Shown here: positions 1 to 64,000 of the stretch, piece after piece
Layout of the letters: every line of letters starts with the position of its first letter
Numbering within the stretch: the first letter of the stretch is position 1
Virus record (IMG/VR): IMGVR_UViG_3300037882_003354
Location: 62,001-126,000 of that record
Reading direction: 5' to 3' (one strand)
Length of the DNA stretch: 64,000 nt
The notes under the pieces: model-generated
The model's database searches: none
What the model was told of the DNA's origin: nothing
The model's input: only the letters and a program-made list of their open reading frames with translations
Position numbers and translations under genes: made by a program

Positions 1-2
1 TG

Positions 3-605
3 AAGATCTCTGCTGCACATGAAGATCACACCACGACGTATGTTGGTTCCATACACTTCGTTATGTGCTTCTGCGTAGGCCACCAGTTGTACGTAGTAGT
101 CTTCCACCCATTCTGCCTTCTTGGGTTTGTTGGTTTGTTTGTGGTCAGCAATGGCTGGCTCACCGTCATACACACCCACCAGGTCTGTGGTGCCGCTGTA
201 CAAGCCGGGAAAGTACAGGCTCTGCTCCATGGCCCAGACTTCATTCATTTTGCTCAATCCATGTTCAATGATGACATCAGCCATGCGATTGGCCTGTACA
301 TGCACTGGATTGTTCCCCGGTTGTCGCTGCTCACCGATTAGGAATCGTTCCAGATTGGCGTGCATGGCACTTCCTACTCCGGCCGCTTCTGTGGTGATTT
401 GTTGAGCTTTTTCCACTCCCACACGCTTCCGCCATTCGTTGAGTGCTGTCATGTCCTTGGTGGCACTCAGTATGGTGGTCACCGAGGGCAGTCGTTCACC
501 GTCGGGTGTCAGATACACTCGCTTGCGTGTCACAGGATCATTGATCTGTTGACATTTTTTATATTGGAATCTTTCGACGAACGGTGGAGGATTGTAAGTG
601 GTCAT
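3..605 (-). CDS. PD-(D/E)XK exonuclease (Cas4/MGME1-like phage exonuclease), 3' end runs off window start
   Basis: Not in ORF track (no stop in window). Manual translation from ATG at 605: MTTYNPPPF...LPSVTTIL...EWRKRVG...G..MH...YSGTTDLVG...IADHKQT...YYVQLVAYAEAHNE, the typical motif order of this family. Confidence 0.8.
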   Translation of the reverse strand, partial: MTTYNPPPFVERFQYKKCQQINDPVTRKRVYLTPDGERLPSVTTILSATKDMTALNEWRKRVGVEKAQQITTEAAGVGSAMHANLERFLIGEQRQPGNNPVHVQANRMADVIIEHGLSKMNEVWAMEQSLYFPGLYSGTTDLVGVYDGEPAIADHKQTNKPKKAEWVEDYYVQLVAYAEAHNEVYGTNIRRGVIFMCSRDL

Positions 606-640
606 ATACTGACTATAACATCAGTATTGGAATACTTCAA
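606..640 (-). promoter_or_regulatory. sigma70-like promoter, probably leaderless transcript
   Basis: TTGAAG(635-640)-17 nt-TATAGT(612-617), 6 nt before the ATG at 605, no SD. Confidence 0.5.
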
Positions 641-979
641 CTATTTTATTGCAGTTTTGGCGTTGCGGCTGGCCATTTGATCCACGCTGGGACCTGCTGG
701 CGTTTGAGCAGCATCCGGCTTCTGATTGCTGGCAGTCTTGGTTTTCAGAACAACTGTGCCGTTGTCCAGTATGTCAGAGATGACATCACCTGCAGGATCC
801 AGGGAGTTTTTCAGTGCTCTCAGGCCGTCAGGGGTGGATATGCCCAGTCCCAGTGGCTTGAGCATGTGCATGACCACTGGAAAGGGCAATTCAGAAGATT
901 GGCCCTGCTGGTTGGCCTGGCCTTGAAGTACCGCCAGAACGTCTCTGGCGGACCCTTGATCTACTTCAAACAATCTCAT
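641..979 (-). CDS. hypothetical protein, possible head-associated protein
   Basis: 112 aa ORF overlapping stop of upstream gene (ATGA); N-terminus MRLFE resembles other x-x-E leader proteins in window. Confidence 0.7.
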   Translation of the reverse strand: MRLFEVDQGSARDVLAVLQGQANQQGQSSELPFPVVMHMLKPLGLGISTPDGLRALKNSLDPAGDVISDILDNGTVVLKTKTASNQKPDAAQTPAGPSVDQMASRNAKTAIK

Positions 980-2790
980 CTGGCCAGTTTGCTCATGATG
1001 CTGTGACTTTCGGACAATTTTCTGGCGCGCTGCTGAGCCCGGCTTTCACGCATTTCGCGTCCACTGGTCTCATCGCCGCCAGCGGCAGCATCACTAGCAC
1101 CGAACTCATCGCCAGCTGGCGTTGGGTTCATCTCGTCTGGTGCACTCAGGTCCATGCCTGGCTCTTGACCACCCATGTCTGGTTCCATGCCCATGGGCTC
1201 TTCTGCGCCAGCCTCACCGGCCAGAGTGGCCACTGCGTTGCTGATGGCTTCACGTTGTTGTGTCAGTGTTTCCAGTGTGGCAGACAAGGCAGGTGCCACT
1301 GATTGTTTGAATGCCTCAGCTTCAGCAGCACCAAACTCTGAACGAATCTCGTCAGCCAATTCGATGATGGCCTTGGTCTGATACTGGCCCACACGTTGCA
1401 TCCAGCTGGTGAAGTCATTGACCATGTCACCGGCGGCGGTGATGGCTTTAGCCTTGGCTTCTTCATCTTCCATCAGGAAGAATTCAATACTTTCGTTGAC
1501 AAACTTGACGTTCTGCTTGAATACTGAACGTGATTCCTTGGCCTGCTGTTTCCACATGGCGGCGGCGGCCACTGCCTTGGGATCACGGGCACCGCTCTTG
1601 GCGGCTGCTTTCTCCACCTTGGCGAAACCCTTGCCTGGCTTGCCGATGTCGCCACCTGCCTTGGCCTTCTTGACCACAGCAGACTTTTCCTTGGCACTCA
1701 TACCAGCACTGGGCTTGGTTTCGGCAACGCTTTCACGTTCCATTCTGTCAGCATATGCCTGGTCGTCGGCTGCCTTTTCACGTGCCATTCTGGCCAGTGT
1801 GGCCTTGGCGCGCTCGTCACCTGCGGCGGCTTTCTTTTGCAATTCTTTTTCACGATGAGCCCTGAGCTCTCTGCCCTGCTGTGCATCTGGTGAGTTTGGA
1901 TTATATGCTTCCTTGACCTTCTTGGACTTCTTTTCTTCAGGCTCAGGTTGGTCTTTGGTGGCTTTCTTGGTGTAAACTGTGCCAGTAGTGGTGTTCTTCT
2001 TGTCGAATTTGTCAGTACCCTTGGCGCGCTTTTCGGCGGCATGGCGTTCAGCATTGGCCTTTTCCATGTCATCGAAACCCTCGTCAAGTTCGTAGCCTTC
2101 TTTCATATGGCCATGTAGTTTAGCCCGTTGCACAATTCGTTTCGCATCATCAATGGATTTTACTGAATCAATGTCGTAAAGATTATGGTGTTCTGGCGGG
2201 ATCGAACGTTTTAGATTGTTTATCATACCGATTAACTTACCCGCAGCCCAGTTTGTCTTTATGTCATTGAAAATGCCTTCTTCTACTGCGCACTTGCAGG
2301 TGGCGGCTGGCTTCTTGCACTTGGCGCACATCTTCTTGGCGGCTTCTTGGAATGGCTTGCCGGCCTTGTCGGCTTTTTTACCGCCCTTTTCGTCCTTGCC
2401 CAGACGTCCAGCAATAACATCGCCCTGGGTGACCTTGTCGTAAGGTTTGGCGTTGTTGGCTAAGTTGCCATCACCCTTGGCCTTCTTGGCTTCGGTCAGT
2501 TGGTCCATTTTATCGCGCAATTGTTTCATTTGTTCACCTAACATTTCTTTAATCCTTGTGTTGAGCAATTCTAACATTGCTTTGTCTTTTTGGTATGTTT
2601 CGTTGGTCAGCAGGTCATTGATACCAGCTGAACCCTCTTGTTGAAAAATCCGGGTGCGCAACTTGTTGCGAATGTCTTCCAACTGCTCACGATCATACTT
2701 GTTCAAGTTGATCCGGGCGCCGAACTGCTTCTCTAAACTTTCTTGCAATTTGGCACTGGAAAGTTTGCTGTAAAAGACGTTTGTTTTCAT
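976..2790 (-). CDS. putative prohead core/scaffold or internal head protein
   Basis: 604 aa, K/E/A-rich and helical, many hydrophobic-x-E sites (LQE, LTE, MKE, LDE, VKE, VAE, VNE, LME, MRE, LSE); perfect TATAAATA upstream at 2818-2825. Function inferred. Confidence 0.55.
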   Translation of the reverse strand: MKTNVFYSKLSSAKLQESLEKQFGARINLNKYDREQLEDIRNKLRTRIFQQEGSAGINDLLTNETYQKDKAMLELLNTRIKEMLGEQMKQLRDKMDQLTEAKKAKGDGNLANNAKPYDKVTQGDVIAGRLGKDEKGGKKADKAGKPFQEAAKKMCAKCKKPAATCKCAVEEGIFNDIKTNWAAGKLIGMINNLKRSIPPEHHNLYDIDSVKSIDDAKRIVQRAKLHGHMKEGYELDEGFDDMEKANAERHAAEKRAKGTDKFDKKNTTTGTVYTKKATKDQPEPEEKKSKKVKEAYNPNSPDAQQGRELRAHREKELQKKAAAGDERAKATLARMAREKAADDQAYADRMERESVAETKPSAGMSAKEKSAVVKKAKAGGDIGKPGKGFAKVEKAAAKSGARDPKAVAAAAMWKQQAKESRSVFKQNVKFVNESIEFFLMEDEEAKAKAITAAGDMVNDFTSWMQRVGQYQTKAIIELADEIRSEFGAAEAEAFKQSVAPALSATLETLTQQREAISNAVATLAGEAGAEEPMGMEPDMGGQEPGMDLSAPDEMNPTPAGDEFGASDAAAGGDETSGREMRESRAQQRARKLSESHSIMSKLAR

Positions 2791-2820
2791 ATGAGTTCCA
2801 AAAAGTATCTTATAGGTTAT

Positions 2821-3291
2821 TTATACTGATTGTACTTGTTTTCTAAGTTTCTCAAAACTCACAACAATCTGTTTCTTGTATTGATCTTTTTTCTGTTTGG
2901 CCACCAGGTATTTGACCAGCATGATGTTGGCACGATCCGGATCCCGGGCACGATGGCGCTCGTTGGATTGTTTGAGTAATGTTTCTTCAAACAGAGCATA
3001 CCCGTAGTTGGCATCCTGCGTGATCAGTGTACCCACAGACCTGCCCAGTGCCATGTTGTTGGCAATCATGATGGCGGTTTGTGGCAAATTGATCAGCTGA
3101 GCTATGACGTCATGCTTGGTCACCACAGAATAAAATCCATCTGCATGCTTGACAATGGTGTACATGCCCAGACTGACTGATCCATCCTCATGATCCATGG
3201 GGATGGCCAATCCACGGCTGCGAAATTTTTTGCTGGTTTCGTTGGTCAAAAGTATAAACTTTTGATAAATTTCATCACTTATTGGTTTCAT
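2821..3291 (-). CDS. hypothetical protein
   Basis: 156 aa ORF in tightly overlapping operon. Confidence 0.75.
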   Translation of the reverse strand: MKPISDEIYQKFILLTNETSKKFRSRGLAIPMDHEDGSVSLGMYTIVKHADGFYSVVTKHDVIAQLINLPQTAIMIANNMALGRSVGTLITQDANYGYALFEETLLKQSNERHRARDPDRANIMLVKYLVAKQKKDQYKKQIVVSFEKLRKQVQSV

Positions 3292-3484
3292 TGATTGTTC
3301 TAATTAATGTGTTGCTGTCTTCACCCACACCGTATGCGCCCTTGCGCACCAGATTCTGGGCAATCCAGGAGTCATGTTCGCTCAAACTGGACACTGTGAC
3401 GATACCGGCATGCCGGTCCATGAACATCTGCTCTTCATTGGTCACAGGGAGGTTGACGCCGGCCAGCAGTTGGTGTATTTTCAT
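3275..3484 (-). CDS. hypothetical protein
   Basis: 69 aa ORF overlapping both neighbours. Confidence 0.7.
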   Translation of the reverse strand: MKIHQLLAGVNLPVTNEEQMFMDRHAGIVTVSSLSEHDSWIAQNLVRKGAYGVGEDSNTLIRTINETNK

Positions 3485-3726
3485 ACAGATGGAGCTGCTC
3501 GCAGATCGGACAATTGTTTCTGCAAGGCTGTAATTTGATCTTGAAGAGCTTTTTCTTGCTGTGTTTTCTGTTGTTTGGCCTTCACTGCCTGTGCCGCCTG
3601 CATGGCATTGTTGGGTTGAGCTGCTCCGCCCGGGGGGACTGGCGCGCCGCCAGGTGGTGGGACAGTTGCGCCCAGCGCCATTGGCTGAGGTGCAACTGTC
3701 TGCTCAAATAATTCCCTAATTCTCAC
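3481..3726 (-). CDS. Pro/Gln-rich hypothetical protein with MRIRELFE leader
   Basis: 81 aa, C-terminal coiled coil, ATGA overlaps on both sides. Confidence 0.7.
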   Translation of the reverse strand: MRIRELFEQTVAPQPMALGATVPPPGGAPVPPGGAAQPNNAMQAAQAVKAKQQKTQQEKALQDQITALQKQLSDLRAAPSV

Positions 3727-3962
3727 ATTGCGCCCTTGTTTAATATGACAATTAGCACAGTCAGAACACCAGTGACTATGGTGCCTGCTGTGCCCACAAT
3801 GACCTTGGTCATGCTGTCACGGCTCTCTTCAATGATGGTTTGCAAAGAACCCACTTTGCTTTCAATGCTGGTCAGTCTCTTTTCCAGACTGTCATATCTC
3901 TGTGAACAGAGTTCCACGTGTGCCTCTAGGTTTTCTTTTTCGATGTCAGTGGGATTTACCAT
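3723..3962 (-). CDS. small coiled-coil protein with C-terminal transmembrane helix
   Basis: Start moved to 3962 (AAGGAG SD); LEAHVELC..RY coiled coil then VIVGTAGTIVTGVLTVLIVIL. Confidence 0.7.
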   Translation of the reverse strand: MVNPTDIEKENLEAHVELCSQRYDSLEKRLTSIESKVGSLQTIIEESRDSMTKVIVGTAGTIVTGVLTVLIVILNKGAM

Positions 3963-4028
3963 TTTCAGCTCCTTATAATAATCGGTCGTCTTAATCTTAA
4001 CATTGGTGATCATGATCAACGTGATTCC

Positions 4029-4457
4029 TTAGTTTGTGCCTGGCAATGCCTTGACTATTGTGTTCTTACTGGCGATGTCTTTGAGATCAAATATGGCCTT
4101 GCTAATATTTATGGTTTCCGTGAGATTTTTAATGATTGGAACCCCATTTAAGTCGTCGATCAAACAGCCCACTGGATCCCCATGTTCATTTATGTACACA
4201 CCACTTCTATCTGGTCTAAGTATAAAAGTCCAGATGGCATGTTTGCCCTTGAATGCATTGCCAAAACCCTGTGATTTAACGTCTGCCACCTCCCTGATGG
4301 GCGGGTCATCGTAAGAAATTATACTGCGTATTTCTGCACACTGAGTCAGTGTGATGAAGTTCTTGTTTTGATCCAGCTGTCGTTGTGAGCCCTGAGTCAA
4401 TCGTATGATGCCAGTGTGTGTGATATCCACCAGCGTTCGAATTTCTATTGTGTCCAT
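4029..4457 (-). CDS. hypothetical late protein
   Basis: 142 aa ORF; perfect TATAAATA at 4476-4483. Confidence 0.75.
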   Translation of the reverse strand: MDTIEIRTLVDITHTGIIRLTQGSQRQLDQNKNFITLTQCAEIRSIISYDDPPIREVADVKSQGFGNAFKGKHAIWTFILRPDRSGVYINEHGDPVGCLIDDLNGVPIIKNLTETINISKAIFDLKDIASKNTIVKALPGTN

Positions 4458-4486
4458 AAAGTACCTACTTTATGATATTTATAGTC

Positions 4487-4516
4487 AAAAGAATGGGGAG
4501 TTAAAAAACTCCCCAT
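4487..4516 (-). terminator. intrinsic terminator
   Basis: 10-bp perfect stem ATGGGGAGTT/AACTCCCCAT (4493-4516) followed on minus strand by TCTTTT, just after the 4538..4936 stop. Confidence 0.75.
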
Positions 4517-4537
4517 CACATGCTCTAATTTGTTAGA

Positions 4538-4936
4538 TTAGAATGTGAAAGCAGTCACAGTGGCAGATGCTAGGTTGACAGACCGGTGTGTACCAGCGGC
4601 CTGTACTAGATCTTCCAGGTGAGCAGCAAATGTTTCGCTATTTGTACCGTCATAAGTGTCAGTACCAAAGGAACCGCCGGCTGCTGCAACAGCAAAACGT
4701 AGCAATTGGCCAGCGTTAGAACCGCTGTCAGCTTGTACTGTACCGATGACTTCGATGGAACAGACTTGTTGGATTGCTTCCAATGCCACTGCAACAGGGC
4801 TACGAGCACCTGCTGCTGTTGCTTCTAGCAAGGCAGAAACGTCTGCAGCGAAGTCAATTTGGAAAAACTGTAGTGTCACGCCGTTCTTGTAAAACGGTGC
4901 TACTACGTCTTCGTGTTTTTTGATTAATGATGCCAT
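4538..4936 (-). CDS. putative abundant virion structural protein (possible head decoration)
   Basis: 132 aa Ala-rich; own late promoter (4995-5002), AGGAG SD and own terminator, i.e. a stand-alone high-expression unit. Function inferred. Confidence 0.5.
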   Translation of the reverse strand: MASLIKKHEDVVAPFYKNGVTLQFFQIDFAADVSALLEATAAGARSPVAVALEAIQQVCSIEVIGTVQADSGSNAGQLLRFAVAAAGGSFGTDTYDGTNSETFAAHLEDLVQAAGTHRSVNLASATVTAFTF

Positions 4937-5037
4937 GTTAATATCTCCTGTTTTTTATCAGTTGGTGAGACTCCGTGTGAGTCTCTAGTAGAAGTATTTA
5001 TTCATAAATTGAAAAAACTGCTGCATATGCAAAAATT

Positions 5038-5337
5038 TCAATCGGAATTGTCAAGATTGCCTGAAATAACCTTGAGACGACTGACCGTTTCCTTGTTGTC
5101 TCTGAGTTTGCGTATGCTGCGTACAAACTTGCTGGGGTCTCCGGCCTTGATGCTGTTGATGAACCTGCGTTCCAACTCATAGGCTTGTTCAGGAGTAAAG
5201 GTTTCCTTGATGAGATTGAGTAAATTTATACTACTATCAATCACATGTGTGGCTCTAGACTCAATGATGGCCTCCCCGTGTTTTTTCTCGGATATGGAGT
5301 TTAATTCTTCCAACAAGCTACGAGTTGTTTTTTTCAA
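5038..5337 (-). CDS. hypothetical late protein
   Basis: 99 aa helical ORF; CTAAATA at 5356-5362. Confidence 0.75.
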   Translation of the reverse strand: MKKTTRSLLEELNSISEKKHGEAIIESRATHVIDSSINLLNLIKETFTPEQAYELERRFINSIKAGDPSKFVRSIRKLRDNKETVSRLKVISGNLDNSD

Positions 5338-5410
5338 GACACATTCCTTTTGTAATATTTAGCATGCATGGACACGGTGTAAAAACATATACATAATTCG
5401 CCCAAACCAG

Positions 5411-5470
5411 TTGATGTTGTGCATTAATGTGCGTATACTAAATACTTGCGCTGGTAATAGTTACCAGCGC
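5411..5470 (+). promoter_or_regulatory. overlapping sigma70-like and late promoters followed by a 10-bp hairpin
   Basis: TTGATG-17-TATACT (5411-5439), CTAAATA (5438-5444), stem GCGCTGGTAA-TAG-TTACCAGCGC (5448-5470). Confidence 0.55.
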
Positions 5471-5501
5471 ACAGACATTAACACACACATAAGGAGATTA
5501 C

Positions 5502-5780
5502 ATGTCAACACCTTTCACCACCCCCAAGCTGCCAGAAGTCAAGTTTAATAAGAATGGATACGAGATCCGTTCAGATATCCTGGACATGGCCAAGAATCTG
5601 GTCACTGAAGAATATCATTCCAAGTTTCACGGCTGGGAAATGTCAGTGGCCAAGGACGAAAAGACCGGCGCGTTGGTTACCACAGTGGGCATGCCTGCTT
5701 TCCCAGGCCTGGACAAAGTTCTTGAAACAGCAGAAAAAATGTACAGTTTTGTAAATGCCGGTGCTGTCAAGAGTAAATAA
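5502..5780 (+). CDS. hypothetical protein
   Basis: 92 aa, AAGGAG SD; lone plus-strand gene in this block. Confidence 0.8.
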   Translation: MSTPFTTPKLPEVKFNKNGYEIRSDILDMAKNLVTEEYHSKFHGWEMSVAKDEKTGALVTTVGMPAFPGLDKVLETAEKMYSFVNAGAVKSK

Positions 5781-5857
5781 AGAGTTAGAAATCATAATAT
5801 CGGCATAGCCGAAATAATAATCGATGAAGTGAAGGCGCTCCAGCAATGGGGCGTTTT

Positions 5858-6442
5858 CTATTTGCGCTGGATCATGCGCTTCTTGATTATTTTTACCACC
5901 TGTTCACTCAACACCACCTCGTAGTGGTTGTAATCCAGTTCGATCAATTCCATGTCATGCTCGTGGTGACGTTGACTGGCCACAGTGACCACCCCGTCAT
6001 TGGACTCGCGTATCCAGGCAGCATCACCCTTGGTGGTCACCACGTTACACCAGGGATGCTGTATTTTCATACGACTTGCCTGCTGCATGGGCCAACTTGA
6101 AGGACCAATGTCCCGTAACAGTCTGCTGAATGGCAGGAAATACTTGGCGTAATCTGCAATCTCAGCGCCACCATAAGGGGTGCTTAATGTCACAGCACCA
6201 CGTACCTGTTGTGGCATGGCATTGGCCAGGTGTAGAGAATATATACCACCCAGGCTATGTGCTACAAAAAATATGTCCTCAACATCATTCAGTGTTTTCT
6301 GCATGTCTCGGAGATTGTTTTCAAATCCGTTGGCGCTGTCATAATTCATCACCAGGTCCTGCCCACTCACCCGACCTCTAATGTAGTTGAAACTTTCACT
6401 AGTGGCCCGGGCACCATGAATATAAACCAAGGTCATGATCAA
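5858..6442 (-). CDS. alpha/beta-hydrolase (esterase/lipase-like)
   Basis: YIHG oxyanion motif, AHSLGG nucleophile elbow, TLSTPYGG, NDGVV, terminal NHYEV. Confidence 0.85.
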   Translation of the reverse strand: MIMTLVYIHGARATSESFNYIRGRVSGQDLVMNYDSANGFENNLRDMQKTLNDVEDIFFVAHSLGGIYSLHLANAMPQQVRGAVTLSTPYGGAEIADYAKYFLPFSRLLRDIGPSSWPMQQASRMKIQHPWCNVVTTKGDAAWIRESNDGVVTVASQRHHEHDMELIELDYNHYEVVLSEQVVKIIKKRMIQRK

Positions 6443-7434
6443 TGCCCAGTGGTTATGGGTTCGCTGCGTAAATATTTGGGATAACGCTTGTTAAAGTGAC
6501 GCATGACCACGCCCGCCAATTGATTGGCTTGATTTTCTTCTGGCGACCCAGTCTGCCCACTGTCCGGATTCAATTGATCCTTGATGTCCTGACGATAATG
6601 CACCAGCTCATGGGCAATGGTTCGTAGTATGTCGTTGGGGTGACGATTGATCAATGCCACATGCAACACCCGAGTGTCACTGTTATACTTGCCAAATGTC
6701 GGCTGTTCTTGGTCAGCTATACTGGTCTCAAAACGCATCTCAGGCAGGCTGTTTAATTCCAGATGGTGCATGGCCAAGGGTAGAAATTTAGAGAATACAT
6801 CCAGGAAATCGGCTTTGTGCTGCGTTAAATGCCCAACACCTTCACGTATGGCCTGTGTGGCTCCGCTAGGTCCCACATAATATGCCCTAAAGTCCACATC
6901 AGGGTACTCTACTTTCAGGCTCTTGAACACCCGGAGGTTGCTCATGCTGTCATCGTATAATCTCACGTGATCATATTTGCCAGTGTCCAGATATCTGCGT
7001 ACCCAGATGGCTTTCTTTTCTGCAGGGATGTCATCACCCGGCAGATTGCCGGCACGATGCACATGCACCTGGCTCATGTCAATGCCCAGGTCACTGAATG
7101 TCTTGAGGAACAAGTGTTTGTCATCAAAGTCTGCACGAGCAGTCAGCATGATGATTTCAGCATTAGCAGCATGAGCCATGATGGTGTTCAATTTGTTGAT
7201 CATGGGCTGTATGGGGCGACTCTCTTGATTGAACTTTTCAGCCGACCGAAACTCACCAAAGTCAAACTGTTCACCTGGTTCAAGTTCGTAACTGTTAAAC
7301 TCTTGATTGGTCAGTTCACGAGTCACCTGACCATCTTTGACCACCTTGATCCGGGCAGTGGTGTGCAGCAGGGTGTCATCTATGTCAAATATGACCAGAC
7401 TCTTTTTAGGCTGATTGAATTCTTTGGCTCTCAT
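6439..7434 (-). CDS. HAD-family phosphatase fused to HExxH metallopeptidase-like domain
   Basis: VIFDIDDTL (DxDxT), LTAR, LYDD motifs; C-terminal LRTIAHELVHYRQ...ENQA. Confidence 0.75.
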   Translation of the reverse strand: MRAKEFNQPKKSLVIFDIDDTLLHTTARIKVVKDGQVTRELTNQEFNSYELEPGEQFDFGEFRSAEKFNQESRPIQPMINKLNTIMAHAANAEIIMLTARADFDDKHLFLKTFSDLGIDMSQVHVHRAGNLPGDDIPAEKKAIWVRRYLDTGKYDHVRLYDDSMSNLRVFKSLKVEYPDVDFRAYYVGPSGATQAIREGVGHLTQHKADFLDVFSKFLPLAMHHLELNSLPEMRFETSIADQEQPTFGKYNSDTRVLHVALINRHPNDILRTIAHELVHYRQDIKDQLNPDSGQTGSPEENQANQLAGVVMRHFNKRYPKYLRSEPITTGH

Positions 7435-7624
7435 AGGAGTATTTAGTTATAAAAGTGCCCCCTGGTTTTTAGCATCCGGGTAGCGAATCCATTTGCTCAA
7501 GGCCGGGGGCCCGCCTCCATCACGCAACTAGTGCGGGTCCTAAGGATGGTCCTGTTTAAGTTCTGGCGGATGTGGTATGTTCACCATGTCATACCCGTAT
7601 CTCGCAAGACCTTGTATTATTTGT

Positions 7625-8443
7625 TCAATCAACTGCTGCATTTATGCCACATTGAGACTGTTTCGCTCGGGACAAGTCACCAAAGTTCACTGGCCATTCT
7701 TGGCCGGCATTCAGTTCCTTGACATCTACTGGAAATGCAAAATCCACACCAGACGATTTTTCAATTTGATCTATGGGCACGCGGAATTTTGTTAGATCCT
7801 TGCCCAGGTTGGGGTAAGGTTTGACATGCGGAAACTGCCAGGCTGCTGCTTGTCCAGTGGTGTTGTTGATCACTATCTTGTAAAAAGCATGGGGGACTGT
7901 CACAGCCTTGCCAATTTTTTTATCATTGCTGTTGTATAGACTGCCCACATGCACGGTATAACTCTGCCCAGTGGACACTGTCCAATCTCTGATGCTGGTT
8001 TCCAACAATTTCCATATGCCACGGTTCAGGGATGGAGCCTGCGGCGAAATATTGGTCATCAAGAAACTTTCAAATTCAACTTGGGCGTCCCAGGATAGAT
8101 CACCGCTAGGACTCATGTGACCCTTGTCGAACCCTGTGCCAACATAGTCGCTGGTCCTGGCTCCATTTTTAATGCTTTGATCTGCAGTAAACGTATTTGT
8201 GCGAATCACGCACCCCAATGCATTTTGGGATGTCAAATTATATGTGACATATCGGGGAATTTTGGCGGCAGCGTCATAGCCCACCAAGTATGCCTGACGG
8301 CAGATGGTGTGCACTCCTGAGGTCTGTGGAAAACCCCAGGGTGCATGTATTTTACATGTGACTAAATCTTGCGGTGGTCTTTGTGTCCAGGCCTGCACAA
8401 CTGTGGATGCACATAGTAATAATATCGCAAGTAATTTTTTCAT
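7625..8443 (-). CDS. DNA/RNA non-specific endonuclease (NucA/EndA family) with signal peptide
   Basis: MKKLLAILLLCASTVVQA signal; DKGHMSP, FLMTNISPQAPSLNRGIWKLLE, VPHAFYKIV motifs. Confidence 0.9.
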   Translation of the reverse strand: MKKLLAILLLCASTVVQAWTQRPPQDLVTCKIHAPWGFPQTSGVHTICRQAYLVGYDAAAKIPRYVTYNLTSQNALGCVIRTNTFTADQSIKNGARTSDYVGTGFDKGHMSPSGDLSWDAQVEFESFLMTNISPQAPSLNRGIWKLLETSIRDWTVSTGQSYTVHVGSLYNSNDKKIGKAVTVPHAFYKIVINNTTGQAAAWQFPHVKPYPNLGKDLTKFRVPIDQIEKSSGVDFAFPVDVKELNAGQEWPVNFGDLSRAKQSQCGINAAVD

Positions 8444-8478
8444 ATAATAGTAGTGACCGTCAACTACTATTATTTATG

Positions 8479-11400
8479 TCACCTTCGAACGAAATGATAG
8501 TCGCCGTCCGGCCCATTGTTACAAAATATGCCCATGCAATCAAACCCCTGTTGGTGCATGTATGCTATCACTGGCAGGGCCAGGGGCGCACCCTTGTTGT
8601 ATTCCACAACCTGCAGTTCCAGTATGACATGATTGACTGATTTCAATGTCTCTGTTGCACCACGCAGCACATCCAACTCAGCACCCTGTACATCCATTTT
8701 GATTAAATCTGGTGGCGGAAACCCTCTTTGAGATACTATGGAATCCAGAGTACATGCGGTGAGCATTCGACGTATACTTTCAGGATACAACTGATCGGCT
8801 GCCGGGCTGAGTTCTGAATTTTCCCTGTAGTAACTGTTACCACCTGGGTTTTCTGTATTCTCATAAAAGCCGATTTCCCTGCCGTCTTGATCACTCAGCA
8901 GACCAATGTTGTATGTCATTCCGGCTTCTTGGTACAAGAATTCGCTGGCTGACATGGCTTCAAATGCTATGTATTCTGCATCACCCCACACTCGTTTGGC
9001 GCAGTTGGTCCAGTGTAACACGCATGCACCTATGTCATATATGACCCGTGGTGCAACTTTTAGATTTTGCTGCATGTGCACCAGATAGTTATAGTGGTCA
9101 TTGGGCAGTAGAGACATAGTGCTCAACTCTCGAAGTCTCCGTTTGACTGGATCTTCTGCAACAGCGGCTGGGATGTTGTTGTCCACTTGAAATGTATGCG
9201 ATCCAATGTGTCGGCATTGAATACTGGTATCAGCCCAGATCCTGAATCCCTTGGCCAGTGCTTTGGCGCAGAAGTCTGTGTCCTCAGATATGGTGTGAGC
9301 ATGGTCGATGGCCGAGTGATATTTAAATTGTGGGTATTCGATGGCCCTGATGACATCTGTCTTGACCAGCACACAGCCAAATCCGCATCCGGCAATCTCC
9401 ACCAGGCCGCGACCTTTGATCTTTTCATATGGAATGTTGGTGACACCGCCGCGTCCATTGTGCTCATAGAGTTCCAGGGTGTGTTCACCAAACTTGCGTT
9501 GTATGTACAGTCCTGACACCATGTCACAGTCATGAGCCAGCATTTTCTTGAGCGTGTCTCGATCAAATGCTATGTCACTGTCTATGGAGAACAAATAGTC
9601 GTAATTCATGGACCAGTGTGCAATGAGATTGCGCACTTGATCAATGTTATATCCGTAGAAATATTGGAATTCCACTTGATATCCATCTGGCACTTCCATG
9701 TCGTAGATGGATTTAAATGTGTCCACCTCGATGTTCTTGGCAGTGGGTATGCCAATTAGAATACGTTTCTTGACCGCAGGTACGGGTACAACCATGGATT
9801 CCACCGGCCTAATCGAGAGTGCAGGCACAGTTGGTGTCACCACTGCACTGGTGGACTTTTCCAAAACTGTGAGTCCGTTGTTATGAACAGTATGATATTT
9901 AAAACGCCATTCTGGATGTTGGATCATGAACTCAATGATGGCCGGCAACAGTCCAGGGCTATCTATTGTGCCTGTTGCAAATGTAAAGGTGTCATGAAAT
10001 ACAATGTATTTGTTCACTTTATTGTGGTGTCTGGTCAGCTCAGCAGACAGTTGTTCATAAGAATGATCAGTGTCTATGAACAGCAAATCAGTGGGCTCAA
10101 TGAGTAGTGTTCGCGTGTCTGCCGCAGCATATGTACAGTCCTTGCCCAGCTGTCGAGCAACATCAAACAGTCGACCGACTGATTCAACTAGATATAGATC
10201 ATAAGATGTTAGTTTGCAATCACTCACCAACCAGGCCCTGGTTGACGAACCGTTTCTCACACCAAACTCAGTGACGGTCTTGCATTCGCCCGCCAGTTTT
10301 CTCAGTAGTGGCAAGTGTTGGTTGATGTCACTGGGCGATTGGCATTCCAATTGATATTCGTGTTCTAATATGTCCGTGTTGTTCATTTTAAGTTTTTCCT
10401 GTTCATATACAATTCTTTCTCGCTCTAAAAAGCCATCAGTGATGTCAGTATTGCCAGTGGTGGCGGCAAATGTGCCAGTGAATTTCATATTGGTTATGAA
10501 ATAATTTGTGCGTCCTTTTTTCAACTGTAAATCAAAGATAAAATTATCACCGTAATATATATTCAGCCCTGGGGGAATGTCCTGCCAGATGCTTCGGTGC
10601 AGAAACATCAGGCATCCAAACCCATAGGTATGCTGACCAGTCCAGGGCAGGATGTCAATGGCACCGTCAGTGATGGCTGGCTGATCAAAATCAGGTTCAC
10701 CGGGACACAGACCAAACACTCCGTTGGCTGGAGTCAGCAGATCTTCCAATCTGGAGAATACATCCAGATCGAAATACATGTCGTCGTTGACTATACAAAT
10801 CCTGTCATTACGAGCCACCTTGACACCCAGATTCCAGGCTGGGTTTACGTAGATGTTGAGCCCAAAGTCAAACATATGGATCTTGGCATGATCGGCCACA
10901 CCCACCGGTGTTCGGGTGGTGTCGTTGTTGATGATGATGACCTCATCAACAGCAGGGTGATCGCATAACCGGGCCAGGAAGGAGACAAACTCTGCAGGAC
11001 GGCGCCACATGGTGGGTACAATTACAGAATACTGTTTGACTGTGGATCGAGTGCTGATGATTCGAGCGTTGATGTTCTGCTCCTCTGCATTGACCTTGTA
11101 ATCGTTCAAGGGGTTGGCATCGTTGTAGTTGTACACCACATCCTGCAGACATTTGACCCGGTTGGGGTCAGCCGCCTCAATCAGTGCGTAGAACACAGCA
11201 CCGTCGCCACCGGCCTTGAACCATTGCCCTTGCGGATCCTGGAACAGGGCATCTGGCAGATCATTCACCAGATGCTTCTTGAAGGTTCTCAAGTGTGTGT
11301 AGGGCAAGATCCAGTTGAAGTGGTGATTTCTGTAATCACGATTTTGTTTGACTGCCTCGGGATACGGCTGACTGATCAAGGGTATGTTGTCCACCATGCT

Positions 11401-13101
11401 CCAGCAGGAGCCGTAGGTGAATTCAGTTGATCCGTCATAGATGGCATTGTAACGAGCGAATATTGAATTGTCGTTGACCAGTTTGTCATCACCATCCAAG
11501 AGCATGATGATGGCTTGATCATTTAATTTACGAATGGTGTCCATCTGATTTTTCACAGCACCCTGATTGACAGAGTTCCGGATCAGTGTAAACCGATCGC
11601 GTAGATCAGCTGGCAGGTCATCAATGGTCCTTGCAGCAACTTGATGTCCCTGGTCACTGGAACAGTCGTCAATCAAAATGTGCCGGTAGTTGGTGTAGTC
11701 CTGTGAGGCCACACTAAGGATGCAATCAGCGACATATGCTTGGCCATTGTAGAAGGGACTGACCACCACGATCTCTTGCTCGGTGTTGGCACGATGATCC
11801 TCAAATTCCACCTGATTGGTGAATCTGCGATTCCAGATTTTATGCACTCTGTGGTTGATCCTGCTGGCCCGACGATATTCCTCCACCGGCAGGTATGCGC
11901 CAGTCTTACGATAAATTATCTGCTTCCATTGCATGGCCACACTGTCCCAGCCGGCGATGTCTTTGACGATGTTACAGTAGTATTGTTTTTGTTGATGTAG
12001 GTATCGATCGTTGTAGGCTCTGACCACCATGTCCACAAACCGGTCCACTTGTTGCTGCTGATTGACGTTGGGATATAATCCGTTGGGTTCAATGGGGTAG
12101 TCTATATGATAGCAGGCACCATCCAGGGCTGTTTCTTCCATGGCACCAAACCTACAGGTGAGCACAGGTGTGTTATACAGCAGGCTTTCCAGGGTGGATA
12201 TGCCAAATGTTTCAGGGAACGCGGTGGGATAGATGGTAAAATTAGCCTGGGCTAGAATTTGCGCAATTTCTTTCTGTGGTATGACGCCAGTAAATTCCAG
12301 ACCACGGGCTGCATTGGTGGGATCGTTGGCCATGATCCTCCATCGTTTTTCCTGATCGTCAGGTTCACTGGCTGTGCTAAATCTGTAGTAGCCACCGATG
12401 ATTTTCAGTTGTGCTCGTGGTATGTGTTGCTTGACTCTGGGCCACACATGTTCAATCAGTGGAATCATGCCCTTGGTCACTGATGCATTGTATACGAACA
12501 GGTTGGGATCCTTGGCAGCAATGTCCACCTCGGGAATGTAATTTCTAACACCATTACGTGTACAGGTGATCCGGCGCTTGAGCACTTCAAACATGCGCTT
12601 GCCACCGTGATCGCAGGTGGCAACATAGGATGTATGCCAGTCACTTAATGTGAACACATCAGTGATTCGATCTGCCAGTGCCAAGGGTTCAATAAAGACA
12701 TCGCCCAGGCAGAATGTGTCATGCATCCAGAGTATACGCATCCGGGCTCGGCTCAGTATACGATCATACAGATTCATGTCCTTGAACTGCCAGGCTCTGT
12801 GATCTTGCAGTCGCTCAGTATTCTGTGGATCAATAAACGGAATCACAGTTCGTGAACTGATCACCACATCAAATTCATGATCCTGGTTAAGATCTTGCAA
12901 GGGACGATAGGTCACACCATCGTAGACACCAGGTCTAGCATGATCGATATCACAGTTGTTGAAAATGGTCACAGCAAAACCCAGCCGCTGCAACTCCAGG
13001 CCCATGAGTGTGACTGCACTCTCCGAACCACCCAGTCCCTGACGGAATACCGTGGTGCCGTCGTAGGGAATACCAATAATGTCAATAATAGCAAGTTTCA
13101 T
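8479..13101 (-). CDS. multidomain glycosyltransferase/methyltransferase polyprotein (GT-B + 3 GT-A + 2 SAM MTases)
   Basis: GLGGSES and ETFGISTLE (GT4-like); SPFYN..ILIDDCSSD..LDGDD and IVPT..VNDD (GT2-like); EFGVRNG..FIDTDH..FHDT (MTase); IGIPT..SIDSD..GFGCVL..SED (GT-A); YDIGA..IKMDVQGAE (FkbM-like). Confidence 0.85.
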   Translation of the reverse strand: MKLAIIDIIGIPYDGTTVFRQGLGGSESAVTLMGLELQRLGFAVTIFNNCDIDHARPGVYDGVTYRPLQDLNQDHEFDVVISSRTVIPFIDPQNTERLQDHRAWQFKDMNLYDRILSRARMRILWMHDTFCLGDVFIEPLALADRITDVFTLSDWHTSYVATCDHGGKRMFEVLKRRITCTRNGVRNYIPEVDIAAKDPNLFVYNASVTKGMIPLIEHVWPRVKQHIPRAQLKIIGGYYRFSTASEPDDQEKRWRIMANDPTNAARGLEFTGVIPQKEIAQILAQANFTIYPTAFPETFGISTLESLLYNTPVLTCRFGAMEETALDGACYHIDYPIEPNGLYPNVNQQQQVDRFVDMVVRAYNDRYLHQQKQYYCNIVKDIAGWDSVAMQWKQIIYRKTGAYLPVEEYRRASRINHRVHKIWNRRFTNQVEFEDHRANTEQEIVVVSPFYNGQAYVADCILSVASQDYTNYRHILIDDCSSDQGHQVAARTIDDLPADLRDRFTLIRNSVNQGAVKNQMDTIRKLNDQAIIMLLDGDDKLVNDNSIFARYNAIYDGSTEFTYGSCWSMVDNIPLISQPYPEAVKQNRDYRNHHFNWILPYTHLRTFKKHLVNDLPDALFQDPQGQWFKAGGDGAVFYALIEAADPNRVKCLQDVVYNYNDANPLNDYKVNAEEQNINARIISTRSTVKQYSVIVPTMWRRPAEFVSFLARLCDHPAVDEVIIINNDTTRTPVGVADHAKIHMFDFGLNIYVNPAWNLGVKVARNDRICIVNDDMYFDLDVFSRLEDLLTPANGVFGLCPGEPDFDQPAITDGAIDILPWTGQHTYGFGCLMFLHRSIWQDIPPGLNIYYGDNFIFDLQLKKGRTNYFITNMKFTGTFAATTGNTDITDGFLERERIVYEQEKLKMNNTDILEHEYQLECQSPSDINQHLPLLRKLAGECKTVTEFGVRNGSSTRAWLVSDCKLTSYDLYLVESVGRLFDVARQLGKDCTYAAADTRTLLIEPTDLLFIDTDHSYEQLSAELTRHHNKVNKYIVFHDTFTFATGTIDSPGLLPAIIEFMIQHPEWRFKYHTVHNNGLTVLEKSTSAVVTPTVPALSIRPVESMVVPVPAVKKRILIGIPTAKNIEVDTFKSIYDMEVPDGYQVEFQYFYGYNIDQVRNLIAHWSMNYDYLFSIDSDIAFDRDTLKKMLAHDCDMVSGLYIQRKFGEHTLELYEHNGRGGVTNIPYEKIKGRGLVEIAGCGFGCVLVKTDVIRAIEYPQFKYHSAIDHAHTISEDTDFCAKALAKGFRIWADTSIQCRHIGSHTFQVDNNIPAAVAEDPVKRRLRELSTMSLLPNDHYNYLVHMQQNLKVAPRVIYDIGACVLHWTNCAKRVWGDAEYIAFEAMSASEFLYQEAGMTYNIGLLSDQDGREIGFYENTENPGGNSYYRENSELSPAADQLYPESIRRMLTACTLDSIVSQRGFPPPDLIKMDVQGAELDVLRGATETLKSVNHVILELQVVEYNKGAPLALPVIAYMHQQGFDCMGIFCNNGPDGDYHFVRR

Positions 13102-13136
13102 GCTATTAATTATACATTACTGGCCCCCAGTGTCAA
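13102..13136 (-). promoter_or_regulatory. consensus sigma70 promoter of the GT polyprotein gene (leaderless)
   Basis: TTGACA(13131-13136)-16 nt-TATAAT(13109-13114), 7 nt before ATG at 13101, no SD. Confidence 0.75.
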
Positions 13137-13150
13137 TGATCCTGGTTATT

Positions 13151-16100
13151 TTACCAGAACAACAATTGACGGAAATGTTCCTGCGCCATTTGACGGTTGA
13201 TCCACATGTATTTCAATCCATCCACAGTGGTGAACACCTCCATCCTGTTGCCAATGCCCGCACCACCTGCGATGTATGGACACACACCAGCGCCATGTAT
13301 CCAGTTGGTGTTGACGTCGATATAATACACACGTTGCGTCAGATCCTTGGTGAAGTAAATTCTGTCACCGCCGTCGTATGCATACATGCTGCCAGAGCCC
13401 AGGGTTTCTGTGATGGGTATGGGGTAGTTCAATACGATGCGATCAGTGTTCAAGTCCAATTTATCTATGCCCACCAGTGCACCGCCGCGGGATATCCACA
13501 GGTACCTGCCCCGGGTGGCAGCATTGTAGTTACCGGATACCCAGTTGGTGGCATGACCCACACCGTGCACTGGTATGGACAGCAAGGAATACACGGCCAC
13601 ACCGTTCACTGGTGCCGTGGCAGTGCCAAATCCCAGTGTACCAGTGGCTGCTGTCACTGATGTGATGATCAACTCCTGATTTAGACCAGTGGAGCCTGAC
13701 TGAATCTTGATACGTCTGCCCACTAGTGATTGGTTCCATGCAGCACAAGTAATGGTACCGGAAACTGCACCACTGTGCGCCACACTCAGTGTTAGTACAT
13801 TTGTACCAGCACCAGACACTATGTAGGCGCCAGCGTTGATACCAGTGCCTGTCACATACCAGCCGTTGACGTTACCTGGCGCATTTGCACCACCTGCCAA
13901 GGTTATTGTGGTGCCCTGTGCTGAACCAGTGCCAGTGGCAGTGGCCCAGAATGCGCTGGCGTCCACCAGGGTGGTTGTACTACCACCAGTTGCAACACCA
14001 GTGTTGTAGTTGGTCAAGGTCTGATCCATGGCCGCGCCCAGCAGTGCCGGACTGCTGACCACATACCTAGACAATGCTGCCACGGGCGCTGTGCCCAATG
14101 TGGTCAGAAAACCCATGGTGCCACCAGCAATGCCAGAACTGCTGGATTGCATCAACTGTCCGGTGGTTGCACCGGTGGTAAGCGTCGGAGCGGTGGTGCT
14201 CATGACTATCTGACGTCCAGCCACGTTAGGTGGGTAGAACGTTATGTTACCAGATACCGAACCAGTACATGCGTTGGATAGCACAATGGTGTTAGTACCT
14301 GCACCGCTGGTCACAGTTGCACCAATGGCAATACCAGTGCCCACTGCATACCAACCTGTGATGTTGGCGTTGGTGCTAGCAGTCATGACCACAGTGGCCA
14401 CACCTGCACCGCCGCCGGATGAGAACGCGCTGGTCAATGCGGTGGTTGGGCCCCAGGGTGTGAAGAGCATGACACCACTGGGTGTACCGCTCTGTGTGGC
14501 TGACAGTGTCAAGGTGGTGGTACCTGCACCACTGGTCACTCTGGTGCCAGCAGTGATGTTGGTGCCAGTCACATACCAACCGTTGATGTTACTGGGTGTG
14601 GCACGTGTGAAGGTCAGAGTAGTGTTGTTGGCTGATGCAATACTATCACGAAAGTCCTTGCTGGCATCTGACAAGTTACTGGTACTCAATGCTGTCAAAT
14701 ATGCGTATGTACCTGTTCCCGCAGCACTAGGTGTATAGGTAAATGTGGTGGTACTTGGTACTGTGACAATTTGAACCAAACCTGTCACGTTGTATTGGTC
14801 GGCGGCTGCTGAGGTGACACCACGAATACTCACATATTGACCCACCTTGAAGTTGTGTGCCTGTGTAGTGGTGGCCGTGATGGTGGTGGTGCCAGCCAGT
14901 GAAGTAATAGCAAAGGGCATCTGTTCATATATGGTATGTGCTGAATCTGACAGCAGGGCTGCTGCCACACAAGCCACACCAGTTTCTAATGCTCTGCCGT
15001 GAGTCAGCATGTCACTGTTGCCGCCATTGTGCATGAACACTTCAGCAACACCGCCCCAGGAGAAGTAGGCAATGTCAGGATCACCTTGTATGACATAAAC
15101 TGATGTGCTGTCAGGTAATATGTTCCAGGATCCGTTGATGGTCAATGTGGTGCTGGAATTGGCGTTAATTCTGCGCACTTGTCCTGCACCCAGGCCGGAC
15201 ACAATGCGCACCGCATAGTTGACATAGCGGTTGACTGGCCAGGATTTCGTACTGTCAATCAAGGTGCTGGCAGCATTGGATCCGCTGCTCTTGCCTGCAT
15301 CATATCCCAGAATTTGATAGCGTGATGTGGCATCAGGTGCAGTTGATATTGTACTGAATGTCAAGGTGTTGGCAGTATTGCTGGTGATGGGGATCATTTG
15401 ACCTCGCCCAGTGCCAGTATAAATGTAGGCATAATAACCAGCCCACTGGTTCACAATCCAGTTTTCTGTACTGTCCACCAAGGTCTCAGTGGTACCTGAA
15501 GTGGCAATGCTTTGTTCCCAGATGGAAGAATTTTCCGTGATACGTTCAAGTGATACATCTGATGGTGCTGCGCCCACCATGTTGGTCAATGCTGGCTTGG
15601 AATACCATATGTCGTGTAGTACATCGTAGTATTGTAATGTGTAAAACGGGGCTGTACCTGCGCCGGATATCAGCCAGATGGCACCAGATTGAATGACTAT
15701 TCGGCTGGTGTTATCAGGTGTTACATCCCAGGCTGTATCAATAGTACAAACGCTGGACTCAATTTGATACACGGTACCAGCGGCCGGTGCCACCATGGTG
15801 TTGCTGGCAAACGGATCGTTCTGGAAATAGTTGATGTCGCCTGTGGTCAGCACAGTGGCTGAATTGTAGAGAATTTTACGCACCTGGTTGAGACCGGTGC
15901 CGAACAGGGTGCGTACAACATATCCCACCCAGCTGTTGACGTTCAATGTTGCGCCCACATAACCTGTGGTCCAGGTCTTGGCGGTATCAGTCAGTGAGGT
16001 GGTGCTACCAGCGGTGGCTGCACCGTAATCTGCCACCACGGGATCGGCAACAGAGGTGATGTATCGTTCTTGCCCTGCACCCTTGCCGGAAATAATACGA

Positions 16101-16459
16101 ACTTTGTAGCCAGCAGCACCGATACCAAATGGCAGGCCAGTGGTGAACGATGTTGACGATGCTGTGATGATTCTGTTGTGGTATCCTTGTCCACCTGCAA
16201 ATCTCATGCTGCTGGCAGTGAGTGGTGCTTGTGGCGGGTTGGCCAACTGTTCATATGAGTCAGCGATGGTGTCATAACGCCAAAAGTTTGTGGCGTTGAG
16301 TAGATAGTATATGTAGCGTCCGCTGTTTTCGTTAAACTTTGAGTTGTCTGCCGCACACGAGCATGACAGGCCGGTAGTGGGCACCACTGGTGAAAAACGC
16401 AGCCACTCCCAGACTGGCAGGTCCACTTGTTTTCTTAATTGATTTGCTGTTAAGGCCAT
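13151..16459 (-). CDS. large virion fibre/adhesin protein
   Basis: 1102 aa T/S/G/A-rich beta protein; repeated 'ATxGxTTxLxD..K.W' modules and Kelch-like segments. Confidence 0.7.
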   Translation of the reverse strand: MALTANQLRKQVDLPVWEWLRFSPVVPTTGLSCSCAADNSKFNENSGRYIYYLLNATNFWRYDTIADSYEQLANPPQAPLTASSMRFAGGQGYHNRIITASSTSFTTGLPFGIGAAGYKVRIISGKGAGQERYITSVADPVVADYGAATAGSTTSLTDTAKTWTTGYVGATLNVNSWVGYVVRTLFGTGLNQVRKILYNSATVLTTGDINYFQNDPFASNTMVAPAAGTVYQIESSVCTIDTAWDVTPDNTSRIVIQSGAIWLISGAGTAPFYTLQYYDVLHDIWYSKPALTNMVGAAPSDVSLERITENSSIWEQSIATSGTTETLVDSTENWIVNQWAGYYAYIYTGTGRGQMIPITSNTANTLTFSTISTAPDATSRYQILGYDAGKSSGSNAASTLIDSTKSWPVNRYVNYAVRIVSGLGAGQVRRINANSSTTLTINGSWNILPDSTSVYVIQGDPDIAYFSWGGVAEVFMHNGGNSDMLTHGRALETGVACVAAALLSDSAHTIYEQMPFAITSLAGTTTITATTTQAHNFKVGQYVSIRGVTSAAADQYNVTGLVQIVTVPSTTTFTYTPSAAGTGTYAYLTALSTSNLSDASKDFRDSIASANNTTLTFTRATPSNINGWYVTGTNITAGTRVTSGAGTTTLTLSATQSGTPSGVMLFTPWGPTTALTSAFSSGGGAGVATVVMTASTNANITGWYAVGTGIAIGATVTSGAGTNTIVLSNACTGSVSGNITFYPPNVAGRQIVMSTTAPTLTTGATTGQLMQSSSSGIAGGTMGFLTTLGTAPVAALSRYVVSSPALLGAAMDQTLTNYNTGVATGGSTTTLVDASAFWATATGTGSAQGTTITLAGGANAPGNVNGWYVTGTGINAGAYIVSGAGTNVLTLSVAHSGAVSGTITCAAWNQSLVGRRIKIQSGSTGLNQELIITSVTAATGTLGFGTATAPVNGVAVYSLLSIPVHGVGHATNWVSGNYNAATRGRYLWISRGGALVGIDKLDLNTDRIVLNYPIPITETLGSGSMYAYDGGDRIYFTKDLTQRVYYIDVNTNWIHGAGVCPYIAGGAGIGNRMEVFTTVDGLKYMWINRQMAQEHFRQLLFW

Positions 16460-16473
16460 TTATAAACTCCGAT

Positions 16474-16842
16474 TTAGCTGAATGTTAGTTTGTTGCGAAT
16501 AGCGTTTGAATAAGTATTTCTCGCCACGTCGATGAACTGACGCTGATCTGCACCTGCCATGGCGGTGATGGCGCCGATGGCGTTGGCGCCTGCAGGCAGT
16601 GCGTTGGTAATACCAGTCACGGCACTCACAGTGCCCACGGTACCCACTGAGGTGATGGTGGCCAGGGTCAATGAACCAGTGATGGCATCAATGGTCACAC
16701 GCTGGCGGCTGCCAATGTCAGTGGCACTCTGGGACTCCAGGATTTTGACCATACGTCGTAACAGGATGATCGATTCATCCGTTGCGGGATTTACCGCCAC
16801 ACCTCGATCGTTAGTTATATTAGTCTGCTCAAAATAAGCCAT
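16474..16842 (-). CDS. small virion-associated protein
   Basis: 122 aa between fibre genes, GGAG SD. Confidence 0.7.
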   Translation of the reverse strand: MAYFEQTNITNDRGVAVNPATDESIILLRRMVKILESQSATDIGSRQRVTIDAITGSLTLATITSVGTVGTVSAVTGITNALPAGANAIGAITAMAGADQRQFIDVARNTYSNAIRNKLTFS

Positions 16843-16851
16843 GTGAATTCC

Positions 16852-19302
16852 TTAGAAAATAAACCAGTTGGTGCCATCAGATACCACGCCCAGGGAGGAA
16901 TTTGTATACTGTAGTATCATGTTGGCACCACCATCTATGGTATTGCCCCCTGTGCATGCCACAGTGATCTCCCCTGTTCCCACATTCTTTATCTGCATGT
17001 TCTTGCCGGTATTTATAGCGGCGCTGGGTAGGCTGATGGTAATGGTTCCCGACGCCAGTAATATGCCAGTGACATTGGTGATGGCAGTGTTGGATGAGGT
17101 GGTGACCACAGTGAATACTGAACTTCCACCACCGCTGCCCAGTGCAATGCCACCACTATAGACTGTGCCGCCCACATGCAGATCTCGTCCCACACCAGCG
17201 CCGCCATAGACCACCAGGGCACCGGTGATGGTGGATGTCGCTTGAGTGGTGGCAGTGTTGAATATGGCAGTGACCTTGTCTGTGCCAGTGCCTGCCACAA
17301 TTATTTTAATTTGAGTGCCTGCACCCAGTGTGCCAATTGCTAACTTTCCTTCACCTGGGGTGGAATTCTCACCCACCAGCAGATAGCCATCGTTAATTCC
17401 CAGATTGCTACCGAAACTGTTGGGTTGAGTGCCGTCCCAGAAACTACTGGTGATGCCCATGTCAATGAAGCCATTGCTTTCACTGACATTGTCAGCACTG
17501 GCCACAATGTCAGTGCTGGCCTGGGCACCAGCATTGATGTTCTGTACATTGATTTCCATGTAACTGTTTAGATCACCTGTGGCCTGGATCATGGTCTGAG
17601 CGAATGGCGTGTGGCCAACCACGCCGGCATATAGTGCACCGCTACCTGAGGCATCACCGAAGAAGGTGGCGCTGTTGGCGGCCACCACATTCAATGTCAC
17701 ACTGGTGCCAGTCACATATCCTGTGACATTCAAATTGCCAGTTAGATATCCGTCACCATTGATGTTAAATCCACTATTACCACCAATGCCACCTGCCACG
17801 TACAGAGCATTGGTACTGAATGAGCTGGTGCTGGACAGGGTGTTGGTGATCACCACCTGCTGATTGGTTGTACCAGTGAATGATCCCTGACTGCCAGTGT
17901 ACCCAATGTCACCTTGACTGCCTGTGTAGCCCAGACTGCCGACACTACCAGTGTACCCTGAAACTCCCTGTGACCCGGTGTAACCAAGATTCCCACTGGG
18001 TCCCAGGACGCCAGTCAGTTGTATGGACCAACCAGTGGCAGGGGTGGATATGGGTGTTCCACTGGAGCCCAATACGGTAAACGATATTTCCCAGCCAAAT
18101 CCACCGGCGTACAATATGTTGGTGATTTGTGCGTAATGATAAAAAGTGGATCCTGGTGTGGTGTTGATTACATTGACATAATTGCCTATGGCAAAGGCGC
18201 CGTACTCAGCAGTATACACACTGACCGTGGTGCCAATCAGACTGTTGTCAGCGGCCAGGTTGCTGCTGGTGGCCAAGGGTGTAAATCCAGTGCCGCTGCT
18301 GCCTGTATATCCAGTGTTGCCTTGACTGCCCACATATCCAGTTGATCCCATGACACCTTGACTGCCGACGTAACCTGAAATTCCCTGTGACCCAGCATAA
18401 CCAGTTGAATTCCAGCAGGTGTTGTTGATGTACAAGCCAGTGTCATCCACCCTGATACGCTCGCAGGCACCGGCACCTATTAGGACTGTACTCACACATG
18501 CAGCGGCTGCTGGCAGGCTGCCAATCACCGTGTTGTTGTATCCGGTGGTCAGCAGACAACCTGCACAGACACCCACACCAATGTTACCGCCAGTGGTGGC
18601 TCTTGAACAGTACAGAGACTGTGCACCCAGGGCCACATTATTACTGCCAAAGTTGTTGTTGAACAGCGCGCTGTGGCCCACTGCTGTGTTACAGCAGCCC
18701 GTGATATTATAGGCAAGTCCATAGTTGCCAATGGCCACGTTTGCACATCCGCAGGTGTTGTTCCAAAGTGCCCTCATGCCCAGGGCTGTATTACAATTGC
18801 CACAAGTATTACTGACCAGGGAACACGTGCCCACGGCTGTGTTATAGGAACCATTAGCATTTGCCAGCAATGCACATGTGCCCACGGCCACATTACGATC
18901 GCCATAGCAACTGTTTTGCATGGCGCACACACCTATGGCGATGTTATCACAACCACGCTTGTTACATTCCATGGCCAGATCGCCCAGGGCAATATTATTA
19001 CTATAAAAGACATCACCACCACCGCCAAATAGTGCTCTACGCCCAATGGCAATACTTCTCTCAAAAGATCGGAAGTTTCCGTCATTGCCCAGGGCTTGAG
19101 TGCCAATGGCCACAATGTGACATGAACAACAAGAAGACGCCAGCGCCTCATGACCAATGGCCACATTACAATGACCGCAGCCGGCGATCAATGAGCCGGC
19201 GCCCAGGGAAATATTACCGTTACCCAGCTGACGATAGCCCTGGGAAACGTTGCCAATGGCCACGTTATTACAGGCATTGTTCACGCCACCCAATGCCGAC
19301 AT
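16852..19302 (-). CDS. tail fibre: Cys-rich YadA-like repeats, GYTGSQG collagen-like repeats, C-terminal beta domain (probably the 3' part of a frameshifted gene)
   Basis: NxAxG..AL repeats with many Cys; GxxGxxG repeats; ends SDGTNWFIF. Fibre-like repeat continues about 25 codons upstream of the ATG in the same frame. Confidence 0.7.
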   Translation of the reverse strand: MSALGGVNNACNNVAIGNVSQGYRQLGNGNISLGAGSLIAGCGHCNVAIGHEALASSCCSCHIVAIGTQALGNDGNFRSFERSIAIGRRALFGGGGDVFYSNNIALGDLAMECNKRGCDNIAIGVCAMQNSCYGDRNVAVGTCALLANANGSYNTAVGTCSLVSNTCGNCNTALGMRALWNNTCGCANVAIGNYGLAYNITGCCNTAVGHSALFNNNFGSNNVALGAQSLYCSRATTGGNIGVGVCAGCLLTTGYNNTVIGSLPAAAACVSTVLIGAGACERIRVDDTGLYINNTCWNSTGYAGSQGISGYVGSQGVMGSTGYVGSQGNTGYTGSSGTGFTPLATSSNLAADNSLIGTTVSVYTAEYGAFAIGNYVNVINTTPGSTFYHYAQITNILYAGGFGWEISFTVLGSSGTPISTPATGWSIQLTGVLGPSGNLGYTGSQGVSGYTGSVGSLGYTGSQGDIGYTGSQGSFTGTTNQQVVITNTLSSTSSFSTNALYVAGGIGGNSGFNINGDGYLTGNLNVTGYVTGTSVTLNVVAANSATFFGDASGSGALYAGVVGHTPFAQTMIQATGDLNSYMEINVQNINAGAQASTDIVASADNVSESNGFIDMGITSSFWDGTQPNSFGSNLGINDGYLLVGENSTPGEGKLAIGTLGAGTQIKIIVAGTGTDKVTAIFNTATTQATSTITGALVVYGGAGVGRDLHVGGTVYSGGIALGSGGGSSVFTVVTTSSNTAITNVTGILLASGTITISLPSAAINTGKNMQIKNVGTGEITVACTGGNTIDGGANMILQYTNSSLGVVSDGTNWFIF

Positions 19303-19310
19303 GCCCAGGG

Positions 19311-20039
19311 CTATGTTACATGATCCTGTGCCACCATAAACGCCGTATCCATAATCGTAGCCGCGTAATGCACCGATCCCAGGCTCTGAACAGTGTCTTC
19401 GAGTGGAATGAGGTCTTGATTGACCAGTATGTTGCCATTAACACCGGGTTGTAACAGTATACTGGTATTTTCAGGTGATTGGATTTTAAATGCCAGGGTT
19501 TCAACTGGACGAGCGAGGGTCACCACCTCGCCTGGCTGTGGATGAGCCACAGGGTCGATATTCGATAAATCAGTTGCTGTGATGATCAGTGAGGAGAATG
19601 TATCAGTGCCCACAAACGTGACGTAGCTAGGCACAAGATACCCAGCACCAGATATAATATCGCCCACTAACAACGCGACCGGCGGTGACACAGTGAATTC
19701 CGTAACAACATACGGAGCCAGAATTACATCAGGATTTCCATAGGTACCTGTGGAAATAAAGTCAGTGGATGTTGTACTTTGGTCCACCAGCCCAGCAATC
19801 ACAGCATCAGCCAGGTTGAACACCACACTGGCGGTTGAATCGCTCATGGTGGTAAGAGTTGGGAATGTGACAGTTCCATCTGCAGCTACAAGAAGTTGGC
19901 TGGTGCCACTGGACAAACTATCGGTGGGCGGTGTCGCCACTTGTCCATTCCAGTGGATGCCGTCGTAGGTGTATGTGGTACCGTTGGTGCTAACGTATAC
20001 TGTGCCCGTGCTGGGTCCACTTGGAAAATCTAATGCCAT
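19311..20039 (-). CDS. tail fibre N-terminal part (anchor motif), out of frame with 16852..19302
   Basis: MALDFPSGP..G..Y...NG.TY.YDG..W anchor; late promoter CTAAATA 20119-20125; last 20 aa are an off-frame reading of the next gene's repeat. Confidence 0.65.
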   Translation of the reverse strand: MALDFPSGPSTGTVYVSTNGTTYTYDGIHWNGQVATPPTDSLSSGTSQLLVAADGTVTFPTLTTMSDSTASVVFNLADAVIAGLVDQSTTSTDFISTGTYGNPDVILAPYVVTEFTVSPPVALLVGDIISGAGYLVPSYVTFVGTDTFSSLIITATDLSNIDPVAHPQPGEVVTLARPVETLAFKIQSPENTSILLQPGVNGNILVNQDLIPLEDTVQSLGSVHYAATIMDTAFMVAQDHVT

Positions 20040-20141
20040 GATATTTTTACCCCTTGAACTTTCTCATGTTACCATTACCAGGATTGGGTCGTTACACCAA
20101 ATCACCAGCTGTTTATTATATTTAGCAAGGGATCACATCAA

Positions 20142-21611
20142 TCATGCGAGTCCAAATCGTGCCTTGGTTGCGTTGTAGTTTTGCAAGATTTCAGCATTGT
20201 TCAATGCGGTGTTGTATATTCTGACAAGTCCGATGATACCATTGCGTTTATTTGTACTGTCATCTGTCATAAGAAACAGATCCGTGGCGGTGGCGCTATT
20301 GGGATAAGGATATGTTTGCGAAACACTTCTTATGGCTGTAGCAGAATTGATGGTCCGAATCATGTGGCCGTCAGCACCTCCAACTTTTCTAAGAGTAATT
20401 TGATACCAAGTGCCTGCGACAAGGTTTGGAGTGTTGACGGGTGTGTTAGACTGGGCAGACAGGTATTTAGACGAAGCCGCTATTCTATTATAGCTCGTCG
20501 TACCAGTTCCAATGTTACGTAATGCCCATGGTGTATTACTTGGATCCACATAACTGCTAATAATGGGAATTACTAGACTAGCAGTGGTTGTTGGTTTATA
20601 CCAAATTTCCACAGTCATGTTATCTGTATTGACCAATGAACTGAGACTGGCACCATATTGCGATGATGCTGCAACAAATGTCAACTGTCCCCCTGAAGTG
20701 CTGGAATCATATGCGGGAGTATTGTACAACGTCATGTCGGCTGTGCCCACCTGATCTCGCCAAACACCGCTACTATCGTATCCAACACCACTATATTTTG
20801 TGGGCGATACACCAGATGGGGCAGTATCAAAATAATTAGTAAGACCAGTGGTAGCGGCCGTGGTGGGTTGCGTATAAACAAATCTGGCTTGGACTGCATT
20901 ATAATTTTGCAGCACTTCGGCGTCCGTAATAATTCTATCATATGCTCTGATTATTGCAATGCTACCGTCCCCGGCCGATATGGTAGTTGCTCCAGTGGCG
21001 GGCACTACTGGGGAAACATCTGCGCTGGTGGCCACCAGAGCTCCGTTGACATAGAGTTTGACATATGATCCCAGACCAAAAGTCATGACCACCTGATTCC
21101 ATGCTCTGGGAACAAGATATTGATAAACATTATTAATAGTGGCACTAACGGGTGGATCCATGTTGTCACTCACAACAATCTGATTGTTTAACTCCCAACT
21201 TGGTACAAACCCGACGTTCACATTACAATTGATAATTATACCATCAGTTGACGGCACATAAAAATGCCAGGTTTCTATAGATAATTCAGTTAGAGGATCT
21301 TCACTTCCCGAAGTTGTTCCAAACGTGCCATTGAATGTTGCACTGATAAGAGGGGTAAATTCAAAACTACCACCACCAAATGTTGGCAAATATCGTATTC
21401 TAGCATTTGTTGTGATGTCCTCAACATATTCAGAATCTGGTGTGGGCAACCAATTACCAGTACCTGAATATGTTGCTGCATCAAAATCGTTGGTGCGACC
21501 CAAGGTGACCACCTCAGGTGGTGGCTCCGCCACTTGAACCCTGGGCACACGACTGGCCAGTGGGCTTTGGTGGGTGGCACCAGAGTTAATGCTGCCTATG
21601 CGATTCCACAT
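20142..21611 (-). CDS. virion protein with two LamG/concanavalin-A-like domains
   Basis: S/T(I/V)ExW..., W.Q(V/I)..T, G.I.IxR.Y...L...E(V/I)LQNYNA twice. Confidence 0.8.
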   Translation of the reverse strand: MWNRIGSINSGATHQSPLASRVPRVQVAEPPPEVVTLGRTNDFDAATYSGTGNWLPTPDSEYVEDITTNARIRYLPTFGGGSFEFTPLISATFNGTFGTTSGSEDPLTELSIETWHFYVPSTDGIIINCNVNVGFVPSWELNNQIVVSDNMDPPVSATINNVYQYLVPRAWNQVVMTFGLGSYVKLYVNGALVATSADVSPVVPATGATTISAGDGSIAIIRAYDRIITDAEVLQNYNAVQARFVYTQPTTAATTGLTNYFDTAPSGVSPTKYSGVGYDSSGVWRDQVGTADMTLYNTPAYDSSTSGGQLTFVAASSQYGASLSSLVNTDNMTVEIWYKPTTTASLVIPIISSYVDPSNTPWALRNIGTGTTSYNRIAASSKYLSAQSNTPVNTPNLVAGTWYQITLRKVGGADGHMIRTINSATAIRSVSQTYPYPNSATATDLFLMTDDSTNKRNGIIGLVRIYNTALNNAEILQNYNATKARFGLA

Positions 21612-21668
21612 TCGTGCGAGTCCCGATGTTGTTTTGATTGTACATATGATTCAGTTTCTGCTGTCATA

Positions 21669-22289
21669 TTAGAATCCGTTGGTGTTTGAGTTGTAAAATA
21701 CCAGACCAGTCACGTTGGTGGTTTTGGCAATGGTGGGCGTTTGATAGTTGAATTCTAAGAAATCTTCTCCATCGAGTTCACCAAACTGAATCCTTACGGG
21801 ATAATACTGGCCAGCAGTCAGTGCAATACTGCCGCTGACTTCGTTAGCGCCGTGTGCGCCGCCGTTGTTGATTAGTGCATTGCCTGCGTCAAATCCTGTG
21901 ACAGCATTGGGACCAATCCACATGTAACTGGCATCATCGCTGTTGAGGAAGAATGTGTGAGTCTGAGTGGTGGTGGGTTTGAAGTAGCCCAACCATTGCA
22001 CACTGAAATTGCCGCCGTCAGAATAGTCAGTATCACCATCATTAGGTCCATTATTTTGTTCGAAAATATCTGTGGTTTGCACAGATGTGGCTGGGTTTGA
22101 ACCGAATCCCTGTGGGGTGGCACCGGCAAAAAAATTCACATTATCGTCGAAATATCCTGCATAAGTGGTTTTGAACAATCCTGCGACATAGACGGCAGTG
22201 GCTGCGACGGCTGGCAGGCGTGGTCGTCGACTGGCCAGGGGGCTTTGGTTCACTGCACCAGCACTTGTCCTGCCTATGCGATTCCACAT
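21669..22289 (-). CDS. virion protein with PA14 domain
   Basis: Start moved to MWNRIG at 22289; FSVQWLGYFKP..T.TFFLNSDDASYMWIG...GQYYPVRIQFGE is the PA14 pattern. Confidence 0.8.
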   Translation of the reverse strand: MWNRIGRTSAGAVNQSPLASRRPRLPAVAATAVYVAGLFKTTYAGYFDDNVNFFAGATPQGFGSNPATSVQTTDIFEQNNGPNDGDTDYSDGGNFSVQWLGYFKPTTTQTHTFFLNSDDASYMWIGPNAVTGFDAGNALINNGGAHGANEVSGSIALTAGQYYPVRIQFGELDGEDFLEFNYQTPTIAKTTNVTGLVFYNSNTNGF

Positions 22290-22290
22290 G

Positions 22291-22593
22291 TTAGGAGTTG
22301 GGCAGTTCCATGACACTCATCAGACCCGAGGTGCTGGCTGTGCGGCCGGCCACCTGTTCCAGTCCCTCCACCGCGTAATATTCTGTGGTGCCTGCTGTCA
22401 ACAACACAGAAGCGGTGGTGGCGGTGCTCACGGCTCCGGGACTGCCAATGTTCAGGTAGGTGTCTTGTGTGACTGCCACACGTATGATGCCGGTCTGGCT
22501 GTTGAGTGCCAGTGTGGCTGTGCTGGTGGCACTGGTCACTGAGAGATTTTGAACTGTGCCAATCCTGGGGGCACCTTTTCTTAAATATGTCAT
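22291..22593 (-). CDS. small beta-rich virion protein
   Basis: 100 aa, late promoter CTAAATA 22615-22621, AAGGA SD. Confidence 0.65.
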   Translation of the reverse strand: MTYLRKGAPRIGTVQNLSVTSATSTATLALNSQTGIIRVAVTQDTYLNIGSPGAVSTATTASVLLTAGTTEYYAVEGLEQVAGRTASTSGLMSVMELPNS

Positions 22594-22627
22594 GGTTGAT
22601 TCCTTGCGTTGCTGTATTTAGCCGTCA

Positions 22628-22885
22628 TCATGCAGGTGATTCCGTGGTTTTTGGGAGTAAAATTTCTTCCACCAACTGCACCACTCCACGCACATTGTAA
22701 ATTTTACTGGCCCGGTGTTCTGGCAACTGTATGTTGAAGTGATCTTCCACCACCAGAACCAGTTCCATGTAGTCCAGACTGTCCAAGCCTAGATTTCGTT
22801 TGAAATGGCTGTCCATGGTGACTGAATCTTCGCGCATGCGCAATTCCCTGGCTATAACTTGTATGATCTGCTGTTCAATGTTCAT
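22628..22885 (-). CDS. acpP: acyl carrier protein
   Basis: 85 aa with LGLDSLDYMELV (phosphopantetheine Ser) and FNIQLPE motif. Confidence 0.9.
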   Translation of the reverse strand: MNIEQQIIQVIARELRMREDSVTMDSHFKRNLGLDSLDYMELVLVVEDHFNIQLPEHRASKIYNVRGVVQLVEEILLPKTTESPA

Positions 22886-23668
22886 TTATGTCTTGATGTA
22901 ATTTAATAGTATGCTGTGATCACGGTGATCAGGGTGCCAGTCTGGGCGCATGAATTCCAGCACGGCACAGGTGACTGTCCAGAACACACCACATTGACGG
23001 TCAAACAACACGGCAACTGCATCCTTGAGTGTGCGCCATTTCCACAACTGGCCATCTGATCGCAGGAATATCACGGTGTTTTTCATCACATGGTACATGT
23101 AACACACGTAAACCAACAACATGACCCATCTTCTGTGATTGACACCGCCATCCACCAGTTGCCATACGTTCATGGCCACTGACTTGTGCTCGATTTCTTC
23201 CACGGCGTGCCAGCGCCAGATGGTTTCAAAATGTGGATGCATGCGGCGCAGAGCAGTTCTGTATCTCAGCAGGTATTCTGCATTGACTGCTGTCATGTGC
23301 TCAATGCACACAGTGGCGGTCAAACACACGCGATCGCTCCAACGTGTGCGTAGATGGGACCAAAATTTGTGCTGTCGCTGGGCCGCAGCCTGTGCCGGTA
23401 ATCCCTGCTGCTCCAGCCATTGTGTGTACTGTGCATGCACATGACCGTGCCAATTTTCCTGTTTGACAAAGGTATTGAAATCCACCAACTGCGCAGGATC
23501 TGTCACAGCGTGCCGATAGGCCTTGAGTGAATCTATGAAGAATCGTTCCCCGTCAGGAAAGTTTATATTCAGGGAATTCAACCAGTGTGTTTTGAATGGG
23601 CTGCCATCATTCCAATAATATGGAAGTTCTTGATCCCAATCTAATTTCAGTGGCTGTGACGTAAACAT
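22886..23668 (-). CDS. ferritin-like di-iron protein ('predicted metal-dependent hydrolase' family)
   Basis: FPDGERFFIDS, QENWHGHVH, IEHMTA, WHAVEEIEHKSVA: E / ExxH / E / ExxH ligand pattern. Confidence 0.8.
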   Translation of the reverse strand: MFTSQPLKLDWDQELPYYWNDGSPFKTHWLNSLNINFPDGERFFIDSLKAYRHAVTDPAQLVDFNTFVKQENWHGHVHAQYTQWLEQQGLPAQAAAQRQHKFWSHLRTRWSDRVCLTATVCIEHMTAVNAEYLLRYRTALRRMHPHFETIWRWHAVEEIEHKSVAMNVWQLVDGGVNHRRWVMLLVYVCYMYHVMKNTVIFLRSDGQLWKWRTLKDAVAVLFDRQCGVFWTVTCAVLEFMRPDWHPDHRDHSILLNYIKT

Positions 23669-23678
23669 CAGATATTTA

Positions 23679-24446
23679 TCATGGATTATTCACTGATGTG
23701 ATGATCCAGAAATCTGAACTCATGCTGGTATTCTGCACCACTTGGTAGGGCATGTAGAAGTAACCGCGGTCACCCCAGCCGGTGCCCCAGGAATTTCTTG
23801 CTATGAATTGCTGAGTGCTGTCTCGATAACCCACCAGGGCCACCGCATGTCCCCCCAGCAACCGTTCTGTTTGAACATTGGGGTAGGGCATTTGTCCTGT
23901 ACGTGCCACCGCCAGGGTTTGAAAACTTGAATACACATTGAATCCCATGACCACAGGGTATCCCTGCGCCAGGGCTGTCTTGACTCCATCAAAGTCGGTT
24001 ATGCGACGATAGGCACCCACTCGTCGTTTGAGAGCGTCTTTGTATGCTGCCGCGCTGGGCTTGATGGCGAACCTGCCAATGATATAAGGCCACAGGCTTT
24101 CCAAGGGTGCACCAAATTTGTTCACAGCCTTGATGCCGTCTCGCAGGTAGGCGCCACTGTCATAGTTCACTGTGCCGTACAGCAACCGCTCCTGGTAATA
24201 GATGAACAGTCGGCTGACGTCCAGATTCTTCTTGGCTTTACGATTGAGGTATTCAACTAGTCCAGCAATGGCCTGGCCAGTGCATGATCCCAACTGCCCT
24301 TGGTTTTCTATGGGGCTGCATCCCGGTCTTAAATCCACCAGCGCAGGTAATGCCAATTGCGGTGCAGCATACAAGTAATCCCTGGCATCTGGTGGATCTG
24401 GACGCCAGTGTAATCGGGGTATGGTTATATTAGTTGGACGTGGCAT
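23679..24446 (-). CDS. papain-like (C1A) cysteine protease
   Basis: QGQLGSCTG, GGHAVALVGY, RNSWG catalytic motifs; start moved to 24446 (AGGA SD). Confidence 0.9.
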   Translation of the reverse strand: MPRPTNITIPRLHWRPDPPDARDYLYAAPQLALPALVDLRPGCSPIENQGQLGSCTGQAIAGLVEYLNRKAKKNLDVSRLFIYYQERLLYGTVNYDSGAYLRDGIKAVNKFGAPLESLWPYIIGRFAIKPSAAAYKDALKRRVGAYRRITDFDGVKTALAQGYPVVMGFNVYSSFQTLAVARTGQMPYPNVQTERLLGGHAVALVGYRDSTQQFIARNSWGTGWGDRGYFYMPYQVVQNTSMSSDFWIITSVNNP

Positions 24447-24505
24447 GTGTTTTTTCCTGGGTTGACTGTGCAAAAATCATTATAAGATTGTGAATAAGAT
24501 TTACG

Positions 24506-27500
24506 TCATTGTATGCTTACCAAATCAACATCCAACCTTTCTAACTTGTTGTGCACATAATCACTAATATATTCAGCGGTATACTGTGCAGGTTGTTCTT
24601 GTAGACGTAATCCTGAGATGTATTTGGGATCAATGTTGGCAAATTCTTCTAAAGATCTCAACGCTCTGTTGTCCTTGACAAACTTCATATCCCGAATAGG
24701 ATAGATGTTGTTAAATCTATTGCTGGTCAATATGCCTTGAGCAAACAGATTCAAGTGATACTGGGTCCATACGTTGTAAAACTTTACAGGTTCTTCAATA
24801 GTTTCTTTGGAAATCAGTGTGACTTCTTCACCCTGTTCATTAAATGTAATAGTTCCCACTGGCGTGGTATCTCTAACCAACATGGTAAACGCACCTGCTT
24901 GTTTATTAAACACATGGTGTCCCACTGTGCGTAACACAGTTCCATCACTGAATGTAAATCGATAGTGTTTGTCATGTGTTTCTTCCTGTTTAACAAACAC
25001 TGGCAATGCTTCGCTAAACTCACCCAAGTCAAAGTTCCATACACGAAGTAAATCATTGTACCTAACGTCCTCAATGGCTTTATATGAACCGTCAGCCATG
25101 GTGACCATGGTACCTTCGACCAGGCAAACCACACTCCATGCTCCTGTGTAGATATTACTAGTACATCCATTGAGTCCCGAGTCAATGGTTATTTGGGTAG
25201 TCAAATCACTCCCACTGCCATATAACCCAAGATCGGGCGATGTATATGTATTAGCACCAGGATTGACTGTCAGGGTGTGAGGGCCGCTAAATTCTCCGCC
25301 GCTGAACCATTCAAAGAAAATAGTACCTGTCGTGGATGTTGAAACAGTGGACGTAAAATCAACAGTTGCTGCCCTACTTTCAAAACCCACTGACACGTTG
25401 GTTATTGTCATAGTTGCCGGCACAATCACTGGCACATCAACACTTGTGGTCACACCGTTATTGGTGGTAACACGAGCAGTGGCGTCAACAGTTGGCGCAA
25501 CTGATCCCAAGAACAGTCGAGTATTTGCATCAACAGTATATGTTGTTGTGGGTATAAATGGTGCCAGATACTTGGCCGTGTTGCTGATTCTAACTAAAGA
25601 CATCTTACCGCTTAAGGTGCCACCGTTTGCTGGACCCAGTCGACCTATACGCAATGGGTCTACAGAGTTGGTATAACTGGCTGTGCCAAATGTACCACTA
25701 ACCTTGGTCTGTTCAATACCATTGTACCAGACCGTTTGTGTGCTTGCGTTGTTGACTATGGCCACATGCGTCCATACACCTGGAGTAGGTTCGGTGTATC
25801 GGACATCTTCGTTAGCGCCACTACCTGATAAGAATACCAGTTTGTTATCGCTCAATGCCACAACCACGGCGTTGGTGGTACTCCAGCCCACTTGGTTTAA
25901 TAATCCCCAGATGCCGCCACCCGCTGTATCTGATGCGGCATTGGCTTTGAGCCAGAACTCTATGGTCCAAGTTGTGCCCAGATTAAACGGAGCATTTGCA
26001 GGGTCATACAGGCTGTAGTTTTCGTCCATGTATAAATTGTCTGCCAACTTTGGAGCCCAGGTCAGGTCCCAGGTTGTGCCACCATCTGAGACGCCTGTGA
26101 GCGTTACTTGATAGGGTACACCAGTCCCCTGTTGGCCAACGAGTATCCAGCCCACTTGTGGTTCTGGATAACTGCCTTTGAGGATATCACCACCTGATAT
26201 AGTGCCGCTCCACGCATGACTGGTGGCGGTGCCCAGCGCGGTGTAACTTGGCTGTGCCACTGATAGGTAATCGTTTTCACTATTTACAAACTGTAGACTT
26301 TGATAACTTGGAAAGTCATTGCTGATCACTGCTCCATTATTGGTAATAGAATGTCTAGCACCACTGAAGTTGTATGGACCAGGAGTGGGCACATTAGTAA
26401 CTGGTACTCCCCAATTGTCAGGATCTGCTGAGACTACTGCTCCAGTGACAGTTGCGGTAGTTGATGTGTTTAATGAACTTACTATATCTCCTGCCTTTAT
26501 TTGATTATTTAAATTGGGATATGTTGACTTAGAGAAATACATGGTATCTAAATTATTAGTAAATATCGATACTTCATTCAACTCATAATTAGATAGATCG
26601 GTCAGCGGACTATCACTGCCCAACATCAGTCGAGTGTCTGCGCCAGCACCATAGGACAACGATGGGCTAAAGTTTGCCAGATACGTGGCTGTGTTGCTGA
26701 CTCGGATCATGGCCAGTTTACCAAGGAAGCCTTGCCCGTTCACTCCTAGTCTACGGCCAATGTTTACATCCGATGATCCATCACTTAATGCGCCTGGGCT
26801 TACTATGGTTCCCTGATGTACTCCATTATAGTATACCTTGGTGTCACCACCCCCATTGGCCACATAGGCCACATGGTTCCATATTCCCGGTGTGGGTTCA
26901 GGAATTCCGCTCTGTTGGACATTTCTGAACAGCGTGCTTCCATACATAAATCCTAAATCTATCTTGCCAGCGTCCGGACCTTGTGACATCACAGTTCGTA
27001 TGTTGCTGGTGCTGGCATTGGTTTGTTTGCTCCAGAACTCAACGGTGTATGTTGTGCCCAGGTTCCAATCAGCTTGTGTGTTGGATACCAATAGATATGG
27101 ATTTCCTGCTGGGAAGTCTAGACTAAATGGGGCCACTAGTGATAGACTGGTGTCGTTGATGGTGACTGAAGTGCTGGTGCTTAATATTGTGCCGCTGGTG
27201 CTAGCCGAACGCAGGGCAACCGTGAATGTCTCACTGCCTTCAGTGGTAGTATCAGCAGTGGGTGTTACTGAGAATGAACCGCTATTGCTGGTAATGCTGA
27301 ATGATCCAAATGTTGTACCAAAATCACCCGTGTTGGTTTGAACAGTCCAATAATACGTTCCGTTGACAATGTTTGTACCTGTGACATTAAATGTTATTGC
27401 TGAACCTTCGTTAGTGCTGGTTGTTGCTGGTGTTAAAGTATACAGGGGTGGTGGGGGAGGGGGAGGTGTATAACCACCACTGGACGCAATGGCTCCCGCT

Positions 27501-27520
27501 AATGTTTGAACAATGCTCAT
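24506..27520 (-). CDS. adhesin: Calx-beta-like + 2 LamG domains + C-terminal Hint domain
   Basis: NEG..ITF..TEG.ETFTV (Calx-like); TVEFW/TIEFW..WxHVA (LamG); CLVEGT..TVGH..FYNV..ILTSN (Hint). Confidence 0.8.
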   Translation of the reverse strand: MSIVQTLAGAIASSGGYTPPPPPPPLYTLTPATTSTNEGSAITFNVTGTNIVNGTYYWTVQTNTGDFGTTFGSFSITSNSGSFSVTPTADTTTEGSETFTVALRSASTSGTILSTSTSVTINDTSLSLVAPFSLDFPAGNPYLLVSNTQADWNLGTTYTVEFWSKQTNASTSNIRTVMSQGPDAGKIDLGFMYGSTLFRNVQQSGIPEPTPGIWNHVAYVANGGGDTKVYYNGVHQGTIVSPGALSDGSSDVNIGRRLGVNGQGFLGKLAMIRVSNTATYLANFSPSLSYGAGADTRLMLGSDSPLTDLSNYELNEVSIFTNNLDTMYFSKSTYPNLNNQIKAGDIVSSLNTSTTATVTGAVVSADPDNWGVPVTNVPTPGPYNFSGARHSITNNGAVISNDFPSYQSLQFVNSENDYLSVAQPSYTALGTATSHAWSGTISGGDILKGSYPEPQVGWILVGQQGTGVPYQVTLTGVSDGGTTWDLTWAPKLADNLYMDENYSLYDPANAPFNLGTTWTIEFWLKANAASDTAGGGIWGLLNQVGWSTTNAVVVALSDNKLVFLSGSGANEDVRYTEPTPGVWTHVAIVNNASTQTVWYNGIEQTKVSGTFGTASYTNSVDPLRIGRLGPANGGTLSGKMSLVRISNTAKYLAPFIPTTTYTVDANTRLFLGSVAPTVDATARVTTNNGVTTSVDVPVIVPATMTITNVSVGFESRAATVDFTSTVSTSTTGTIFFEWFSGGEFSGPHTLTVNPGANTYTSPDLGLYGSGSDLTTQITIDSGLNGCTSNIYTGAWSVVCLVEGTMVTMADGSYKAIEDVRYNDLLRVWNFDLGEFSEALPVFVKQEETHDKHYRFTFSDGTVLRTVGHHVFNKQAGAFTMLVRDTTPVGTITFNEQGEEVTLISKETIEEPVKFYNVWTQYHLNLFAQGILTSNRFNNIYPIRDMKFVKDNRALRSLEEFANIDPKYISGLRLQEQPAQYTAEYISDYVHNKLERLDVDLVSIQ
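24719..25126 (-). other. Hint (hedgehog/intein-like) autoprocessing domain
   Basis: Cys1 codon at 25124-25126, block B TVGH, block F/G FYNVWTQYHLNLFAQGILTSN ending at 24719; followed by Arg and a 70-aa tail. Confidence 0.8.
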
Positions 27521-27529
27521 TGTTGATCC

Positions 27530-30500
27530 TTAATCGTTGTCGTAAATGTCAGCACCAGCAACCATCCAAACGTCACCGTCGTTTTCACTATCGTCTGAAC
27601 GTGTGCCTTCTCTGATCTTGATTAAGGTAATCATTTGTCCACTACCGTTGTCTGGGAATCGAATCCACTGAGTTTTGGTATCGCCTCCTGACAACCACAT
27701 CTCGCCTCGAAGGCCGTCATTTTCACATTCTACATAAGCATCGTTGTTGCTGATGTTGACCAAGGTCACAGTATATCCCACGGGCAGTGTGACTCGTTCC
27801 CAGTTGGGAATAATCACATCATAGTTACTGTCTTCAATAAGAATATGTCTGCCTGAATCTTCAGGACGTAGCATATAACGACCAGCACTGATTCTCACCT
27901 GCGGTACAATGGCTGTGCTGAATGTCTGACGACTACCATCGGCAAACTCAACAGCACCGCCTTGGTTGCTCCGGATCACCTGTGGATAGAATGTGAAGTC
28001 ATAGTCAGGATAGTCAGTGTAGTAATATTTCACGTTGTCCACGCTGGTAATACCACCAGTATGCTCTGTGGCAGTAAATGCGGTCGATGTTCTACCACTC
28101 AGTCTCCAAACTTGGATTCTCTCATCGTCAAGTTCCGCATAGGTCCATAAACCGTGTAGGCCAACGCCCGTGCCGTCCAATGGCAGTGTGACAATGAACG
28201 CATTGTTATCATTGTCATCATTTGGAGCATCAGTAAAGCCCACCAAGGTAAACTGGTCACCGTGTATACTCAGGGCCTTGTTGCCATAACCCTGATAGCA
28301 CATTTGCGTGTCACTTTCATGAACGCCAAATAGACGCTTCCAAATGACTTCTCCATCAGTGTCTAGTTTGACAATCGCAATGGCCTGATCGTTAACCAAA
28401 TCACTACCGTCATCGTGTTCACAAGCAATTACAATCTCATCTGTGGCAGGATCCACTGCCACACTGATGTTGCTTTCTGGACTTCGCCACTGGCCATTAC
28501 CGTTTTTATAACCAATGAACTGTTGCCATATGATGTTTAGACTGCTGTCTAACTTGGTGACCAACACTTCGTCAGTCTCATCATGGTCCTGGTTATACTG
28601 ATCGTGAACTACCACAATTGAGTCGTTGGCCATCAGGGCCACTGCTCCTCGATTGGCAGAGTTGTTGCCCAGGTTGTTGTTGAGGAACTTGCTGGCTACC
28701 AATGTGCCTGTGCTGGAAAACTTGACCACCAGAGCTTGGTCATAGTTGACTTCATAGGTGCCTTGACCCACGGCATACAAGTGTGTGCCAGCCGCGTTCC
28801 AAACAACACCAGTGAAAGCATCGTCGGTTATGCCACCAATGGCCTTGGTAAAGTCCGGAGTCCAAACAAATGCCTCCCCATCCATGTTCTGCTTGATGGC
28901 AAATGTTGTGCCGGTTGCAGCATAGTCAACACTGGCATCGGTGGTTAACTGTAGGTGTGTTGATGCATGTGTGCCAGTTGAAGTGTCAATGTCTATAATC
29001 GCGCCGCCGGCGCCATCAGCATTGGTAACTGTTACGGTGATATTATTAGCAGGTGCTGTGCCACCAGCAAAACTTGTTCCTAGAATGGTAATAACATCAC
29101 CAGTAACATAGTCTTCACCAACAGTGGCAACTTGGGTACTGCTAACGGTTCCAGTAGTTGGATCAAAGTTTATATTGAATACCGCTCCAATACCAGTTAG
29201 ATAGTTGGTGCCTGTTACCAATGTGTATTGCGTAGATGTACCAGTTGAAGTTCCACTGTTGCTCACACTACTTATAGCACCCGAAGTTGAAGCGTCCACT
29301 GTAATGATACAATCGTTAGTACCATCCACTCCACCCAGTGCCGAACCTAATACTTTGATCTTGTGTCCTACTAGATAGTCTGTACCGCTGTTAGTAATTG
29401 CCGTGACAGAGTAAGAGCCGGTACTGATAACTTCATATGTGATTGACTGCGGCACTTCGTTTAATCCCTCAGTACCAGAAGCCCATACTCCAGTCCAAAT
29501 CACATCCACTCCTGTGTTAGTTGTTTTGTTATTAGTTGTGAATGTCTGAGGGCCACCACCTGTAATAACTGTGAATACTGTTCCGGTAGACAGGGCTTCA
29601 AAAGTATCGTAGTCAGTACCAATATTCCAATCTGCCTTGGTGGCTGTGATAGTAGCAACGCCGGGTTCTCCCACAACACTTAGACCAACTCCGAATGAAG
29701 TCGATGTATAAGTAGTACTGGTACTAGTCCCAGTTTTATCAATGGTGAACACTGCACCACTACCCTGTTTAACTGTGCCAGTCGATCCTGTATATTGGTT
29801 TACCGTCTGAACTCGAATCTGGTCAGTGATACCAGTGCCAGTAATCCACCAGTCACTAATACTGCTGCCGCCCGGAATATCTTCCCCTGGAAAGTGTTCA
29901 GCATCAATGTCTGCCTTGGTAACCCAAAGTTTATCTACCGCACTGCCCGCCAATGGAGTAATAGTACCGTATTCTGTGTATTCGTTGAACTTTTCACCCA
30001 CAACAGCAATCTTACCAGTAACACTGACATCAGTGTCGATAGCGTAGACATCACCTTCATCTTTAAGCGTAGTTGTGCTGACCACTGCGCCTGAACCTGA
30101 ATCCATGGTTACGATCACTGTTTCTGACCAGTTGCCGTCAAGGTTAAACATGTCAGAGTCACCCAACTCTGTTGAAGTTATGATGATGACCTCAAGGTTG
30201 CCAGAGACTGGATTGTAGGTCATTGACCTTATTTCGCATTCCGCGTCGTCATTATAGTCTTGAACGGAGGTATATGTATTTGAATGGCCAACTGCGCCGG
30301 TGCCGCTGTCAATAGTAACTGTGGCTACTTCTCCAACATAGTCATTAGCATTGGTAATAGTTGCTACTTCTAACACCAGTGTATTACTGGCATCTCCTCC
30401 AAGATCCTCACCATCGATAAGGATCCTATCACCCACTTTATAGTTATTGCCGCCATAGGTCACTATGGGAGTAGCATAGGTGCCGGTTGTAACCGTCACA

Positions 30501-32446
30501 GTGAACTCAGCACCCGAACCGCTGAATAGTTCTCTCTGCCATACTACCGCACCTTCTGGGGTAAATTTATAAATGTAGGCGCGGTCTCCGTCAAACCAGT
30601 TACTGCCCACGGCATAGGCAAAACCTTCAGCATCGTGACATACACTTTCAAACCAAATGTCACTGCTTGTGTTAGGGAACCTGCCGTACATGGTGGCGTA
30701 GCCCAACTGACGTTGTTGCAGTCGAATGTCAGCATCTGCTGGTGCTGTAAATGTGCCGTCCTTGCCAAATGTCCAGGTGTTGACCCGACTGGCTGTGCGT
30801 CTCACACTGACACTCACTGCCTGTGTGGCGATACTGGCCGTGCCGCCTTCAGTCATGGCAATATCATTTTGTAGAGACACTGGACCGTTGACTGCCACCA
30901 GAGTGTTGGTCAATCTGCCGGGAATACGGCTTGTTGACAGTGTCCAACCATCTGCTATGAATTTGGTGGCATCGGTGTCAAACTGTGCCAAGAAGCCTTG
31001 ATTAAAGTATTTTTCGTAGCTCCACGGTGCGTCAAGATCTGCGTCACTTTGGCCAAGTCTTACCGCACCACCAATAAGAATCTTCCCGTCTTGTACAGCC
31101 ATTAAGTCTGTGGCGACTCCGCCAAATGGACCATCGTTACCATATCCTGGAACTTCTTGTGCCAACGGATTGTCAAAATAACTTTGCCAAATCACAGCAC
31201 CTGTGGTCTTGTTGTATCGGGCCAAGGCCAATCGATTGGTGTAATAGCCTGCATCACTACCTTCTACTTCGGACAGGGGGTTTAATTCGTAGGTGCTGGC
31301 GTATAGATATAGATCACCGTCGTCGCCCACTGCGGTGCTGACACCAACCCAATCACACGCTCCTGGACCAACTCTACGATCCCAGGCCATGGCACCCAGT
31401 GTGGTCATCTTGAATAAGACAACAGCATTGCTTTTACCTGAAGAAACAAAATTGTCGCCTGGGTTGTCCACATAATATGTGCCGGCAACATAGATGTTGC
31501 CAATTGAGTCGAGACTTAGATTCCAGGCCTCACCAAAAGGTGTGTCATTTTCCAGTCTCACTGACTTTTGCCAACCCGATCCGCCAAGGGCAGTGATCTT
31601 GGCCACTAACATTTCGTCGTTTGTAGCAGTGGCTCCGTTGACTGTGCGTTCAACTTCAGCTTTGCCCACCGCAACGATGTCGTCATTGAAATCAACTGCC
31701 ACTGAGTAAATGCTTGAGGCACCGCTGTCAACAGTCAAAGACTTTTGCCAAGTGATGTCAGTGGCAGTAGGGTTCAGTTTGGCCACAAACGCGGTAGTAG
31801 TTGCGGCGCTGGTGAAATAAAAGTCGCCACCAATGATGATGTTGTTGCCACTGTCAACTGCCATGGCCCGGATCTCGAAATTGCTGGCCAAGTTCAATTC
31901 TTCACTGAATACAACAGCACCAGTGTCACCGTTGAGTTTAACAATGATCTTAGTGGTACCACTGTCTGGATTTACCACAAGCAAGATGTTATCAGCACTG
32001 TCAATCACAGCATTGCTTTCTGGGTAGAAGCCATTGTCGACAGCATCTATGCTTTTCTTCCAAACCAAGTGACCTGCTGGTGTAAACTTGGCAACTGCCA
32101 CACCGTCATCGTTTAGATTGAGTCGAGCAACAACAATGGCGTTGCCCAGACTGTCGTAGTTGGTGCTATAGACTGTGACACCTTTAGTGGCAACTGGGTT
32201 GCTGCTGTCTTCTCTACGCAGTCGAACCAACCAACGATCCGCATCGCCAGTTTGAACTGTGATAGCACCGTCACTGGCCAGATCATCGCCAACACCGTAT
32301 TCAAGTGAATTCCAACGGCTGGTACCGTCACCATACTTGATCTTGCCAGTGTCGGTTTCTAAACCTGGTTCACCAGCCGCCAGTATGGGATTGACACTGG
32401 TCCAGTTGGCCTCTGTGTCTCTGCGTAGTTTAATTCGTGTTGCCAT
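27530..32446 (-). CDS. giant tail fibre with Mtd_N-type anchor and beta-propeller repeats
   Basis: Start moved to 32446; RIKLRRDT..NW...NP.LAAGEPGLETDTGKIKYGDG..W (Mtd_N/hyaluronidase-N type), repeated 'vaKl...G...WqK' blades. Confidence 0.8.
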   Translation of the reverse strand: MATRIKLRRDTEANWTSVNPILAAGEPGLETDTGKIKYGDGTSRWNSLEYGVGDDLASDGAITVQTGDADRWLVRLRREDSSNPVATKGVTVYSTNYDSLGNAIVVARLNLNDDGVAVAKFTPAGHLVWKKSIDAVDNGFYPESNAVIDSADNILLVVNPDSGTTKIIVKLNGDTGAVVFSEELNLASNFEIRAMAVDSGNNIIIGGDFYFTSAATTTAFVAKLNPTATDITWQKSLTVDSGASSIYSVAVDFNDDIVAVGKAEVERTVNGATATNDEMLVAKITALGGSGWQKSVRLENDTPFGEAWNLSLDSIGNIYVAGTYYVDNPGDNFVSSGKSNAVVLFKMTTLGAMAWDRRVGPGACDWVGVSTAVGDDGDLYLYASTYELNPLSEVEGSDAGYYTNRLALARYNKTTGAVIWQSYFDNPLAQEVPGYGNDGPFGGVATDLMAVQDGKILIGGAVRLGQSDADLDAPWSYEKYFNQGFLAQFDTDATKFIADGWTLSTSRIPGRLTNTLVAVNGPVSLQNDIAMTEGGTASIATQAVSVSVRRTASRVNTWTFGKDGTFTAPADADIRLQQRQLGYATMYGRFPNTSSDIWFESVCHDAEGFAYAVGSNWFDGDRAYIYKFTPEGAVVWQRELFSGSGAEFTVTVTTGTYATPIVTYGGNNYKVGDRILIDGEDLGGDASNTLVLEVATITNANDYVGEVATVTIDSGTGAVGHSNTYTSVQDYNDDAECEIRSMTYNPVSGNLEVIIITSTELGDSDMFNLDGNWSETVIVTMDSGSGAVVSTTTLKDEGDVYAIDTDVSVTGKIAVVGEKFNEYTEYGTITPLAGSAVDKLWVTKADIDAEHFPGEDIPGGSSISDWWITGTGITDQIRVQTVNQYTGSTGTVKQGSGAVFTIDKTGTSTSTTYTSTSFGVGLSVVGEPGVATITATKADWNIGTDYDTFEALSTGTVFTVITGGGPQTFTTNNKTTNTGVDVIWTGVWASGTEGLNEVPQSITYEVISTGSYSVTAITNSGTDYLVGHKIKVLGSALGGVDGTNDCIITVDASTSGAISSVSNSGTSTGTSTQYTLVTGTNYLTGIGAVFNINFDPTTGTVSSTQVATVGEDYVTGDVITILGTSFAGGTAPANNITVTVTNADGAGGAIIDIDTSTGTHASTHLQLTTDASVDYAATGTTFAIKQNMDGEAFVWTPDFTKAIGGITDDAFTGVVWNAAGTHLYAVGQGTYEVNYDQALVVKFSSTGTLVASKFLNNNLGNNSANRGAVALMANDSIVVVHDQYNQDHDETDEVLVTKLDSSLNIIWQQFIGYKNGNGQWRSPESNISVAVDPATDEIVIACEHDDGSDLVNDQAIAIVKLDTDGEVIWKRLFGVHESDTQMCYQGYGNKALSIHGDQFTLVGFTDAPNDDNDNNAFIVTLPLDGTGVGLHGLWTYAELDDERIQVWRLSGRTSTAFTATEHTGGITSVDNVKYYYTDYPDYDFTFYPQVIRSNQGGAVEFADGSRQTFSTAIVPQVRISAGRYMLRPEDSGRHILIEDSNYDVIIPNWERVTLPVGYTVTLVNISNNDAYVECENDGLRGEMWLSGGDTKTQWIRFPDNGSGQMITLIKIREGTRSDDSENDGDVWMVAGADIYDND

Positions 32447-32465
32447 TACTCTGCTCCGATTATTT

Positions 32466-32669
32466 TTATGCTGTGCCGCCGTCCAACTCAATGTCTATCA
32501 GTGGATCGTATACTGACCCAGCGTACAGTCCATCCAGTGCATATAATGCCTGTTGAGTGGTCAAGGCCTGCTTTGCAGACCAGCGATCGCCAGTCCAGAT
32601 GTAGGTGACTGTATTGTCTGCTAGATAGTTCTGCCCCACTGCAGGGTTGACTGGGAAAATTATTGCCAT
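32466..32669 (-). CDS. small fibre-anchor-like protein
   Basis: 67 aa FP.NP..GQ.Y....TY.W.G..W motif; late promoter CATAAATA 32686-32693. Confidence 0.7.
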   Translation of the reverse strand: MAIIFPVNPAVGQNYLADNTVTYIWTGDRWSAKQALTTQQALYALDGLYAGSVYDPLIDIELDGGTA

Positions 32670-32763
32670 TGATATGTCCTATTCATATTTATGTGGTCAT
32701 GTTAATCCCACAAAAACTCGCTCATTGTTACCACTTGTGCTGCTGTCACTTGCTGGGACATGG

Positions 32764-33405
32764 TCATGCTGTTTGAATAGTGATCGGGCCAACATAGGTG
32801 TACAAGTAACTATCTGAGCCGTAAGTTGTTGTGACGGAACATCCAAAATACCCCGCAGACGAGATAGAAGTGTCCGTCACTTGAATGACTTGCACCCCAT
32901 TCACGACGACTCTAAGTGCTGTTCCGCTCACGGTGAAGGAGGTCACTACGTCATAAGGGGAACAAGATGCTGTTGTTATTGGAGTGTCATTCCCTGCAAG
33001 CCGCTTGTAGAGGGATACCGTCCCTGATCTAACAATAAGATAGTACCCCTGTGTTATTGCAGCAGTAGGGCCGGGGGTAGAGCGCGCCCAGACAAGGATG
33101 TCTGAGGGGTATTCAGTGTCTCCAGAATAGGTCGAAGATACCGTAGCATTTGTGAGTTGAACCGAATGTCTAAATGTCCCAATCTCTGGTGGTGGATCAT
33201 CAACCACCGCTCTCGCAAACCCGGACGCACACTCAACCGCACCTTCAGTGGCAATAAGCTGCCATGTTCCGTCACCAGAGATCGGGGAAGGGGTTCTGCC
33301 GCTTAGAGTGCCGCTACCTACCCAATTATCTTGTACCAGTGTTACGGGCACAAATGGTGGCACTGACGCACCGTAACTGGCCATTATTGCTGATACGCCT
33401 GTCAT
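32764..33405 (-). CDS. putative fibre-tip/lectin-like protein
   Basis: 213 aa beta-rich, starts 1 nt after the 1388-aa fibre stop; MTGVSAIMAS.G leader. Confidence 0.6.
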   Translation of the reverse strand: MTGVSAIMASYGASVPPFVPVTLVQDNWVGSGTLSGRTPSPISGDGTWQLIATEGAVECASGFARAVVDDPPPEIGTFRHSVQLTNATVSSTYSGDTEYPSDILVWARSTPGPTAAITQGYYLIVRSGTVSLYKRLAGNDTPITTASCSPYDVVTSFTVSGTALRVVVNGVQVIQVTDTSISSAGYFGCSVTTTYGSDSYLYTYVGPITIQTA

Positions 33406-33406
33406 A

Positions 33407-36400
33407 TTATGTTAGTCCTGTTCCGTTGATGTACCACACGCCACTGGAACTTGTGCCACTGACCTTGACTGCTGTGGCCATGCCGTTGGCTGCCAGAGTT
33501 CGGGTGCCAGTGCTTGTGCCACCTGCCAATCTCAATGTATCTGTGGTAATGGCGATCAGCACTGTGGTGGCACTTGCACCTGCTATGAATGTAATGGTGG
33601 TTCCAATGGGATATGCCACTGATGCGGCCGCTGGAATAGTTATGGTCTGACCTGCGGTTGTCACATAAATGTGTTTGCCAGCATCACTCATGGTCAACGT
33701 GGTAGTGCCAGTGGCGTTTTGTGGCAGGCCCATGTATCCCACACTGGCGGCTGTGCTTGCTGTTGTGGCCGCTGAAGCCTGGGCAGTTATACTGGCGGCA
33801 GTCACAGTTCCACCCACAAACATGCCACCGCCCACGCCCACACCACCAGCAACAGTTAGTGCACCTGTGTTTGTTGATGTCGCGGCAGTTGTATTAGTTG
33901 TTTGAATAATGTCGTCTGTTTGAATAAGAGTGGTAGTTACTGTGGTAAGTTCAATTGTTAATTTTTGTGCAACAATTTCTCCACCAACATACAAGTTACC
34001 GCCAATGCCAACTCCACCGGTAACAACCAATGCACCTGTGGCGGTAGATGTTGATGATGTGGTGTTTGACATCACAAATGTTGATGTGGTACCAGTATTA
34101 GTCCATGCTGTGGTCTGAACTGTTGAGTCTGGGAATGTTATTGTTCCAGTTGAACTGAGACTAAGTGTAGATGTACCGTTAACTAGTGTCGATGTCGAAG
34201 TTGCTCCGGTATAGGCTGTGGTCTGAACTGTTGAGTCTGGGAATGTTATTGTGCCAGTTGTTCCAAATGTCCAATGATTGGTATTGGTATTAGTAGTAGT
34301 GTTGGTACCAATGACAACATTGCCGTGATTTTTTTCAATCTTAACATACTGGTCATCATCACCTAGATATAGATCAACTGTGACAGGATCACCTGACAGC
34401 AGATGTATGTGATTTGTTTCAGTATTGACAGGGTCAGCAGTTGGACGAATGACCAAACTCTGGCCAGCAACGGCCCCAGGTGGTGATATAACTGTGGTGG
34501 TGGTTGTTTCACCAATGGTGCTACCTTGGGGTAATGTTATTGTGCCAGTTGTTCCAAACGTCCAATGACTGCTGCCAGAACCCAGTCCCATGTTGCCTGT
34601 ACTGCTAATGTTGTCATATCTTGCAGGCGGTGTGCCGCTGACATAGGTTGGTATTGTGCCAGTAATTGTTGCGCCTGCTGAGTCCAGGGCAAAATTAAAT
34701 GTTATATCATTACCAATACCAGTACCATCGCCGGTTCCGCCAGGGAAAGTGGTGCCAGGTACACTTAGGTTAATAGTACCGTCAGGTGGCCCGTAACCAC
34801 CGACACCCAAAGTTACTATTGCGTCGCTAATAGTCCCATCAGGCTGAACAGTAAAAGTCAACTGTGTTTCCCCATAACCCACTTCTATATTAGAAAAAGT
34901 TGTTGGCACATAATTCCACAGCACTGTTGGTAATGTTGTAGTACCATCACCACCAAATGTCCATGCCTTGCTATTGACTGTGAGGTCCACAGTTCCGCCT
35001 GTGTTGGTGGCAACTAGTCCACCAAAGTCACTGGTGTAAGTGGGCTGTGAAACATTATTTTTCCACTGTAAGTCTAAAGTACCACTACCGGCAATATTGG
35101 CATATAGCACCTTGTAGGAAACTATCTGCCCTTGTGTCAGTACAACCACTGCTGGAGTGTTTATTTCTGGAACTGGACTGATATCGCCATCGATTATAAT
35201 GAAATAATAATCGTCAGCAGATACGTTAAACGTGTAAGTGCCGGCTTCTGGTGCTCTAAAGTATCCAGTAAGTTCCCAAGTTTGTTCAGAAATACCTGTC
35301 CAATAGATGGGATTAACGATGTCTGTAATGTCAGCAGTCCATGTGGCCATTGACGATGACAATTCACCATACGTTGGAAGAGGAAGAGCGTACCCGCCCA
35401 CATACTCACTATAAATGTTTCTAGTCAGTCCCGATGTGGTACCAAGTTGAAGTCCCACATCGAGAACTCCGCTGTTTGGAAATGTTATACCACCAGCTCC
35501 ATTAGTTCCACTTAATGTCAACATGCCCGAAGCAGGGTTGATTGTTACTTTAGATGTACTCTGCCATGCGTCATCCGCATAAAATGTCATCCAAGCATTA
35601 CCACTTGTGCCATCACCATTAACCGGAGGTAACATTCCAGTGTAGGCGGAACTCTGAACTGTTAAGTCTGGAAATGTTAGACCGCCATCAGTACCAAATG
35701 TCCATGTTTCAGTTCCAACTATGACGTTGACAGTGTTAACCCCTGTGTTAACTGTACTAGTAGGAACAGGTAGTCCACCCGTGCCATTACTCCAAGTAAT
35801 TAGGTCATCAGTTGATATGTATTTTGCATCGAGGCCTTGAACAATAAACCAAACCCCGGGACTGATTTCTTCAATAGTTACACCATTACTACCTGTATAA
35901 AGTGTGGGACTAGTATTGATGTAGGTTTGGTTTACTGCGGCCAGTCCGGCACCAACAAGAGTAAGTGTTTCAGCACCAAGGGTTTCATTAATCACGCCAC
36001 CTTGAGGTAATGTCAACGCACCATCAGTAGCAAATGTCCAATGATTGGTATTTGTACTGGTTGCAATGACCACATCACCACCGTTCTTCTCAATCTTGAC
36101 ATACTGATTGTCGTCGCCCAGGTACAGATCAACTGTGACAGGATCACCTGACAGCAGATGTATGTGATTGTTTTCTGAGACTGCTGAGCCGTCCAGGGTG
36201 ACTGTGATGTCAATGGGCAGCCCAGAGGTGCCTCCAAATCCAGTTGCGGTGGTCAGAGCAAATGTAAAGGTGGTCATGCTGCTCAATGCAGGTATGGTCC
36301 AGGTCAGTGAGGTGGTGGTGCTGGTGGCCTCAATCACCAGTGTGCCAGTGGTTCCGGTGCCCAATTGTTGGGTGGTGGCTCCAGTGAATTCATAATCCAA

Positions 36401-37573
36401 TGTGCCGCCAGCATTGCCCATTGTATCTGTCGCTGTTATGGTTATACTTTCACCTGGAACAAAACCACCTGGGTGATCTGTTGATAAAGCAAATGTTCCC
36501 ACAGTGGGACGAATGACCAGACTCTGTCCTGCCAGTGCACCCGGAGGTGTTAGCACCATGGTGGTGGTCGTTTCAGCTATGGTGCCGCCTTGTGGAAGAG
36601 TTAATGTGCCGGTTGATCCCAGTACCACGCTGTAACTTCCAGTGGTCAATCTGTCAACTGCCACCGGATTGCCGTTTATATACAGCCCAGTATTATCAAC
36701 ACGCATGCGCTCACAGGCACCAGCGCCAATTAACACAGTGCATGCGCAGCCGGGGGCAGCTGGCAGACTGCCAATGATGGTGTTGCTAATTCCGGTGGTC
36801 AACAGACATCCTGCACTGGCACCAATGCCAATGTTACCGCCATAGCCACCATACGAATTTGCGCGCATCAGAGCCGAGTTGCCTATGGCCACGTTGTTGT
36901 TGCCAGAGATATTGGCGCACAGGGCTACATTACCCAATGCTATGTTGTTGCTGCCATTGCAGGTGTTGGCCAGTGAACGACATCCAATGGCAATGTTATT
37001 ATTTCCGTAACCATATCCGGCTTCTGAATCTCCAGTGCGTTGCAATCGATAGGCGGAGCATTGTCCAATGGACACATTGTTGTCATTGCCATAGTTATTG
37101 CAAAATTGTGACCTATGACCCAATGCAACATTGTTGCAGCCAGACCTATTGTTGACCAATGACTGACATCCCACAGCAATGTTGTTGCTACCGTCGTCGT
37201 TAAAACTTAATGATTGATAACCGATGGCGGTATTGTTGCAACCATATCCATTGCTGTAGAGCGCACATTTACCCTGTGCAAAGTTGTTGGACCCTATGCT
37301 ATTGGTGAAGAGTGCCTGTGTGCCCAGGGCTGTATTACTACAACCGCTGGCGTTGCCGTATAATGCCTGGAAGCCCACGGCCACGTTATCTTTACTGTTG
37401 CCATTGGCCGAAAGCCCACCGCCTCCCAGAAATAAACTGCAACGTGCATCAAAAGTCACGTTGCCCACGCTGCCGGTGTATCCAGTGAGGTCAAAATATC
37501 TTTGAACTCGATATGCTGTGATCAAGTCTTCACGTGAAAAGTCGTCGCTGTTTATTCCGTTGGCTGTTGGCAT
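33407..37573 (-). CDS. long modular tail fibre (Cys-rich YadA-like repeats, WTFG.DG.LT(F/L)P repeats, PA14 domain)
   Basis: 1388 aa; internal DNA-level duplications; WELTGYFRAP..GTYTF..SADD (PA14); ends GVWYINGTGLT. Confidence 0.8.
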   Translation of the reverse strand: MPTANGINSDDFSREDLITAYRVQRYFDLTGYTGSVGNVTFDARCSLFLGGGGLSANGNSKDNVAVGFQALYGNASGCSNTALGTQALFTNSIGSNNFAQGKCALYSNGYGCNNTAIGYQSLSFNDDGSNNIAVGCQSLVNNRSGCNNVALGHRSQFCNNYGNDNNVSIGQCSAYRLQRTGDSEAGYGYGNNNIAIGCRSLANTCNGSNNIALGNVALCANISGNNNVAIGNSALMRANSYGGYGGNIGIGASAGCLLTTGISNTIIGSLPAAPGCACTVLIGAGACERMRVDNTGLYINGNPVAVDRLTTGSYSVVLGSTGTLTLPQGGTIAETTTTMVLTPPGALAGQSLVIRPTVGTFALSTDHPGGFVPGESITITATDTMGNAGGTLDYEFTGATTQQLGTGTTGTLVIEATSTTTSLTWTIPALSSMTTFTFALTTATGFGGTSGLPIDITVTLDGSAVSENNHIHLLSGDPVTVDLYLGDDNQYVKIEKNGGDVVIATSTNTNHWTFATDGALTLPQGGVINETLGAETLTLVGAGLAAVNQTYINTSPTLYTGSNGVTIEEISPGVWFIVQGLDAKYISTDDLITWSNGTGGLPVPTSTVNTGVNTVNVIVGTETWTFGTDGGLTFPDLTVQSSAYTGMLPPVNGDGTSGNAWMTFYADDAWQSTSKVTINPASGMLTLSGTNGAGGITFPNSGVLDVGLQLGTTSGLTRNIYSEYVGGYALPLPTYGELSSSMATWTADITDIVNPIYWTGISEQTWELTGYFRAPEAGTYTFNVSADDYYFIIIDGDISPVPEINTPAVVVLTQGQIVSYKVLYANIAGSGTLDLQWKNNVSQPTYTSDFGGLVATNTGGTVDLTVNSKAWTFGGDGTTTLPTVLWNYVPTTFSNIEVGYGETQLTFTVQPDGTISDAIVTLGVGGYGPPDGTINLSVPGTTFPGGTGDGTGIGNDITFNFALDSAGATITGTIPTYVSGTPPARYDNISSTGNMGLGSGSSHWTFGTTGTITLPQGSTIGETTTTTVISPPGAVAGQSLVIRPTADPVNTETNHIHLLSGDPVTVDLYLGDDDQYVKIEKNHGNVVIGTNTTTNTNTNHWTFGTTGTITFPDSTVQTTAYTGATSTSTLVNGTSTLSLSSTGTITFPDSTVQTTAWTNTGTTSTFVMSNTTSSTSTATGALVVTGGVGIGGNLYVGGEIVAQKLTIELTTVTTTLIQTDDIIQTTNTTAATSTNTGALTVAGGVGVGGGMFVGGTVTAASITAQASAATTASTAASVGYMGLPQNATGTTTLTMSDAGKHIYVTTAGQTITIPAAASVAYPIGTTITFIAGASATTVLIAITTDTLRLAGGTSTGTRTLAANGMATAVKVSGTSSSGVWYINGTGLT

Positions 37574-37574
37574 A

Positions 37575-39017
37575 TTAAAAACTCTCTGAAATTAAGGGTG
37601 CAGTGGCTGCGTAGGGGCGGTACAGTGGGTCACCATGAGCTGAAATGACTCCACCATTGGTGGCTGCTAGCGATGTTAGTCCAGTGTTGGTGGCGTTAAA
37701 TGTGCCCTTGTACACTGCTTCGGCACCGCACATGCCGCGTAATAAATTTACCAGTATGACATCAGCATCGGCCAGATTTTGCGCACCTGGCTCGCCTGCT
37801 ACGCCTATGCCCAATGAGCCGCCGTTGCGCAGGCAAAACTCAGCTGGCCAACCGGCTCCTGATCCCCAACTGTAGATCCAGCCGCCGGGTTCAAAACCCA
37901 GACGGTCTTGATACTCTGTGGTGGCCCTGATGGAGTTGCCGTCACCAGTAAACATGCCCGGTATAAAAGTATACAGCCTAGGACAACTGGCCGCAAACAC
38001 TGTGACTTTTTCACCATCTAGACCTTGGATGGAGAAATCTCCCTGAGTTCCCACATATGGTTTGACTGAAGGTGTACCATGCCAGGCTGATTTTGCAGCC
38101 CATCGATTGTCTTCATCAGTACCAATGCCTGCCAATACATTACGACTATTGGGATCAGCGGGATTACTCAAAGTACCATCGTCCAGCACGTAATAGGTGT
38201 TCAATCCAAAATCTCGGGCTGCTAGGTTGGCAGCAACTGACAACCAAACTCCGCCTCCCCAGATGTATGCCGAACCACCTATAACATGCGGTTTTGTTTT
38301 ATTATTTTCCTTCTCGACCTGAATGGCATTATTCACAATAGTCTGCACTTCTGACAGACTGGAGAACAAGATGCCCAACCTGGTGCTTTGAGCCCAGCCC
38401 ACTCTGCCCCAGGCTGGCAGATCAGCTGACAGGGCCTTGTTGGTCAACGGTGCTGGAGCCGCACGTCTGGTGGCGCCTGAAGTGTTCCCGGTAGTGGTCA
38501 ATCCTCCAATGATATTAGTCAGTCTTCTGGTATAGGTGCCGCCAATGGCGCTATAGTTATTGGCAAATATGCGAGCAGAAGATGCAAACATGAGTTCAGA
38601 CCAATATGTGGAAAAATAAGGCACAATTACATTCGTAATTATGCTGGTGACCCCGGGCAGTGAGAACACTGCCTCAATTTTATTTTCTAAAATTATTTCT
38701 TTTAGTGCTTGAATTAACTCCAGCCCCACCTTGCCACTGGATATTTTTGGTGAAACTGCCGTGCACAGAGTGGGCGACGTCTGACTGTTGACCACTTGAT
38801 GACTGCTGGTGGTCAGTGACATGAGAGCCACTGCCTCTTTGGTGGTCAAACTTTTGGTACAATCACCAAAGTCAAAACTAACCCAGTAGTAATCTGTGGG
38901 GTCCAAGTCAGTCAAACCTCGCGCAGTGGCATACCAGTCGGAGGTCTGCTGAGACAGTTCAGCAAAGGCTGCATTGCTGTTTCTGATCAACAACACTTTT
39001 TTATGATTAATAGCCAT
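37575..39017 (-). CDS. TIGR03790-like protein
   Basis: Start moved to 39017. N-terminal VLLIRNSN...S...WYA.ARGL and C-terminal G..GEP...LLRG...AEA.Y...HGDPLYRPY resemble that family from memory; not search-verified. Confidence 0.5.
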   Translation of the reverse strand: MAINHKKVLLIRNSNAAFAELSQQTSDWYATARGLTDLDPTDYYWVSFDFGDCTKSLTTKEAVALMSLTTSSHQVVNSQTSPTLCTAVSPKISSGKVGLELIQALKEIILENKIEAVFSLPGVTSIITNVIVPYFSTYWSELMFASSARIFANNYSAIGGTYTRRLTNIIGGLTTTGNTSGATRRAAPAPLTNKALSADLPAWGRVGWAQSTRLGILFSSLSEVQTIVNNAIQVEKENNKTKPHVIGGSAYIWGGGVWLSVAANLAARDFGLNTYYVLDDGTLSNPADPNSRNVLAGIGTDEDNRWAAKSAWHGTPSVKPYVGTQGDFSIQGLDGEKVTVFAASCPRLYTFIPGMFTGDGNSIRATTEYQDRLGFEPGGWIYSWGSGAGWPAEFCLRNGGSLGIGVAGEPGAQNLADADVILVNLLRGMCGAEAVYKGTFNATNTGLTSLAATNGGVISAHGDPLYRPYAATAPLISESF

Positions 39018-40767
39018 CGTCTGTGATTCCGGAAACTCCAATTGCCCACTTACTTATGGACAACCATTCTCCCACTGAATTAAGGTTGATGTTGTAATGG
39101 AATGTGGCTGTGGTAAATGCCCGTGCGATGGTGGTGGTGGTGGTCACCACATTGTCTCCCCTGGTGGGAGTGAACACACATGTGATGTTATTAGGATTGC
39201 TGGTGGGAGGATCGTATGTGGGGCGCTCCGGCGGTGTAATATAAGTACCAGCAGCACTCAAAAAGTGAATGGTGCTGGTGGATCCACTGACCATCTGATG
39301 GGGATATACTGACGTGCTGGTGTTCCAGGCTGTTGTTGAGGTGGTGCCATCTGGGAATGTGAGTGCACCATCTGCACCAAATTCCCAAATGTTTGCTGCG
39401 ACTGGTCCTGTGATTTCACCTGTTAATATTTGTACGGTGCCAGTACTCGATGAAAACATACTATTCAGTATCACGGCCGCCACAGTGCTGGTTGATGTTG
39501 TGATGTCAATCCATTGCAGGGCAACGGCTCCGCCCACACCTTGACCCACCATTGCCACAGTTGTATCTGTAGCGGCTACAATAGCAGAGCCACCTCCCGA
39601 GTCGCTTATTTGTAAATTACCACCGGGGAATGTTAAGATACCATCTGCACCCAGTACCATGCTATAACTGCCAGTGGTCAATCTATCAGATGACGATGCA
39701 CCGCCACTGACAAACGCAGTTCCGTTCAAGGTGACCACACCGGTGGAACTGACAGCAAATGTCCAGGTGCCGTTTGCCAACTGACTTGTACTGCCAGTCC
39801 AGGCTGTGGACTGCATGGTGTCATCAGGGAATATCAATACACCATCTGCGCCAAATTGCCAGGAAGATGTGTTGTTGTTGATGATCACAGCCTCAGTGCC
39901 AGTGGTGTTGGTCTGACTGATGGTTGTTCCGCTGATGCTCAACTCATCCAGGTATGTACTGGGCTGTGGGATCACAGTGGGACTCAGATCCACCCAGACA
40001 TCTTGGTATTTGATGTAGGCGCGACCTTCCACTGAGTTGAACCATAATTGTCCGTTGGGGCTGGAGACAGGTGCTGTGGCGGTGGATGTCACATAGACCA
40101 GGGAGTTGCCGTTGCCGTCAACGATGTCTGCACCAACGTTTTGAACCAGTCCATATGGTCCTGAGCCTGCTCTGCCAATGCGTAATATTCCACTGGGATC
40201 AAAGTACCATACATTTATGTTGGTGCCAGTGCTATCACTGTTGGTGGATTCATTAACGATGTACGTTCCACTTGAATCCACGCCCACGTATGCATCCAAG
40301 GTCTCATGGGCATCGCCAGTTATGTTGTTATTATGCCATGCCAGTTCTGAGTTTACGTAACTGGCAACTGCAATACTGCTGGTGCCAGCATCAATGGTAT
40401 TGTTGGGAAAATTGAGAGTGCCGTCGTCGTCGAGCTCAACAATATACGCACCGTTGATCAACTGTGATGGATTAAAGTATGTCCATGTTAGCACTGTGCC
40501 AGTGGTGGGCCAGGTCAGCGTCTGTCCTGCAGTGCCTGTCGAATTTACCAGGGTGAATGATGGCAATTCAAAGTTGCCATCAACGTCGAGCTGGGCGATA
40601 TTACTGTTATTGACCAATGCACTGGTGCCTGGTGCCAAATTTCGGCTGCGGCCCACCCATTTGACACCGTCATATATGTAGGTGACACCGTTGTCACCTA
40701 CATACTGATCTCCCGATTGCAAGGGATCGCCATTGAGTCTGGTCTTGGGAAAAATTAATGCTGCCAT
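39007..40767 (-). CDS. tail fibre protein
   Basis: 586 aa; FP..G.QY..DNG.TY.YDG.KW anchor, GQLWFNS..GR.Y..Y..WVD.SP joint, W.FGADG.L.FPD repeats; AATAAATA 40790-40797. Confidence 0.75.
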   Translation of the reverse strand: MAALIFPKTRLNGDPLQSGDQYVGDNGVTYIYDGVKWVGRSRNLAPGTSALVNNSNIAQLDVDGNFELPSFTLVNSTGTAGQTLTWPTTGTVLTWTYFNPSQLINGAYIVELDDDGTLNFPNNTIDAGTSSIAVASYVNSELAWHNNNITGDAHETLDAYVGVDSSGTYIVNESTNSDSTGTNINVWYFDPSGILRIGRAGSGPYGLVQNVGADIVDGNGNSLVYVTSTATAPVSSPNGQLWFNSVEGRAYIKYQDVWVDLSPTVIPQPSTYLDELSISGTTISQTNTTGTEAVIINNNTSSWQFGADGVLIFPDDTMQSTAWTGSTSQLANGTWTFAVSSTGVVTLNGTAFVSGGASSSDRLTTGSYSMVLGADGILTFPGGNLQISDSGGGSAIVAATDTTVAMVGQGVGGAVALQWIDITTSTSTVAAVILNSMFSSSTGTVQILTGEITGPVAANIWEFGADGALTFPDGTTSTTAWNTSTSVYPHQMVSGSTSTIHFLSAAGTYITPPERPTYDPPTSNPNNITCVFTPTRGDNVVTTTTTIARAFTTATFHYNINLNSVGEWLSISKWAIGVSGITDDGY

Positions 40768-40800
40768 TGTTTATATCCAGTTATTTTCATATTTATTGTG

Positions 40801-42405
40801 TTAGCCCACATAGGTCGCGCCCCAACTGTCATTGGCGTCAAAGTCGATCAATCCTGCCACCACATTGGCTTGCAGGGTGTCTCCCACTGACATCATGACA
40901 TGGCTGCTGACCCCCATGTGTCCCACTGTGCTGGTGCTGGACACCTCCCAGAAGCAAACATTAGTGCTGCTGTTCTTGACCACTGCAGCCTGACTGAGCA
41001 CGTTGTTGCTGGTGCTGGTTTTAGCATTGAAGAACACGCTGTATATGCCTGCCTGTGGTGCTGTGAATATGCCAGTACTGGTATTAAGATGATCGCCTTG
41101 GTTGTAGTCTACTACAAAGTGGACATTGGTCAGTGTGCCTGGTGTGATGTCAGTGGCAGATGCACCACCACCGTTGACCCTAAATGCCGGCACCACTGGA
41201 GTTATGGGGCTGCCACCCGCGGGGCTGGCGTCAACCCAGGTGTCATCAAAGTATACATAAAGTCGCCCCACGCCCGAGTCATACCAGAATGTTCCGGTGC
41301 TGGCTGAGCCTGGCGGAGTCACATCAGTGGTGGCTCCACCATTCATAATGTTGCCATCAATGGTTAGACTGCCAGATGTGGTGATGGTCATCACATGATT
41401 GTTGATGTCTAATTGGTCTACATATATACTGCCCAGTACTGTGAGATCGGCTGGCAATTCCAGCGTGCCAGTGGAGCTCAGAGTTGCAGTATATATGCCG
41501 TTGACCAAACTTGAGGGATTGGAACTGATGACCCCAGCAGTGTCCACAGTAATGGTGATCCCATCCACAATGACGCCGCCCAATGTACTGGTGGTTGCTG
41601 GCAGTAGGTCCAGTTGCGGACTGGCATCCACCCAACTACCATCGTATTCTATGTACATGCGTCCGTCTACAGTGTCATACCACAATGAACCCATGATGGC
41701 ATCGACTGGTGCAGTATCAGAAACTTTAATGCTGCCACTTATGGGAATACCGTTGGCATATGCTGTGCCTGATGATGTGATATAGAAGGGCAATCCATCC
41801 AGATAAAAATCTTTCAGTATGTCCACACTACCGTCAATACTGTCAATGAACACACTGGGGGCGTGTGTGGCCGAGGTGTCATAGTAACGGTTTTGATTGG
41901 CCCAGAGATAGATGTCACTATATCGGCCGATGTTCAGGTTGCCAGCTGGCGAATCTGAATATATGTAATTTTCGTCAGCACGGTCCAACGTGGAGGAACT
42001 GCCTCCATTTTTGTGTTTAATTATAAAACTGCTGTATGTCAGGGGATCAGTCAACTTGAGTGCCGAGTTGCCGCGATCGTAATTATTGAACAATCGGAAA
42101 TCTAAATTTCTTGGAGTGGTGGTATTACTATAGATTCCAGCAGTGTCCACAGCTCTTAAAAATTCATCTACATATTCACCCACAAACAAGTTTTGCACAA
42201 TGGTGGCAGTATTACGCACCAAAATACTGTCAAATGTACTGGTTCCTAGGAACGATCCCACAGTCAAATTGTTTATGGTCAGGGTGTCTGTGCCCACACC
42301 CGACAACAATCCAAAGTTGCGATTTATTTTGTCAAACGCCAGCCTGATGCTGTCGCCATCGCCCTTGTTGGCACTGCTGCCGGTGTTTACATATAATATA
42401 GACAT
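40801..42405 (-). CDS. baseplate-anchored protein (T4 gp9/gp10-like N-terminus) with C-terminal C1q-like domain
   Basis: VNTGSSANKGDGDSIRLAFDKINRNF; two G..WYD...GR.Y..(Y/F)D..WVDASP joints; PAFRV..DYNQG...TGIFTAPQAGIYSVFF..GDTL..W.ATYVG. Confidence 0.75.
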   Translation of the reverse strand: MSILYVNTGSSANKGDGDSIRLAFDKINRNFGLLSGVGTDTLTINNLTVGSFLGTSTFDSILVRNTATIVQNLFVGEYVDEFLRAVDTAGIYSNTTTPRNLDFRLFNNYDRGNSALKLTDPLTYSSFIIKHKNGGSSSTLDRADENYIYSDSPAGNLNIGRYSDIYLWANQNRYYDTSATHAPSVFIDSIDGSVDILKDFYLDGLPFYITSSGTAYANGIPISGSIKVSDTAPVDAIMGSLWYDTVDGRMYIEYDGSWVDASPQLDLLPATTSTLGGVIVDGITITVDTAGVISSNPSSLVNGIYTATLSSTGTLELPADLTVLGSIYVDQLDINNHVMTITTSGSLTIDGNIMNGGATTDVTPPGSASTGTFWYDSGVGRLYVYFDDTWVDASPAGGSPITPVVPAFRVNGGGASATDITPGTLTNVHFVVDYNQGDHLNTSTGIFTAPQAGIYSVFFNAKTSTSNNVLSQAAVVKNSSTNVCFWEVSSTSTVGHMGVSSHVMMSVGDTLQANVVAGLIDFDANDSWGATYVG

Positions 42406-42480
42406 GTGTTATCCTCTTGGTGCGCTCATTACCCGTTGTGTATTTAGTTTTGTATTCTGTAATCTTAATGTAAATACCTG

Positions 42481-42768
42481 ATGCTATTAAAAACACGCAA
42501 GGTCACGACCACCCACACAAGAAACAGCAAGCTGGGCGTGAGTCATCATTACTCTAGAACCAAAACCATTGCTGTGATCGAATGCGACCATTGCAAAGCA
42601 GTGTTTGAGCGTGATCGAGGTCACATGGACCCCAGGCGATTGAGCAACGATTATTTTCATGTGTGCACTGCATGTAACCCCAAGCAATTTGCCCAGCGCA
42701 GAGCAGCAGATCGCAGACGATTGTGGGACATGCCAGTGGACAGCGATCTGGACATCAGCAGAATCTAA
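42481..42768 (+). CDS. Cys-pair (Zn-ribbon-like) hypothetical protein
   Basis: CDHC and CTAC pairs; TAAATA 4 nt before ATG. Confidence 0.75.
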   Translation: MLLKTRKVTTTHTRNSKLGVSHHYSRTKTIAVIECDHCKAVFERDRGHMDPRRLSNDYFHVCTACNPKQFAQRRAADRRRLWDMPVDSDLDISRI

Positions 42769-42837
42769 ACTTGCATCCCTGACTGATTTCAAGTATAATC
42801 AAGTGGTAACACTGATTTCAACTTAAATATCTATACC

Positions 42838-43350
42838 ATGAGCGCCGTACTAATATTAAATTCCGACGCATCACCCATCAGCCTGCTGCCCTTGAGTTTG
42901 ATCAGCTGGGAGGAAGCCATTCGGTACATGGTGACTGACAAAGCCACGGTGCTAGAATGGTATGATGACTGGATTGTGCGCAGTCAGAATTGGAGCACCC
43001 CAGTACCAGCTGTCATGATACTCAAACATTATCAGAAGAAGAAGACCACCATAAGATTCAGCAAGCAAAATATATTTTTGCGTGATGGGTACATTTGTCA
43101 ATATTGCGGTGTGGATGTCAACCGCAAGACTGCCACCCTGGATCACATACTACCCATCAGTCTGGGGGGCAAAAATTCATGGACCAACACCTGCTGTGCC
43201 TGTTCCCACTGCAATAGTAACAAGGGCAATGACCATCGCATTGTACCTCGAACCAAGCCCGGTGTGCCCACCTACTTCCAACTGGCGGAAAAAAGAAAAC
43301 GTCTGTGTTGGGACACCATCCATCCCAAGTGGAGATGCTACTTGGAATAA
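42838..43350 (+). CDS. HNH endonuclease
   Basis: RDGYICQYCG..TLDHILPISLGGKNSWTN..CACSHCNSNKG. Confidence 0.9.
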   Translation: MSAVLILNSDASPISLLPLSLISWEEAIRYMVTDKATVLEWYDDWIVRSQNWSTPVPAVMILKHYQKKKTTIRFSKQNIFLRDGYICQYCGVDVNRKTATLDHILPISLGGKNSWTNTCCACSHCNSNKGNDHRIVPRTKPGVPTYFQLAEKRKRLCWDTIHPKWRCYLE

Positions 43351-43380
43351 AAGAAAAGGACCTGCCGGTCCTTTTTCTTT
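43349..43380. terminator. bidirectional intrinsic terminator
   Basis: AAAGGACC-TGCC-GGTCCTTT flanked by A- and T-tracts between convergent HNH and infA genes. Confidence 0.85.
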
Positions 43381-43597
43381 ACTTCTCTCTGAATACAATC
43401 CTGCCGCGTGTAAGATCGTAGACTGATAGTTCTGTCTTGACCCGATCTCCCAGCAAGATTTGGATTTTGTTCTGGCGGATGCGACCGCTGATGTGTCCCA
43501 GTATCAAGGACCCATTCTCCAATCTGACCCTGAACATGGAATTGGGTAAAACTTCTTCCACCATGCCGCCTAATTCAATTACATCGTTTTTTGCCAC
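43379..43597 (-). CDS. infA: translation initiation factor IF-1
   Basis: [57 protein letters not shown] is near-canonical IF-1. Confidence 0.95.
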
Positions 43598-43837
43598 TTA
43601 GATTGTATCTCCTTTTAGTGTGTTAATAACCATGCTCTTGGCTCTCTGGTCCAATTCAGCATGTTCAGTATGTATCATGATACAGGCCATGACACGTAGA
43701 TATTCGGTCAGAGCCAGCATGCCCGAATCAGTCCACCTGCTGTAGTCTGATCCCACGGATTTATAGAAGTATCGTTCGTCCTGTGCTATTTCCAGCACAC
43801 CACCATACAACAAATCCTTGGCTGCTCGTCGGTCCAT
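43598..43837 (-). CDS. hypothetical protein
   Basis: Start moved to 43837, immediately after upstream stop. Confidence 0.65.
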   Translation of the reverse strand: MDRRAAKDLLYGGVLEIAQDERYFYKSVGSDYSRWTDSGMLALTEYLRVMACIMIHTEHAELDQRAKSMVINTLKGDTI

Positions 43838-43838
43838 G

Positions 43839-44276
43839 TCATGCCTCTTGATGACTGCGAGCCCGTGCACGTTGAACACGTTGCTGAATTCGCTCCATGG
43901 CCAGCACCGCAGGTAACAACAGGGTGGCTGCAGGATGTTCGCTCAGTTCCTTCCATATGCGCAGACGTTCGCTGGACATGCTGAGGAATTGACCTGCATC
44001 ATCATAAGCAGCCAAGGCTAATGCGGCGTCCTCCACTACCGTGGGAGTTGTCCAGAGCAGATGAGTGTCAACTATGTAGCCAGCACGACTTCTTGCAGCC
44101 AGCCAGGCCCTGGTGCGTTCACTGGCCCAGTGCATGGGCCATACTGCATCAAATGCATCTCTCCATATCATGGGATAGGTATAAAACGAATACATCACTG
44201 CTTCAATACTAGCGGCATTTGGCAGCCGCTGTTCCCTAATGGAGTCACGTATGTGTTCTATGTCTTGTTGATTCAC
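43839..44276 (-). CDS. hypothetical protein
   Basis: 145 aa ORF in operon. Confidence 0.65.
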   Translation of the reverse strand: MNQQDIEHIRDSIREQRLPNAASIEAVMYSFYTYPMIWRDAFDAVWPMHWASERTRAWLAARSRAGYIVDTHLLWTTPTVVEDAALALAAYDDAGQFLSMSSERLRIWKELSEHPAATLLLPAVLAMERIQQRVQRARARSHQEA

Positions 44277-44282
44277 AACTTC

Positions 44283-45047
44283 TCACCTAAATACAACATT
44301 TACATTATATCCCATTTTTTTAGTGGCTTCAAGTTTAGCCATATTCTTTTCTTTATACTTTGCCCAGGTATATTTGGATTTTACTTCAATAATTAAATTT
44401 AACTTAGGGATATAGATGTCAGGATAATATCTATGATTATTCCCATTGAAAAAATAAGGTATGTGTGGGACGTTACCTTGCCCAGTGATTATATCGTCTT
44501 CAGTTAAACCAGATTTTAATAAATCTAATATTACTTTATTTTCAAATCCCTGATAACGGCGTGTATCACCGCTGGGCATCACCATTGTCTTGGTAAGATA
44601 ATCGTTCTGTGAGTTCTTTAGTAATACTTTTTCAAGTATATCTGTATTCTTTGTTGGGTTATCTACACCGTATTTTTCCATCCAAGTGGCTTTTCGGCGA
44701 TTTTTAAATTCGTCTGTGCTATTGTAACTCTCAACTCCATACTTTTCTAACATAGTTTCTTTTCGCTTGCGACCCACTTCAGGCCAAGCATCTTTAATCT
44801 TATCTTTGTTTATTTGTGCTTTAGAAGGATTATCCACTCCATAATTCTTCATCCAGGTTTCTTTCTTTTTATTCAAAACATCTGCTATCTGGCTTACATT
44901 AGTCACACCGTAAGTATCCATTAAAAATTGTTTTTTCTTTGCCTGAACGCCTGGACAACTATTTGGACTTACTGCACACCCCCATTTTCCGCTTTTAAAC
45001 AACTTTATTGCAGATTTCCCACATCCATAATCGCATATATGTTCCAT
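44283..45047 (-). mobile_element. free-standing homing-type endonuclease (PD-(D/E)XK) with KYGVxN repeats
   Basis: Start moved to MEHIC at 45047 (GGAG SD, own CATAAATA 45065-45072); four (K/T)YGV(D/E/T)N repeats; YYPDIYIPKLNLIIEVKS; AT-rich island. Confidence 0.7.
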
Positions 45048-45093
45048 AGTATTACTCCTACATATATTTATGCTTATGAGGGTATTATGATGG

Positions 45094-46407
45094 TTATAGT
45101 TTGTCGCCGGCGGAAAATCCCCTAAACCGCTCAAATCGTGGAAACCTTAAACTATATACAGATTCAGAATCTTGACTCTGCGTAATACAATCTGCCTTAA
45201 CCTCAATCACTTGTCCAATAACATTTTCCCGATCGCTCCAGATTTCATCTCGTTGTTCATCAGTGAGACCAGATCCTACGTTTACCCGGATAAATTTATC
45301 TTGATCAATACCTTCACAAATTAAAGCACCTAACTTGCCTGCATTTTTCCCAGTACCTTCTTCTAAATTAATGATAGTTAAGTCAACAGTAAGCACTGGT
45401 TTAACCTTTAACCAGGATACGCTGCGTTTAAACGAATATGATGCTGATGGATCTTTAATTAGAATGCCTTCAAATCCTGACTGAATGGCATCCAGATTGA
45501 ATTGCCGGAATTCCAGTTCACCCACACATGTGCCCAGATCCACTTCCTGTTGCGGCACCATGTCCATGTGACCCACCGCTTCAAAGATGGGCAGCATGTT
45601 CCGGAGTGCCTGACTGCGGCGTGCTTGTGATTGTGAACTGAATCCGCGCTGGAATTCCGGCAGTGGCAACAGGTCGAACAACATGAGACGAGCATCGTCA
45701 CTCTTGACGTTACTCTTGCGGTGTACTTGTTTCATCAAGGCCTGGAAACTACTGGACACCATCTCACCATCCAGTACCACGCTGGACTTGAACAAGTCCA
45801 TGTTGGCTTCAATGGCTTCGGTGATGTGCGGAAAGTTTTCCAGGATCTTGCCGTTACGGCTATACATGGTGGCGGTTCGGTTGTCCACGTTGACCACTGT
45901 GATGACGCGCACACCATCCAGTTTGATCTCCAACAACTTTTTACCCGCAATCTTCTTTTCATGGTTAGCACCGTCGTGGGCCAGCATGCACTCAAATAGT
46001 GGCACAGCATAGTCGGCCCGTCCTGCCAGTTTGACCATCTTGTTCACAGTGGTCTCACTGAAGCCGGCTCGCATGTCCTTGATCAGTATGCGACGATACC
46101 AGCCGTTCCATTGTGCCGCGGTGCTGGCCGACAGTGCCAGTTCGATGGCATCACGGGCATCATGTCCCGTGAATTCTCGTTGTGACAATGCACGGGCCAG
46201 TTCGGCAAATGCCACCCAGGGCAATCCCTGTCCATCTGGACCAGTGAACGTGGGCACCTTCTTGACACCGAATGTGATCATGGGATCGAAGCAAAGTCGT
46301 AGACCCTGAAAGAATTCAGTGTTACCTGCCTCGGCTTCACGACGTACAATGGCCTCTTTGAACAGACGACTGTTGTCAGATTCAAGTTCTTGGATAATTT
46401 CATGCAT
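45094..46407 (-). CDS. lig: ATP-dependent DNA ligase
   Basis: EIKLDGVR (KxDG), LDGEM, FDLL, EGILIK, WLKVK, LRFPRF motifs. Confidence 0.95.
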   Translation of the reverse strand: MHEIIQELESDNSRLFKEAIVRREAEAGNTEFFQGLRLCFDPMITFGVKKVPTFTGPDGQGLPWVAFAELARALSQREFTGHDARDAIELALSASTAAQWNGWYRRILIKDMRAGFSETTVNKMVKLAGRADYAVPLFECMLAHDGANHEKKIAGKKLLEIKLDGVRVITVVNVDNRTATMYSRNGKILENFPHITEAIEANMDLFKSSVVLDGEMVSSSFQALMKQVHRKSNVKSDDARLMLFDLLPLPEFQRGFSSQSQARRSQALRNMLPIFEAVGHMDMVPQQEVDLGTCVGELEFRQFNLDAIQSGFEGILIKDPSASYSFKRSVSWLKVKPVLTVDLTIINLEEGTGKNAGKLGALICEGIDQDKFIRVNVGSGLTDEQRDEIWSDRENVIGQVIEVKADCITQSQDSESVYSLRFPRFERFRGFSAGDKL

Positions 46408-46438
46408 GATATATCAGCAGTTGATTGAACATACGCAT

Positions 46439-46467
46439 AGTATACAACACATTCATCAGATTGTCAA
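46439..46467 (-). promoter_or_regulatory. sigma70 promoter of ligase
   Basis: TTGACA-17-TATACT. Confidence 0.75.
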
Positions 46468-46785
46468 TCACTTGAACAGAATGAACCCCATGAGCATGGT
46501 CTGTGCAAAGAATCCCACACAGATGGTGGCAATGTACAGCACATTTCTTTCGATCAGGGCCTTGAACAGAATGGTGATCAGGGCACTCCACACGAAGATC
46601 ATGAGATCCACCGGCGGCAATCGATCACTCTGTCCAGTCAGCACAGCCAACAGCGTGGGCAGACTGGCAAAGTGCAGCAGCACGATGGCCACCCAGCCCA
46701 GCGTGTGTGCACTGATCTTGCCCAGATGATCACGGAAAAAGGCGCACACTGTGCTGGGAATATTTTGAATGGTTTGCAGTTTCAT
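46468..46785 (-). CDS. small multi-pass membrane protein
   Basis: 105 aa with three hydrophobic segments. Confidence 0.75.
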   Translation of the reverse strand: MKLQTIQNIPSTVCAFFRDHLGKISAHTLGWVAIVLLHFASLPTLLAVLTGQSDRLPPVDLMIFVWSALITILFKALIERNVLYIATICVGFFAQTMLMGFILFK

Positions 46786-46793
46786 TTGAGTCC

Positions 46794-47363
46794 TTATTTG
46801 TAAAAAATGTGATGGCCAATGTGTGCCACTCGCTGTCGTTTCCAGCCTGGGCTGATATAGTCTCCGTGGAAATACTTGGCATCCTTCAGGCTGGGCAGGG
46901 TGAATCCCTCCAACAGCACCTTCTTGGCAGCAATCATGCTCTCGTCATAACTGGCCTGATTGACAGGTCTGAACATGACCTCCCTGTCGCAGAACCAGCT
47001 GAACTGACAGATGACTTTGTCATATACCACGTTCTTCTGATAGATCACGCGACAGACATCTCCGGGAAATTCGCCGCTGTTCACACGGTTCATTACCACT
47101 TGTGCCACGGCCACCTTGCCTTCAAATGGTTCCCCGCCGGCTTCATAATACACATTCTTGGCCAGACATGCCAGCTCACGTTCCCTGACTGCGGCGGTCA
47201 CTTCTGATGTTTCCACCACTTGGATTTTGGACATCTTATCTGTGACAGCCCAGTCCAGCAGAGCGGCTGCCGCCATTAGACCCACGGCCATGAGCAGGAC
47301 ATTGATCATCCTGATGAAAAATACAGATACTTGTATGGGCTGATCTATTACATCTTCAGTCAT
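46794..47363 (-). CDS. SleB-like cell wall hydrolase (Hydrolase_2) with N-terminal TM anchor
   Basis: CLAKNVYYEAGGEPFEGKVAVAQVVMNR, CQFSW, YFH, IGHHIFY. Confidence 0.9.
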   Translation of the reverse strand: MTEDVIDQPIQVSVFFIRMINVLLMAVGLMAAAALLDWAVTDKMSKIQVVETSEVTAAVRERELACLAKNVYYEAGGEPFEGKVAVAQVVMNRVNSGEFPGDVCRVIYQKNVVYDKVICQFSWFCDREVMFRPVNQASYDESMIAAKKVLLEGFTLPSLKDAKYFHGDYISPGWKRQRVAHIGHHIFYK

Positions 47364-47474
47364 ATTGACTCCTTATTTGTTTAATGGTAAGAATAATTAT
47401 GCTTGAAGCACACACTCTACACTAAAATGAAATAAAGTCAAGTGGCCCGGCAACCACAGGACTTTACTGGGTCG

Positions 47475-50051
47475 TCACTTGGGGTAGGATACTATGCTGG
47501 TGCGAATTGCGCCCAGTCTGTTGAATCCCAGGAAGTACTGAGTCTGGGTGCTGTCACCCACCGGTGCTGACAATTGACTGTAACGAGTGCCCAACAACGA
47601 ATAATAGTAGGGCGTATATTGCAAGTTGTACAACGTGGCATCGGTTGCAACAGACAGTCCATTGCTGGACACCCTTCTCAAGTTTGCAGATTGAAATGAT
47701 ATGCCCACGTTGCCAACACCGTCGTCAGTGGCTGTAAAAAAACTACCATCTGATCCAAAAAACGCACCATATGAATCCATCATGGTGTTGCCGTAGTATT
47801 TGATATAATAATTTTTACTACGATAGGTACCAGCACCCAGTGTCAATGGTATCCGGTAAACTTCTCGCCAGTAGGCATATGCTGGCAAGGATCTCACTGG
47901 GGTCAATGTTGACCAGATGATCAAGTTGTCACTGGCACGTTTTAGTCGTATGGCCGCTGATGCACCAGTGTAGCCCACCTTGGTGTTGGTCACATACCAG
48001 GTGAGTGCATGTGTGCCAGCCGTCAGGTAAACCTCACCAGTGTGTTCCACTTGGTACGGGTTGGGCATGTTGCGCAGGTCGCCCACCAGTGTGCCATCAA
48101 TGTCAAACCAACCATAGTCATCCATGGCCAGTGACCAGGCGTAATTGCCAGAGGTGGGCACCTGGATGGTGTAACTTCTGTTCACCAGAGAGTCCGTGGG
48201 TGACACCAGGTCTGGATTGACCCAGACTCCGAAATCATTTAGGAAACGGCTATACACTGACTCAGACTTTGACTTGTACACCACTGGTCCACTGGTAAAT
48301 TTGGCATCGGCATCGAATTTCAGTGTGGATGCGGACATGTAGGAGATGCCGCCTGTGGCCAGTGGTGGTGCCAGGTCGCCGCCGCCGCCAATGCCCACCG
48401 TGAGATATCTGATGCCACTGATAATGTCATAGCTCACACCCACCACACTGTTGTCTGCACCCAGTGCACTCAACCAACTGCCCAGTCGCTGGTCTGCAGG
48501 TTGAGTGTAATTCACAATCAGGTTGGTCACTGTGGTGGCGGTGCTCAATTCCGATGCAATGGACACCACCGTGAGAGTGGAAGTGTAGGTGCCCGTGGGT
48601 GCTGACCCAGGATTGAACACCACCAGCACATCACTGTCAGCTGTGATGGATGCAGACTGTGATCTATTGGGGAAAGTAAATCCAGCATGACCATTCAGCG
48701 TGGCTGAAGATGTGTTGATGGCATAGCCGGATGGGATGATGTTGAAGGCCTGATTCAGCTCAGACAATGAGCCACTGCTGGTGGACCAGCTGGCTGGACT
48801 TAGTGATGTCCTGAATGTGGCCGTGGAAACCACCTGAGTGAACCTGACGGTGTATAGCCCTGCAGTGTTGTCACTGGCCACAGTGAAACTGTTTTGCCAG
48901 GTGCCCACTGTGATGCCTGAATAGGTCAGGTCAAATTGGGTGGTTGATCTAGGCGGCATCACCACCGGAAAACTGCCTAATCCGCTGTAATCAGGGATGG
49001 CCACCACATCACCATTGTTAGTGAAAGTGATGCCGCTAATGGTCAGTGAGCTGTTGCCAGTATTGCGCAGAGTTATAGTGGTTGCTGTGGAACTTTCATA
49101 TGCACGCCAGGCAAATCCACCCACTGGCGAATTTATGGACAGTATCTTGGAGGTGCTGGATGAAAACGGACTGGCGTCACCAAAGCCTAGCACACTGGTC
49201 AACTCTGGCTGTGTGGCGGCCAGTCCCTGAATGGCCTGATCAGCATCACCGCGACTGTAATAGTAGGTGGCGGTGTTGTATACGTCCAGACGTATGGCGG
49301 TGCCTGCATGAGCCAGGGTCATGGTGGCAGTCACCTGTTGATTGGTAAAGCCCGACACTGCCATACGCATGGTCATGACTTCCGGGCGGGTACCCACAAT
49401 GGTGGATGTGGTCAGTGAGATTGCTCTATCGTTGCCCAATTTATTGTAGTCTGACAGTGAAAACTGGTTGACTGGCAATTGCAACTGACCACGCATCCAA
49501 TCTATATGACCCATCCAGGCACTCTCCAGCGTGGTGGGGTTGGTGATACTGACATAGGCCGGTTGCATGACCAGCCGTCCGCCCAATCTAAAAAATTGCT
49601 GTATGCTGATGTCATTATCAGTGCCATCAAACCAGTCATAAGTCACCGTGTGCGTCAGGGTGGATGTCCAGTCGGTTGCAGTGAAGGTGTCACGTGCACC
49701 GGTGCTCAGTGTGGCCAGGCCCAGTTGTGCAGGACTGTGCAGCGTGGCGGTGTTGGCCACGATGAAATTGGTGGCTGAAATAATGGCGTTGACGTAGGTG
49801 GCTGTCAACCATGTGGAGGTGGTGGCTGGTACTTGCGTGTTGGTCTGGTGTGCCATGGCTCGACTGAGATCGTCGTACAATTCCTGCCAGTCTGCCACTG
49901 TCACTGTGGCACCTGCACTCACTGTGTTGCTGCGCATCTGGGCAGCGTCCAGCTTGTAATAGCCGGTGATCACACCCGCCACATCACTCTGTATTTCATT
50001 ATATTGGGCGGCTGTGACGATGGAGTTGGTGGTGACTGTGGTTATTGCCAT
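47475..50051 (-). CDS. virion structural protein with Ig-like (ASH/Hydin-like) and PA14-like domains
   Basis: I.A.QYN N-terminus; ITLRNTGNSSLTISGI (Ig-like); MDDYGWFDIDG..LTAGTH.L (PA14-like); CTAAATA 50076-50082. Confidence 0.7.
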   Translation of the reverse strand: MAITTVTTNSIVTAAQYNEIQSDVAGVITGYYKLDAAQMRSNTVSAGATVTVADWQELYDDLSRAMAHQTNTQVPATTSTWLTATYVNAIISATNFIVANTATLHSPAQLGLATLSTGARDTFTATDWTSTLTHTVTYDWFDGTDNDISIQQFFRLGGRLVMQPAYVSITNPTTLESAWMGHIDWMRGQLQLPVNQFSLSDYNKLGNDRAISLTTSTIVGTRPEVMTMRMAVSGFTNQQVTATMTLAHAGTAIRLDVYNTATYYYSRGDADQAIQGLAATQPELTSVLGFGDASPFSSSTSKILSINSPVGGFAWRAYESSTATTITLRNTGNSSLTISGITFTNNGDVVAIPDYSGLGSFPVVMPPRSTTQFDLTYSGITVGTWQNSFTVASDNTAGLYTVRFTQVVSTATFRTSLSPASWSTSSGSLSELNQAFNIIPSGYAINTSSATLNGHAGFTFPNRSQSASITADSDVLVVFNPGSAPTGTYTSTLTVVSIASELSTATTVTNLIVNYTQPADQRLGSWLSALGADNSVVGVSYDIISGIRYLTVGIGGGGDLAPPLATGGISYMSASTLKFDADAKFTSGPVVYKSKSESVYSRFLNDFGVWVNPDLVSPTDSLVNRSYTIQVPTSGNYAWSLAMDDYGWFDIDGTLVGDLRNMPNPYQVEHTGEVYLTAGTHALTWYVTNTKVGYTGASAAIRLKRASDNLIIWSTLTPVRSLPAYAYWREVYRIPLTLGAGTYRSKNYYIKYYGNTMMDSYGAFFGSDGSFFTATDDGVGNVGISFQSANLRRVSSNGLSVATDATLYNLQYTPYYYSLLGTRYSQLSAPVGDSTQTQYFLGFNRLGAIRTSIVSYPK

Positions 50052-50147
50052 GGTGGTTCCGTAATTTAGTGCTAATATTTAGTCACATTCTGGTTGGCGT
50101 CAGGTTCCTGGGTTGTAAATAACATTATATACATGTATAATATGCTT

Positions 50148-50912
50148 ATGAAAAAATTTAAACATTCAGGAACTTCAGGAGACCTCATCTACGGACTGGC
50201 CCTGATGAAACATTTCGGTGGAGGTGAGTTTTATCTGCACTTGAATCAGGTGGACTGGACCACCAGACACTACTATGGCGGCGAATCTGATGCATTCCAC
50301 CGGGGACGCATGAACCAGGCCGATGCTGAATTCATGCGAGGCTTCCTGCTGGCACAGGATTACATCACATCGTTTGGCACCCTGGACAACTCCACGGAAA
50401 TCACTCACAATCTGGACAGATTCCGAACCCTGTTCGTGGGTCATCCCACCAATTACCTGGACATCTATTCCCGAGTGTTCAACCTGACGCCGGACCAGCA
50501 GGCAGTGGTGAATTCCACGCCCTGGCTGACCGTGCCCACGCCCACTGTGATTCCCGGCAAGAGTGTGGTGATCAGTCGCACTCAGCGATGGATTCCTGCC
50601 CAGCCGGGCAGCATCTGGCAGGACATCAAGGGCGAAGCGGAGCCGCATGCTGTGTTTGTGGGCTTGCCCGAGGAACATGTGGCATTCAAACAACAGATGA
50701 ACTGGGACATACCGCATGTGGTCACGCACACCCTGCTGGAGTTGGCACAGGTGATAGCCGGAGCAGAAACATTTGTGGGCAATCAGAGTCAGGCCCTGGC
50801 CCTGGCAGTGGGGCTGGGGGTCAGTGACATCATATGTGAATCACGAGTGGACCTGCCCTTGGAGCGGAACGAATGTTACTTCCCACGCATGCCAAATGTC
50901 AGATACACCTGA
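50148..50912 (+). CDS. GT-B glycosyltransferase (GT9/heptosyltransferase-like)
   Basis: HSGTSGDLIYGL and LLELAQVIAGAETFVGNQSQALALA motifs; TTGTAA-17-TATAAT (50113-50141) 6 nt before ATG at 50148. Confidence 0.7.
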   Translation: MKKFKHSGTSGDLIYGLALMKHFGGGEFYLHLNQVDWTTRHYYGGESDAFHRGRMNQADAEFMRGFLLAQDYITSFGTLDNSTEITHNLDRFRTLFVGHPTNYLDIYSRVFNLTPDQQAVVNSTPWLTVPTPTVIPGKSVVISRTQRWIPAQPGSIWQDIKGEAEPHAVFVGLPEEHVAFKQQMNWDIPHVVTHTLLELAQVIAGAETFVGNQSQALALAVGLGVSDIICESRVDLPLERNECYFPRMPNVRYT

Positions 50913-50917
50913 TGTGG

Positions 50918-50946
50918 TTGACAATGCATGCTGATCACTGTATAAT
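50918..50946 (+). promoter_or_regulatory. consensus sigma70 promoter
   Basis: TTGACA-17-TATAAT. Confidence 0.8.
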
Positions 50947-50981
50947 AAAGACTGCACAACAACACTGGAAAGACCAACATC

Positions 50982-51125
50982 ATGTACACATTTGAAGTCT
51001 GGGTTCGCCTGAACACCTATCAAACCACACGAGTTCGCATTCAAGCTGACAACGGCAATGATTGCCGTCTGATCGCCGAGGCCCAATACGGCCAGGGCAA
51101 TGTTTTAGACTACCGGCATGTGTGA
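50982..51125 (+). CDS. 47-aa hypothetical protein
   Basis: Below ORF-track cutoff; MYTFEVWVRLNTYQTT...AQYGQGNVLDYRHV; follows promoter, stop overlaps next ATG. Confidence 0.7.
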   Translation: MYTFEVWVRLNTYQTTRVRIQADNGNDCRLIAEAQYGQGNVLDYRHV

Positions 51126-51892
51126 TGGCCAAACAAAAACAAAAACGACTGGGCATAATTCAATCGCGTGGACTGGGTGACATTGTCATCTCCCTGCCCA
51201 TAGCTCATTACTATCATGAGCAGGGCTGGCACGTGCACTGGCCCATCATGGAGCAGTGGGTGCAGCAGATGCAGGAGGCCGCGCCCTGGGTCAAATGGAT
51301 TCCAGTGGCCCAGGATTCAGGTGCCTTCTTCTATGATGTGCCCTTGGAGCGTCTGCAGAACTTCAAGTGTGACGAGATCCTGTGCCTGTATCAGGCCCTG
51401 TCAGGTCATCCGGAGTTCACTCAGGAGCCCTGGTTCCAGCACACCAATTTTGATCAGTACAAGTACATACGTGCTGGAGTGCCATTCATGAACAAATGGC
51501 GTCTGGCTGATTGTATAACCAGAAATCCTGCACGAGAGCAAGCACTACATGATCGCCTGGTCACACAGCATGATTATGTGGTGGTTCATTTGACCGGCAG
51601 CAATCACACTGCGGCATTTGACACTGCCATGATACCTGAAGACTGGCAGGTGATCGAGATTCAGGATCAGGCTGAATCCATCTGGGATTGGCTGGGAGTG
51701 CTGTCAGGTGCTCAGAGCATCGTGTGCGTGGACAGTGTGTTCAGCAACCTGGTGGACCAACTGGGTCTGGGAGAAGACCGATACTTCATTCCCCGCAGCC
51801 ACATACAACTGACCCCCACCCTGGGTCAGGCGTGGACCTGGTTACACAATGCCCGACTGGATCCTGCCGTGCGTATATTTGGAAGCAAATAA
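51125..51892 (+). CDS. GT-B glycosyltransferase (GT9-like)
   Basis: Start moved to 51125 (TGATG); QSRGLGDIVISLP and IVCVDSVFSNL motifs. Confidence 0.7.
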   Translation: MAKQKQKRLGIIQSRGLGDIVISLPIAHYYHEQGWHVHWPIMEQWVQQMQEAAPWVKWIPVAQDSGAFFYDVPLERLQNFKCDEILCLYQALSGHPEFTQEPWFQHTNFDQYKYIRAGVPFMNKWRLADCITRNPAREQALHDRLVTQHDYVVVHLTGSNHTAAFDTAMIPEDWQVIEIQDQAESIWDWLGVLSGAQSIVCVDSVFSNLVDQLGLGEDRYFIPRSHIQLTPTLGQAWTWLHNARLDPAVRIFGSK

Positions 51893-51922
51893 AAATCCAC
51901 TACAGCCAGTCACTGGCATGTT

Positions 51923-52549
51923 TTACTCATCTGCCGCCTGAGACTCATCTGACAGCACCATCAGCGGCTGAGAAAAACCAATTTTCAGTGGATCCACATT
52001 GCCCTCCAGGACCATGGCATTTTGTGGAATTAGACCGATCTTCTGTAATGCTGCCCAGGTATAGGGATTTGACATGGCGTTGCGAAGTTTTGCTGGTGAT
52101 GGGTGACCTGTGGCAATCAGTTCGGCATGAATTTCCTTGCCAATCATCACCGTGAATTCGTTGGCAGCATTGGCTTCAAACATCTGCTCGTCTGTGTATC
52201 CTGGAATACGAGTGGGCTCGGCAATTTCATACAATTCAGCAAGCAGCCGTTGGAGAATGGCAATCTCCTGGCGATTGAGTTCAAATGCTTCTTCTTGTGT
52301 TTTTAGCACAGAATTGAGCTCAATGAGTTCCGCTTGTAGATTGAGAATGATGTGTTCCAGCGCACCAATGGATTTTAGATGCTCTATTTCACTTATCTTG
52401 GCCCGATACTTGAGAGCAGCCACCTCTTCCAGTGCCGCCGCCCGGATACGACCCTCAAGGAATCCTTGTAAGGTTTTGATCTTTTCCCAGGGCGTCTCAC
52501 CAATAACTTGATAACGATAATTAAATTCAGAGTTTAGTTTTACAGCCAC
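51923..52549 (-). CDS. helical coiled-coil protein next to adhesin genes (possible chaperone)
   Basis: 208 aa, GTG start, AAGGAA SD, AATAAATA 52574-52581. Confidence 0.7.
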   Translation of the reverse strand: MAVKLNSEFNYRYQVIGETPWEKIKTLQGFLEGRIRAAALEEVAALKYRAKISEIEHLKSIGALEHIILNLQAELIELNSVLKTQEEAFELNRQEIAILQRLLAELYEIAEPTRIPGYTDEQMFEANAANEFTVMIGKEIHAELIATGHPSPAKLRNAMSNPYTWAALQKIGLIPQNAMVLEGNVDPLKIGFSQPLMVLSDESQAADE

Positions 52550-52659
52550 GTTGTATTTCCTTGGTTAAAAAAATATTTATTAGCTGGCAAAACCGGCTGC
52601 TGTTAAACTGGATCTAGCACTGCCTACACTTTGAAGGTGTTGCCATGGGTGGTTTCCTG

Positions 52660-53739
52660 TCAGCCGAATGTGGCGGCTGCTAGCCTGGTTCTAGTATTAC
52701 CCACCCCTGCAGTATCTAGGGCAACTACACCTGTATTGGACACTAAGTTGGTCATAGATAAATACGTAATAGCAGTCTCACCAAACCCAAATATAGCTTT
52801 ATCACCACCATAACCTGCGGCTGCTAGTACGTATCTAGCAGTGCCCACACCTGCAGTGTCTCCGGCAACTACACCTAGGTTAGACACTAGACTGGTTATA
52901 TTTACAACTCCGGGACTAGCCCCATATCCAAATATAACTTTATCACCGCCATAGCCAGCTGCTGCTGAACTATGTCTAGTAGTGCCCACACCTAGAGTAT
53001 CTCCGGCAACCACACCTAGGTTGGACACTAGGTTGGTCAAGGCATAAACGACAGCAGGGAAAACACCGGAAATCCCATATCCAAATATGGCTCGGTCACC
53101 GCCATAACCAGCTGCTGCCACGCCTTGTCTGGCAGTGCCCACACCTAGAGTATCTCCAGCAACCACACCTGTATTGGACACTAGGTTGGTCATAGATAAA
53201 TCTGAAGTAGATTTTCCATAGCCAAATATGGCACGGTCACCGCCATAACCGGCGGCTGCCAAACCGAATCTGGCAGTACCCACACCTAGGGTGTCTCCGG
53301 CAATCACACCTGTATTGGACACTAGGTTGGTTATGGATGAGTTTGTGGCAGGGGTAGTTGGTAGTATACCATGTCCGAATATGGCACGGTCACCGCCATA
53401 ACCAGCAGCAGCCAAGGAGCGCCTACCAGTGCCCAACACTGTGATATCTGCAGCAACTACACCTGTGTTGGACACTAAACTAGCCAAGTTATATGACTGT
53501 GGCGCTCCCGATGCCCCATAGCCAAATATAACCTTTGCGTTTGTATTAATTCTCCGAGTGCCATAATATTTGGATATACTGACTGCACCACTGCCAGGCA
53601 CAGCACCATTTGTCCCACTGGTACCTGCTATGGTGTACGATCCACCAGCATAGTATTCACTCAGGCTGATGGGATTGGCACCACCAAACTCGGTTTGAAT
53701 TTGACTGAATGAAATGCTGCCAGTGCCAGGTATTGCCAT
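52660..53739 (-). CDS. Kelch-like six-blade beta-propeller adhesin (paralogue 1)
   Basis: MAIPGTGSISFSQIQTEFGG.NPISLSEYY leader + 6 repeats TNLVSN.GVVAGDT.GVGT.R..AAAGYGGD.AIFGYG. Confidence 0.75.
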   Translation of the reverse strand: MAIPGTGSISFSQIQTEFGGANPISLSEYYAGGSYTIAGTSGTNGAVPGSGAVSISKYYGTRRINTNAKVIFGYGASGAPQSYNLASLVSNTGVVAADITVLGTGRRSLAAAGYGGDRAIFGHGILPTTPATNSSITNLVSNTGVIAGDTLGVGTARFGLAAAGYGGDRAIFGYGKSTSDLSMTNLVSNTGVVAGDTLGVGTARQGVAAAGYGGDRAIFGYGISGVFPAVVYALTNLVSNLGVVAGDTLGVGTTRHSSAAAGYGGDKVIFGYGASPGVVNITSLVSNLGVVAGDTAGVGTARYVLAAAGYGGDKAIFGFGETAITYLSMTNLVSNTGVVALDTAGVGNTRTRLAAATFG

Positions 53740-53754
53740 GTGTGGTTCTCCCTG

Positions 53755-54864
53755 TCAGCCAAATGTGGCTGCTGCTAGGCCGCTTCTAGCAGTTCCCACA
53801 CCTGCAATTTCTGAGACAACTGCACCCAGGTTGTTCACTCGGTTGGTTATGTTGTAGTAGGTGGTTATTCCGGATATTTTAGAACCATATCCAAATACGG
53901 CTTTATCACCACCATAACTGGCGGCTGCTACACCAGTTCTAGTGGTGCCCACACCTGCAATTTCTGAGACAACTGCACCCTGGTTGTTTACCAAGTTGGT
54001 TATAGAAAAATAGGTGGTGCTAAAGGTAGATCCATATCCAAATATAACCTTGTCACCACCATAGGTGGCGGCCGCTAGACCGCCTCTAGCAGTGCCCACA
54101 CCTGTGGCATTTGAGGCAACGTCGCCGGTGTTGGACACTAGGTTGGTTACAGATACCCATGCGCCTGCGGCAGTACTCCCATATCCAAATATAGCTCTAT
54201 TACCGCCAAATGTAGCTGCTGCTAAATTAGACCTAGCAGTGCCCACACCTGCGGTGTCGCCGGCCACGCCGCCGGTGTTGTTCACTCGGTTGGTAACAGA
54301 TAGCATTGTACCGCCGTTGGGTTGGCCGCCGAACCCATATCCAAATACAGCCCGATCACCACCATAGCCGGCGGCCGCTAAACTATATCGAATAGTGCCC
54401 ACACCTGCGGTGTCGCCGGCCACGCCGCCGGTGTTGTTCACTCGGTTGGTAACAGATACTATTACAGCGAACTGGTTGCTGCTGTATCCATAGCCGAATA
54501 TGGCTTTATCACCACCATAGCCAGCGGCTGCTAAAATGTATCTGAGTGTGCCCACACCCGTGACATCCCCGGCGACCACACCTGCGTTGGACACCAGGTT
54601 GGTCATGGATACACTGCTGAGCTGATTGGCGAACCCATAGCCAAATATAACTCTGGCGTTGGTGTTTATAATAAGTTTTTGAGTGCCATAAAATTTACTC
54701 ATGGCAAAGCTACTGCTGCCAGGCACAGCACCATTGGTTCCGCTGGCACCTGTGGGTGTGTACAAGCCACCAGCATAATACTCACTCAGGCTGATGGGGT
54801 TACTACCACCAAATTCGGCTTGAATTTGACTGAATGATATGCTGCCAGTGCCAGGTATTGCCAC
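53755..54864 (-). CDS. Kelch-like six-blade beta-propeller adhesin (paralogue 2)
   Basis: Same leader (GTG start) and six repeats of the same framework. Confidence 0.75.
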   Translation of the reverse strand: MAIPGTGSISFSQIQAEFGGSNPISLSEYYAGGLYTPTGASGTNGAVPGSSSFAMSKFYGTQKLIINTNARVIFGYGFANQLSSVSMTNLVSNAGVVAGDVTGVGTLRYILAAAGYGGDKAIFGYGYSSNQFAVIVSVTNRVNNTGGVAGDTAGVGTIRYSLAAAGYGGDRAVFGYGFGGQPNGGTMLSVTNRVNNTGGVAGDTAGVGTARSNLAAATFGGNRAIFGYGSTAAGAWVSVTNLVSNTGDVASNATGVGTARGGLAAATYGGDKVIFGYGSTFSTTYFSITNLVNNQGAVVSEIAGVGTTRTGVAAASYGGDKAVFGYGSKISGITTYYNITNRVNNLGAVVSEIAGVGTARSGLAAATFG

Positions 54865-54867
54865 GAG

Positions 54868-55203
54868 TTACACCCGAGTCAGTGCCGCAAGTGCCTGTGA
54901 TTCAGTGACGTCCAGATCATAGTTGCGGGCCAGGAATCGGGCGAACAGAGCCTGACGACCCGGTGAGTATTTGAGTTGTTCACGATAGGCTTCTACCTCA
55001 TACTCAAATCGTCGGGTCCGAGACAGCCAGTAGGGTATGCCAAAAAGTCCGAAACTACGCCAAAATTGTCGGACATGTACCAATTCGTGTTGTAATAGTC
55101 CCACATCATCTCGACAGCGTGGTCTAATGAGCACCAAGGGTCCCAGTGTGTAACCACTGAATCGGTCAGGCATGAGGTCGGTGTATATGATCAGGTGTAG
55201 CAT
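54868..55203 (-). CDS. small HExxH-motif protein
   Basis: LLQHELVHVRQ...EYEVEAY. Confidence 0.7.
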   Translation of the reverse strand: MLHLIIYTDLMPDRFSGYTLGPLVLIRPRCRDDVGLLQHELVHVRQFWRSFGLFGIPYWLSRTRRFEYEVEAYREQLKYSPGRQALFARFLARNYDLDVTESQALAALTRV

Positions 55204-55240
55204 GTGATGAGTCCTTTTAAAGGTTAAAGGTGGTGCAAGA

Positions 55241-55564
55241 TCAGGGTGCGCGAGCTGGCTGAATGCTGACCAGTGGAAATTCGGTCACGGTGCCAATCTC
55301 CTGAGTCAATTGGCTGACCAGCTGACCAAACGGTGCGCTTTCCTCCCTGAGCTGACGTTCACACTCCTGAATGCCCATGTGTGCCAGATGTGCCAGCGTG
55401 GCATGCACCTGTGCACTGGGCTCAGGCAGCCGACTGAGTGGCACCACATGGGTGGGGTATTCATCCAGGGGGCGTTGACTCTGATCACTGGCCCAGATCA
55501 CACTCAGTGTGTTGCTCAGGGTGTCAATGTTGGTTATTTTCAATCGAACGGTGCTCATGCTCAT
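55241..55564 (-). CDS. hypothetical late protein (possible fibre assembly factor)
   Basis: 107 aa, GGAG SD, GATAAATA 55591-55598. Confidence 0.65.
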   Translation of the reverse strand: MSMSTVRLKITNIDTLSNTLSVIWASDQSQRPLDEYPTHVVPLSRLPEPSAQVHATLAHLAHMGIQECERQLREESAPFGQLVSQLTQEIGTVTEFPLVSIQPARAP

Positions 55565-55593
55565 GCGGTCACTCCAGGTTTATATGTATATAT

Positions 55594-55995
55594 TTATCGG
55601 TCCAGCCGGCGCTCACTCACAGCATACACTGGATCAGGTGTCAGGAACTGGGGCTTGCGCATGATGGTCTTGGTGACCAGACGCCGGGAATCACCTGAAT
55701 CCTGAACGACAAAGGGCAGATTGATCTGAGTCAAGAGATCACGCATGACAGCCTCACTGCCCGAACCCAGATGAGCGATGGCTCGGCCATGTCGCTGATA
55801 CTCTTGTTTGAACAAGCGTATGAGTTCGGAGACAGTGATGTCACGACCATTGCGTGGATCATTCAGTCGGTCCAGGAAGTGTCGGGTGAATGACACATCT
55901 ATGCCCAGTCGACCCCACAGGCCGTCGGCAAAAGTCTCCACTTGATCCAGTTGTTGCTGGTCCAGGGTTTCACAGATGAGTTCGCGTAGTAGCAT
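55594..55995 (-). CDS. hypothetical late protein with MLLRELICE leader
   Basis: 133 aa; FTRHFLDRLNDPRN core; GATAAATA 6 nt before ATG. Confidence 0.75.
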   Translation of the reverse strand: MLLRELICETLDQQQLDQVETFADGLWGRLGIDVSFTRHFLDRLNDPRNGRDITVSELIRLFKQEYQRHGRAIAHLGSGSEAVMRDLLTQINLPFVVQDSGDSRRLVTKTIMRKPQFLTPDPVYAVSERRLDR

Positions 55996-56028
55996 GTGAA
56001 ATATTTATCCTGGTGGTACCGCCGGTGA

Positions 56029-56057
56029 TTGACTGATGAAGGGAGCCAGTGTATAGT
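56029..56057 (+). promoter_or_regulatory. sigma70 early promoter
   Basis: TTGACT-17-TATAGT. Confidence 0.75.
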
Positions 56058-56091
56058 AAACACACATTCACTCACACACCAAGGAAGACAC

Positions 56092-56664
56092 ATGAGTACC
56101 AGCTACTGGCTGTACATGCACCCGGAACTCACGGGCGAACCCGGCTATTGGAAGGTGGGCAAGAGCCTGACTCCCTACTCGGCAGTCAGAAGCCGACAGC
56201 GATTCCTGGTCAATGACTTCTATTTGACTGCGGTATGGTTCGGTCATCCCAATGACATAGCTGACCAGGAACGAGACATACTGGTACGGTTCCGACCACC
56301 TCACACTCAGCGACTGGGCAGCAGCCGTAGCGAATTGATCTACTACCAGCCACCGGCAGGGCAGCCACAACTGGCACAGGTGCTGGATCAGATGATACTG
56401 AGCAGTCAACGCAGGATCCAGCGCATGCACCCGGATGATGCCCGGGGCTATCATGCCACCAACAGTGGTCAATGCTGCTTTGGGAGTGACAGGGAGGCAT
56501 ATGCCCATGAATGGAGTGCCATGAAATTGATGGACATGTTCAACGTTCAGAGTCCACGCATGCGCAGTCAGCAGGACTATCAGGCTCTGGTGAACCATTT
56601 CGGAGCCAGGTATCGTAGTTCGCAGCCGGAGACAGACGCAGGAGTGCAGGAGACCGGGATGTAA
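56092..56664 (+). CDS. hypothetical protein, weak GIY-YIG/T5orf172-like pattern
   Basis: Start moved to 56092 (AAGGAA SD); YWLY...YWKVGKS..PY..VR.RQ. Confidence 0.6.
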   Translation: MSTSYWLYMHPELTGEPGYWKVGKSLTPYSAVRSRQRFLVNDFYLTAVWFGHPNDIADQERDILVRFRPPHTQRLGSSRSELIYYQPPAGQPQLAQVLDQMILSSQRRIQRMHPDDARGYHATNSGQCCFGSDREAYAHEWSAMKLMDMFNVQSPRMRSQQDYQALVNHFGARYRSSQPETDAGVQETGM

Positions 56665-56840
56665 AAAACCCCGCTAGACGTCATGGCATGACAGCATGTG
56701 TCCGGGCGCTCAGAGCAAATACCCCGCTAGACGCCTGGGCCGGGGAGCCAGGCATCATGCCCTGTATGCAAATACCCCGCTAGACGTATGAGCACCAGAG
56801 CAGGGTCTCATGCTCAGGGTGTAAAAAGCCCGCTAGACGT
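56664..56840. repeat. four 17-nt direct repeats with exact 53-bp period
   Basis: AAAWA(C/G)CCCGCTAGACG at 56664, 56717, 56770, 56823. Confidence 0.95.
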
Positions 56841-56860
56841 GCGGCCGGACCAGGCATGTA

Positions 56861-57034
56861 TGTGAATAACACTGTGATGAACCTGTGGATGGGCTGTGGG
56901 CGACCTGTGTACAGGCTGTGGATAACTTGGTGGACAGGGCAGGAGTATTTTGGCATAGTCTGCCTGCCTGCTCAGCGTGTGAAAACCCTGAATCAGAGTG
57001 ACCCTGTGACACCACCCCTGATTCATGTGGAATA
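56861..57034 (-). promoter_or_regulatory. DnaA-box cluster
   Basis: Perfect TTWTNCACA matches at 56861-56869 (TTATTCACA) and 56917-56925 (TTATCCACA); one-mismatch copies near 56978 and 57026, all same orientation. Confidence 0.6.
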
Positions 57035-57072
57035 CTCTGAATATTCACTGGCAGATCATGTGGTGGCCACCC

Positions 57073-57100
57073 TTGACAAGCTCAGGGTTTCCTGTATAAT
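57073..57100 (+). promoter_or_regulatory. sigma70 promoter upstream of tRNA
   Basis: TTGACA-16-TATAAT. Confidence 0.8.
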
Positions 57101-57145
57101 CTGATAAATAGACTCACCTGCTCAGATGGGTCACATGTTATTTAT

Positions 57146-57229
57146 GCCCGGGTGGTGAAATGGTAGACACAAGGGACTTAAAATCCCTCGGCGCAAGCTG
57201 TACCGGTTCGAGTCCGGTCCCGGGCACCA
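57146..57229 (+). tRNA. trnL-UAA: tRNA-Leu (anticodon UAA)
   Basis: GCCCGGG/CCCGGGC acceptor stem, TGGTAGAC D-loop, AGGGA-CTTAAAA-TCCCT anticodon arm, long variable arm, GTTCGAGTC, encoded CCA. Confidence 0.97.
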
Positions 57230-57231
57230 CA

Positions 57232-57640
57232 GAGTATGCTCCATACTCATCCGTTCACTGGAGCAAGACCTGTTTTGAGTACTCCAATATTATCCAATTG
57301 ATAATGATATGAGTATCTTGACAGGCCTCCGCTGAATATTTCCACATACTAGTATTGAGTATCTCCAGAGTAAGTCCTGATACTAATATCGAGTATCTGC
57401 CCGGGAGTATCTGAGTATTGAGTATGGGTATCTGCTCCGGAGTAAGTCCTGATACTAGTATTGAGTATGTATTATGTGTATGTATTTGGAGTATCATGGT
57501 AAATACTATACACACAGGAGTTACCATTATGATGATTGCACTATACTTTCTCTTCATGTTCATATTCTACATGGCGTTCTTATACTATTTCCGAGACTGA
57601 GTAACCGCATACTCCGGAGGTATGTTATCTCCTGGAGTAT
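57232..57640. repeat. GAGTA-rich tract with 18-bp direct repeat and palindromes
   Basis: 14 GAGTA copies counted on + strand; GAGTAAGTCCTGATACTA at 57368 and 57440. Confidence 0.85.
57529..57600 (+). CDS. 23-aa hydrophobic membrane peptide
   Basis: MMIALYFLFMFIFYMAFLYYFRD; AGGAG SD and TAAATA upstream. Confidence 0.5.
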   Translation: MMIALYFLFMFIFYMAFLYYFRD

Positions 57641-57721
57641 GTGATTCACACGCCCACCCTCGCCGTCCATCCCCAGACTGCCTGTTCGAACGCACGGTCA
57701 TCTTGTTGTTGTTGTGACTGT

Positions 57722-57749
57722 ATTATAGCGGTCTGACTCCATTCGTCAA
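57722..57749 (-). promoter_or_regulatory. leftward sigma70 promoter
   Basis: TTGACG-16-TATAAT on minus strand. Confidence 0.7.
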
Positions 57750-57752
57750 TCC

Positions 57753-57777
57753 AAGACCCTGCACCGTGTAGGGTCTT
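57753..57777. other. 11-bp inverted repeat between divergent promoters
   Basis: AAGACCCTGCA-CCG-TGTAGGGTCTT (one G-T pair). Confidence 0.75.
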
Positions 57778-57787
57778 TCTTCTGCGC

Positions 57788-57815
57788 TTGACAATCTCTC
57801 ACCGTGTGCTATAGT
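57788..57815 (+). promoter_or_regulatory. early promoter cassette (TATAGTACTGACAT type)
   Basis: TTGACA-16-TATAGT with TGn. Confidence 0.85.
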
Positions 57816-57842
57816 ACTGACATTGCAACAACGAAAGACATC

Positions 57843-58025
57843 ATGTATTTCCAACTCAGCTGGGTGTTCTCAAACGATCACGAGTGGCATAAGAACTTCG
57901 ACAGCCTGCACGAGCGTGAGATGTTCATTAACACCACCGGGCTCCTGACCCATCCGGACATCGTGCGTGTGACTGTTCAGATTGGCCAGTGCTCAGCTGA
58001 CCTGAAAAATGTCTTGACAGCCTGA
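57843..58025 (+). CDS. small early protein
   Basis: Start moved to 57843; 60 aa. Confidence 0.65.
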   Translation: MYFQLSWVFSNDHEWHKNFDSLHEREMFINTTGLLTHPDIVRVTVQIGQCSADLKNVLTA

Positions 58026-58041
58026 ATCATTGTGCTATAGT
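58014..58041 (+). promoter_or_regulatory. early promoter cassette
   Basis: TTGACA-16-TATAGT with TGn. Confidence 0.85.
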
Positions 58042-58067
58042 ACTGACATCAACGCAAGGAGCCACTC

Positions 58068-58256
58068 ATGGAATTTGATCTAGACATCAACTGGCGCGAG
58101 ATCCGGGATCAGAAGATCTGGCTGTTCAACGCCACCGACCACCAGAGCACACCCTGGGAGCGCCGACAATGCGATGCTCTGCTGGACCTGCTGAGTGACA
58201 TCCAGCGGCAGGCCCTGGAGTCAGGCCATGTGGAGAGCGACGTCTTGGGGTTTTAA
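58068..58256 (+). CDS. small early protein
   Basis: 62 aa, AAGGAG SD. Confidence 0.75.
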   Translation: MEFDLDINWREIRDQKIWLFNATDHQSTPWERRQCDALLDLLSDIQRQALESGHVESDVLGF

Positions 58257-58266
58257 CCACTACCGC

Positions 58267-58294
58267 TTGACAACCTGATGGATTGTGTTATAGT
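58267..58294 (+). promoter_or_regulatory. early promoter cassette
   Basis: TTGACA-16-TATAGT with TGn. Confidence 0.85.
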
Positions 58295-58324
58295 ACTGAC
58301 ATTGCAACAAAGAAGGAGAACCTG

Positions 58325-58519
58325 ATGACCAACGAACAACTGGCAAAAAGCATCCGTCACGGCATGTTCGGCAGCCGTAAGAGCTACGACGAGGCCATGG
58401 AGTACGCCCACAGTGTGGCACGAGCCACGGGTGAGACGGCGGCGGTGATGACTGCCGTGCAGGTGGTGGTGAACACCATCGCAGAAATGATCCTGGAGAA
58501 CGAACGTGCTGAGGCCTGA
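58325..58519 (+). CDS. small early protein
   Basis: Start moved to 58325 (AAGGAG); 64 aa. Confidence 0.75.
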   Translation: MTNEQLAKSIRHGMFGSRKSYDEAMEYAHSVARATGETAAVMTAVQVVVNTIAEMILENERAEA

Positions 58520-58623
58520 TGGCTGGACCGGCTGGCCGGCCGGGCTGTTGCAGGACGATGACCGGGGCCTGAGCCGGTGGCTGGCCACCCGTCTGGATGC
58601 CGGATACATCCTGCGCCACCGGC

Positions 58624-58651
58624 TTGACTTGTTGACGACACCTGCTATAAT
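58624..58651 (+). promoter_or_regulatory. early promoter cassette
   Basis: TTGACT-16-TATAAT with TGn. Confidence 0.8.
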
Positions 58652-58681
58652 ACACTCATGATGACGCAAAAGGAGATGGTG

Positions 58682-58909
58682 ATGAAGCGAGACCGTTTTG
58701 CCATGTACACGCCGGCTGGCGATCAGGCAGTGAGTCAGATGGTGGCCACGGCACGACGCCTGGCCTGGAGCTGGCCCGAGGTGCAGTTCCAACTGCAGGT
58801 GCTCAGCCGCACCGCCGGCTGTGAGGAGACCCTGGACACCGCCGTGCGCGAATGCGTGTATGATGCACTGGGTTTTGGCGCACAAGGAGTCTGCTTCTAT
58901 GACTACTGA
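58682..58909 (+). CDS. small early protein
   Basis: Start moved to 58682 (AGGAG); 75 aa. Confidence 0.7.
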   Translation: MKRDRFAMYTPAGDQAVSQMVATARRLAWSWPEVQFQLQVLSRTAGCEETLDTAVRECVYDALGFGAQGVCFYDY

Positions 58910-59108
58910 TGCCGCCGAGCGGGACCTGGACATCTTGATCCGGTGGATCGCCCATGAACACCTGAGCATCAGCACTCTGGAGGCCCGGGGCCGGGACAGC
59001 CTGGACTTCCACGATGTGCATGTGGATGCCATCAGGAGTGCGCTGCATGCGGCATTCCAACTGGGCCAGTCCAATGGATTGAACGCTGGCTACCGCGACC
59101 TGCTGTAA
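58899..59108 (+). CDS. DUF6900-like small protein
   Basis: IA..HL.I.TLE.R..DSLDFHDV.V..I..AL.AAF..G recalled as DUF6900 pattern; AAGGAG SD. Confidence 0.65.
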   Translation: MTTDAAERDLDILIRWIAHEHLSISTLEARGRDSLDFHDVHVDAIRSALHAAFQLGQSNGLNAGYRDLL

Positions 59109-59142
59109 TACATTCATCAACGTAACACAAGGAGAGATAAAA

Positions 59143-59346
59143 ATGGCACAATTTCAAGTCATGGTGACCATGATCGTGGAAGCCCACAGCGACTCAGAGG
59201 CCTGGAGCATAGCCGAGGCGGCCCTGGACCATCTGGTGTGGCCAGGCACGCCCATACTGCGCTGCACAGTGGGTGAAGTGGACGAGGGTACGCCTGACCA
59301 GCGCATCGCGGCTTCGTTGTCGGACCTTGACAACACCCTGGACTGA
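59143..59346 (+). CDS. small early protein
   Basis: 67 aa, AAGGAG SD. Confidence 0.7.
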   Translation: MAQFQVMVTMIVEAHSDSEAWSIAEAALDHLVWPGTPILRCTVGEVDEGTPDQRIAASLSDLDNTLD

Positions 59347-59355
59347 TGTTATAAT
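59327..59355 (+). promoter_or_regulatory. early promoter cassette (TATAATACATTCATCA type)
   Basis: TTGACA-17-TATAAT with TGn. Confidence 0.85.
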
Positions 59356-59385
59356 ACATTCATCAACGTAACGCAAGGAGATGAC

Positions 59386-59547
59386 ATGAGAAATTACCGA
59401 GCCTATTACAAGGGCAAGACCTTCGACGTGCAGGCGCCCAACTCATTCCAGGCGCAGGAGGCGGCTGCCCGGATCCTGCGCATCAAGAAGACCTGGGAGG
59501 TGGCTGTGGTGCTGTTGGATGTGCCACTTGACACCACCACACTCTGA
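59386..59547 (+). CDS. 53-aa early protein
   Basis: Below cutoff; MRNYRAYYKGKTFDVQAPNSFQAQEAAA...; AAGGAG SD. Confidence 0.7.
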   Translation: MRNYRAYYKGKTFDVQAPNSFQAQEAAARILRIKKTWEVAVVLLDVPLDTTTL

Positions 59548-59556
59548 TGCTATACT
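59528..59556 (+). promoter_or_regulatory. early promoter cassette
   Basis: TTGACA-17-TATACT with TGn. Confidence 0.8.
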
Positions 59557-59580
59557 ACGGCACGAACAACGCAAAAGGAC

Positions 59581-59796
59581 ATGAACATGACATGGGACAG
59601 AGCAGGCCAACGAGTGGCTGGAGTCTACCTGGGCTACACCGTGGCGGGCCTGGTGACGGAAAGCCGAGTCAAGTATGGTGGTCGGGTGCAACACACTCTG
59701 CAACTGGATCAGCCCATGACCTTGTTCAGCACGGAACGCTCGGTCTTGCTCATGGACGAACGCGATCTTTTTAAGACCGGCCGGGAGCCTGCATGA
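59581..59796 (+). CDS. small early protein
   Basis: 71 aa (or start 59587), AAGGA SD. Confidence 0.75.
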   Translation: MNMTWDRAGQRVAGVYLGYTVAGLVTESRVKYGGRVQHTLQLDQPMTLFSTERSVLLMDERDLFKTGREPA

Positions 59797-60047
59797 CGGA
59801 CACCATGAACCGGGAACAGTTCATCCGGTATGCCCGAGAGGCACTGAGCCCGGATGTTCTGGAGGGGCTCTACGAACGCATCAGTGAGCACAATGGCGAG
59901 GTCACTCAGTTCGGCGACAGCTGGCCCGGTGCCCTGGTCAGCATCCGGAGTCAGATTGAGGATGTGCATGCCATTGAGCGCCAGTTGGCCCGGCTGGAAG
60001 CTCGTGAGCCCAGGTGTTTCCACTTCCGTGTGCAGAGTCCCAGATAA
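59793..60047 (+). CDS. small early protein
   Basis: 84 aa, ATGA overlap. Confidence 0.7.
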   Translation: MTDTMNREQFIRYAREALSPDVLEGLYERISEHNGEVTQFGDSWPGALVSIRSQIEDVHAIERQLARLEAREPRCFHFRVQSPR

Positions 60048-60050
60048 GGC

Positions 60051-60078
60051 TTGACAATCTGAATCGTTCTGTTATAGT
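60051..60078 (+). promoter_or_regulatory. early promoter cassette
   Basis: TTGACA-16-TATAGT with TGn. Confidence 0.85.
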
Positions 60079-60109
60079 ACTGACATTGCAACAAAGAAAG
60101 GAAGACGAC

Positions 60110-60445
60110 ATGACTGAAGAAGAAATCATCATCCGTGCAGTGGAGTTGGGCCGTCAGGCTGCTCGCCAGGCCACCCAGGATTACCTGGATGCCAACGGTG
60201 AGCACCACTTCGACTGTGGGTTCGCATGGGTCAAGGTGTCCGCAGACGGCCGCAGTCGAGTGGGACGCGCACTCAAGAAGGCTGGCTTTAATAAGCCCTA
60301 CGGCGAAAAAGGTCTCCAGATGTGGAACCCGTCGGGCCACTTCACGCAGTCCAGGACTGCCAAGGAGTACGGCGCCAGGGCCATGGCTGAGGTGCTCAAG
60401 ACCCGCCTGGGAGTAGAGGCCGTTGGACTCGGCCGGGCAGACTGA
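60110..60445 (+). CDS. small early protein
   Basis: Start moved to 60110 (AAGGA); CGFAWV..WNP..TQS..KE.GA. Confidence 0.75.
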   Translation: MTEEEIIIRAVELGRQAARQATQDYLDANGEHHFDCGFAWVKVSADGRSRVGRALKKAGFNKPYGEKGLQMWNPSGHFTQSRTAKEYGARAMAEVLKTRLGVEAVGLGRAD

Positions 60446-60446
60446 C

Positions 60447-60602
60447 ATGAAGGTCATTTACAATGGCCTGCTGGGCGGGTGGTACATCGTGCGCGGCCCA
60501 CACCACACGCCCCTGGGCGGCAGGTTTGACAGCCGTGAGGCCGCGCTGGCGCATCTGAAAAGAAGGAATGCCCCTACAGGCAGTCGGGGCTTGACAAGTT
60601 GA
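60447..60602 (+). CDS. 51-aa early protein
   Basis: Below cutoff; MKVIYNGLLGGWYIVRGPHHTPLGGRF... Confidence 0.65.
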   Translation: MKVIYNGLLGGWYIVRGPHHTPLGGRFDSREAALAHLKRRNAPTGSRGLTS

Positions 60603-60618
60603 ATCGTTGTGTTATAGT
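60591..60618 (+). promoter_or_regulatory. early promoter cassette
   Basis: TTGACA-16-TATAGT with TGn. Confidence 0.85.
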
Positions 60619-60648
60619 ACTGACATTGCAACAAACAAGGGAAACAAG

Positions 60649-60909
60649 ATGAGCAACTACCCCAACATGTCGTATTGTGCGTTTGAGAACACCACCCTGG
60701 CCATGGGTCAGCTGTTGGGCATGATGTCGCAGGTGGACTGCCTGAAGGAAATGGACTTGTCGCGTGACGAGTTGCGCGCCTTCCGTAACTTGAAGGACCT
60801 GTGCGAGCAGTTCCTGGAGGGCGCCGAGGGCCTGGAGAGCGCCGACGAAGAATACGACGGGCAGCCGGATGAAGCCCAGGAATGGGAATCGTTTGATCCA
60901 GACTGTTGA
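60649..60909 (+). CDS. small acidic early protein
   Basis: Start moved to 60649; NMSYCAFENT motif, acidic tail. Confidence 0.75.
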   Translation: MSNYPNMSYCAFENTTLAMGQLLGMMSQVDCLKEMDLSRDELRAFRNLKDLCEQFLEGAEGLESADEEYDGQPDEAQEWESFDPDC

Positions 60910-60934
60910 CACAGGGCCGCAAGGCCTGTATAAT
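60906..60934 (+). promoter_or_regulatory. early promoter cassette
   Basis: TTGACA-17-TATAAT. Confidence 0.85.
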
Positions 60935-60967
60935 ACATTCATCACAACGCAACGAAAAGGAAACACC

Positions 60968-61171
60968 ATGGAACTGATCCTGAACACGCCCAAGCAACAC
61001 ATGATCGCCACCCTGCTCTGGGAGGCTCCCGACGATCTGACGGTGCAGGCAGTACTGCGCATCTACGGTGCTGAAGCTCGCGCCATCCAGGACCTGATGA
61101 TCGTCACCAGTCTGGACCACGTGGACAACGTGGAAGAAGCACAGAGCATCCTGCAATCCTTTCGCAAGTAA
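60968..61171 (+). CDS. small early protein
   Basis: Start moved to 60968 (AAGGA); 67 aa. Confidence 0.75.
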   Translation: MELILNTPKQHMIATLLWEAPDDLTVQAVLRIYGAEARAIQDLMIVTSLDHVDNVEEAQSILQSFRK

Positions 61172-61187
61172 TTAATAGGCTCACAAG

Positions 61188-61328
61188 ATGACCACGAAAA
61201 TCGGCACCAAGATCCCATCCAGCACCGGCGGTGTCATCACCTTCACCCGTACTGGGCTGATCCATACAGCAGGCAAGGCCTACAGCGGCCGCTCGGTGGA
61301 CACCACTGAGGCCAAGAAGAAGGCTTGA
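61188..61328 (+). CDS. 46-aa early protein
   Basis: Below cutoff; MTTKIGTKIPSSTGGVITFTRTGLIHTAG...; stop overlaps next -35. Confidence 0.55.
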   Translation: MTTKIGTKIPSSTGGVITFTRTGLIHTAGKAYSGRSVDTTEAKKKA

Positions 61329-61352
61329 CAAGCAGACTGATCCTGCTATACT
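61325..61352 (+). promoter_or_regulatory. early promoter cassette
   Basis: TTGACA-16-TATACT with TGn. Confidence 0.85.
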
Positions 61353-61382
61353 ACATTCATCAACAACGCAAAGGCAACAGAC

Positions 61383-61616
61383 ATGGACTACGATGTGCGC
61401 AAGTTTACCAACAAGTTGATTGACCTCCGTGACGAGGGCATGATCAGCGACCGTGACATTGTCATGGCAGCGCTCAAGTACATGAGCGAAGATGATGTGC
61501 GCGACATGTGCGAGTGCAACGGCTTTGACGAGATCATGGACCTGGTGCCGGATGAAGATGAAGACGAGGCCCTGTTGAGCAATTTCAACTATGTCGGCTC
61601 GCGCCACCACTATTAA
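61383..61616 (+). CDS. small acidic early protein
   Basis: 77 aa; LKYMSEDDVRDMCECN. Confidence 0.75.
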   Translation: MDYDVRKFTNKLIDLRDEGMISDRDIVMAALKYMSEDDVRDMCECNGFDEIMDLVPDEDEDEALLSNFNYVGSRHHY

Positions 61617-61628
61617 AAAGGATTTGAC

Positions 61629-61910
61629 ATGAAAGGCGGAACTCTGTTCTATCGCGTGATCCCGGCAGACAAGGATCGTGGCTACTCGCTGTTGACCAGC
61701 TGGGACAAACCAGTGGTCCAGCGCACCTGCTACACCATGAGCAGCATGACCAACCCCAGTCGTGCAGCCATGATGGCCAGTCTGGCTGAAACCCAGCGGC
61801 GTGGTGGTGCAGAGCATCTGGTGGACACCACGGAACTCAACATCCAGAAGAAATTAGCCCGACTCTTCGGTGAAGACGACGCACCCGCCAAAACCGACGT
61901 AACCTGTTGA
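61629..61910 (+). CDS. small early protein
   Basis: 93 aa, AAGGA SD. Confidence 0.6.
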   Translation: MKGGTLFYRVIPADKDRGYSLLTSWDKPVVQRTCYTMSSMTNPSRAAMMASLAETQRRGGAEHLVDTTELNIQKKLARLFGEDDAPAKTDVTC

Positions 61911-62017
61911 TTTATAAGACCCCAAGACGCTCTGTCGCAGCTGGAACGCCTCAAACGGGTCGGTATGCGTGAAAGAACATTTTAGAGCATTGTCGACGTC
62001 TTGAACCTGGAATCCTG

Positions 62018-62242
62018 ATGAATCACAGTCCCATTCTGCAGTGGACAGCCACTGCCGTGACACTGCTGGGCGCCATGCTCACAGCGGCAGCTCTGGATCC
62101 CTGGAATGTCTACTGTCTGAATGCCGGCAGTGGCCTGTGGCTCATCTGGGCCTGGCGGGTGCGCAGCCGCAGCTTGATCGTGGTCAACGCTGGCCTGGTG
62201 CTCATATACATGGCAGGCCTGGTCCGAGCCTTCTTTGCTTGA
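62018..62242 (+). CDS. small three-helix membrane protein
   Basis: 74 aa, largely hydrophobic. Confidence 0.7.
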   Translation: MNHSPILQWTATAVTLLGAMLTAAALDPWNVYCLNAGSGLWLIWAWRVRSRSLIVVNAGLVLIYMAGLVRAFFA

Positions 62243-62266
62243 CAATCTGGATCATTGTGCTATAGT
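62239..62266 (+). promoter_or_regulatory. early promoter cassette
   Basis: TTGACA-16-TATAGT with TGn. Confidence 0.85.
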
Positions 62267-62296
62267 ACTGACATCGCAACACAACAAGGAAGACAC

Positions 62297-62554
62297 ATGA
62301 AGAAAGACCTTATGACCCGTGACCTGAAACGGCATGCCCTGGTACAAGACACCGTGACTGGCTTTGTGCAGGCTCAGTACGAATTGCATGACAGCCATGC
62401 CTACGCCACCGGCTACATGGAGAGCCTGCTGGTGCAGATCTTGACCTATCACGTGACTGAGGCCAACCGTGCCCGATTCCTGGATGAGCTGGCTCGCAGC
62501 GCCGACAAGGCTCGGGTGGAGAGCACCTACAGGGCATTGACCCTGGCTGCGTGA
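62297..62554 (+). CDS. small early protein
   Basis: Start moved to 62297 (AAGGA); 85 aa. Confidence 0.7.
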   Translation: MKKDLMTRDLKRHALVQDTVTGFVQAQYELHDSHAYATGYMESLLVQILTYHVTEANRARFLDELARSADKARVESTYRALTLAA

Positions 62555-62733
62555 TGACTGACTACCAGTTCTGCATGATCCTCCGCGATGGCGGCCATCG
62601 GATCATCACCGTGGGGGCGGAGAATCAGGATCACGCCCATGACATGTTCCATCGCATCTACGGCACGGACCTGCCGGCCTTCCTGTACCAGCACCCGCCG
62701 GCCTTTGTTCAAGAACTGGTTGACAACTCCTGA
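62551..62733 (+). CDS. small early protein
   Basis: 60 aa, overlaps upstream stop. Confidence 0.65.
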   Translation: MMTDYQFCMILRDGGHRIITVGAENQDHAHDMFHRIYGTDLPAFLYQHPPAFVQELVDNS

Positions 62734-62747
62734 ACTCCTGCTATAAT
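62720..62747 (+). promoter_or_regulatory. early promoter cassette
   Basis: TTGACA-16-TATAAT with TGn. Confidence 0.85.
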
Positions 62748-62780
62748 ACATTCATCACAACGCAACAGGGGAAGCAGAGC

Positions 62781-63053
62781 ATGGCCTACGTATTGATCAA
62801 TCGCAACCAGAAGGGACGGCAAGAAGCCATCCGCACCTATGCCACCTACAAGGGTGCCCTGATTGGCATGCGCGTGAGCAACCGCAACGCCGGCTGGACT
62901 CGTAGCAGCCGCTGCTACCTGGGCTACTGCGCCATGGAATGGGGTCATGATGCCGCTGGCGACTACGAGTACGCACCCTACGCCATCATGCACGAGTTTG
63001 ATTACAAGATGCGGCATCAGCCTCTTGACACGGTGCGTGGGGCCGCTGTATAA
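62781..63053 (+). CDS. small early protein
   Basis: 90 aa directly after promoter leader. Confidence 0.7.
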   Translation: MAYVLINRNQKGRQEAIRTYATYKGALIGMRVSNRNAGWTRSSRCYLGYCAMEWGHDAAGDYEYAPYAIMHEFDYKMRHQPLDTVRGAAV

Positions 63054-63054
63054 T
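63025..63054 (+). promoter_or_regulatory. early promoter cassette
   Basis: TTGACA-18-TATAAT. Confidence 0.75.
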
Positions 63055-63084
63055 ACACACATGAAGACACAACAGGAGCAACAG

Positions 63085-63255
63085 ATGAATGACTTTAGAC
63101 GGGCCATGCGAGTCATGTGCTCTGCATGTCAAGAATTTCACCAGGTGAAGGATGTGAAATTCATTGACATCCAGGAAGATTATGCCGGCAGGGATCTGAT
63201 GACCTTTGAGTGCTCGGTGACCAGCACCCAACAAAAGGCCTACGTGCTGGGCTGA
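63085..63255 (+). CDS. small Cys-containing early protein
   Basis: Start moved to 63085 (AGGAG); CSAC...FEC. Confidence 0.7.
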   Translation: MNDFRRAMRVMCSACQEFHQVKDVKFIDIQEDYAGRDLMTFECSVTSTQQKAYVLG

Positions 63256-63259
63256 TCAC

Positions 63260-63287
63260 TTGACAATTGGTGCCATGATGTTATAAT
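63260..63287 (+). promoter_or_regulatory. early promoter cassette
   Basis: TTGACA-16-TATAAT with TGn. Confidence 0.85.
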
Positions 63288-63317
63288 ACACACATGATGA
63301 CACAACTGGAGCAACAC

Positions 63318-63518
63318 ATGAATGAATTCGTAGCATCGGCAGTGGATCGGGTGGAGAGCAAGTTCCTGGTCCACTGCGACACTGATGTTCCAGCCGAGAT
63401 CCTGGCTGATGTCCTGCACTATTGCCGGGTCAAAGGCATTGACTTCGACAACGAGCTGCGCCTGGCTCGTGACTACGTGGAGGCAGAACTGGCTGAGTTT
63501 TTCGGTGTAGGTGCTTGA
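63318..63518 (+). CDS. small early protein
   Basis: Start moved to 63318 (GGAG); LADVLHYC..KGIDF. Confidence 0.75.
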   Translation: MNEFVASAVDRVESKFLVHCDTDVPAEILADVLHYCRVKGIDFDNELRLARDYVEAELAEFFGVGA

Positions 63519-63542
63519 CAACCGGAGCGATCCTGCTATAAT
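63515..63542 (+). promoter_or_regulatory. early promoter cassette
   Basis: TTGACA-16-TATAAT with TGn. Confidence 0.85.
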
Positions 63543-63572
63543 GCTGACATGGACAACGCAAAGGAGCAGCAA

Positions 63573-63875
63573 ATGGAACTGAACACACGGCAGGTACGGG
63601 CAATTGCATTGAAGGCAACGGACAAGCCCTTCCACACTTGGACGGACAAGACCAGCGACTACGATGACGCACGACGCAGCGTGGTGTGGAGTTTTTATGG
63701 CACGGGTGGGGCACAGGCATTGTTTGACCTGTTGCAGGCAGAGTTTGCACGGCTGGGCGTGACGAATAAGTTGACGCTCACGGGCACTGCCTATGAATAC
63801 GTGCGCGTGATTGCACCCCTGGGCAATCTGCCTGCCCTGCGCTGGCAGGACTTGCCTGAAGTTTATCCCATCTGA
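63573..63875 (+). CDS. small early protein
   Basis: Start moved to 63573 (AAGGAG); 100 aa. Confidence 0.7.
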   Translation: MELNTRQVRAIALKATDKPFHTWTDKTSDYDDARRSVVWSFYGTGGAQALFDLLQAEFARLGVTNKLTLTGTAYEYVRVIAPLGNLPALRWQDLPEVYPI

Positions 63876-63889
63876 TGGTGGCAGGGTGC

Positions 63890-63918
63890 TTGACAACACC
63901 AGCACCCTGCGCTATAAT
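63890..63918 (+). promoter_or_regulatory. early promoter cassette
   Basis: TTGACA-17-TATAAT. Confidence 0.85.
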
Positions 63919-63951
63919 ACACACATGACGACGCAACAACAGGAGAGGCAA

Positions 63952-63999
63952 ATGACGGTGACCCAATACCTGATGACCCAGGGCTGCGGCCAGGAAGAG
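63952..63999 (+). CDS. early protein, partial (runs off window end)
   Basis: AGGAG SD then ATG ACG GTG ACC CAA TAC CTG ATG... Confidence 0.6.
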   Translation, partial: MTVTQYLMTQGCGQEE

Positions 64000-64000
64000 A

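Follow-up and report, generated by a model that had tools for sequence, protein, structure and literature searches.

In order to characterize the locus, we examined a window of 64,000 nucleotides (the whole stretch of DNA analysed, positions 62,001 to 126,000 of IMG/VR record IMGVR_UViG_3300037882_003354), in which a single intact ORF of 1540 aa with an ATG start occupies positions 8479..13101 on the minus strand. Only 5 in-frame codons are open upstream of the start (open frame 1545 aa), such that no longer N-terminus is possible. The encoded 176-kDa protein has a pI of 5.5 and no predicted transmembrane segment (highest Kyte–Doolittle 19-mer 1.59), and is thus predicted to be soluble. A sequence-only reading had described this ORF as a fusion of GT-B, GT-A, GT-A, methyltransferase, GT-A and FkbM-like methyltransferase domains, and we were able to confirm that observation, with all six domains present in the order given. 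Both AlphaFold2 models were confident (pLDDT 90–92; 89.7 for the model that includes the first domain), and in an alignment set of more than 100 homologues each domain retained invariant catalytic or cofactor motifs.

The first domain (D1, aa 1–430; 11812..13101, minus strand) is a GT4-like, retaining-type glycosyltransferase, scoring 35.4 and 40.7 bits against the Pfam models Glycos_transf_1 and Glyco_trans_1_4 (cut-offs 26.4 and 27), with E297 and E305 of the E-x7-E motif in its C-terminal half being invariant in 76 sequences. Its predicted two-Rossmann-domain GT-B fold matches sucrose-phosphate synthase at Z 28.8, BshA, PimA, WaaG and PglA at Z 26–28 over about 320 residues, and ManT at Z 25.5. 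The second domain (D2, aa 431–690; 11032..11811, minus strand) is a GT2 glycosyltransferase of predicted GT-A fold (Glycos_transf_2, PF00535, 57.1 bits) with an invariant D536-G-D538-D539 (DxD) motif; it matches TarS, SpsA, WrtF and CgT at Z 18–19.5, and TarS also by sequence. The third (D3, aa 691–900; 10402..11031, minus strand) is an accessory GT2-like GT-A module, absent from many homologues, which scores 27.3 bits against a Glycos_transf_2 cut-off of 23.3 and carries invariant N772-D773-D774, D778 and D852. A profile search of D3 against PDB sequences returned no relative, and a profile comparison of D3 with D5 gave a probability of only 0.6 %, so the two are not close paralogues.

The fourth domain (D4, aa 901–1095; 9817..10401, minus strand) is an accessory, class I, cation-dependent-type (CCoAOMT-like) O-methyltransferase by predicted fold, with matches to 8c9v (Z 17.6), MeT1 (Z 16.8) and the rhamnosyl O-methyltransferase SpnH (Z 15.8) over about 165 residues; by sequence, the excised domain scores 25.6 bits against Methyltransf_24, for which the cut-off is 26.3. 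Its SAM motif E945-x-G947..G951, together with D968, D1010 and D1037, is invariant in the 13 aligned sequences that carry D4; H1036 belongs to the same set of motif residues, and a disordered linker follows at aa 1087–1106. The fifth domain (D5, aa 1096–1320; 9142..9816, minus strand) falls below the Pfam GT2 cut-off (15.5 bits against 23.3) and we therefore assigned it instead to the A197-like family of viral GT-A proteins: it hits phrog_1574 at 2.6e-23, its family profile hits A197 of STIV (PDB 2c0n) at 1.1e-7, and the predicted fold matches A197 at Z 20.9 (rmsd 2.1 over 167 residues). D1174-S-D1176, E1273-D1274 and H1298 are invariant. The sixth domain (D6, aa 1321–1540; 8482..9141, minus strand, with the stop codon at 8479–8481) is an FkbM-family SAM-dependent methyltransferase (Methyltransf_21, PF05050, 65.9 bits against 22.7) with an invariant D1356-x-G1358 motif, 40 % identity to the Moumouvirus FkbM protein with a TM of 0.93, and a weak sequence match to the FkbM structure 2py6. 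None of the six domains is a recent copy of the other glycosyltransferase and methyltransferase genes of the phage, the best match being that of D5 to two stand-alone paralogues at 28–29 % identity.

Promoter and genomic neighbourhood

Immediately upstream of the gene, at 13109..13136 on the minus strand, we found a consensus sigma-70 promoter (TTGACA, 16 nt, TATAAT; 12 of 12 positions), as the sequence-only reading had proposed. The genome contains 25 such perfect sites, against about 0.1 expected. The −10 hexamer ends 7 nt before the ATG and no Shine–Dalgarno sequence is present; the predicted transcription start, inferred from sequence alone, falls at the CA of C-ATG and would give a leaderless mRNA. 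A matching promoter was found in 51 of 64 related loci, in most of them 5–11 nt before the ATG, which implies early, leaderless or near-leaderless expression. In contrast, the T4 late-promoter motif TATAAATA is not enriched in the genome (12 sites against about 10 expected), and so provided no demonstration of late timing for the neighbouring genes. In metatranscriptome run X20 only six short contigs lay inside the gene, at 95–100 % identity; carry-over of DNA cannot be excluded for these, and their 5′ ends are not informative.

On the 5′ side of the gene, the products of genes between 13151 and 42405 contain 18–26 % Ser+Thr, compared with about 10 % in the glycosyltransferase gene and the non-structural neighbours, and several hit tail-fibre, tail-spike or virion PHROGs. 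The 3′ side, however, is not structural at first, as a nuclease, a polynucleotide-kinase-like gene and a hydrolase precede the next virion gene at 976–2790. The nuclease gene (7625..8443, minus strand; phrog_14168, 2e-40) begins 35 nt downstream on the same strand with no terminator-like site in the gap, and is probably co-transcribed, although this is inferred. It encodes a non-specific nuclease (Endonuclease_NS in a 94 %-identical relative) and is the conserved 3′ neighbour of the gene in relatives, with synteny in more than 20 loci. The adjacent fibre genes, on the other hand, are not conserved even in the 94 %-identical relative; what is conserved is the position at the border of a hypervariable fibre/adhesin region, which was seen in two different genomic contexts.

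The phage and its other glycan genes

The phage has a complete genome of 322,512 bp with direct terminal repeats, derived from lake metagenomes, and is abundant in lake viromes such as runs X1 and X2. Its major capsid protein is a member of the Gp23 family (PF07068, 271.6 bits), with 68–71 % identity to those of XaC1, CBB, GAP32, Vibrio phage 2.275.O and Phosso. As such, the description of the phage as T4-like is correct only broadly, and it is better placed among the T4-related Rak2/GAP32-like jumbo phages. The capsid gene lies outside the window; an 858-aa ORF with a weak 'major head protein' PHROG hit had no relative among the phage records searched. We also considered the 'moraphages' (PMC12619734) and the Bacteroidetes bS21 phages (PMC9723584; GC 31–34 %, bS21 inside the capsid module) as the lineage, but rejected both, as this phage has about 48 % GC, a Gp23 capsid protein close to that of Rak2-like phages, Shine–Dalgarno-led early genes and sigma-70 consensus promoters. 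No psbA was found in the genome, so a cyanobacterial host is not indicated.

The dedicated glycan machinery of the phage is much larger than had been seen from the window alone. Three further sets of glycan genes are present, comprising a GT9 heptosyltransferase-like gene, sulfotransferases, a carbamoyltransferase, ADP-heptose epimerase-like genes and a membrane GT2 synthase; cytidylyltransferase-like, HIGH-type nucleotidyltransferase, HAD phosphatase, cupin, O-methyltransferase and several glycosyltransferase genes were also identified. No hit to the NTP_transferase family was obtained.

A large family with exchangeable modules

A nucleotide search of the gene against 50,697 phage records gave no match, whilst the protein search of these records returned only domain-sized hits, mostly to D5 in cyanomyoviruses, so that no cultured phage among them carries a full-length copy. 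The protein belongs to a large, undescribed family of at least 1188 protein clusters (at 90 % identity) and at least 571 IMG/VR loci, and is not an oddity of this genome. The same uninterrupted ORF occurs in many independent assemblies, with up to 94 % identity over the full length. The family is essentially phage-only, as just 2 of 185,579 species genomes contain a relative, both of them metagenome-assembled (Cellvibrionaceae and Luminiphilus), which suggests Gammaproteobacteria as candidate hosts.

The family core is D1-D2-D5-D6, and the six-domain form is a minority architecture among the best-scoring homologues. D3, D4 and extra copies of D1 or D6 come and go like cassettes: on a 127-sequence tree of the shared domains, 25 architecture changes are needed, and D4 needs 10 changes for 14 carriers. 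In one relative (P0003), which is about 90 % identical in D1 and D2, D4 is affected by a clean cassette indel. Stand-alone relatives of D5 also exist, and in a Methanobacteriales virus such a gene sits inside the portal-to-tail structural module.

Discussion

The sequence-only reading inferred that the gene, probably expressed before late proteins, builds a methylated oligosaccharide on virion proteins, or alternatively on the host surface or phage DNA; our findings support this interpretation only in part. All six domains look catalytically competent, and hence a multistep methylated glycan product is the natural and well-supported reading, with the conserved promoter and the proposed analogy to chlorovirus A064R (as an analogy; PMC7826918, PMC9614988) also holding. 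The acceptor remains unresolved by these data, whilst the DNA alternative is weakened.

We favour a model in which the gene encodes a soluble, cytoplasmic assembly line, where four glycosyltransferase modules (one GT-B/GT4, two GT2 and one A197-like GT-A) would add sugars one after another and two SAM-dependent O-methyltransferase modules (one of the cation-dependent type, one FkbM) would then methylate the product, a short oligosaccharide. In this view the gene is transcribed early by host sigma-70 RNA polymerase from the promoter abutting its start codon, so that the enzyme would be in place before late proteins appear. The family core would make a methyl-capped product on the scale of a trisaccharide, and gain, loss and exchange of D3 (a sugar) and D4 (a methyl group) between closely related phages would diversify the glycan. 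The most likely acceptors are the Ser/Thr-rich fibres and other virion proteins encoded beside the gene, which would be glycosylated in the cytoplasm as in chloroviruses and mycobacteriophages. Of these elements, the domain set, motif conservation, predicted solubility, promoter conservation and module turnover rest directly on the analysis, whilst the enzyme activities, their order of action, the donor sugars, the early timing and, least certain of all, the acceptor are inferences.

We place the probability of this model, with a virion acceptor, at about 0.45. In its favour are the position at the border of the fibre region, module turnover resembling that of surface antigens, the near-restriction of the family to phages, the structural context of the stand-alone D5 relative, and the homology of D5 to a GT-A protein of STIV, a virus reported to have a glycosylated capsid protein. 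Against it, there is no direct evidence of a glycan on any virion protein; the conserved neighbours are a nuclease and a polynucleotide-kinase-like gene rather than structural genes; Ser/Thr richness is ordinary for phage fibres; an early promoter suits host takeover or DNA modification at least as well; the best structural neighbours of D1 (PimA, WaaG and BshA) act on lipids or small molecules and not on proteins; and published opinion on similar jumbo-phage glycan clusters favours modification of the host surface (PMC7824862).

The strongest alternative, although less likely, is that the enzyme builds a methyl-capped glycan on a host lipid-linked intermediate (LPS core, O-antigen or capsule precursor) at the cytoplasmic face of the membrane, which would be exported by host machinery, altering the surface of the infected cell early in infection and thereby blocking superinfection or masking receptors. 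The sigma-70 promoter would fit this, as would the resemblance of D1 to the peripheral-membrane GT4 enzymes WaaG and PimA and of D2 to TarS, TarP and WrtF. Methyl capping recalls chain termination in ABC-transporter-dependent O-antigen synthesis, the genome holds ADP-heptose-epimerase-like, cytidylyltransferase-like and GT9 heptosyltransferase-like genes and a membrane GT2 synthase, and module polymorphism fits a surface antigen. Additionally, the epimerase and D5 are closest to cyanomyovirus genes, and such clusters were proposed to diversify outer polysaccharides against competing phages (PMC7824862). In disagreement with this, however, no initiating polyprenyl-phosphate transferase, flippase, polymerase or ABC permease is encoded, no predicted protein in the 322.5-kb genome having more than 4 TM-like segments, although host-supplied partners cannot be excluded. 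The enzyme itself has no membrane anchor, the family is almost absent from bacterial genomes, which is unexpected for an enzyme grafted onto a host pathway, and a lytic T4-type cycle leaves little time for surface turnover.

It is rather unlikely that the product is a free cytoplasmic methylated oligo- or polysaccharide, akin to the mycobacterial methylmannose polysaccharides, or a glycosylated small molecule or secondary metabolite. D1 does match the methylmannose-polysaccharide mannosyltransferase ManT, D4 matches MeT1 of the same pathway as well as SpnH, and the genome holds carbamoyltransferase, sulfotransferase and cupin genes of the kind seen in metabolite clusters (PMC7824862). Nevertheless, these are generic fold matches among many others, a benefit to a lytic phage is not obvious, and the position beside fibre genes and the surface-antigen-like module turnover would go unexplained.

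The probability that the enzyme extends and methylates a sugar on a modified base of phage DNA, in the manner of the T4 alpha- and beta-glucosyltransferases, protecting the genome from the putatively co-transcribed nuclease and from host restriction, is lower still. The promoter is of an early type, as for the T4 glucosyltransferase genes, the conserved immediate 3′ neighbours are a non-specific endonuclease and a polynucleotide-kinase-like gene, and the fold of D1 also matches T4 alpha-glucosyltransferase (Z 20.7) and the glycosyltransferase chain of phage HY126 (Z 23.1), which carries arabinosylated 5-hydroxycytosine DNA (PMC13326640). However, about 30 ordinary GT4 enzymes match D1 better than these do, the only thymidylate-synthase-family gene in the genome is a canonical ThyA (355 bits against the equivalog cut-off of 327), and searches of the genome found no ThyX and no C5 DNA methyltransferase; a search for Tet/JBP was likewise negative, albeit with a silent control. 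A four-sugar, doubly methylated DNA adduct would also be without precedent. Finally, an assembly or gene-calling artefact, or a decaying fusion with dead domains, is contradicted by the recurrence of the intact ORF in independent assemblies, the invariant motifs in every domain and the confidence of both models.

A more far-reaching possibility, which we regard as less likely than not, is that uncultivated freshwater and marine jumbo phages carry glycan 'serotypes' of their own, with a single early, leaderless-translated megaenzyme, its sugar and methyl modules swapped between near-identical phages, coating virion fibres or another exposed structure with strain-specific methylated oligosaccharides, backed up by further heptose, sulfate and carbamoyl tailoring genes. 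Were this so, it would constitute a virus-encoded glycosylation system in tailed phages comparable in scope to that of giant viruses.

Virus-encoded glycosylation is established for chloroviruses and mimiviruses and, recently, for mycobacteriophages, whereas in tailed phages of Gram-negative hosts glycosyltransferases are usually read as DNA-modifying or serotype-converting enzymes. The protein described here stands for an abundant, phage-restricted family in which module content changes between close relatives, pointing to strong diversifying pressure on a putative phage-made glycan. As one predicted soluble polypeptide carries the whole inferred pathway, the question of what phages glycosylate, and with what, becomes directly accessible through its expression. 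The modules are also candidate parts for glyco-engineering, and the conserved, promoter-abutting start codon provides a clean natural test case for leaderless early translation in a T4-related phage.

Comparison with known systems

The toolkit found elsewhere in this genome (an epimerase, a HIGH-type nucleotidyltransferase, a HAD phosphatase, a carbamoyltransferase, O-methyltransferases and several glycosyltransferases) is that of the glycan gene clusters of jumbo cyanomyoviruses (Iyer et al., 2021; PMC7824862), where, however, these are separate genes, and the fused megaenzyme has no full-length counterpart in any of the 50,697 phage records searched. The DNA glycosyltransferases of T4 and of phages such as HY126 share the GT-B fold, and early expression in a T4-related phage would be a further parallel, but they are single-domain enzymes that depend on a hydroxylated or hydroxymethylated pyrimidine pathway, which was not found in this genome. 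Bacterial multidomain O-antigen or S-layer glycan enzymes with methyl capping (WbdA/WbdD, WbbB and WsaE) are likewise soluble or peripheral multi-glycosyltransferase proteins combined with a terminal methyltransferase; these act on undecaprenyl-linked acceptors inside loci that also hold transporters, partners that the phage lacks.

The glycosyltransferases of mycobacteriophage virion glycosylation (Freeman et al., 2023, cited in PMC12619734) also lie among structural genes, with a proposed logic of cytoplasmic glycosylation of virion proteins, although they are separate single-domain genes in small siphoviruses whose virion glycans were shown by experiment, whilst here there is one fused enzyme with an early-type promoter and computational evidence alone. 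STIV A197 is a true homologue of D5, both being viral, with a minimal GT-A fold and a DxD motif, but it is a stand-alone protein of about 200 aa in an archaeal virus, whereas D5 is fused between two methyltransferases. A064R (two rhamnosyltransferase domains plus a methyltransferase) and A111/114R (three glycosyltransferase domains) of chlorovirus PBCV-1 are virus-encoded, soluble, multi-transferase fusions, A064R extending a glycan and methylating it and being described as one of the few enzymes with three transferase domains (PMC9614988, PMC7826918). No A064R chain was present among the 50 best structural matches of either model or in the sequence searches. The present protein, with four glycosyltransferase and two methyltransferase domains, has twice the transferase domains that made A064R notable; it is encoded by a tailed phage, its domain families, which include GT4 and A197-like members, appear to differ, and its family shows a turnover of cassettes that is not described for A064R.

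Domain organization and predicted structure

In order to establish the coding content of the locus we examined the reading frame at window positions 8479..13101 on the minus strand, which proved to be a single ORF of 1540 aa beginning with ATG. As only five in-frame codons are open upstream of this ATG (open frame 1545 aa), the start cannot lie further upstream. The whole protein and six excised pieces were then scanned against Pfam and PHROGs. D1 (aa 1-430) matched Glycos_transf_1 / Glyco_trans_1_4 above the cut-offs, D2 (aa 431-690) matched Glycos_transf_2 at 57 bits and D3 (aa 691-900) matched the same family at 27.3 bits against a cut-off of 23.3. D4 (aa 901-1095) scored 25.6 bits with Methyltransf_24, just under the cut-off of 26.3, whilst D5 (aa 1096-1320) gave only weak GT2 and GT21 hits, but matched phrog_1574 at 2.6e-23. 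Finally, D6 (aa 1321-1540) matched the FkbM family Methyltransf_21 at 65.9 bits. The domain order is that listed in the sequence-only reading, and this observation is therefore confirmed.

To validate these assignments we built two AlphaFold2 models on family alignments, both of which were confident: residues 1-900 gave pLDDT 89.7 and pTM 0.75, and residues 901-1540 gave pLDDT 91.5, with one disordered linker at aa 1087-1106. A structural search of the models against the whole PDB settled the two weak domains. The best match of D5 was the STIV glycosyltransferase A197 (Z 20.9, rmsd 2.1), which a D5 family profile also recovered by sequence (E 1.1e-7), whilst D4 matched cation-dependent O-methyltransferases, among them the sugar methyltransferases MeT1 and SpnH (Z 16-17.6). 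D1 is a GT4-like GT-B domain (Z 28.8 to sucrose-phosphate synthase, followed by BshA, PimA and WaaG), and D2 resembles TarS, SpsA and WrtF.

We next asked whether the domains are likely to be functional. In alignments of 25-76 homologues (13 of them carrying D4) the expected catalytic or cofactor residues were invariant: E297-x7-E305 in D1; D536-G-D538-D539 in D2; N772-D773-D774, D778 and D852 in D3; E945-x-G947..G951, D968, D1010 and D1037 in D4; D1174-S-D1176, E1273-D1274 and H1298 in D5; and D1356-x-G1358 in D6. The protein has no transmembrane-like segment, its highest 19-residue Kyte-Doolittle mean being 1.59, and its pI is 5.5. As such, it is best read, from sequence and predicted structure, as a soluble cytoplasmic enzyme with four active glycosyltransferase sites and two active methyltransferase sites.

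A conserved promoter abutting the start codon

A sigma-70 consensus matching at 12 of 12 positions (TTGACA, 16 nt, TATAAT) lies at 13136..13109, followed by TAATAGC and then the ATG, with no Shine-Dalgarno sequence. The whole genome holds 25 such perfect sites against about 0.1 expected, and most of these lie in one plus-strand block of small genes at 112.9-135.5 kb of the complete genome record (hereafter G000), so that they behave as the early promoters of the phage. Within this dense block of perfect or near-perfect promoters (window 50918-64000, plus strand, continuing to G000 135.5 kb), most sites are followed 6-7 nt after the -10 hexamer by CATG, the ATG of which is in frame with a Shine-Dalgarno-led ATG about 24 nt downstream; early genes may therefore use both leaderless and SD-dependent initiation. 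A tRNA-Leu gene (anticodon UAA) also lies in the early region, at window 57146-57229 on the plus strand.

In 51 of 64 related loci with enough upstream sequence, a matching promoter precedes the same conserved N-terminus (MK[LI]AIIDIIG...), and in most of them it is TTGAC[A/T/C]-16-TATAAT placed 7, 9 or 11 nt before the ATG. With the usual spacing, transcription would start at the CA of C-ATG, which would give a leaderless mRNA here and a 2-4-nt leader in the variants, although this is inferred from sequence alone. The nuclease gene located 35 nt downstream (window 7625-8443, minus strand) has no terminator-like site before it and is probably co-transcribed.

The phage genome

The window corresponds to bases 62001-126000 of a complete 322,512-bp IMG/VR virus record with direct terminal repeats. 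Its major capsid protein is a member of the Gp23 family that is 68-71% identical to those of Xanthomonas XaC1, Pectobacterium CBB, Cronobacter GAP32, Vibrio phage 2.275.O and Sinorhizobium Phosso. Thus, it is a Rak2-like, T4-related jumbo phage rather than a classical T4-like phage, which corrects the T4-like label of the sequence-only reading. The runs that hold the gene are lake and freshwater metagenomes. Consensus sigma-70 promoters and AGGAG-type ribosome-binding sites in the early genes argue for a proteobacterial rather than a Bacteroidetes host. Although the phage encodes a ribosomal protein bS21 homologue (G000 37144-37296, minus strand; 41 bits), its context and the GC content of the genome differ from those of the Bacteroidetes-infecting bS21 phages (PMC9723584). 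Only two of 185,579 species genomes carry a relative of the gene, and both are gammaproteobacterial metagenome-assembled genomes: a Cellvibrionaceae genome, on a contig of 201,532 bp, and a Luminiphilus genome. The 201-kb contig is probably a binned phage and may hint at the host range of marine relatives. An ATP-dependent DNA ligase gene (phrog_114, 4e-91) is present at window 45094-46407 on the minus strand.

A large and modular protein family

No cultured or deposited phage among the 50,697 records searched has a full-length relative. In metagenomes, however, the protein has at least 1188 homologous clusters at 90% identity and at least 571 IMG/VR loci, some of which lie on contigs of 339-393 kb, and UniProt holds unnamed members from 'uncultured Caudovirales phage'. 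To explore the architecture of the family we mapped the six domains onto 131 homologues. D1-D2-D3-D5-D6 was found in 61, the core D1-D2-D5-D6 in 26 and a duplicated D1 in 23, whilst all six domains were present in five, plus the protein of the window itself. D4 occurred without D3 in four and with D3 in swapped order in one, D6 was duplicated in two and missing in five, and the other four entries were gene fragments or one odd arrangement with an extra D3 at the C-terminus. As these counts come from the best-scoring hits to a six-domain query, the proportions are biased.

A relative about 90% identical in D1 and D2 (P0003) lacks exactly residues 925-1091, with conserved flanks on both sides. 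On a FastTree of the shared D1+D2+D5 regions of 127 proteins, D3 presence needs 11 changes (shuffled labels average 38.6), whereas D4 presence needs 10 changes for 14 carriers (shuffled 13.5) and is therefore almost uncoupled from the backbone. D1 duplication needs two changes, and all architectures together need 25 changes (the minimum possible is 10; shuffled 61). Modules are therefore gained, lost or exchanged often.

Genomic context

The 3' side of the gene is conserved in many loci, where the glycosyltransferase gene is followed by the nuclease, a polynucleotide-kinase-like gene and, further on, a virion protein. In the window the conserved downstream trio consists of the non-specific nuclease at 7625-8443, a polynucleotide-kinase-like protein with a C-terminal extension at 6439-7434 and an alpha/beta hydrolase at 5858-6442, all on the minus strand, and the same order is seen in many related loci. 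In contrast, the 5' side is hypervariable and holds fibre or adhesin-like genes. In the window these are Ser/Thr-rich fibres (18-26% S+T against about 10%), and three further minus-strand genes lie inside the fibre block: a PA14/GLEYA lectin-like protein (21669-22316), a PF10118 metal-dependent hydrolase (22886-23668; 221 bits) and a peptidase (23679-24473; phrog_16701). In a 94%-identical relative, the PA14/GLEYA protein is the immediate upstream neighbour of the glycosyltransferase gene, and in another six-domain relative the 5' side holds a 2161-aa Laminin_G_3 fibre, the gene there sitting beside NUDIX, gp15, gp13 and sheath genes. The gene thus keeps a place at the edge of the variable fibre region, but is not tied to any one fibre gene.

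Additional glycan genes in the genome

The genome encodes several further sets of genes of this type. A small sugar-nucleotide cassette on the minus strand (segment L093 7029-9151, G000 about 143.0-145.2 kb) sits among replication genes (helicase, primase, UvsW-like and RecA-like genes) and holds an ADP-glyceromanno-heptose-6-epimerase-like gene (251 bits against a cut-off of 274.6) next to cytidylyltransferase-like and cupin genes at 143.6-145.2 kb. The epimerase is closest to cyanomyovirus epimerases, at 42-49% identity. A tight minus-strand island (segment L094 1809-10460, G000 about 171.8-180.5 kb) holds an APS-kinase-like gene, a GT2, a sulfotransferase, a GT1, a HAD phosphatase, a D5 paralogue (an A197-like GT-A), a second sulfotransferase, a carbamoyltransferase and a GT9 heptosyltransferase-like gene. 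It lies directly downstream of two tail-fibre genes with endosialidase-chaperone (Peptidase_S74) domains, and a 10-of-12 promoter-like site sits in the 68-nt gap.

A third island, on the plus strand at about 307.3-314.7 kb (segment L095 1102-8651, G000 about 307.1-314.7 kb), starts with a perfect sigma-70 promoter and holds a Methyltransf_24 O-methyltransferase, a metallophosphoesterase, a PP-loop ATPase, a GT1, a dCMP deaminase, GTP cyclohydrolase I (FolE) and another D5 paralogue, again an A197-like GT-A. The presence of FolE plus a PP-loop enzyme could hint at a 7-deazaguanine-type or folate pathway. Furthermore, a 408-aa GT2 protein at G000 319489-320715 on the plus strand (Glycos_transf_2 104 bits, Glyco_trans_2_3 68 bits) has three TM-like segments; it looks like a membrane-embedded synthase-type glycosyltransferase and could extrude a polysaccharide from the infected cell. 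Counting the six-domain enzyme, this comes to at least 11 glycosyltransferase domains.

Proposed function and comparison with known systems

The enzyme-level reading is well supported by these findings: a soluble enzyme, expressed early, whose core builds a short glycan with a methyl group and whose cassettes add a further sugar (D3) and a further methyl group (D4). The domain set, the residue conservation, the recurrence of the promoter and the turnover of modules are results of the sequence and structure analyses, whereas catalysis, the early timing, the leaderless start and, above all, the acceptor are inferred. The interpretation offered in the sequence-only reading, a methylated oligosaccharide placed on virion proteins or alternatively on the host surface or phage DNA, is only partly supported. 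Our preferred but tentative reading is that the acceptors are virion proteins, to which, for the statement as a whole, we assign a probability of about 0.45. In favour of this are the position of the gene beside fibre genes in different genomic contexts, and the consideration that a soluble cytoplasmic enzyme needs no export machinery to reach virion proteins. Additionally, a stand-alone D5 relative sits inside a structural module, the solved homologue A197 is viral, the module turnover resembles that of surface antigens, the family is essentially restricted to phages, and there are chlorovirus and mycobacteriophage precedents.

Remodelling of the host envelope is the next most likely reading. 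It is favoured by the inferred early expression, the resemblance of D1 and D2 to LPS and teichoic-acid enzymes, the heptose genes and the published interpretation of similar clusters in jumbo cyanophages (PMC7824862); in disagreement with it, however, no initiating transferase, flippase, polymerase or permease was found in the phage. A soluble methylated glycan or glycoside is unlikely, as it rests only on generic fold matches. DNA modification is the least likely of the alternative functions: the early timing and the nuclease and kinase neighbours point towards it, but the genome has a canonical ThyA and no ThyX or C5 methyltransferase, whilst a Tet/JBP search also found nothing, albeit with a silent control. 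An artefact is excluded by the many independent full-length copies.

A search of the literature returned no paper that describes this family. Virus-encoded enzymes combining several transferases have precedents, and what sets the present protein apart is a fusion of six transferase domains that is cassette-variable, phage-restricted and preceded by a conserved, predicted leaderless early promoter. For phage glycobiology we consider its interest to be high, within the limits set by an acceptor that is inferred without experimental evidence. The closest functional analogue is PBCV-1 A064R (GT-GT-MT), together with A111/114R, to which no specific homology was detected, A064R being absent from the sequence hits and from the 50 best structural matches of either model. 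D5 is homologous to STIV A197, whilst D6 is 40% identical to a Moumouvirus FkbM protein, and beyond its own family the nearest viral structures are multi-GT proteins of giant viruses.

What the first reader, a model, noticed from the sequence alone, without database searches (positions are those of the whole stretch)
22628..23680. Phage ACP coupled to a ferritin-like di-iron enzyme inside the virion module
Seen: the di-iron gene stop (22886) abuts the ACP start (22885) behind a GATAAATA late promoter; the enzyme has E / ExxH / E / ExxH ligands and the ACP keeps the DSL serine. Known: this ligand pattern defines ferritin-like di-iron carboxylate oxidases, including soluble acyl-ACP desaturases and AurF-type N-oxygenases, which act on carrier-bound substrates. 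Inference: a two-gene late system that oxidises an ACP-tethered acyl chain, either to remodel host membrane before lysis or to make a lipid for attachment to virion proteins.
Basis: partly seen in the sequence, partly recalled or inferred. Interest (0 to 1): 0.7.

Follow-up and report, generated by a model that had tools for sequence, protein, structure and literature searches.

The report
Phage di-iron oxidase with its own ACP
A widespread freshwater jumbo phage carries a small, conserved gene cassette with its own promoter: an uncharacterised ferritin-like di-iron enzyme (Pfam PF10118, wrongly named a "hydrolase") followed directly by an acyl carrier protein, so it probably oxidises a carrier-bound fatty acyl chain, though the chemistry and purpose are untested.

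Summary
Window 22886-23668(-) encodes a 260-aa PF10118 protein (E 1.6e-65). Its TAA stop is followed at once by the ATG of an 85-aa AcpP-like carrier protein at 22628-22885(-), which passes the TIGR00517 cut-off and keeps Ser36 in DSL.

The enzyme is a ferritin-like di-iron protein:
- The AF2 model has pLDDT 91. Its best structural matches are RNR-R2, CmlI, MMOH, AurF and R2lox (Z 12-13).
- The invariant residues are E41, Q70-E71-x-x-H74, E123 and H154-x-x-E157-E158-x-x-H161. This is an AurF-type 3-His/4-carboxylate set.
- It also recalls the QExxH/HxxDExxH motifs of CylC-type halogenases, which act on acyl-ACP.

The enzyme-to-ACP order (gap -3 to +14 nt) recurs in 14 distinct phage loci at 45-78% identity. 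These form one part of a phage-only clade. None of 80 bacterial homologue loci has an adjacent ACP.

NATAAATA, 4-5 nt before the ATG, is conserved upstream. In five relatives it sits right after an intrinsic terminator.

The cassette lies elsewhere in other phages, so a virion-lipid role is unsupported. Substrate, chemistry and ACP docking are untested; the complex prediction gave no verdict. It is a new variant of a known kind and of moderate interest.

The parts
23673..23680 (-). GATAAATA element (NATAAATA class), 4 nt upstream of the enzyme's ATG and overlapping the TGA stop of the upstream peptidase gene. Putative T4-late-like promoter that would give a nearly leaderless mRNA.
   Evidence: The same NATAAATA-N4-5-ATG arrangement occurs in 12 related loci, in five of them directly after a hairpin plus T-run. 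Promoter activity and timing are inferred, not shown.
22886..23668 (-). 260-aa ferritin-like di-iron (dimetal-carboxylate) oxidase-type protein, Pfam PF10118 'Metal_hydrol'
   Evidence: Pfam E 1.6e-65. AF2 pLDDT 91.4. VIA Z 13.2 R2, 12.8 CmlI, 12.2 MMOH and AurF, 11.9 R2lox. Foldseek top hits R2lox/R2.
23546..23548 (-). Glu41 codon (PxGERFF motif), predicted first carboxylate ligand
   Evidence: Invariant in 45 sequences. Aligns with the first Glu of the AurF-family profile.
23447..23461 (-). Q70-E71-x-x-H74 (QExxH), predicted ligands on helix 2
   Evidence: Invariant. Aligns with ExxH of the AurF family. QExxH is the form reported for CylC-type halogenases (PMC12101540).
23297..23302 (-). E123-H124, predicted third-helix carboxylate ligand
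   Evidence: Invariant. In register with the AurF-family Glu.
23186..23209 (-). H154-x-x-E157-E158-x-x-H161 (WHxxEExEH), an HxxxExxH motif on helix 4
   Evidence: Invariant. Aligns with H-x-x-x-E-x-x-H of the AurF family. This spacing gives the third His of the 3-His/4-carboxylate site of AurF (PMC12101540).
22628..22885 (-). 85-aa AcpP-like acyl carrier protein. Its start codon directly follows the enzyme's stop.
   Evidence: PF00550 E 7e-11. TIGR00517 72.7 bits against a cut-off of 70.45. phrog_5934. It is the only PP-binding gene in the 322.5-kb genome.
22778..22780 (-). Ser36 codon, the predicted 4'-phosphopantetheine attachment site (G-L-D-S-L-D)
   Evidence: Invariant in 14 distinct phage ACPs.

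Best explanation
This is a self-contained two-gene cassette carried by a lineage of freshwater (mostly jumbo) phages. It consists of a NATAAATA promoter-like element, a ferritin-like di-iron oxidase or oxygenase of the uncharacterised PF10118 family, and a translationally coupled AcpP-like carrier protein.

Proposed mechanism:
1. The phage ACP is phosphopantetheinylated by the host AcpS and acylated by the host type II fatty-acid synthase. The phage encodes no PPTase, acyl-ACP synthetase, ketosynthase or acyltransferase.
2. The basic di-iron enzyme (pI 8.3) docks the acidic acyl-ACP (pI 5.0).
3. Using O2 and host-supplied electrons (the phage has no 2Fe-2S ferredoxin gene), the enzyme oxidises the tethered chain. 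The reaction could be desaturation, hydroxylation or, as in CylC, halogenation.
4. This diverts a private pool of modified acyl chains late in infection.

Shown here: the fold, the invariant ligand set, the AcpP character of the carrier, the conserved coupling, the phage specificity, and the cassette's own upstream element.

Inferred: metal content, ACP as the substrate carrier, the type of oxidation, late timing, and the physiological purpose.
For: - Fold and ligands.
- Remote homology to the AurF family: 28 of 45 family members hit PF11583 weakly. P0033 residues 75-197 match AurF profile positions 111-229 at E 1.7e-6. hhalign of A1 against 22 AurF-family proteins aligns 148 columns with all four ligand motifs in register, E 0.012.
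- ACP type. Ser36 is invariant.
- Pair conservation: the enzyme gene is followed by the ACP gene with a gap of -3 to +14 nt in L002-L006, L008, L009, L012-L017, L019, L023, L025, L026, L030 and L038. This holds despite different neighbours.
- Single origin: on a quick ML tree the 14 ACP-coupled rows need only one change, inside a phage-only clade of 28 rows (SH-aLRT 99).
- Phage specificity: 0 of 80 bacterial loci have an adjacent ACP.
- Own regulatory element: NATAAATA-N4-5-ATG is conserved and follows terminators in L005, L006, L008, L012 and L019.
- Precedent: CylC and NocO are AurF-like di-iron enzymes with QExxH and HxxDExxH motifs that act on acyl-ACP, and their genes associate with PP-binding genes (PMC12101540, PMC8406957). 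Stearoyl-ACP desaturase is a second such ferritin-like enzyme.
- Dependence on the host: PF01648, PF00111, PF00501, PF00109 and PF01553 are absent from the phage genome.
- Charge complementarity.
- A near-identical 257-nt contig over 22890-23146 occurs in a lake metatranscriptome. This is weak, because carry-over of DNA is not excluded.
Against: - Fourteen of the 28 rows in the phage clade lack the ACP, including a 95%-complete 331-kb genome with no PP-binding gene at all. The enzyme therefore does not need a phage ACP.
- Bacterial homologues are stand-alone genes beside AraC or TetR regulators, short-chain dehydrogenases, an FMO and alpha/beta-hydrolases. Nothing there points to ACP-bound substrates.
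- Complex prediction gave no support (score 0.00, no verdict).
- No member of PF10118 has a known activity, and I found no literature on it.
- Ligand geometry in the model could not be inspected, because no coordinates were available to me.
- The chemistry is unconstrained. The AurF-like ligand set is typical of N-oxygenases rather than of C-H oxidising enzymes.
Confidence: 0.5

Rival explanations
1. The two genes travel together but work separately. The di-iron enzyme oxidises a free lipid, hydrocarbon-like or aromatic substrate, or the host's own acyl-ACP, as its bacterial and ACP-less phage relatives must. The phage ACP independently modulates or hijacks the host fatty-acid synthase, like the orphan ACPs of other phages.
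For: - ACP-less members exist in the same phage clade, including a near-complete genome with no ACP.
- Cultured phages (Motura, Vibrio eugene/helene, Erythrobacter ZS04) carry orphan ACPs with no enzyme partner.
- A phage ACP has been predicted to bind host FabZ (bioRxiv 10.64898/2026.03.01.708874).
- No docking support was obtained (no verdict).
Against: - The stop/start abutment or 4-nt overlap, and the invariable order directly downstream, persist across 14 distinct loci at 45-78% identity in changing contexts.
- The locus-trained ACP profile found an ACP nowhere else in the fetched phage flanks.
- The label needs only one change on the tree.
Confidence: 0.27
2. The pair does act on an ACP-tethered substrate, but the chemistry is N-oxygenation (as in AurF/CmlI) or halogenation (as in CylC) that builds a specialised metabolite, not fatty-acid desaturation or hydroxylation for membranes.
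For: - The 3-His/4-carboxylate HxxxExxH motif and the profile similarity point to AurF rather than to desaturases.
- QExxH with an invariant Gln is reported as typical of CylC-type halogenases (PMC12101540).
Against: - The phage has no FAAL or AMP-binding enzyme, and no PKS or NRPS partner.
- The ACP is AcpP-like at equivalog level.
- The motif reads HxxEExxH rather than HxxDExxH, and the third-helix Glu123 is invariant.
Confidence: 0.13
3. The protein is what its Pfam name says, a metal-dependent hydrolase. It might be an acyl-ACP thioesterase or an ACP phosphodiesterase that strips the ACP or its cargo.
For: - The family name, and source annotations such as 'predicted metal-dependent hydrolase'.
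- One bacterial member is fused to an alpha/beta-hydrolase domain.
Against: - All structural neighbours are redox-active ferritin-like dimetal proteins.
- The ligand set is the canonical di-iron one.
- The name is an automatic prediction with no experimental support that I could find.
Confidence: 0.05

Closest known systems
PF10118 / COG3687 'predicted metal-dependent hydrolase' (uncharacterised bacterial family)
   Same: The protein is a full-length member (221.7 bits against a cut-off of 33.2). It shares all invariant residues with the family. Predicted structures superpose at TM 0.83-0.90.
   Different: The phage proteins form their own clade at no more than 37% identity to bacterial ones. 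Only phage members are followed by an ACP gene. Bacterial genes typically sit beside a divergent AraC regulator.
AurF / CmlI arylamine N-oxygenases (PF11583, ferritin-like di-iron oxygenases)
   Same: Four-helix-bundle di-iron fold (Z 12.2-12.8). E ... ExxH ... E ... HxxxExxH ligand spacing, in register by profile alignment. Many family members give weak HMM hits.
   Different: The window protein does not reach the PF11583 threshold. AurF has Asp before ExxH, whereas this family has an invariant Gln (PMC12101540). AurF acts on free p-aminobenzoate and has no carrier protein.
CylC / NocO dimetal-carboxylate halogenases of cyanobacteria
   Same: They are AurF-like ferritin-fold di-iron enzymes with QExxH and HxxDExxH motifs. 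They act on fatty acyl-ACP, and their genes associate with PP-binding genes (PMC12101540, PMC8406957). Here QExxH and HxxEExxH are invariant, and an ACP gene is adjacent.
   Different: - In NocO the two motifs are about 150 residues apart by the published numbering, against 84 here.
- Glu replaces Asp in the second motif.
- CylC is thought to lack the third-helix Glu ligand, whereas Glu123 is invariant here.
- CylC loci carry a FAAL, which this phage lacks.
- Direct sequence homology was not tested.
Soluble stearoyl-ACP delta-9 desaturase (PF03405)
   Same: It is a ferritin-like di-iron enzyme that oxidises an acyl chain carried on an AcpP-type ACP. The structural match is Z 9.2-9.8.
   Different: It has a 2-His/4-carboxylate site. 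It is a lower structural match than R2, AurF or CmlI. Profile alignment found nothing (E 0.73, with a two-sequence profile). It uses ferredoxin, which the phage does not encode.
Orphan phage acyl carrier proteins (phrog_5934; for example Achromobacter phage Motura, Vibrio phages eugene and helene, Erythrobacter phages)
   Same: They are AcpP-like small acidic proteins encoded by phages, 33-43% identical to this one.
   Different: They lie among small early or replication genes with no recognisable enzyme partner. None of those phages has a PF10118 gene.

Membership tests
Pfam PF10118 (Metal_hydrol) | HMM score above the gathering threshold over the full length | tested here: met
   221.7 bits against 33.2; residues 7-250 match profile positions 5-247 of 247.
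Ferritin-like di-iron oxidases/oxygenases (FDO superfamily) | Four-helix-bundle ferritin-like fold | tested here: met
   AF2 pLDDT 91.4. Every top hit in three libraries is an FDO: R2, R2lox, CmlI, AurF, MMOH, ADO, COQ7. Z up to 13.2, which is near the noise ceiling quoted for helical models, but the hit list is homogeneous.
Ferritin-like di-iron oxidases/oxygenases (FDO superfamily) | E ... ExxH ... E ... ExxH ligands on four helices | tested here: met
   E41, E71xxH74, E123 and E158xxH161 are invariant in 45 sequences and fall on the predicted helices 40-49, 58-87, 112-135 and 145-172. The 3-D geometry was not inspected.
Ferritin-like di-iron oxidases/oxygenases (FDO superfamily) | Binds two Fe (or Mn/Fe) and activates O2 | not testable with these tools
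   Needs metal analysis and spectroscopy.
AurF/CmlI N-oxygenases (PF11583) | HMM score above the gathering threshold (29.6 bits) | tested here: not met
   The window protein has no PF11583 hit at E up to 5. The best relative reaches 27.8 bits.
AurF/CmlI N-oxygenases (PF11583) | Third His ligand (HxxxExxH) giving a 3-His/4-carboxylate site | tested here: met
   H154-xxx-E158-xx-H161 is invariant and aligns with the same motif in 22 AurF-family proteins. The definition of the motif is taken from PMC12101540.
CylC-type dimetal halogenases | QExxH and HxxDExxH motifs | tested here: inconclusive
   QExxH is present and invariant. The second motif is HxxEExxH, with E in place of D. The motif definition is from PMC12101540.
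CylC-type dimetal halogenases | Sequence homology to CylC/NocO, and a genomic partner FAAL plus ACP | tested here: inconclusive
   An ACP is adjacent. No AMP-binding gene or FAAL occurs in the genome. No CylC sequence was available, so homology was not tested.
Soluble acyl-ACP desaturases (PF03405) | Sequence or profile similarity to PF03405 | tested here: not met
   No Pfam hit. hhalign gives E 0.73 over 24 columns outside the ligand motifs, with only two desaturase sequences in the profile. Structural Z is 9.2-9.8.
Type II FAS acyl carrier protein (TIGR00517 AcpP equivalog) | Score above the equivalog cut-off and a conserved DSL serine | tested here: met
   72.7 bits against 70.45. Ser36 lies in G-L-D-S-L-D.
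Type II FAS acyl carrier protein (TIGR00517 AcpP equivalog) | Is phosphopantetheinylated and carries acyl chains | not testable with these tools
   The phage has no PPTase, so modification by the host AcpS is inferred.
T4-type late promoter (TATAAATA) | Consensus octamer upstream of late or structural genes | tested here: inconclusive
   NATAAATA is enriched upstream of starts (38 of 59). It is conserved before this cassette and follows terminators in relatives. It ends only 4-5 nt from the ATG. The first base varies, no gp55-type factor was sought, and timing is unknown.

The most novel reading that the evidence does not exclude
A lineage of abundant lake jumbo phages has recruited an AurF/CylC-like di-iron enzyme and given it a private acyl carrier protein. 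Late in infection the pair makes a modified (desaturated, hydroxylated or halogenated) fatty acyl product. That would be a new kind of phage lipid-modifying auxiliary system. It would also be the first functional handle on PF10118, a family of about 4,700 sequence clusters whose 'hydrolase' name is probably wrong.
Probability: 0.4. Interest if true: 0.72.

Novelty: new variant of a known kind. Interest (0 to 1): 0.55.

Why it matters
PF10118 is a sizeable family: 4,702 clusters at 50% identity with E up to 1e-3. It is common in hydrocarbon- and lipid-degrading Proteobacteria. I found no known activity for it, and its name is probably misleading.

The phage cassette supplies what the bacterial genes lack, namely a candidate substrate carrier right next to the enzyme. 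That makes the biochemistry directly testable: co-express the two proteins and read the ACP cargo by mass spectrometry.

The known examples of ferritin-like di-iron enzymes working on acyl-ACP are the plant-type desaturases and the cyanobacterial CylC halogenases, both of biotechnological interest. A phage-borne third example, found in many lake metagenomes, would extend phage auxiliary metabolism from membrane-bound lipid desaturases to a soluble, carrier-dependent system.

Tried and rejected
- Complex prediction of enzyme plus ACP scored 0.00 and gave no verdict. It counts neither for nor against binding.
- Sequence searches of the PDB with the profile A1 and with P0033 found nothing at E up to 10.
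- Megablast of the region against GenBank phages found nothing. tblastn hits of the enzyme there fall mostly in records that look bacterial or prophage-derived; several are unannotated or are large multi-contig entries filed under a phage name.
- Literature searches for PF10118, COG3687 and the InterPro/PIRSF names found nothing on function.
- The word-indexed search with the ACP returned only 8 close relatives, so it gave no host clue. The capsid-like protein has no match among cultured phages. The host remains unknown.
- The 134-aa ORF that follows the ACP in many relatives was considered as a third component and rejected. Its homologue in this phage lies 18 kb away at 4029-4457(-).
- The upstream C1 peptidase was considered as part of the module and rejected. 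It is conserved only in the closest relative.
- The comparison with acyl-ACP desaturases is weak, because only two PF03405 proteins turned up in the 251 genomes sampled. My first extraction of one of them was in the wrong frame and was redone.
- The careful ML tree did not finish in the time allowed, so only the quick tree with SH-aLRT support is reported.
- Metatranscriptome evidence is a single 257-nt contig. That is too little to show co-transcription.
- Language-model neighbours in the ESM Atlas (ferritin-like, FA_desaturase_2, AurF, ADO; scores 0.77-0.84) are below the level at which they count as more than leads.
Full report
**Setting.** The window is bases 62001-126000 of a 322,512-bp IMG/VR virus record with direct terminal repeats, rated complete. 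It has 47.9% G+C and about 364 crude ORFs. Near-identical sequence occurs in at least 19 freshwater or lake metagenome runs from many studies. No cultured phage resembles it at the DNA level or in its capsid-like protein. The host is unknown.

**Observation.**
The junction reads AAG ACA TAA ATG AAC, so stop and start abut.
- The 260-aa protein is a full-length member of Pfam PF10118 'predicted metal-dependent hydrolase' (E 1.6e-65). It has no PHROG and no NCBIfam.
- The 85-aa protein is a PP-binding protein that passes NCBI's AcpP equivalog model TIGR00517 (72.7 against 70.45 bits). It matches phrog_5934 'acyl carrier protein' and keeps Ser36 in G-L-D-S-L-D.
- GATAAATA lies at 23673-23680(-). 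It overlaps the stop codon of the upstream gene and ends 4 nt before the ATG.

**What the enzyme is.**
- In an alignment of 45 homologues (A1), the invariant residues are E41, F44, F67, Q70, E71, H74, H78, L116, T119, E123, H124, W153, H154, E157, E158, E160, H161, K162, V164 and P246. It also contains a further His four residues before the last Glu (H154-xxx-E158-xx-H161).
- An AlphaFold2 model built on A1 is confident (mean pLDDT 91.4, pTM 0.89) and all-helical. The ligand residues lie on the helices at 40-49, 58-87, 112-135 and 145-172.
- Foldseek against the PDB finds only ferritin-like dimetal proteins at the top, namely R2lox and RNR R2, with weak E-values of about 0.05.
- An exhaustive VIA-align search gives RNR R2 Z 13.2, CmlI 12.8, MMOH 12.2, AurF 12.2, R2lox 11.9, aldehyde-deformylating oxygenase 10.9, COQ7 10.2, DesA2 9.8 and stearoyl-ACP desaturase 9.2. 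These Z values are near the ceiling that helical models can reach by chance. The hit list is homogeneous, however, and Swiss-Prot models agree.
- No solved structure is detectable by sequence.
- At the sequence level, 28 of the 45 family members give sub-threshold hits to PF11583 (AurF), with a best E of 3.4e-5, and 3 hit COQ7.
- In P0033 the AurF match covers residues 75-197 against profile positions 111-229. That spans the helices carrying ExxH, E and HxxxExxH.
- I fetched 22 AurF-family proteins from Gammaproteobacteria and aligned their profile to A1 with hhalign. The result was 148 columns at E 0.012, with all four ligand motifs in register.
- The same test against two acyl-ACP desaturases gave nothing (E 0.73). 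A two-sequence profile is a weak test.
- The protein is therefore a ferritin-like di-iron oxidase or oxygenase whose nearest named relatives are the AurF/CmlI family. The 'hydrolase' name has no support that I could find.

**A relevant precedent.** PMC12101540 describes the CylC/NocO halogenases as AurF-like ferritin-fold di-iron enzymes with conserved QExxH and HxxDExxH motifs, the Gln replacing AurF's Asp135. They chlorinate a fatty acyl chain tethered to an ACP. [quoted passage not shown] PF10118 has an invariant Q70-E71-x-x-H74 and H154-x-x-E157-E158-x-x-H161. This is a resemblance of motifs, not a demonstrated relationship:
- By the published numbering, the two motifs in NocO are much further apart than here.
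- The second motif has Glu where CylC has Asp.
- Glu123 is invariant here, whereas CylC is thought to leave that site open for halide.
- I had no CylC sequence to compare.

**Is the pair real?** Yes.
- Homologues at 97% down to about 45% identity come from other phage contigs, some of them 216-345 kb long.
- In L002-L004, L005, L006, L008 and L009 the called gene after the enzyme is a 78-82-aa PP-binding protein.
- I built an ACP profile from these and searched all ORFs of 64 loci. An ACP gene was found in 22 loci, always directly downstream on the same strand with a gap of -3 to +14 nt, and nowhere else in the flanks.
- The 14 non-identical ACPs are 30-88% identical to one another, keep the Ser and keep helix II. 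They are therefore under purifying selection.
- A quick ML tree of 64 enzyme sequences places 28 phage rows in one clade (SH-aLRT 99). Within it, the ACP-coupled rows fall into two starred sub-clades and need only one gain or loss.
- Among 80 bacterial loci with 5-kb flanks, none has an adjacent ACP. A single ACP-like ORF lies 2.6 kb away on the other strand in one of them.
- The coupling is therefore a phage innovation.
- The coupling is not obligatory. L010, L018, L020-L022, L024 and L028 lack the ACP, and a 95%-complete 331-kb relative has no PP-binding gene anywhere.

**The cassette and its control.**
- The context of the pair varies. In this phage and its 78% relative it follows a papain-like C1 peptidase and lies among fibre-like genes with Mtd_N, Laminin_G_3, PA14/GLEYA and collagen repeats.
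- In the other relatives it lies among small unknown ORFs and is followed by a conserved 134-aa gene. The homologue of that gene in this phage is 18 kb away at 4029-4457(-).
- What travels with the pair is the upstream element. NATAAATA followed by 4-5 nt and then ATG is present in the window and in L002, L005, L006, L008, L010, L012, L013, L014, L018, L019, L025 and L038.
- In L005, L006, L008, L012 and L019 the element follows directly after a GC-rich hairpin and T-run. Transcription ending at such a terminator would have to restart at the element.
- Genome-wide, 38 of 59 NATAAATA sites lie within 60 nt upstream of a same-strand start. They fall into two spacing classes, 1-8 nt and 16-32 nt. 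Several precede structural-type genes in the window, for example 976-2790 and 39007-40767.
- No sigma-70-like promoter or intrinsic terminator was found on the minus strand around the pair.
With only 4-5 nt to the ATG, the transcript would be nearly leaderless. Neither activity nor timing has been shown.

**What the phage does not supply.** The genome has no PPTase (PF01648), 2Fe-2S ferredoxin (PF00111), AMP-binding enzyme (PF00501), ketosynthase (PF00109) or glycerolipid acyltransferase (PF01553), and no second carrier protein. Activation and loading of the ACP, and electrons for the enzyme, must come from the host. This fits the ACP's close likeness to housekeeping AcpP. The enzyme is basic (pI 8.3) and the ACP acidic (pI 5.0). 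That fits the usual electrostatic docking of ACPs, but it is not specific.

**Bacterial relatives.**
- The family has 4,702 clusters at E up to 1e-3 in a 1.8-billion-protein library.
- The best bacterial matches (no more than 37% identity) are in Pseudomonas, Alcanivorax, Marinobacter, Spongiibacter, Oleispira, Moraxellaceae, Hahella, Parvibaculaceae and Polyangiaceae.
- The commonest neighbour is a divergent AraC-type regulator (29 of 80 loci), followed by a roughly 270-aa downstream gene (16 of 80 loci) that I take to be a short-chain dehydrogenase because SDRs occupy that position in the annotated loci.
- One locus lies beside an FMO/Baeyer-Villiger-type monooxygenase, an esterase and short-chain dehydrogenases. 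One protein is fused to an alpha/beta-hydrolase domain.
- This hints at lipid or hydrocarbon-type substrates but gives no activity.

**Mechanism proposed.** My best reading (confidence about 0.5) is as follows. The host AcpS and FAS charge the phage ACP. The di-iron enzyme then oxidises the tethered acyl chain with O2 and host reductant. The product is a phage-private pool of modified acyl chains made together with late genes.

The main rival (0.27) is that the two genes are merely co-inherited, with the enzyme working on a free substrate or on host acyl-ACP. The ACP-less relatives support this, and the invariant tight coupling argues against it. A second variant (0.13) keeps the ACP as carrier but makes the chemistry N-oxygenation or halogenation. 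A true hydrolase is unlikely (0.05).

The cassette's mobility between contexts gives no support to a virion link.

**Novelty and score.** Ferritin-like di-iron enzymes acting on acyl-ACP are known, and phage ACPs are known but orphan. I did not find a conserved phage cassette joining an uncharacterised AurF-like di-iron family to a dedicated ACP described anywhere. I rate it a new variant of a known kind, with interest 0.55.

Noticed in passing
window 23679-24473 (-): A papain-family C1 cysteine peptidase (PF00112 E 4.8e-15; phrog_16701) ends 10 nt before the di-iron gene. The same order, peptidase then enzyme then ACP, is kept in the 78%-identical relative (L002-L004) but not in more distant ones. 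A C1 peptidase inside a fibre-gene block is unusual.
   Followed up: partly
whole genome (G000); window examples 2818-2825, 4476-4483, 40790-40797, 55591-55598, 56002-56009 (all -): NATAAATA sites lie upstream of same-strand starts in two spacing classes, 1-8 nt and 16-32 nt (38 of 59 sites within 60 nt). The short class implies leaderless or nearly leaderless transcripts if the element is a promoter.
   Followed up: partly
window 8479-13101 (-): A 1,540-aa multi-domain protein combines GT1 and GT2 glycosyltransferase domains with an FkbM-type and a second methyltransferase domain. It lies next to the fibre-like genes and could glycosylate virion or host surface components.
   Followed up: no
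window 20142-21611 (-) and 21669-22316 (-): Two adjacent fibre-like proteins (Laminin_G_3; PA14/GLEYA) share an N-terminal 'MWNRIG...SPLASR.PR' segment. This suggests interchangeable receptor-binding modules on a common anchor.
   Followed up: no
window 24506-27520 (-), about the last 250 residues: The C-terminal part of the 1,004-aa Laminin_G_3 protein begins with 'C-L-V-E-G-T-M-V', which looks like a Hint/intein-type N-terminus. Pfam gave no Hint hit at E up to 1e-3, so this is unconfirmed.
   Followed up: no
window 4029-4457 (-); L005 7027-7431, L006 6027-6431, L008 6013-6417, L018 3773-4177: A conserved 134-142-aa ORF of unknown function directly follows the ACP in many relatives. In this phage it lies 18 kb away, itself preceded by TATAAATA.
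   Followed up: partly
L065-L067, L068-L147 (bacterial loci); P0266: Bacterial PF10118 genes are usually single genes beside a divergent AraC (Arabinose_bd + HTH_18) regulator. Short-chain dehydrogenases are common neighbours, and one locus has an FMO-type monooxygenase plus esterase. One protein is a fusion with an alpha/beta-hydrolase.
   Followed up: partly
window 22890-23146: A 257-nt contig from a lake metatranscriptome run matches the di-iron gene with 2 differences. This may be evidence of expression in nature, but carry-over of DNA cannot be excluded.
   Followed up: partly
window 45094-46407 (-) and 57146-57229 (+): An ATP-dependent DNA ligase (phrog_114, E 4e-91) and a tRNA-Leu(TAA) are encoded in the window.
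   Followed up: no

Follow-up and report, generated by a model that had tools for sequence, protein, structure and literature searches.

The window, i.e., the whole stretch of 64,000 nucleotides analysed here, comes from a virus record of 322.5 kb that has direct terminal repeats, and carries on its minus strand a gene (P0001) for a fibre- or adhesin-like precursor, which is surrounded by phage fibre-type genes (Mtd_N, collagen, PA14, LamG). Pfam recognises the Laminin_G_3 domain in two stretches of the N-terminal part of the protein (77.4 bits, with the cut-off at 27.6), the best of them over residues 139-278, and the C-terminal 206 residues (Cys799-Gln1004) consist of a Hint core and an extension of 70 residues (Table 1). 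The first residue of the Hint domain stands in the context VV/CLVEGT, with the predicted scissile bond at Val798/Cys799, and the last Hint strand reads ILTS-N934, with Arg935 next. A preliminary description of the gene had proposed this same layout, that is, lectin domains, a Hint with Cys1 and the block-B TxxH intact, an SN/R ending and a 70-aa tail, and the translation bears it out; the interval that it had delimited, 24506-25140, corresponds to the module plus five residues upstream.

Table 1. Features of the P0001 gene and of its neighbours, in window positions.
Feature	Position	Strand	Basis or remark
Whole gene P0001, fibre-/adhesin-like precursor, 1004 aa	24506..27520	(-)	ORF list and translation
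N-terminal cargo, aa 1-798, predicted mature protein	25127..27520	(-)	Hypervariable among relatives
Laminin_G_3 (concanavalin-A-like lectin) domain 1, aa 139-278	26687..27106	(-)	Pfam PF13385, E 1.7e-21
Second lectin-like region, aa ~497-716	25373..26032	(-)	phrog_3545 match, E 1.7e-21; second Laminin_G_3 stretch
Cys799 codon (TGC), Hint residue 1, predicted nucleophile	25124..25126	(-)	Cys in 151/151 aligned modules
Hint core, aa 799-934	24719..25126	(-)	AlphaFold2, Foldseek, phmmer
Block B, Thr865-Val-Gly-His868 (TxxH)	24917..24928	(-)	Thr 143/151, His 151/151
Asn934 codon (AAT), aligns with terminal Asn of inteins and BIL2	24719..24721	(-)	
Conserved 70-aa tail, Arg935-Gln1004	24509..24718	(-)	Column counts; stop at 24506-24508
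PF10118 'Metal_hydrol' gene	22886-23668		Pfam match
ACP (PP-binding) gene	22628-22885		
1540-aa protein with glycosyltransferase and methyltransferase matches	8479-13101		

Fold and catalytic residues of the Hint core

In the AlphaFold2 model of the module (pLDDT 95.3, pTM 0.91), the beta core takes up model residues 5-139. The comparison of this model with the PDB by Foldseek returned 63 matches at E <= 0.001, of which the best 50 listed are all Hint folds, and the solved structures are ranked in the order of BIL domains (Tetrahymena BUBL BIL2 and Clostridium BIL), then inteins, then Hedgehog, with E 2.6e-11 for BIL2 (6y75) and 3.2e-6 for Hedgehog (1at0). The BIL2 Hint domain 6y75 was also recovered by phmmer against the PDB (E 2.6e-6), and the HMMER alignment stops two residues short of the mutated Asn143 of that chain. 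Among the aligned family members, Cys799 and the block-B His868 are both invariant, and Thr865 is present in nearly all (Table 1). Given these matches of structure and sequence, the C-terminal domain of P0001 is confirmed as a real Hint fold, as had been called earlier, and not a chance match.

The mean column conservation is 0.69 in the Hint core versus 0.23 over the nine residues upstream of Cys799, and the boundary falls exactly at Cys799, which is preceded across the family by Ile, Leu, Pro or Val. The position of the block-F Asp of inteins is occupied here by Asn916, and by Asn in 150 of the 151 members; given this replacement, the catalytic competence of the module is presumed rather than proven.

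None of the Hint models of Pfam and NCBIfam rises above its threshold in P0001 or in its relatives. PF01079, which is the Pfam Hint model that touches the most members (45 of 150, best E 3e-6, all below the cut-off), finds no match in P0001 itself in the Pfam scan, and, where the score of a relative was read, reaches 19.0 and 21.8 bits (cut-off 29.7), over profile positions 11-109 only. PT-HINT (PF07591) scores 14.1-17.1 bits against a cut-off of 27.7 (E 0.007-0.06), with 16.8-17.1 bits at best. As all of these models stay below their thresholds, the module cannot be filed in any existing curated family.

The +1 position of a splicing junction is occupied by Arg935, and Arg is found here in 142 of the 151 relatives, which rules out splicing, in agreement with the preliminary description, and means that the tail is not a C-extein. 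The same description had pointed to SN/R in the place of HN/C/S/T, but SN/R is no degenerate HN/C junction common to the family: position 933 is Ser in 150 of the 151 members, and position 934 is Cys in 100 and Asn in only 31, followed by Met (7), Ser (4), Ile (3), Leu (2), Thr (2), His (1) and Trp (1). Judged from the aligned sequences, the SN/R ending is a trait of the lineage of P0001, and not of the family. Given the variability of position 934, C-terminal cleavage is no family trait either, and the tail would therefore stay joined to the Hint. A canonical class 1 splicing intein was rejected, given the lack of Cys, Ser or Thr at +1 and of a conserved terminal His-Asn, and given that the module is not inserted in a conserved host protein which resumes behind it as a C-extein: the 70-aa stretch behind the Hint co-varies with the Hint, and not with the N-terminal protein. 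The module is found C-terminal to unrelated architectures.

Tail, family and neighbouring genes

The conservation of the tail was checked along the alignment, and the Hint and the tail are conserved together as one unit in all of the 150 best relatives. The proximal tail (934-960) reaches a conservation of 0.70 versus 0.69 in the core, and the near-invariant tail residues are Arg935, Asn938, Tyr940, Pro941, Ile942, Met945, Lys949, Gly970-Leu-Arg-Leu973, Glu975 and Gln976. When modelled by AlphaFold2 in the context of the module, the tail packs against the Hint with a pLDDT of 94-98, except for the last residues, and when modelled alone it reaches a pLDDT of only 76.6. Every Hint fold has the end of its last strand next to residue 1, and the proximal tail, with its invariant Arg935, Asn938 and Tyr-Pro-Ile, is therefore a probable part of the catalytic pocket, or its probable gate. 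Given that the tail is conserved as strongly as the core, a further function is hinted at, such as nucleophile selection, docking or regulation.

The tail has no match in Pfam or NCBIfam, and its comparison with the solved structures returned no Foldseek match, a best VIA Z of 3.0 and an empty PDB profile search. A feature search of the ESM Atlas with the tail returned only Hint-family clusters, probably through their context. The tail is also hydrophilic (GRAVY -0.66), with a maximum 19-residue hydropathy of 0.05 and without a hydrophobic segment and, given this composition and the lack of a structural match, there is no sign in it of a region for sterol or lipid recognition.

In metagenomes, the Hint-plus-tail unit is found in 541 cluster representatives at E <= 1e-30 and in 3264 at E <= 1e-3, i.e., the family amounts to at least 3264 clusters at 50% identity. 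The matches of the best 150 listed cover query residues ~7 to 190-213, and nearly all of them stop no more than ~30 residues from the C-terminus of the protein. The known sources are metagenomes, MAG bins and IMG/VR only; a megablast of positions 24000-28000 and a tblastn of the module found nothing in 50,697 GenBank phage records, and the relatives listed bear no informative names, being called either 'hypothetical protein' or after an N-terminal domain. The Hint-plus-tail fold also ends bacterial proteins with an S8 peptidase or Flg_new repeats, with a TM by query of 0.82-0.88 in a comparison which spans residues 1-206/209. The Hint and the tail are one conserved unit, which is common in uncultured phages and is new here.

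The N-terminal parts carried by this unit range from ~45 to 1800 aa across the family. When 31 relatives were compared, the modules were 86-97% identical versus 38-81% for the N-terminal parts (38-67% in 30 of the 31), which vary in length from 222 to 1217 aa, with their domains in a rearranged order. The module is present in one copy per genome in all five of the records searched whole, of which three are rated complete and four were reached through loci already known to hold the module.

The ACP gene, the putative di-iron gene (here a PF10118 match) and the glycosyltransferase-protein gene that the preliminary description had named as neighbours, and as possible donors, do exist (Table 1), but they are not conserved in this position. 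The neighbourhood check found either the ACP or the PF10118 gene in none of 80 related loci, and a full-length counterpart of the glycosyltransferase protein (68% identical) in only one (L003), with four other loci showing just a weak match to the region of its residues 1169-1309; for the PF10118 protein, a candidate di-iron enzyme, the sequence search found no PDB relative. In the five closest loci, there is always some acyl or lipid gene no more than ~3 kb downstream, from three non-homologous sets (PF10118 and ACP; a methyltransferase and an AMP-binding enzyme; a fatty-acid desaturase), which is a weak lead. The desaturase of L002 and L014 is followed by primase and helicase genes, and fibre genes lie downstream of the module in the 66-72% clade; this downstream spot has the look of a variable gene island, placed where the structural block ends.

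The gene downstream of P0001 encodes a papain-family peptidase, which was rejected as an obligate partner, given that it is present in 6 of the 80 loci, at distances of 40 bp to 9 kb. The frequent neighbour of the module is HAD_SAK_2, which lies directly downstream in 30 of ~108 related loci and is fused behind the tail in at least two proteins. The module is associated with neither a domain nor a gene of a homing endonuclease.

Probable self-cleavage and its alternatives

The known systems closest to the module are the BIL domains (6y75 and 6tmm, from the Tetrahymena BUBL1 BIL2, and 2lwy, from Clostridium thermocellum), which top both its sequence and its fold searches (Foldseek E 2.6e-11 and 1.1e-9), with a TM by target of 0.80-0.87 (0.87 for 2lwy) at only 18-23% identity. 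These domains have no +1 nucleophile, are sited in variable proteins and yield predominantly cleavage products (PMC7664689), i.e., they cleave instead of splicing, or else move their N-terminal part onto a lysine, as in the Tetrahymena BIL2, which joins an N-terminal ubiquitin-like domain to lysines by an isopeptide bond (PMC8616854). The module is similar to them in its Cys1 and block-B TxxH, in the lack of a +1 nucleophile and in its variable, non-housekeeping proteins. On the other hand, BIL2 ends in a functional Asn with another domain after it, whereas the Asn position of the module is not conserved, and the BIL structures have no equivalent of the co-conserved 70-aa extension, with the alignments ending at model residue ~140.

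Given the Hint fold, the invariant Cys1 and His, the exclusion of splicing and the Hint-tail unit, self-removal is the leading reading, in which the C-terminal 206 residues would be one BIL-like autoprocessing module which most likely cleaves itself at Val798/Cys799, with no splicing, and this reading is considered probable on balance. The preliminary description had set self-removal and ligation side by side; the first now leads, and for the second, with some nucleophile that is not water, there is only a possibility.

In the proposed mechanism, once the precursor has folded, Cys799 would attack the carbonyl of Val798 with the help of Thr865 and His868 (an N-to-S acyl shift), and the resulting thioester would then be resolved, most simply by water. 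The expected products are a mature lectin-rich protein of residues 1-798 and a free Hint-plus-tail fragment of ~23 kDa, in which the tail would stay on the Hint. The module may then be regarded as a constant, disposable cassette on a fast-changing receptor-binding protein, akin to the self-removing C-terminal domains of phage fibres. For example, the Peptidase_S74-type chaperones of phage tail spikes and fibres are conserved, disposable C-terminal domains which are autoproteolysed after folding by means of a Ser-Lys dyad. The module is similar to them in being a conserved and presumably disposable C-terminal domain of diverse phage fibres, with a predicted self-removal, but its fold is unrelated, its predicted chemistry is that of a Cys thioester, and P0001 has no S74 match in Pfam or PHROG. 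A complex prediction with three copies of the module scored 0.00 and gave no answer, which bears neither way on a chaperone-like oligomer.

Several points stand against plain self-removal: the block-F Asp is replaced by Asn, a self-cleaving Hint has no need of a 70-aa tail, and the adjacency and fusion of HAD_SAK_2 are left unexplained by it.

The alternative which survives best, and is still rather unlikely, is a transfer of the Hedgehog or BUBL type, in which the Val798 thioester would be resolved by a specific nucleophile other than water and the tail would recognise the adduct. The candidate nucleophiles are the hydroxyl of a lipid or sugar, an amine of the cell envelope, or a lysine of another virion protein, and the outcome would be an adhesin with a covalently tagged or cross-linked C-terminus. 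The layout of a Hint plus a conserved extension fits the definition of the Hog domain, which is a Hint with an SRR or ARR (PMC2362128), and, like the Hedgehog and Hog proteins (1at0, 6tyy, PF01079), those of the present family have a variable cargo, a Cys1 Hint and an uncleaved C-terminal extension of ~70 aa, with the module better conserved than the cargo. The Cys that closes the last Hint strand in most members (100/151) recalls the Hog motif J, where Cys replaces the intein motif G, but P0001 itself has Asn at this position and is without this Cys. A transfer is also favoured by the conjugation of lysines by BIL2, the nearest solved relative (PMC8616854), by a tail which is as conserved as the catalytic core and includes the invariant polar Asn938 and Glu975, and by the three acyl or lipid gene sets of the five closest loci.

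The 'Hedgehog-like architecture' of the preliminary description stands as far as this layout is concerned, but the core is nearest to BIL by both sequence and fold, with Hedgehog ranked behind the BIL domains and the inteins by Foldseek. The residue before Cys1 is not the Gly of Hedgehog, and the sub-threshold PF01079 matches are confined to the first half of the profile in the relatives in which the range was checked. The Hedgehog alignments that reach into the tail have an rmsd of 8-11 Å, and are not real superpositions, and the tail, which is hydrophilic and resembles no known structure, has no demonstrable similarity to the sterol-recognition region. The absence of ACP and PF10118 from the 80 loci also counts against a transfer, and the primase and helicase genes behind the desaturase of L002 and L014 fit a variable island at a block boundary. 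That the module would be a phage counterpart of the Hog domain, with a tail-directed covalent attachment of the adhesin C-terminus to a specific nucleophile other than water, is regarded as unlikely.

It is quite improbable that the Hint-plus-tail is a structural domain which does not cleave at all, such as a docking knob or the distal fibre tip, with catalytic residues that would serve something other than cleavage, or nothing. As expected of a domain for binding or docking, the module is indeed compact, well folded and highly conserved, and the block-F Asp is replaced by Asn, but all of the 151 members retain the Cys and the block-B His, and 143 retain the Thr, which is difficult to account for in the absence of catalysis. 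Variation would also be expected of a receptor-binding tip, yet no part of the protein is more conserved than the module, and the conservation boundary is located exactly at residue 1.

A selfish terminal element, i.e., a relative of the mini-inteins at the 3' end of a fibre gene, whose own N-terminal cleavage would suffice to keep the host protein intact and which is useless to the phage, would account for the single copy per genome behind unrelated N-terminal architectures, for a module far better conserved than its host protein, and for a conserved chemistry of N-terminal cleavage only. This is very improbable, given that the frequent neighbour is HAD_SAK_2, not a nuclease, with no associated homing endonuclease, that a self-cutting parasite has no need of a tail conserved like the core, and that the module occurs exactly once in all five of the phage records searched whole (four of them reached through loci known to hold it), with no empty genome among them, as a fixed feature would, and not a sporadic insertion.

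Finally, the release of a C-terminal effector, in which the Hint would free the tail or, in some relatives, HAD_SAK_2, in the manner proposed for the autoproteolytic release of C-terminal toxin domains by pretoxin HINT domains (PMC3417536), can draw on the weak PT-HINT similarity, on the HAD_SAK_2 fusions behind the tail and on the shared position of a Hint towards the C-terminal end, in proteins which are long, variable and of a surface or fibre-like kind, but it is barely credible, given that PT-HINT stays below the Pfam cut-off, that there is no conserved residue for cleavage at the C-terminus of the Hint, where position 934 varies and takes hydrophobics, that the tail is constant rather than polymorphic and is folded against the Hint, that no immunity-type gene lies downstream, and that there is one copy per phage genome.

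Significance of the module

Hint chemistry underlies the inteins, the lipidation of Hedgehog and the ubiquitin-like conjugation of the BUBL type. Here, a Hint with a built-in conserved extension closes the fibre or adhesin protein that varies most in a group of uncultured, very large phages, in a large family which has no curated model and whose tail has no solved structure.

If the tail does select the nucleophile, this would be a Hog-like ligation system, the first one outside the eukaryotes, with a bearing on the origins of Hog. Such a system would provide protein ligation or lipidation without an energy source inside a virion protein, and the module may then be a prokaryotic-virus relative of the ancestor of the Hog domain.

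If, on the other hand, simple self-cleavage is true, the module would be a new, compact and portable self-removing tag, and it would mark the genuine C-terminus of the receptor-binding proteins, which matters for both annotation and structural work. The contrast in conservation between the cargo and the module is a clean handle for locating the receptor-binding gene in such phages.

Identity and setting of the module

The 1004-aa protein's C-terminal domain is a genuine Hint domain, for which the closest relatives are the bacterial intein-like (BIL) domains. The module formed by this domain and its 70-aa tail (Cys799 to Gln1004) matched the Hint models of Pfam and NCBIfam below threshold only, and a phmmer search of the PDB retrieved BIL2, a BIL domain encoded by the BUBL1 locus in Tetrahymena (E 2.6e-6). 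The AlphaFold2 model of the module, built on 150 relatives, was very confident (pLDDT 95.3, pTM 0.91), and Foldseek again ranked BIL2 first (E 2.6e-11), followed by the BIL domain of Clostridium thermocellum (TM by target 0.87, rmsd 1.9 Å), with mini-inteins next and the Hedgehog structures 6tyy and 1at0 after them (E ~3e-6). Against the Swiss-Prot models, Hedgehog proteins ranked top, with an rmsd of 8-11 Å in the alignments reaching into the tail, so that the real superposition is that of the Hint core only.

All of the elements listed in the preliminary description were found at the coordinates given there, i.e., the lectin domains (two Laminin_G_3 stretches, Pfam E 1.7e-21), Cys1 (VV|C799-LVEGT...), the block-B TxxH motif (T865-V-G-H868), and the SN|R ending (...FAQGILTS-N934|R935), followed by the 70 tail residues and the stop codon. 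The source record, of which the window covers bases 62001-126000, spans 322,512 bp, has direct terminal repeats, and is rated complete. The downstream neighbours of the Hint gene, which share its strand, encode PA14/GLEYA, LamG, and collagen-repeat proteins, and as the genes around it on its strand are of typical phage fibre/adhesin types, the label "phage adhesin" is a reasonable inference; the PHROG head and tail matches lie farther away. The Mtd_N domain of the upstream neighbour is also N-terminal in the Hint-tail proteins of some relatives (P0018, P0225, and P0233), and heads some of the genes just 3' of Hint-tail genes.

Features in the window and in related loci (L, loci of relatives carrying the module; P, proteins of relatives)
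Feature	Position	Strand	Remarks
Hint-bearing gene	24506-27520	-	1004 aa; module at 3' end
Mtd_N (major tropism determinant N-terminal) protein	27530-32491	-	1653 aa; directly upstream of Hint gene
Papain-family gene	23679-24473	-	Peptidase_C1, E 4.8e-15; starts 33 bp past Hint gene stop
Acyl/lipid set, window	22628-23668	-	PF10118 "metal-dependent hydrolase" and ACP
Multi-domain ORF ("GT polyprotein")	8479-13101	-	1540 aa; PHROG: glycosyltransferase, methyltransferase, phrog_1574
Acyl/lipid set, L003	L003:11471-13518		Methyltransferase and AMP-binding enzyme
Fatty-acid desaturase (PF00487)	L002:5841-6548; L014:405-1109; L075:239-946
HAD_SAK_2 genes	L022:5274-5762; L060:10585-11079; L064:10600-11040
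HAD_SAK_2 fusions	L067 ORF: module 10001-10588, +150 aa; P0141: aa 465-593
Mtd_N gene 3' of Hint-tail gene (example)	L009:885-2405
Short-tail module (example)	L074:10001-10483 and next 22 residues
Bacterial equivalents	AFDB cluster R7K4E9 aa 1045-1276		Also Bacillota clusters of the ESM Atlas, with Flg_new or Peptidase_S8

Conservation of the Hint domain and its tail

An exhaustive HMMER search with residues 790-1004 against 1.84 billion cluster representatives gave 3264 matching proteins at E <= 1e-3, of which 541 reached E <= 1e-30. The best 150 matches, in proteins of 250 to ~2000 aa, cover query residues ~7 to 190-213, and thus take in the Hint domain together with the tail, in full or for the most part, the match nearly always ending within ~30 residues of the C-terminus.

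Among 151 aligned modules, Cys799, His868, Asn938, and Glu975 are present in all, Asn924 in 150, His922 and Gln976 in 148 each, Thr865 in 143, and Arg935 in 142, while Trp828, Phe830, Asp831, "ILTS" (930-933), Tyr940-Pro-Ile942, and Gly970-Leu-Arg-Leu973 are about invariant. Mean column conservation is 0.69 in the core and 0.70 in the proximal tail (934-960), and 0.23 in the nine residues upstream of Cys799. To our knowledge, the last strand of all Hint folds terminates beside residue 1, and from this general fold the invariant Arg935/Asn938 segment should begin within the active site or next to it; a catalytic or gating role of the proximal tail is therefore likely.

For the tail, the model shows a short hairpin and helices with pLDDT values of 94-98; given that the tail reached only 76.6 when folded by itself, its folding appears to depend on the Hint domain. 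It had no match in Pfam or NCBIfam, and no PDB relative was found by profile, Foldseek, or VIA-align searches (top Z 3.0). In a short-tail subfamily (L074 and L076-L080), the tail is ~45 aa, the proximal motif SC-K/R-LSN-x-Y-R-I-E-x-M-K-Y is kept, the GLRLxEQ motif is absent, and there is an extra insertion ahead of the block-B His.

A Hint domain plus tail of equivalent structure (TM by query 0.82-0.88 against the whole module) also ends bacterial proteins with N-terminal S8 peptidase domains or Flg_new repeats, and the unit therefore extends beyond phage fibres.

Residue 934 and the fate of the module

Residue 934, the aligned counterpart of BIL2's terminal Asn, is Cys in 100 of the 151 modules, Asn in 31, Met in seven, Ser in four, Ile in three, Leu and Thr in two each, and His and Trp in one each. 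Asn934 occurs in all but one of the relatives that are at least 54% identical, i.e., the clade of the window, and in ten distant ones; judging from these alignments, the SN|R ending is a trait of this lineage. Its earlier interpretation as a degenerate intein junction is not sustained by a family with mostly Cys at this position, preceded by Ser and never by His. The majority Cys resembles motif J of Hog domains (Hedgehog-type Hint plus extension), a Cys which ends the last Hint strand and replaces intein motif G (Bürglin, PMC2362128), although this likeness is only a lead.

Given the Arg at +1, splicing is excluded, as had been proposed, and given the variability of residue 934, Asn cyclisation with C-terminal cleavage is not a family-wide property. 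On both grounds, the tail is a permanent part of the module rather than a C-extein.

In inteins, BIL domains, and Hedgehog proteins, Cys1 and the block-B Thr/His carry out an N-to-S acyl shift (PMC8616854, PMC7664689), and BIL domains, which lack the +1 nucleophile, mainly cleave (PMC7664689). The proposed N-terminal thioester is retained as probable, the Hog-like layout stands, and the simplest reading, which we hold to be rather likely, is self-cleavage predicted at Val798|Cys799, which would release the mature lectin-rich protein from a 23-kDa Hint-plus-tail fragment.

BIL2 is able to pass its N-terminal domain to lysine (PMC8616854). A Hog- or BUBL-like transfer of the cargo to another nucleophile agrees with the architecture and with the conserved tail, but the tail is hydrophilic (GRAVY -0.66), and this outcome seems unlikely. 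It is more doubtful still that the module is structural and does not cleave, a selfish terminal intein-like element is very improbable, and a role in effector release can scarcely be entertained.

Cargo, neighbouring genes, and distribution

The N-terminal parts of the relatives contain Laminin_G_3, PA14/GLEYA, collagen repeats, Mtd_N, PF07953, DUF285, PF06598, or nothing recognisable, and their source names are "hypothetical protein", that of an N-terminal domain, or none. In 31 relatives with modules 86-97% identical to that of the window, the cargo ranges from 222 to 1217 aa with rearranged domain order, and its identity is only 38-67% in 30 of them and 81% in one near-identical relative.

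The preliminary description had also named the nearby ACP/di-iron genes and the GT polyprotein as speculative donors, which the survey of 80 IMG/VR loci with the module does not bear out: ACP and PF10118 homologues occur in none of them, and homologues of the glycosyltransferase protein in five by tblastn, with a full-length counterpart (68% identical) in L003 only. A cysteine peptidase within a fibre gene block is unusual, and homologues of the papain-family gene (52-71% identical) lie 3' of the Hint gene in six of the 80 loci, at distances from 40 bp up to 9 kb.

All five loci with modules at least 86% identical have acyl/lipid gene sets just 3' of the module, of three mutually non-homologous kinds in the same downstream position, and desaturase homologues lie within 10 kb in nine loci. 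This region looks like a variable island closing the structural block, since primase and helicase genes follow the desaturase in L002 and L014, and more fibre genes follow the module in the 66-72% clade; the lipid/acyl genes may be auxiliary genes of such an island or be linked to the module in function, a link that is regarded as weak.

The gene most often found immediately 3' of the Hint-tail gene encodes a HAD_SAK_2 protein (PF18143, ~163 aa; 62-69 bits, cut-off 27.5). It takes this position, with both genes on one strand, in 30 of ~108 related loci and frequently overlaps the Hint-tail stop codon, and at least two proteins carry HAD_SAK_2 as a fusion C-terminal to the tail. It is absent from the window's genome.

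This genome and four further records, two of which are complete 355-kb genomes, contain the module once each; it was not found in isolate genomes or GenBank phages. Matches in the bacterial genome collection were to MAG bins only, labelled with many phyla (L082-L110: Proteobacteria, Clostridia, Bacteroidales, Tenericutes, and Gastranaerophilaceae), while two IMG/VR contigs (L067 and L069, GVMAG) and the top BFVD match (A0A3G5A239, Gaeavirus sp., 46% identity) carry giant-virus bin labels. These are probably mis-binned phage contigs.

The observation of a Hint domain and 70-aa tail on a lectin-bearing fibre-type protein thus holds, its interpretation does so in part, and the family is an abundant, uncharacterised subfamily of Hint domains whose conserved extension is built in; it marks the hypervariable fibre/adhesin gene in a group of large uncultured phages.
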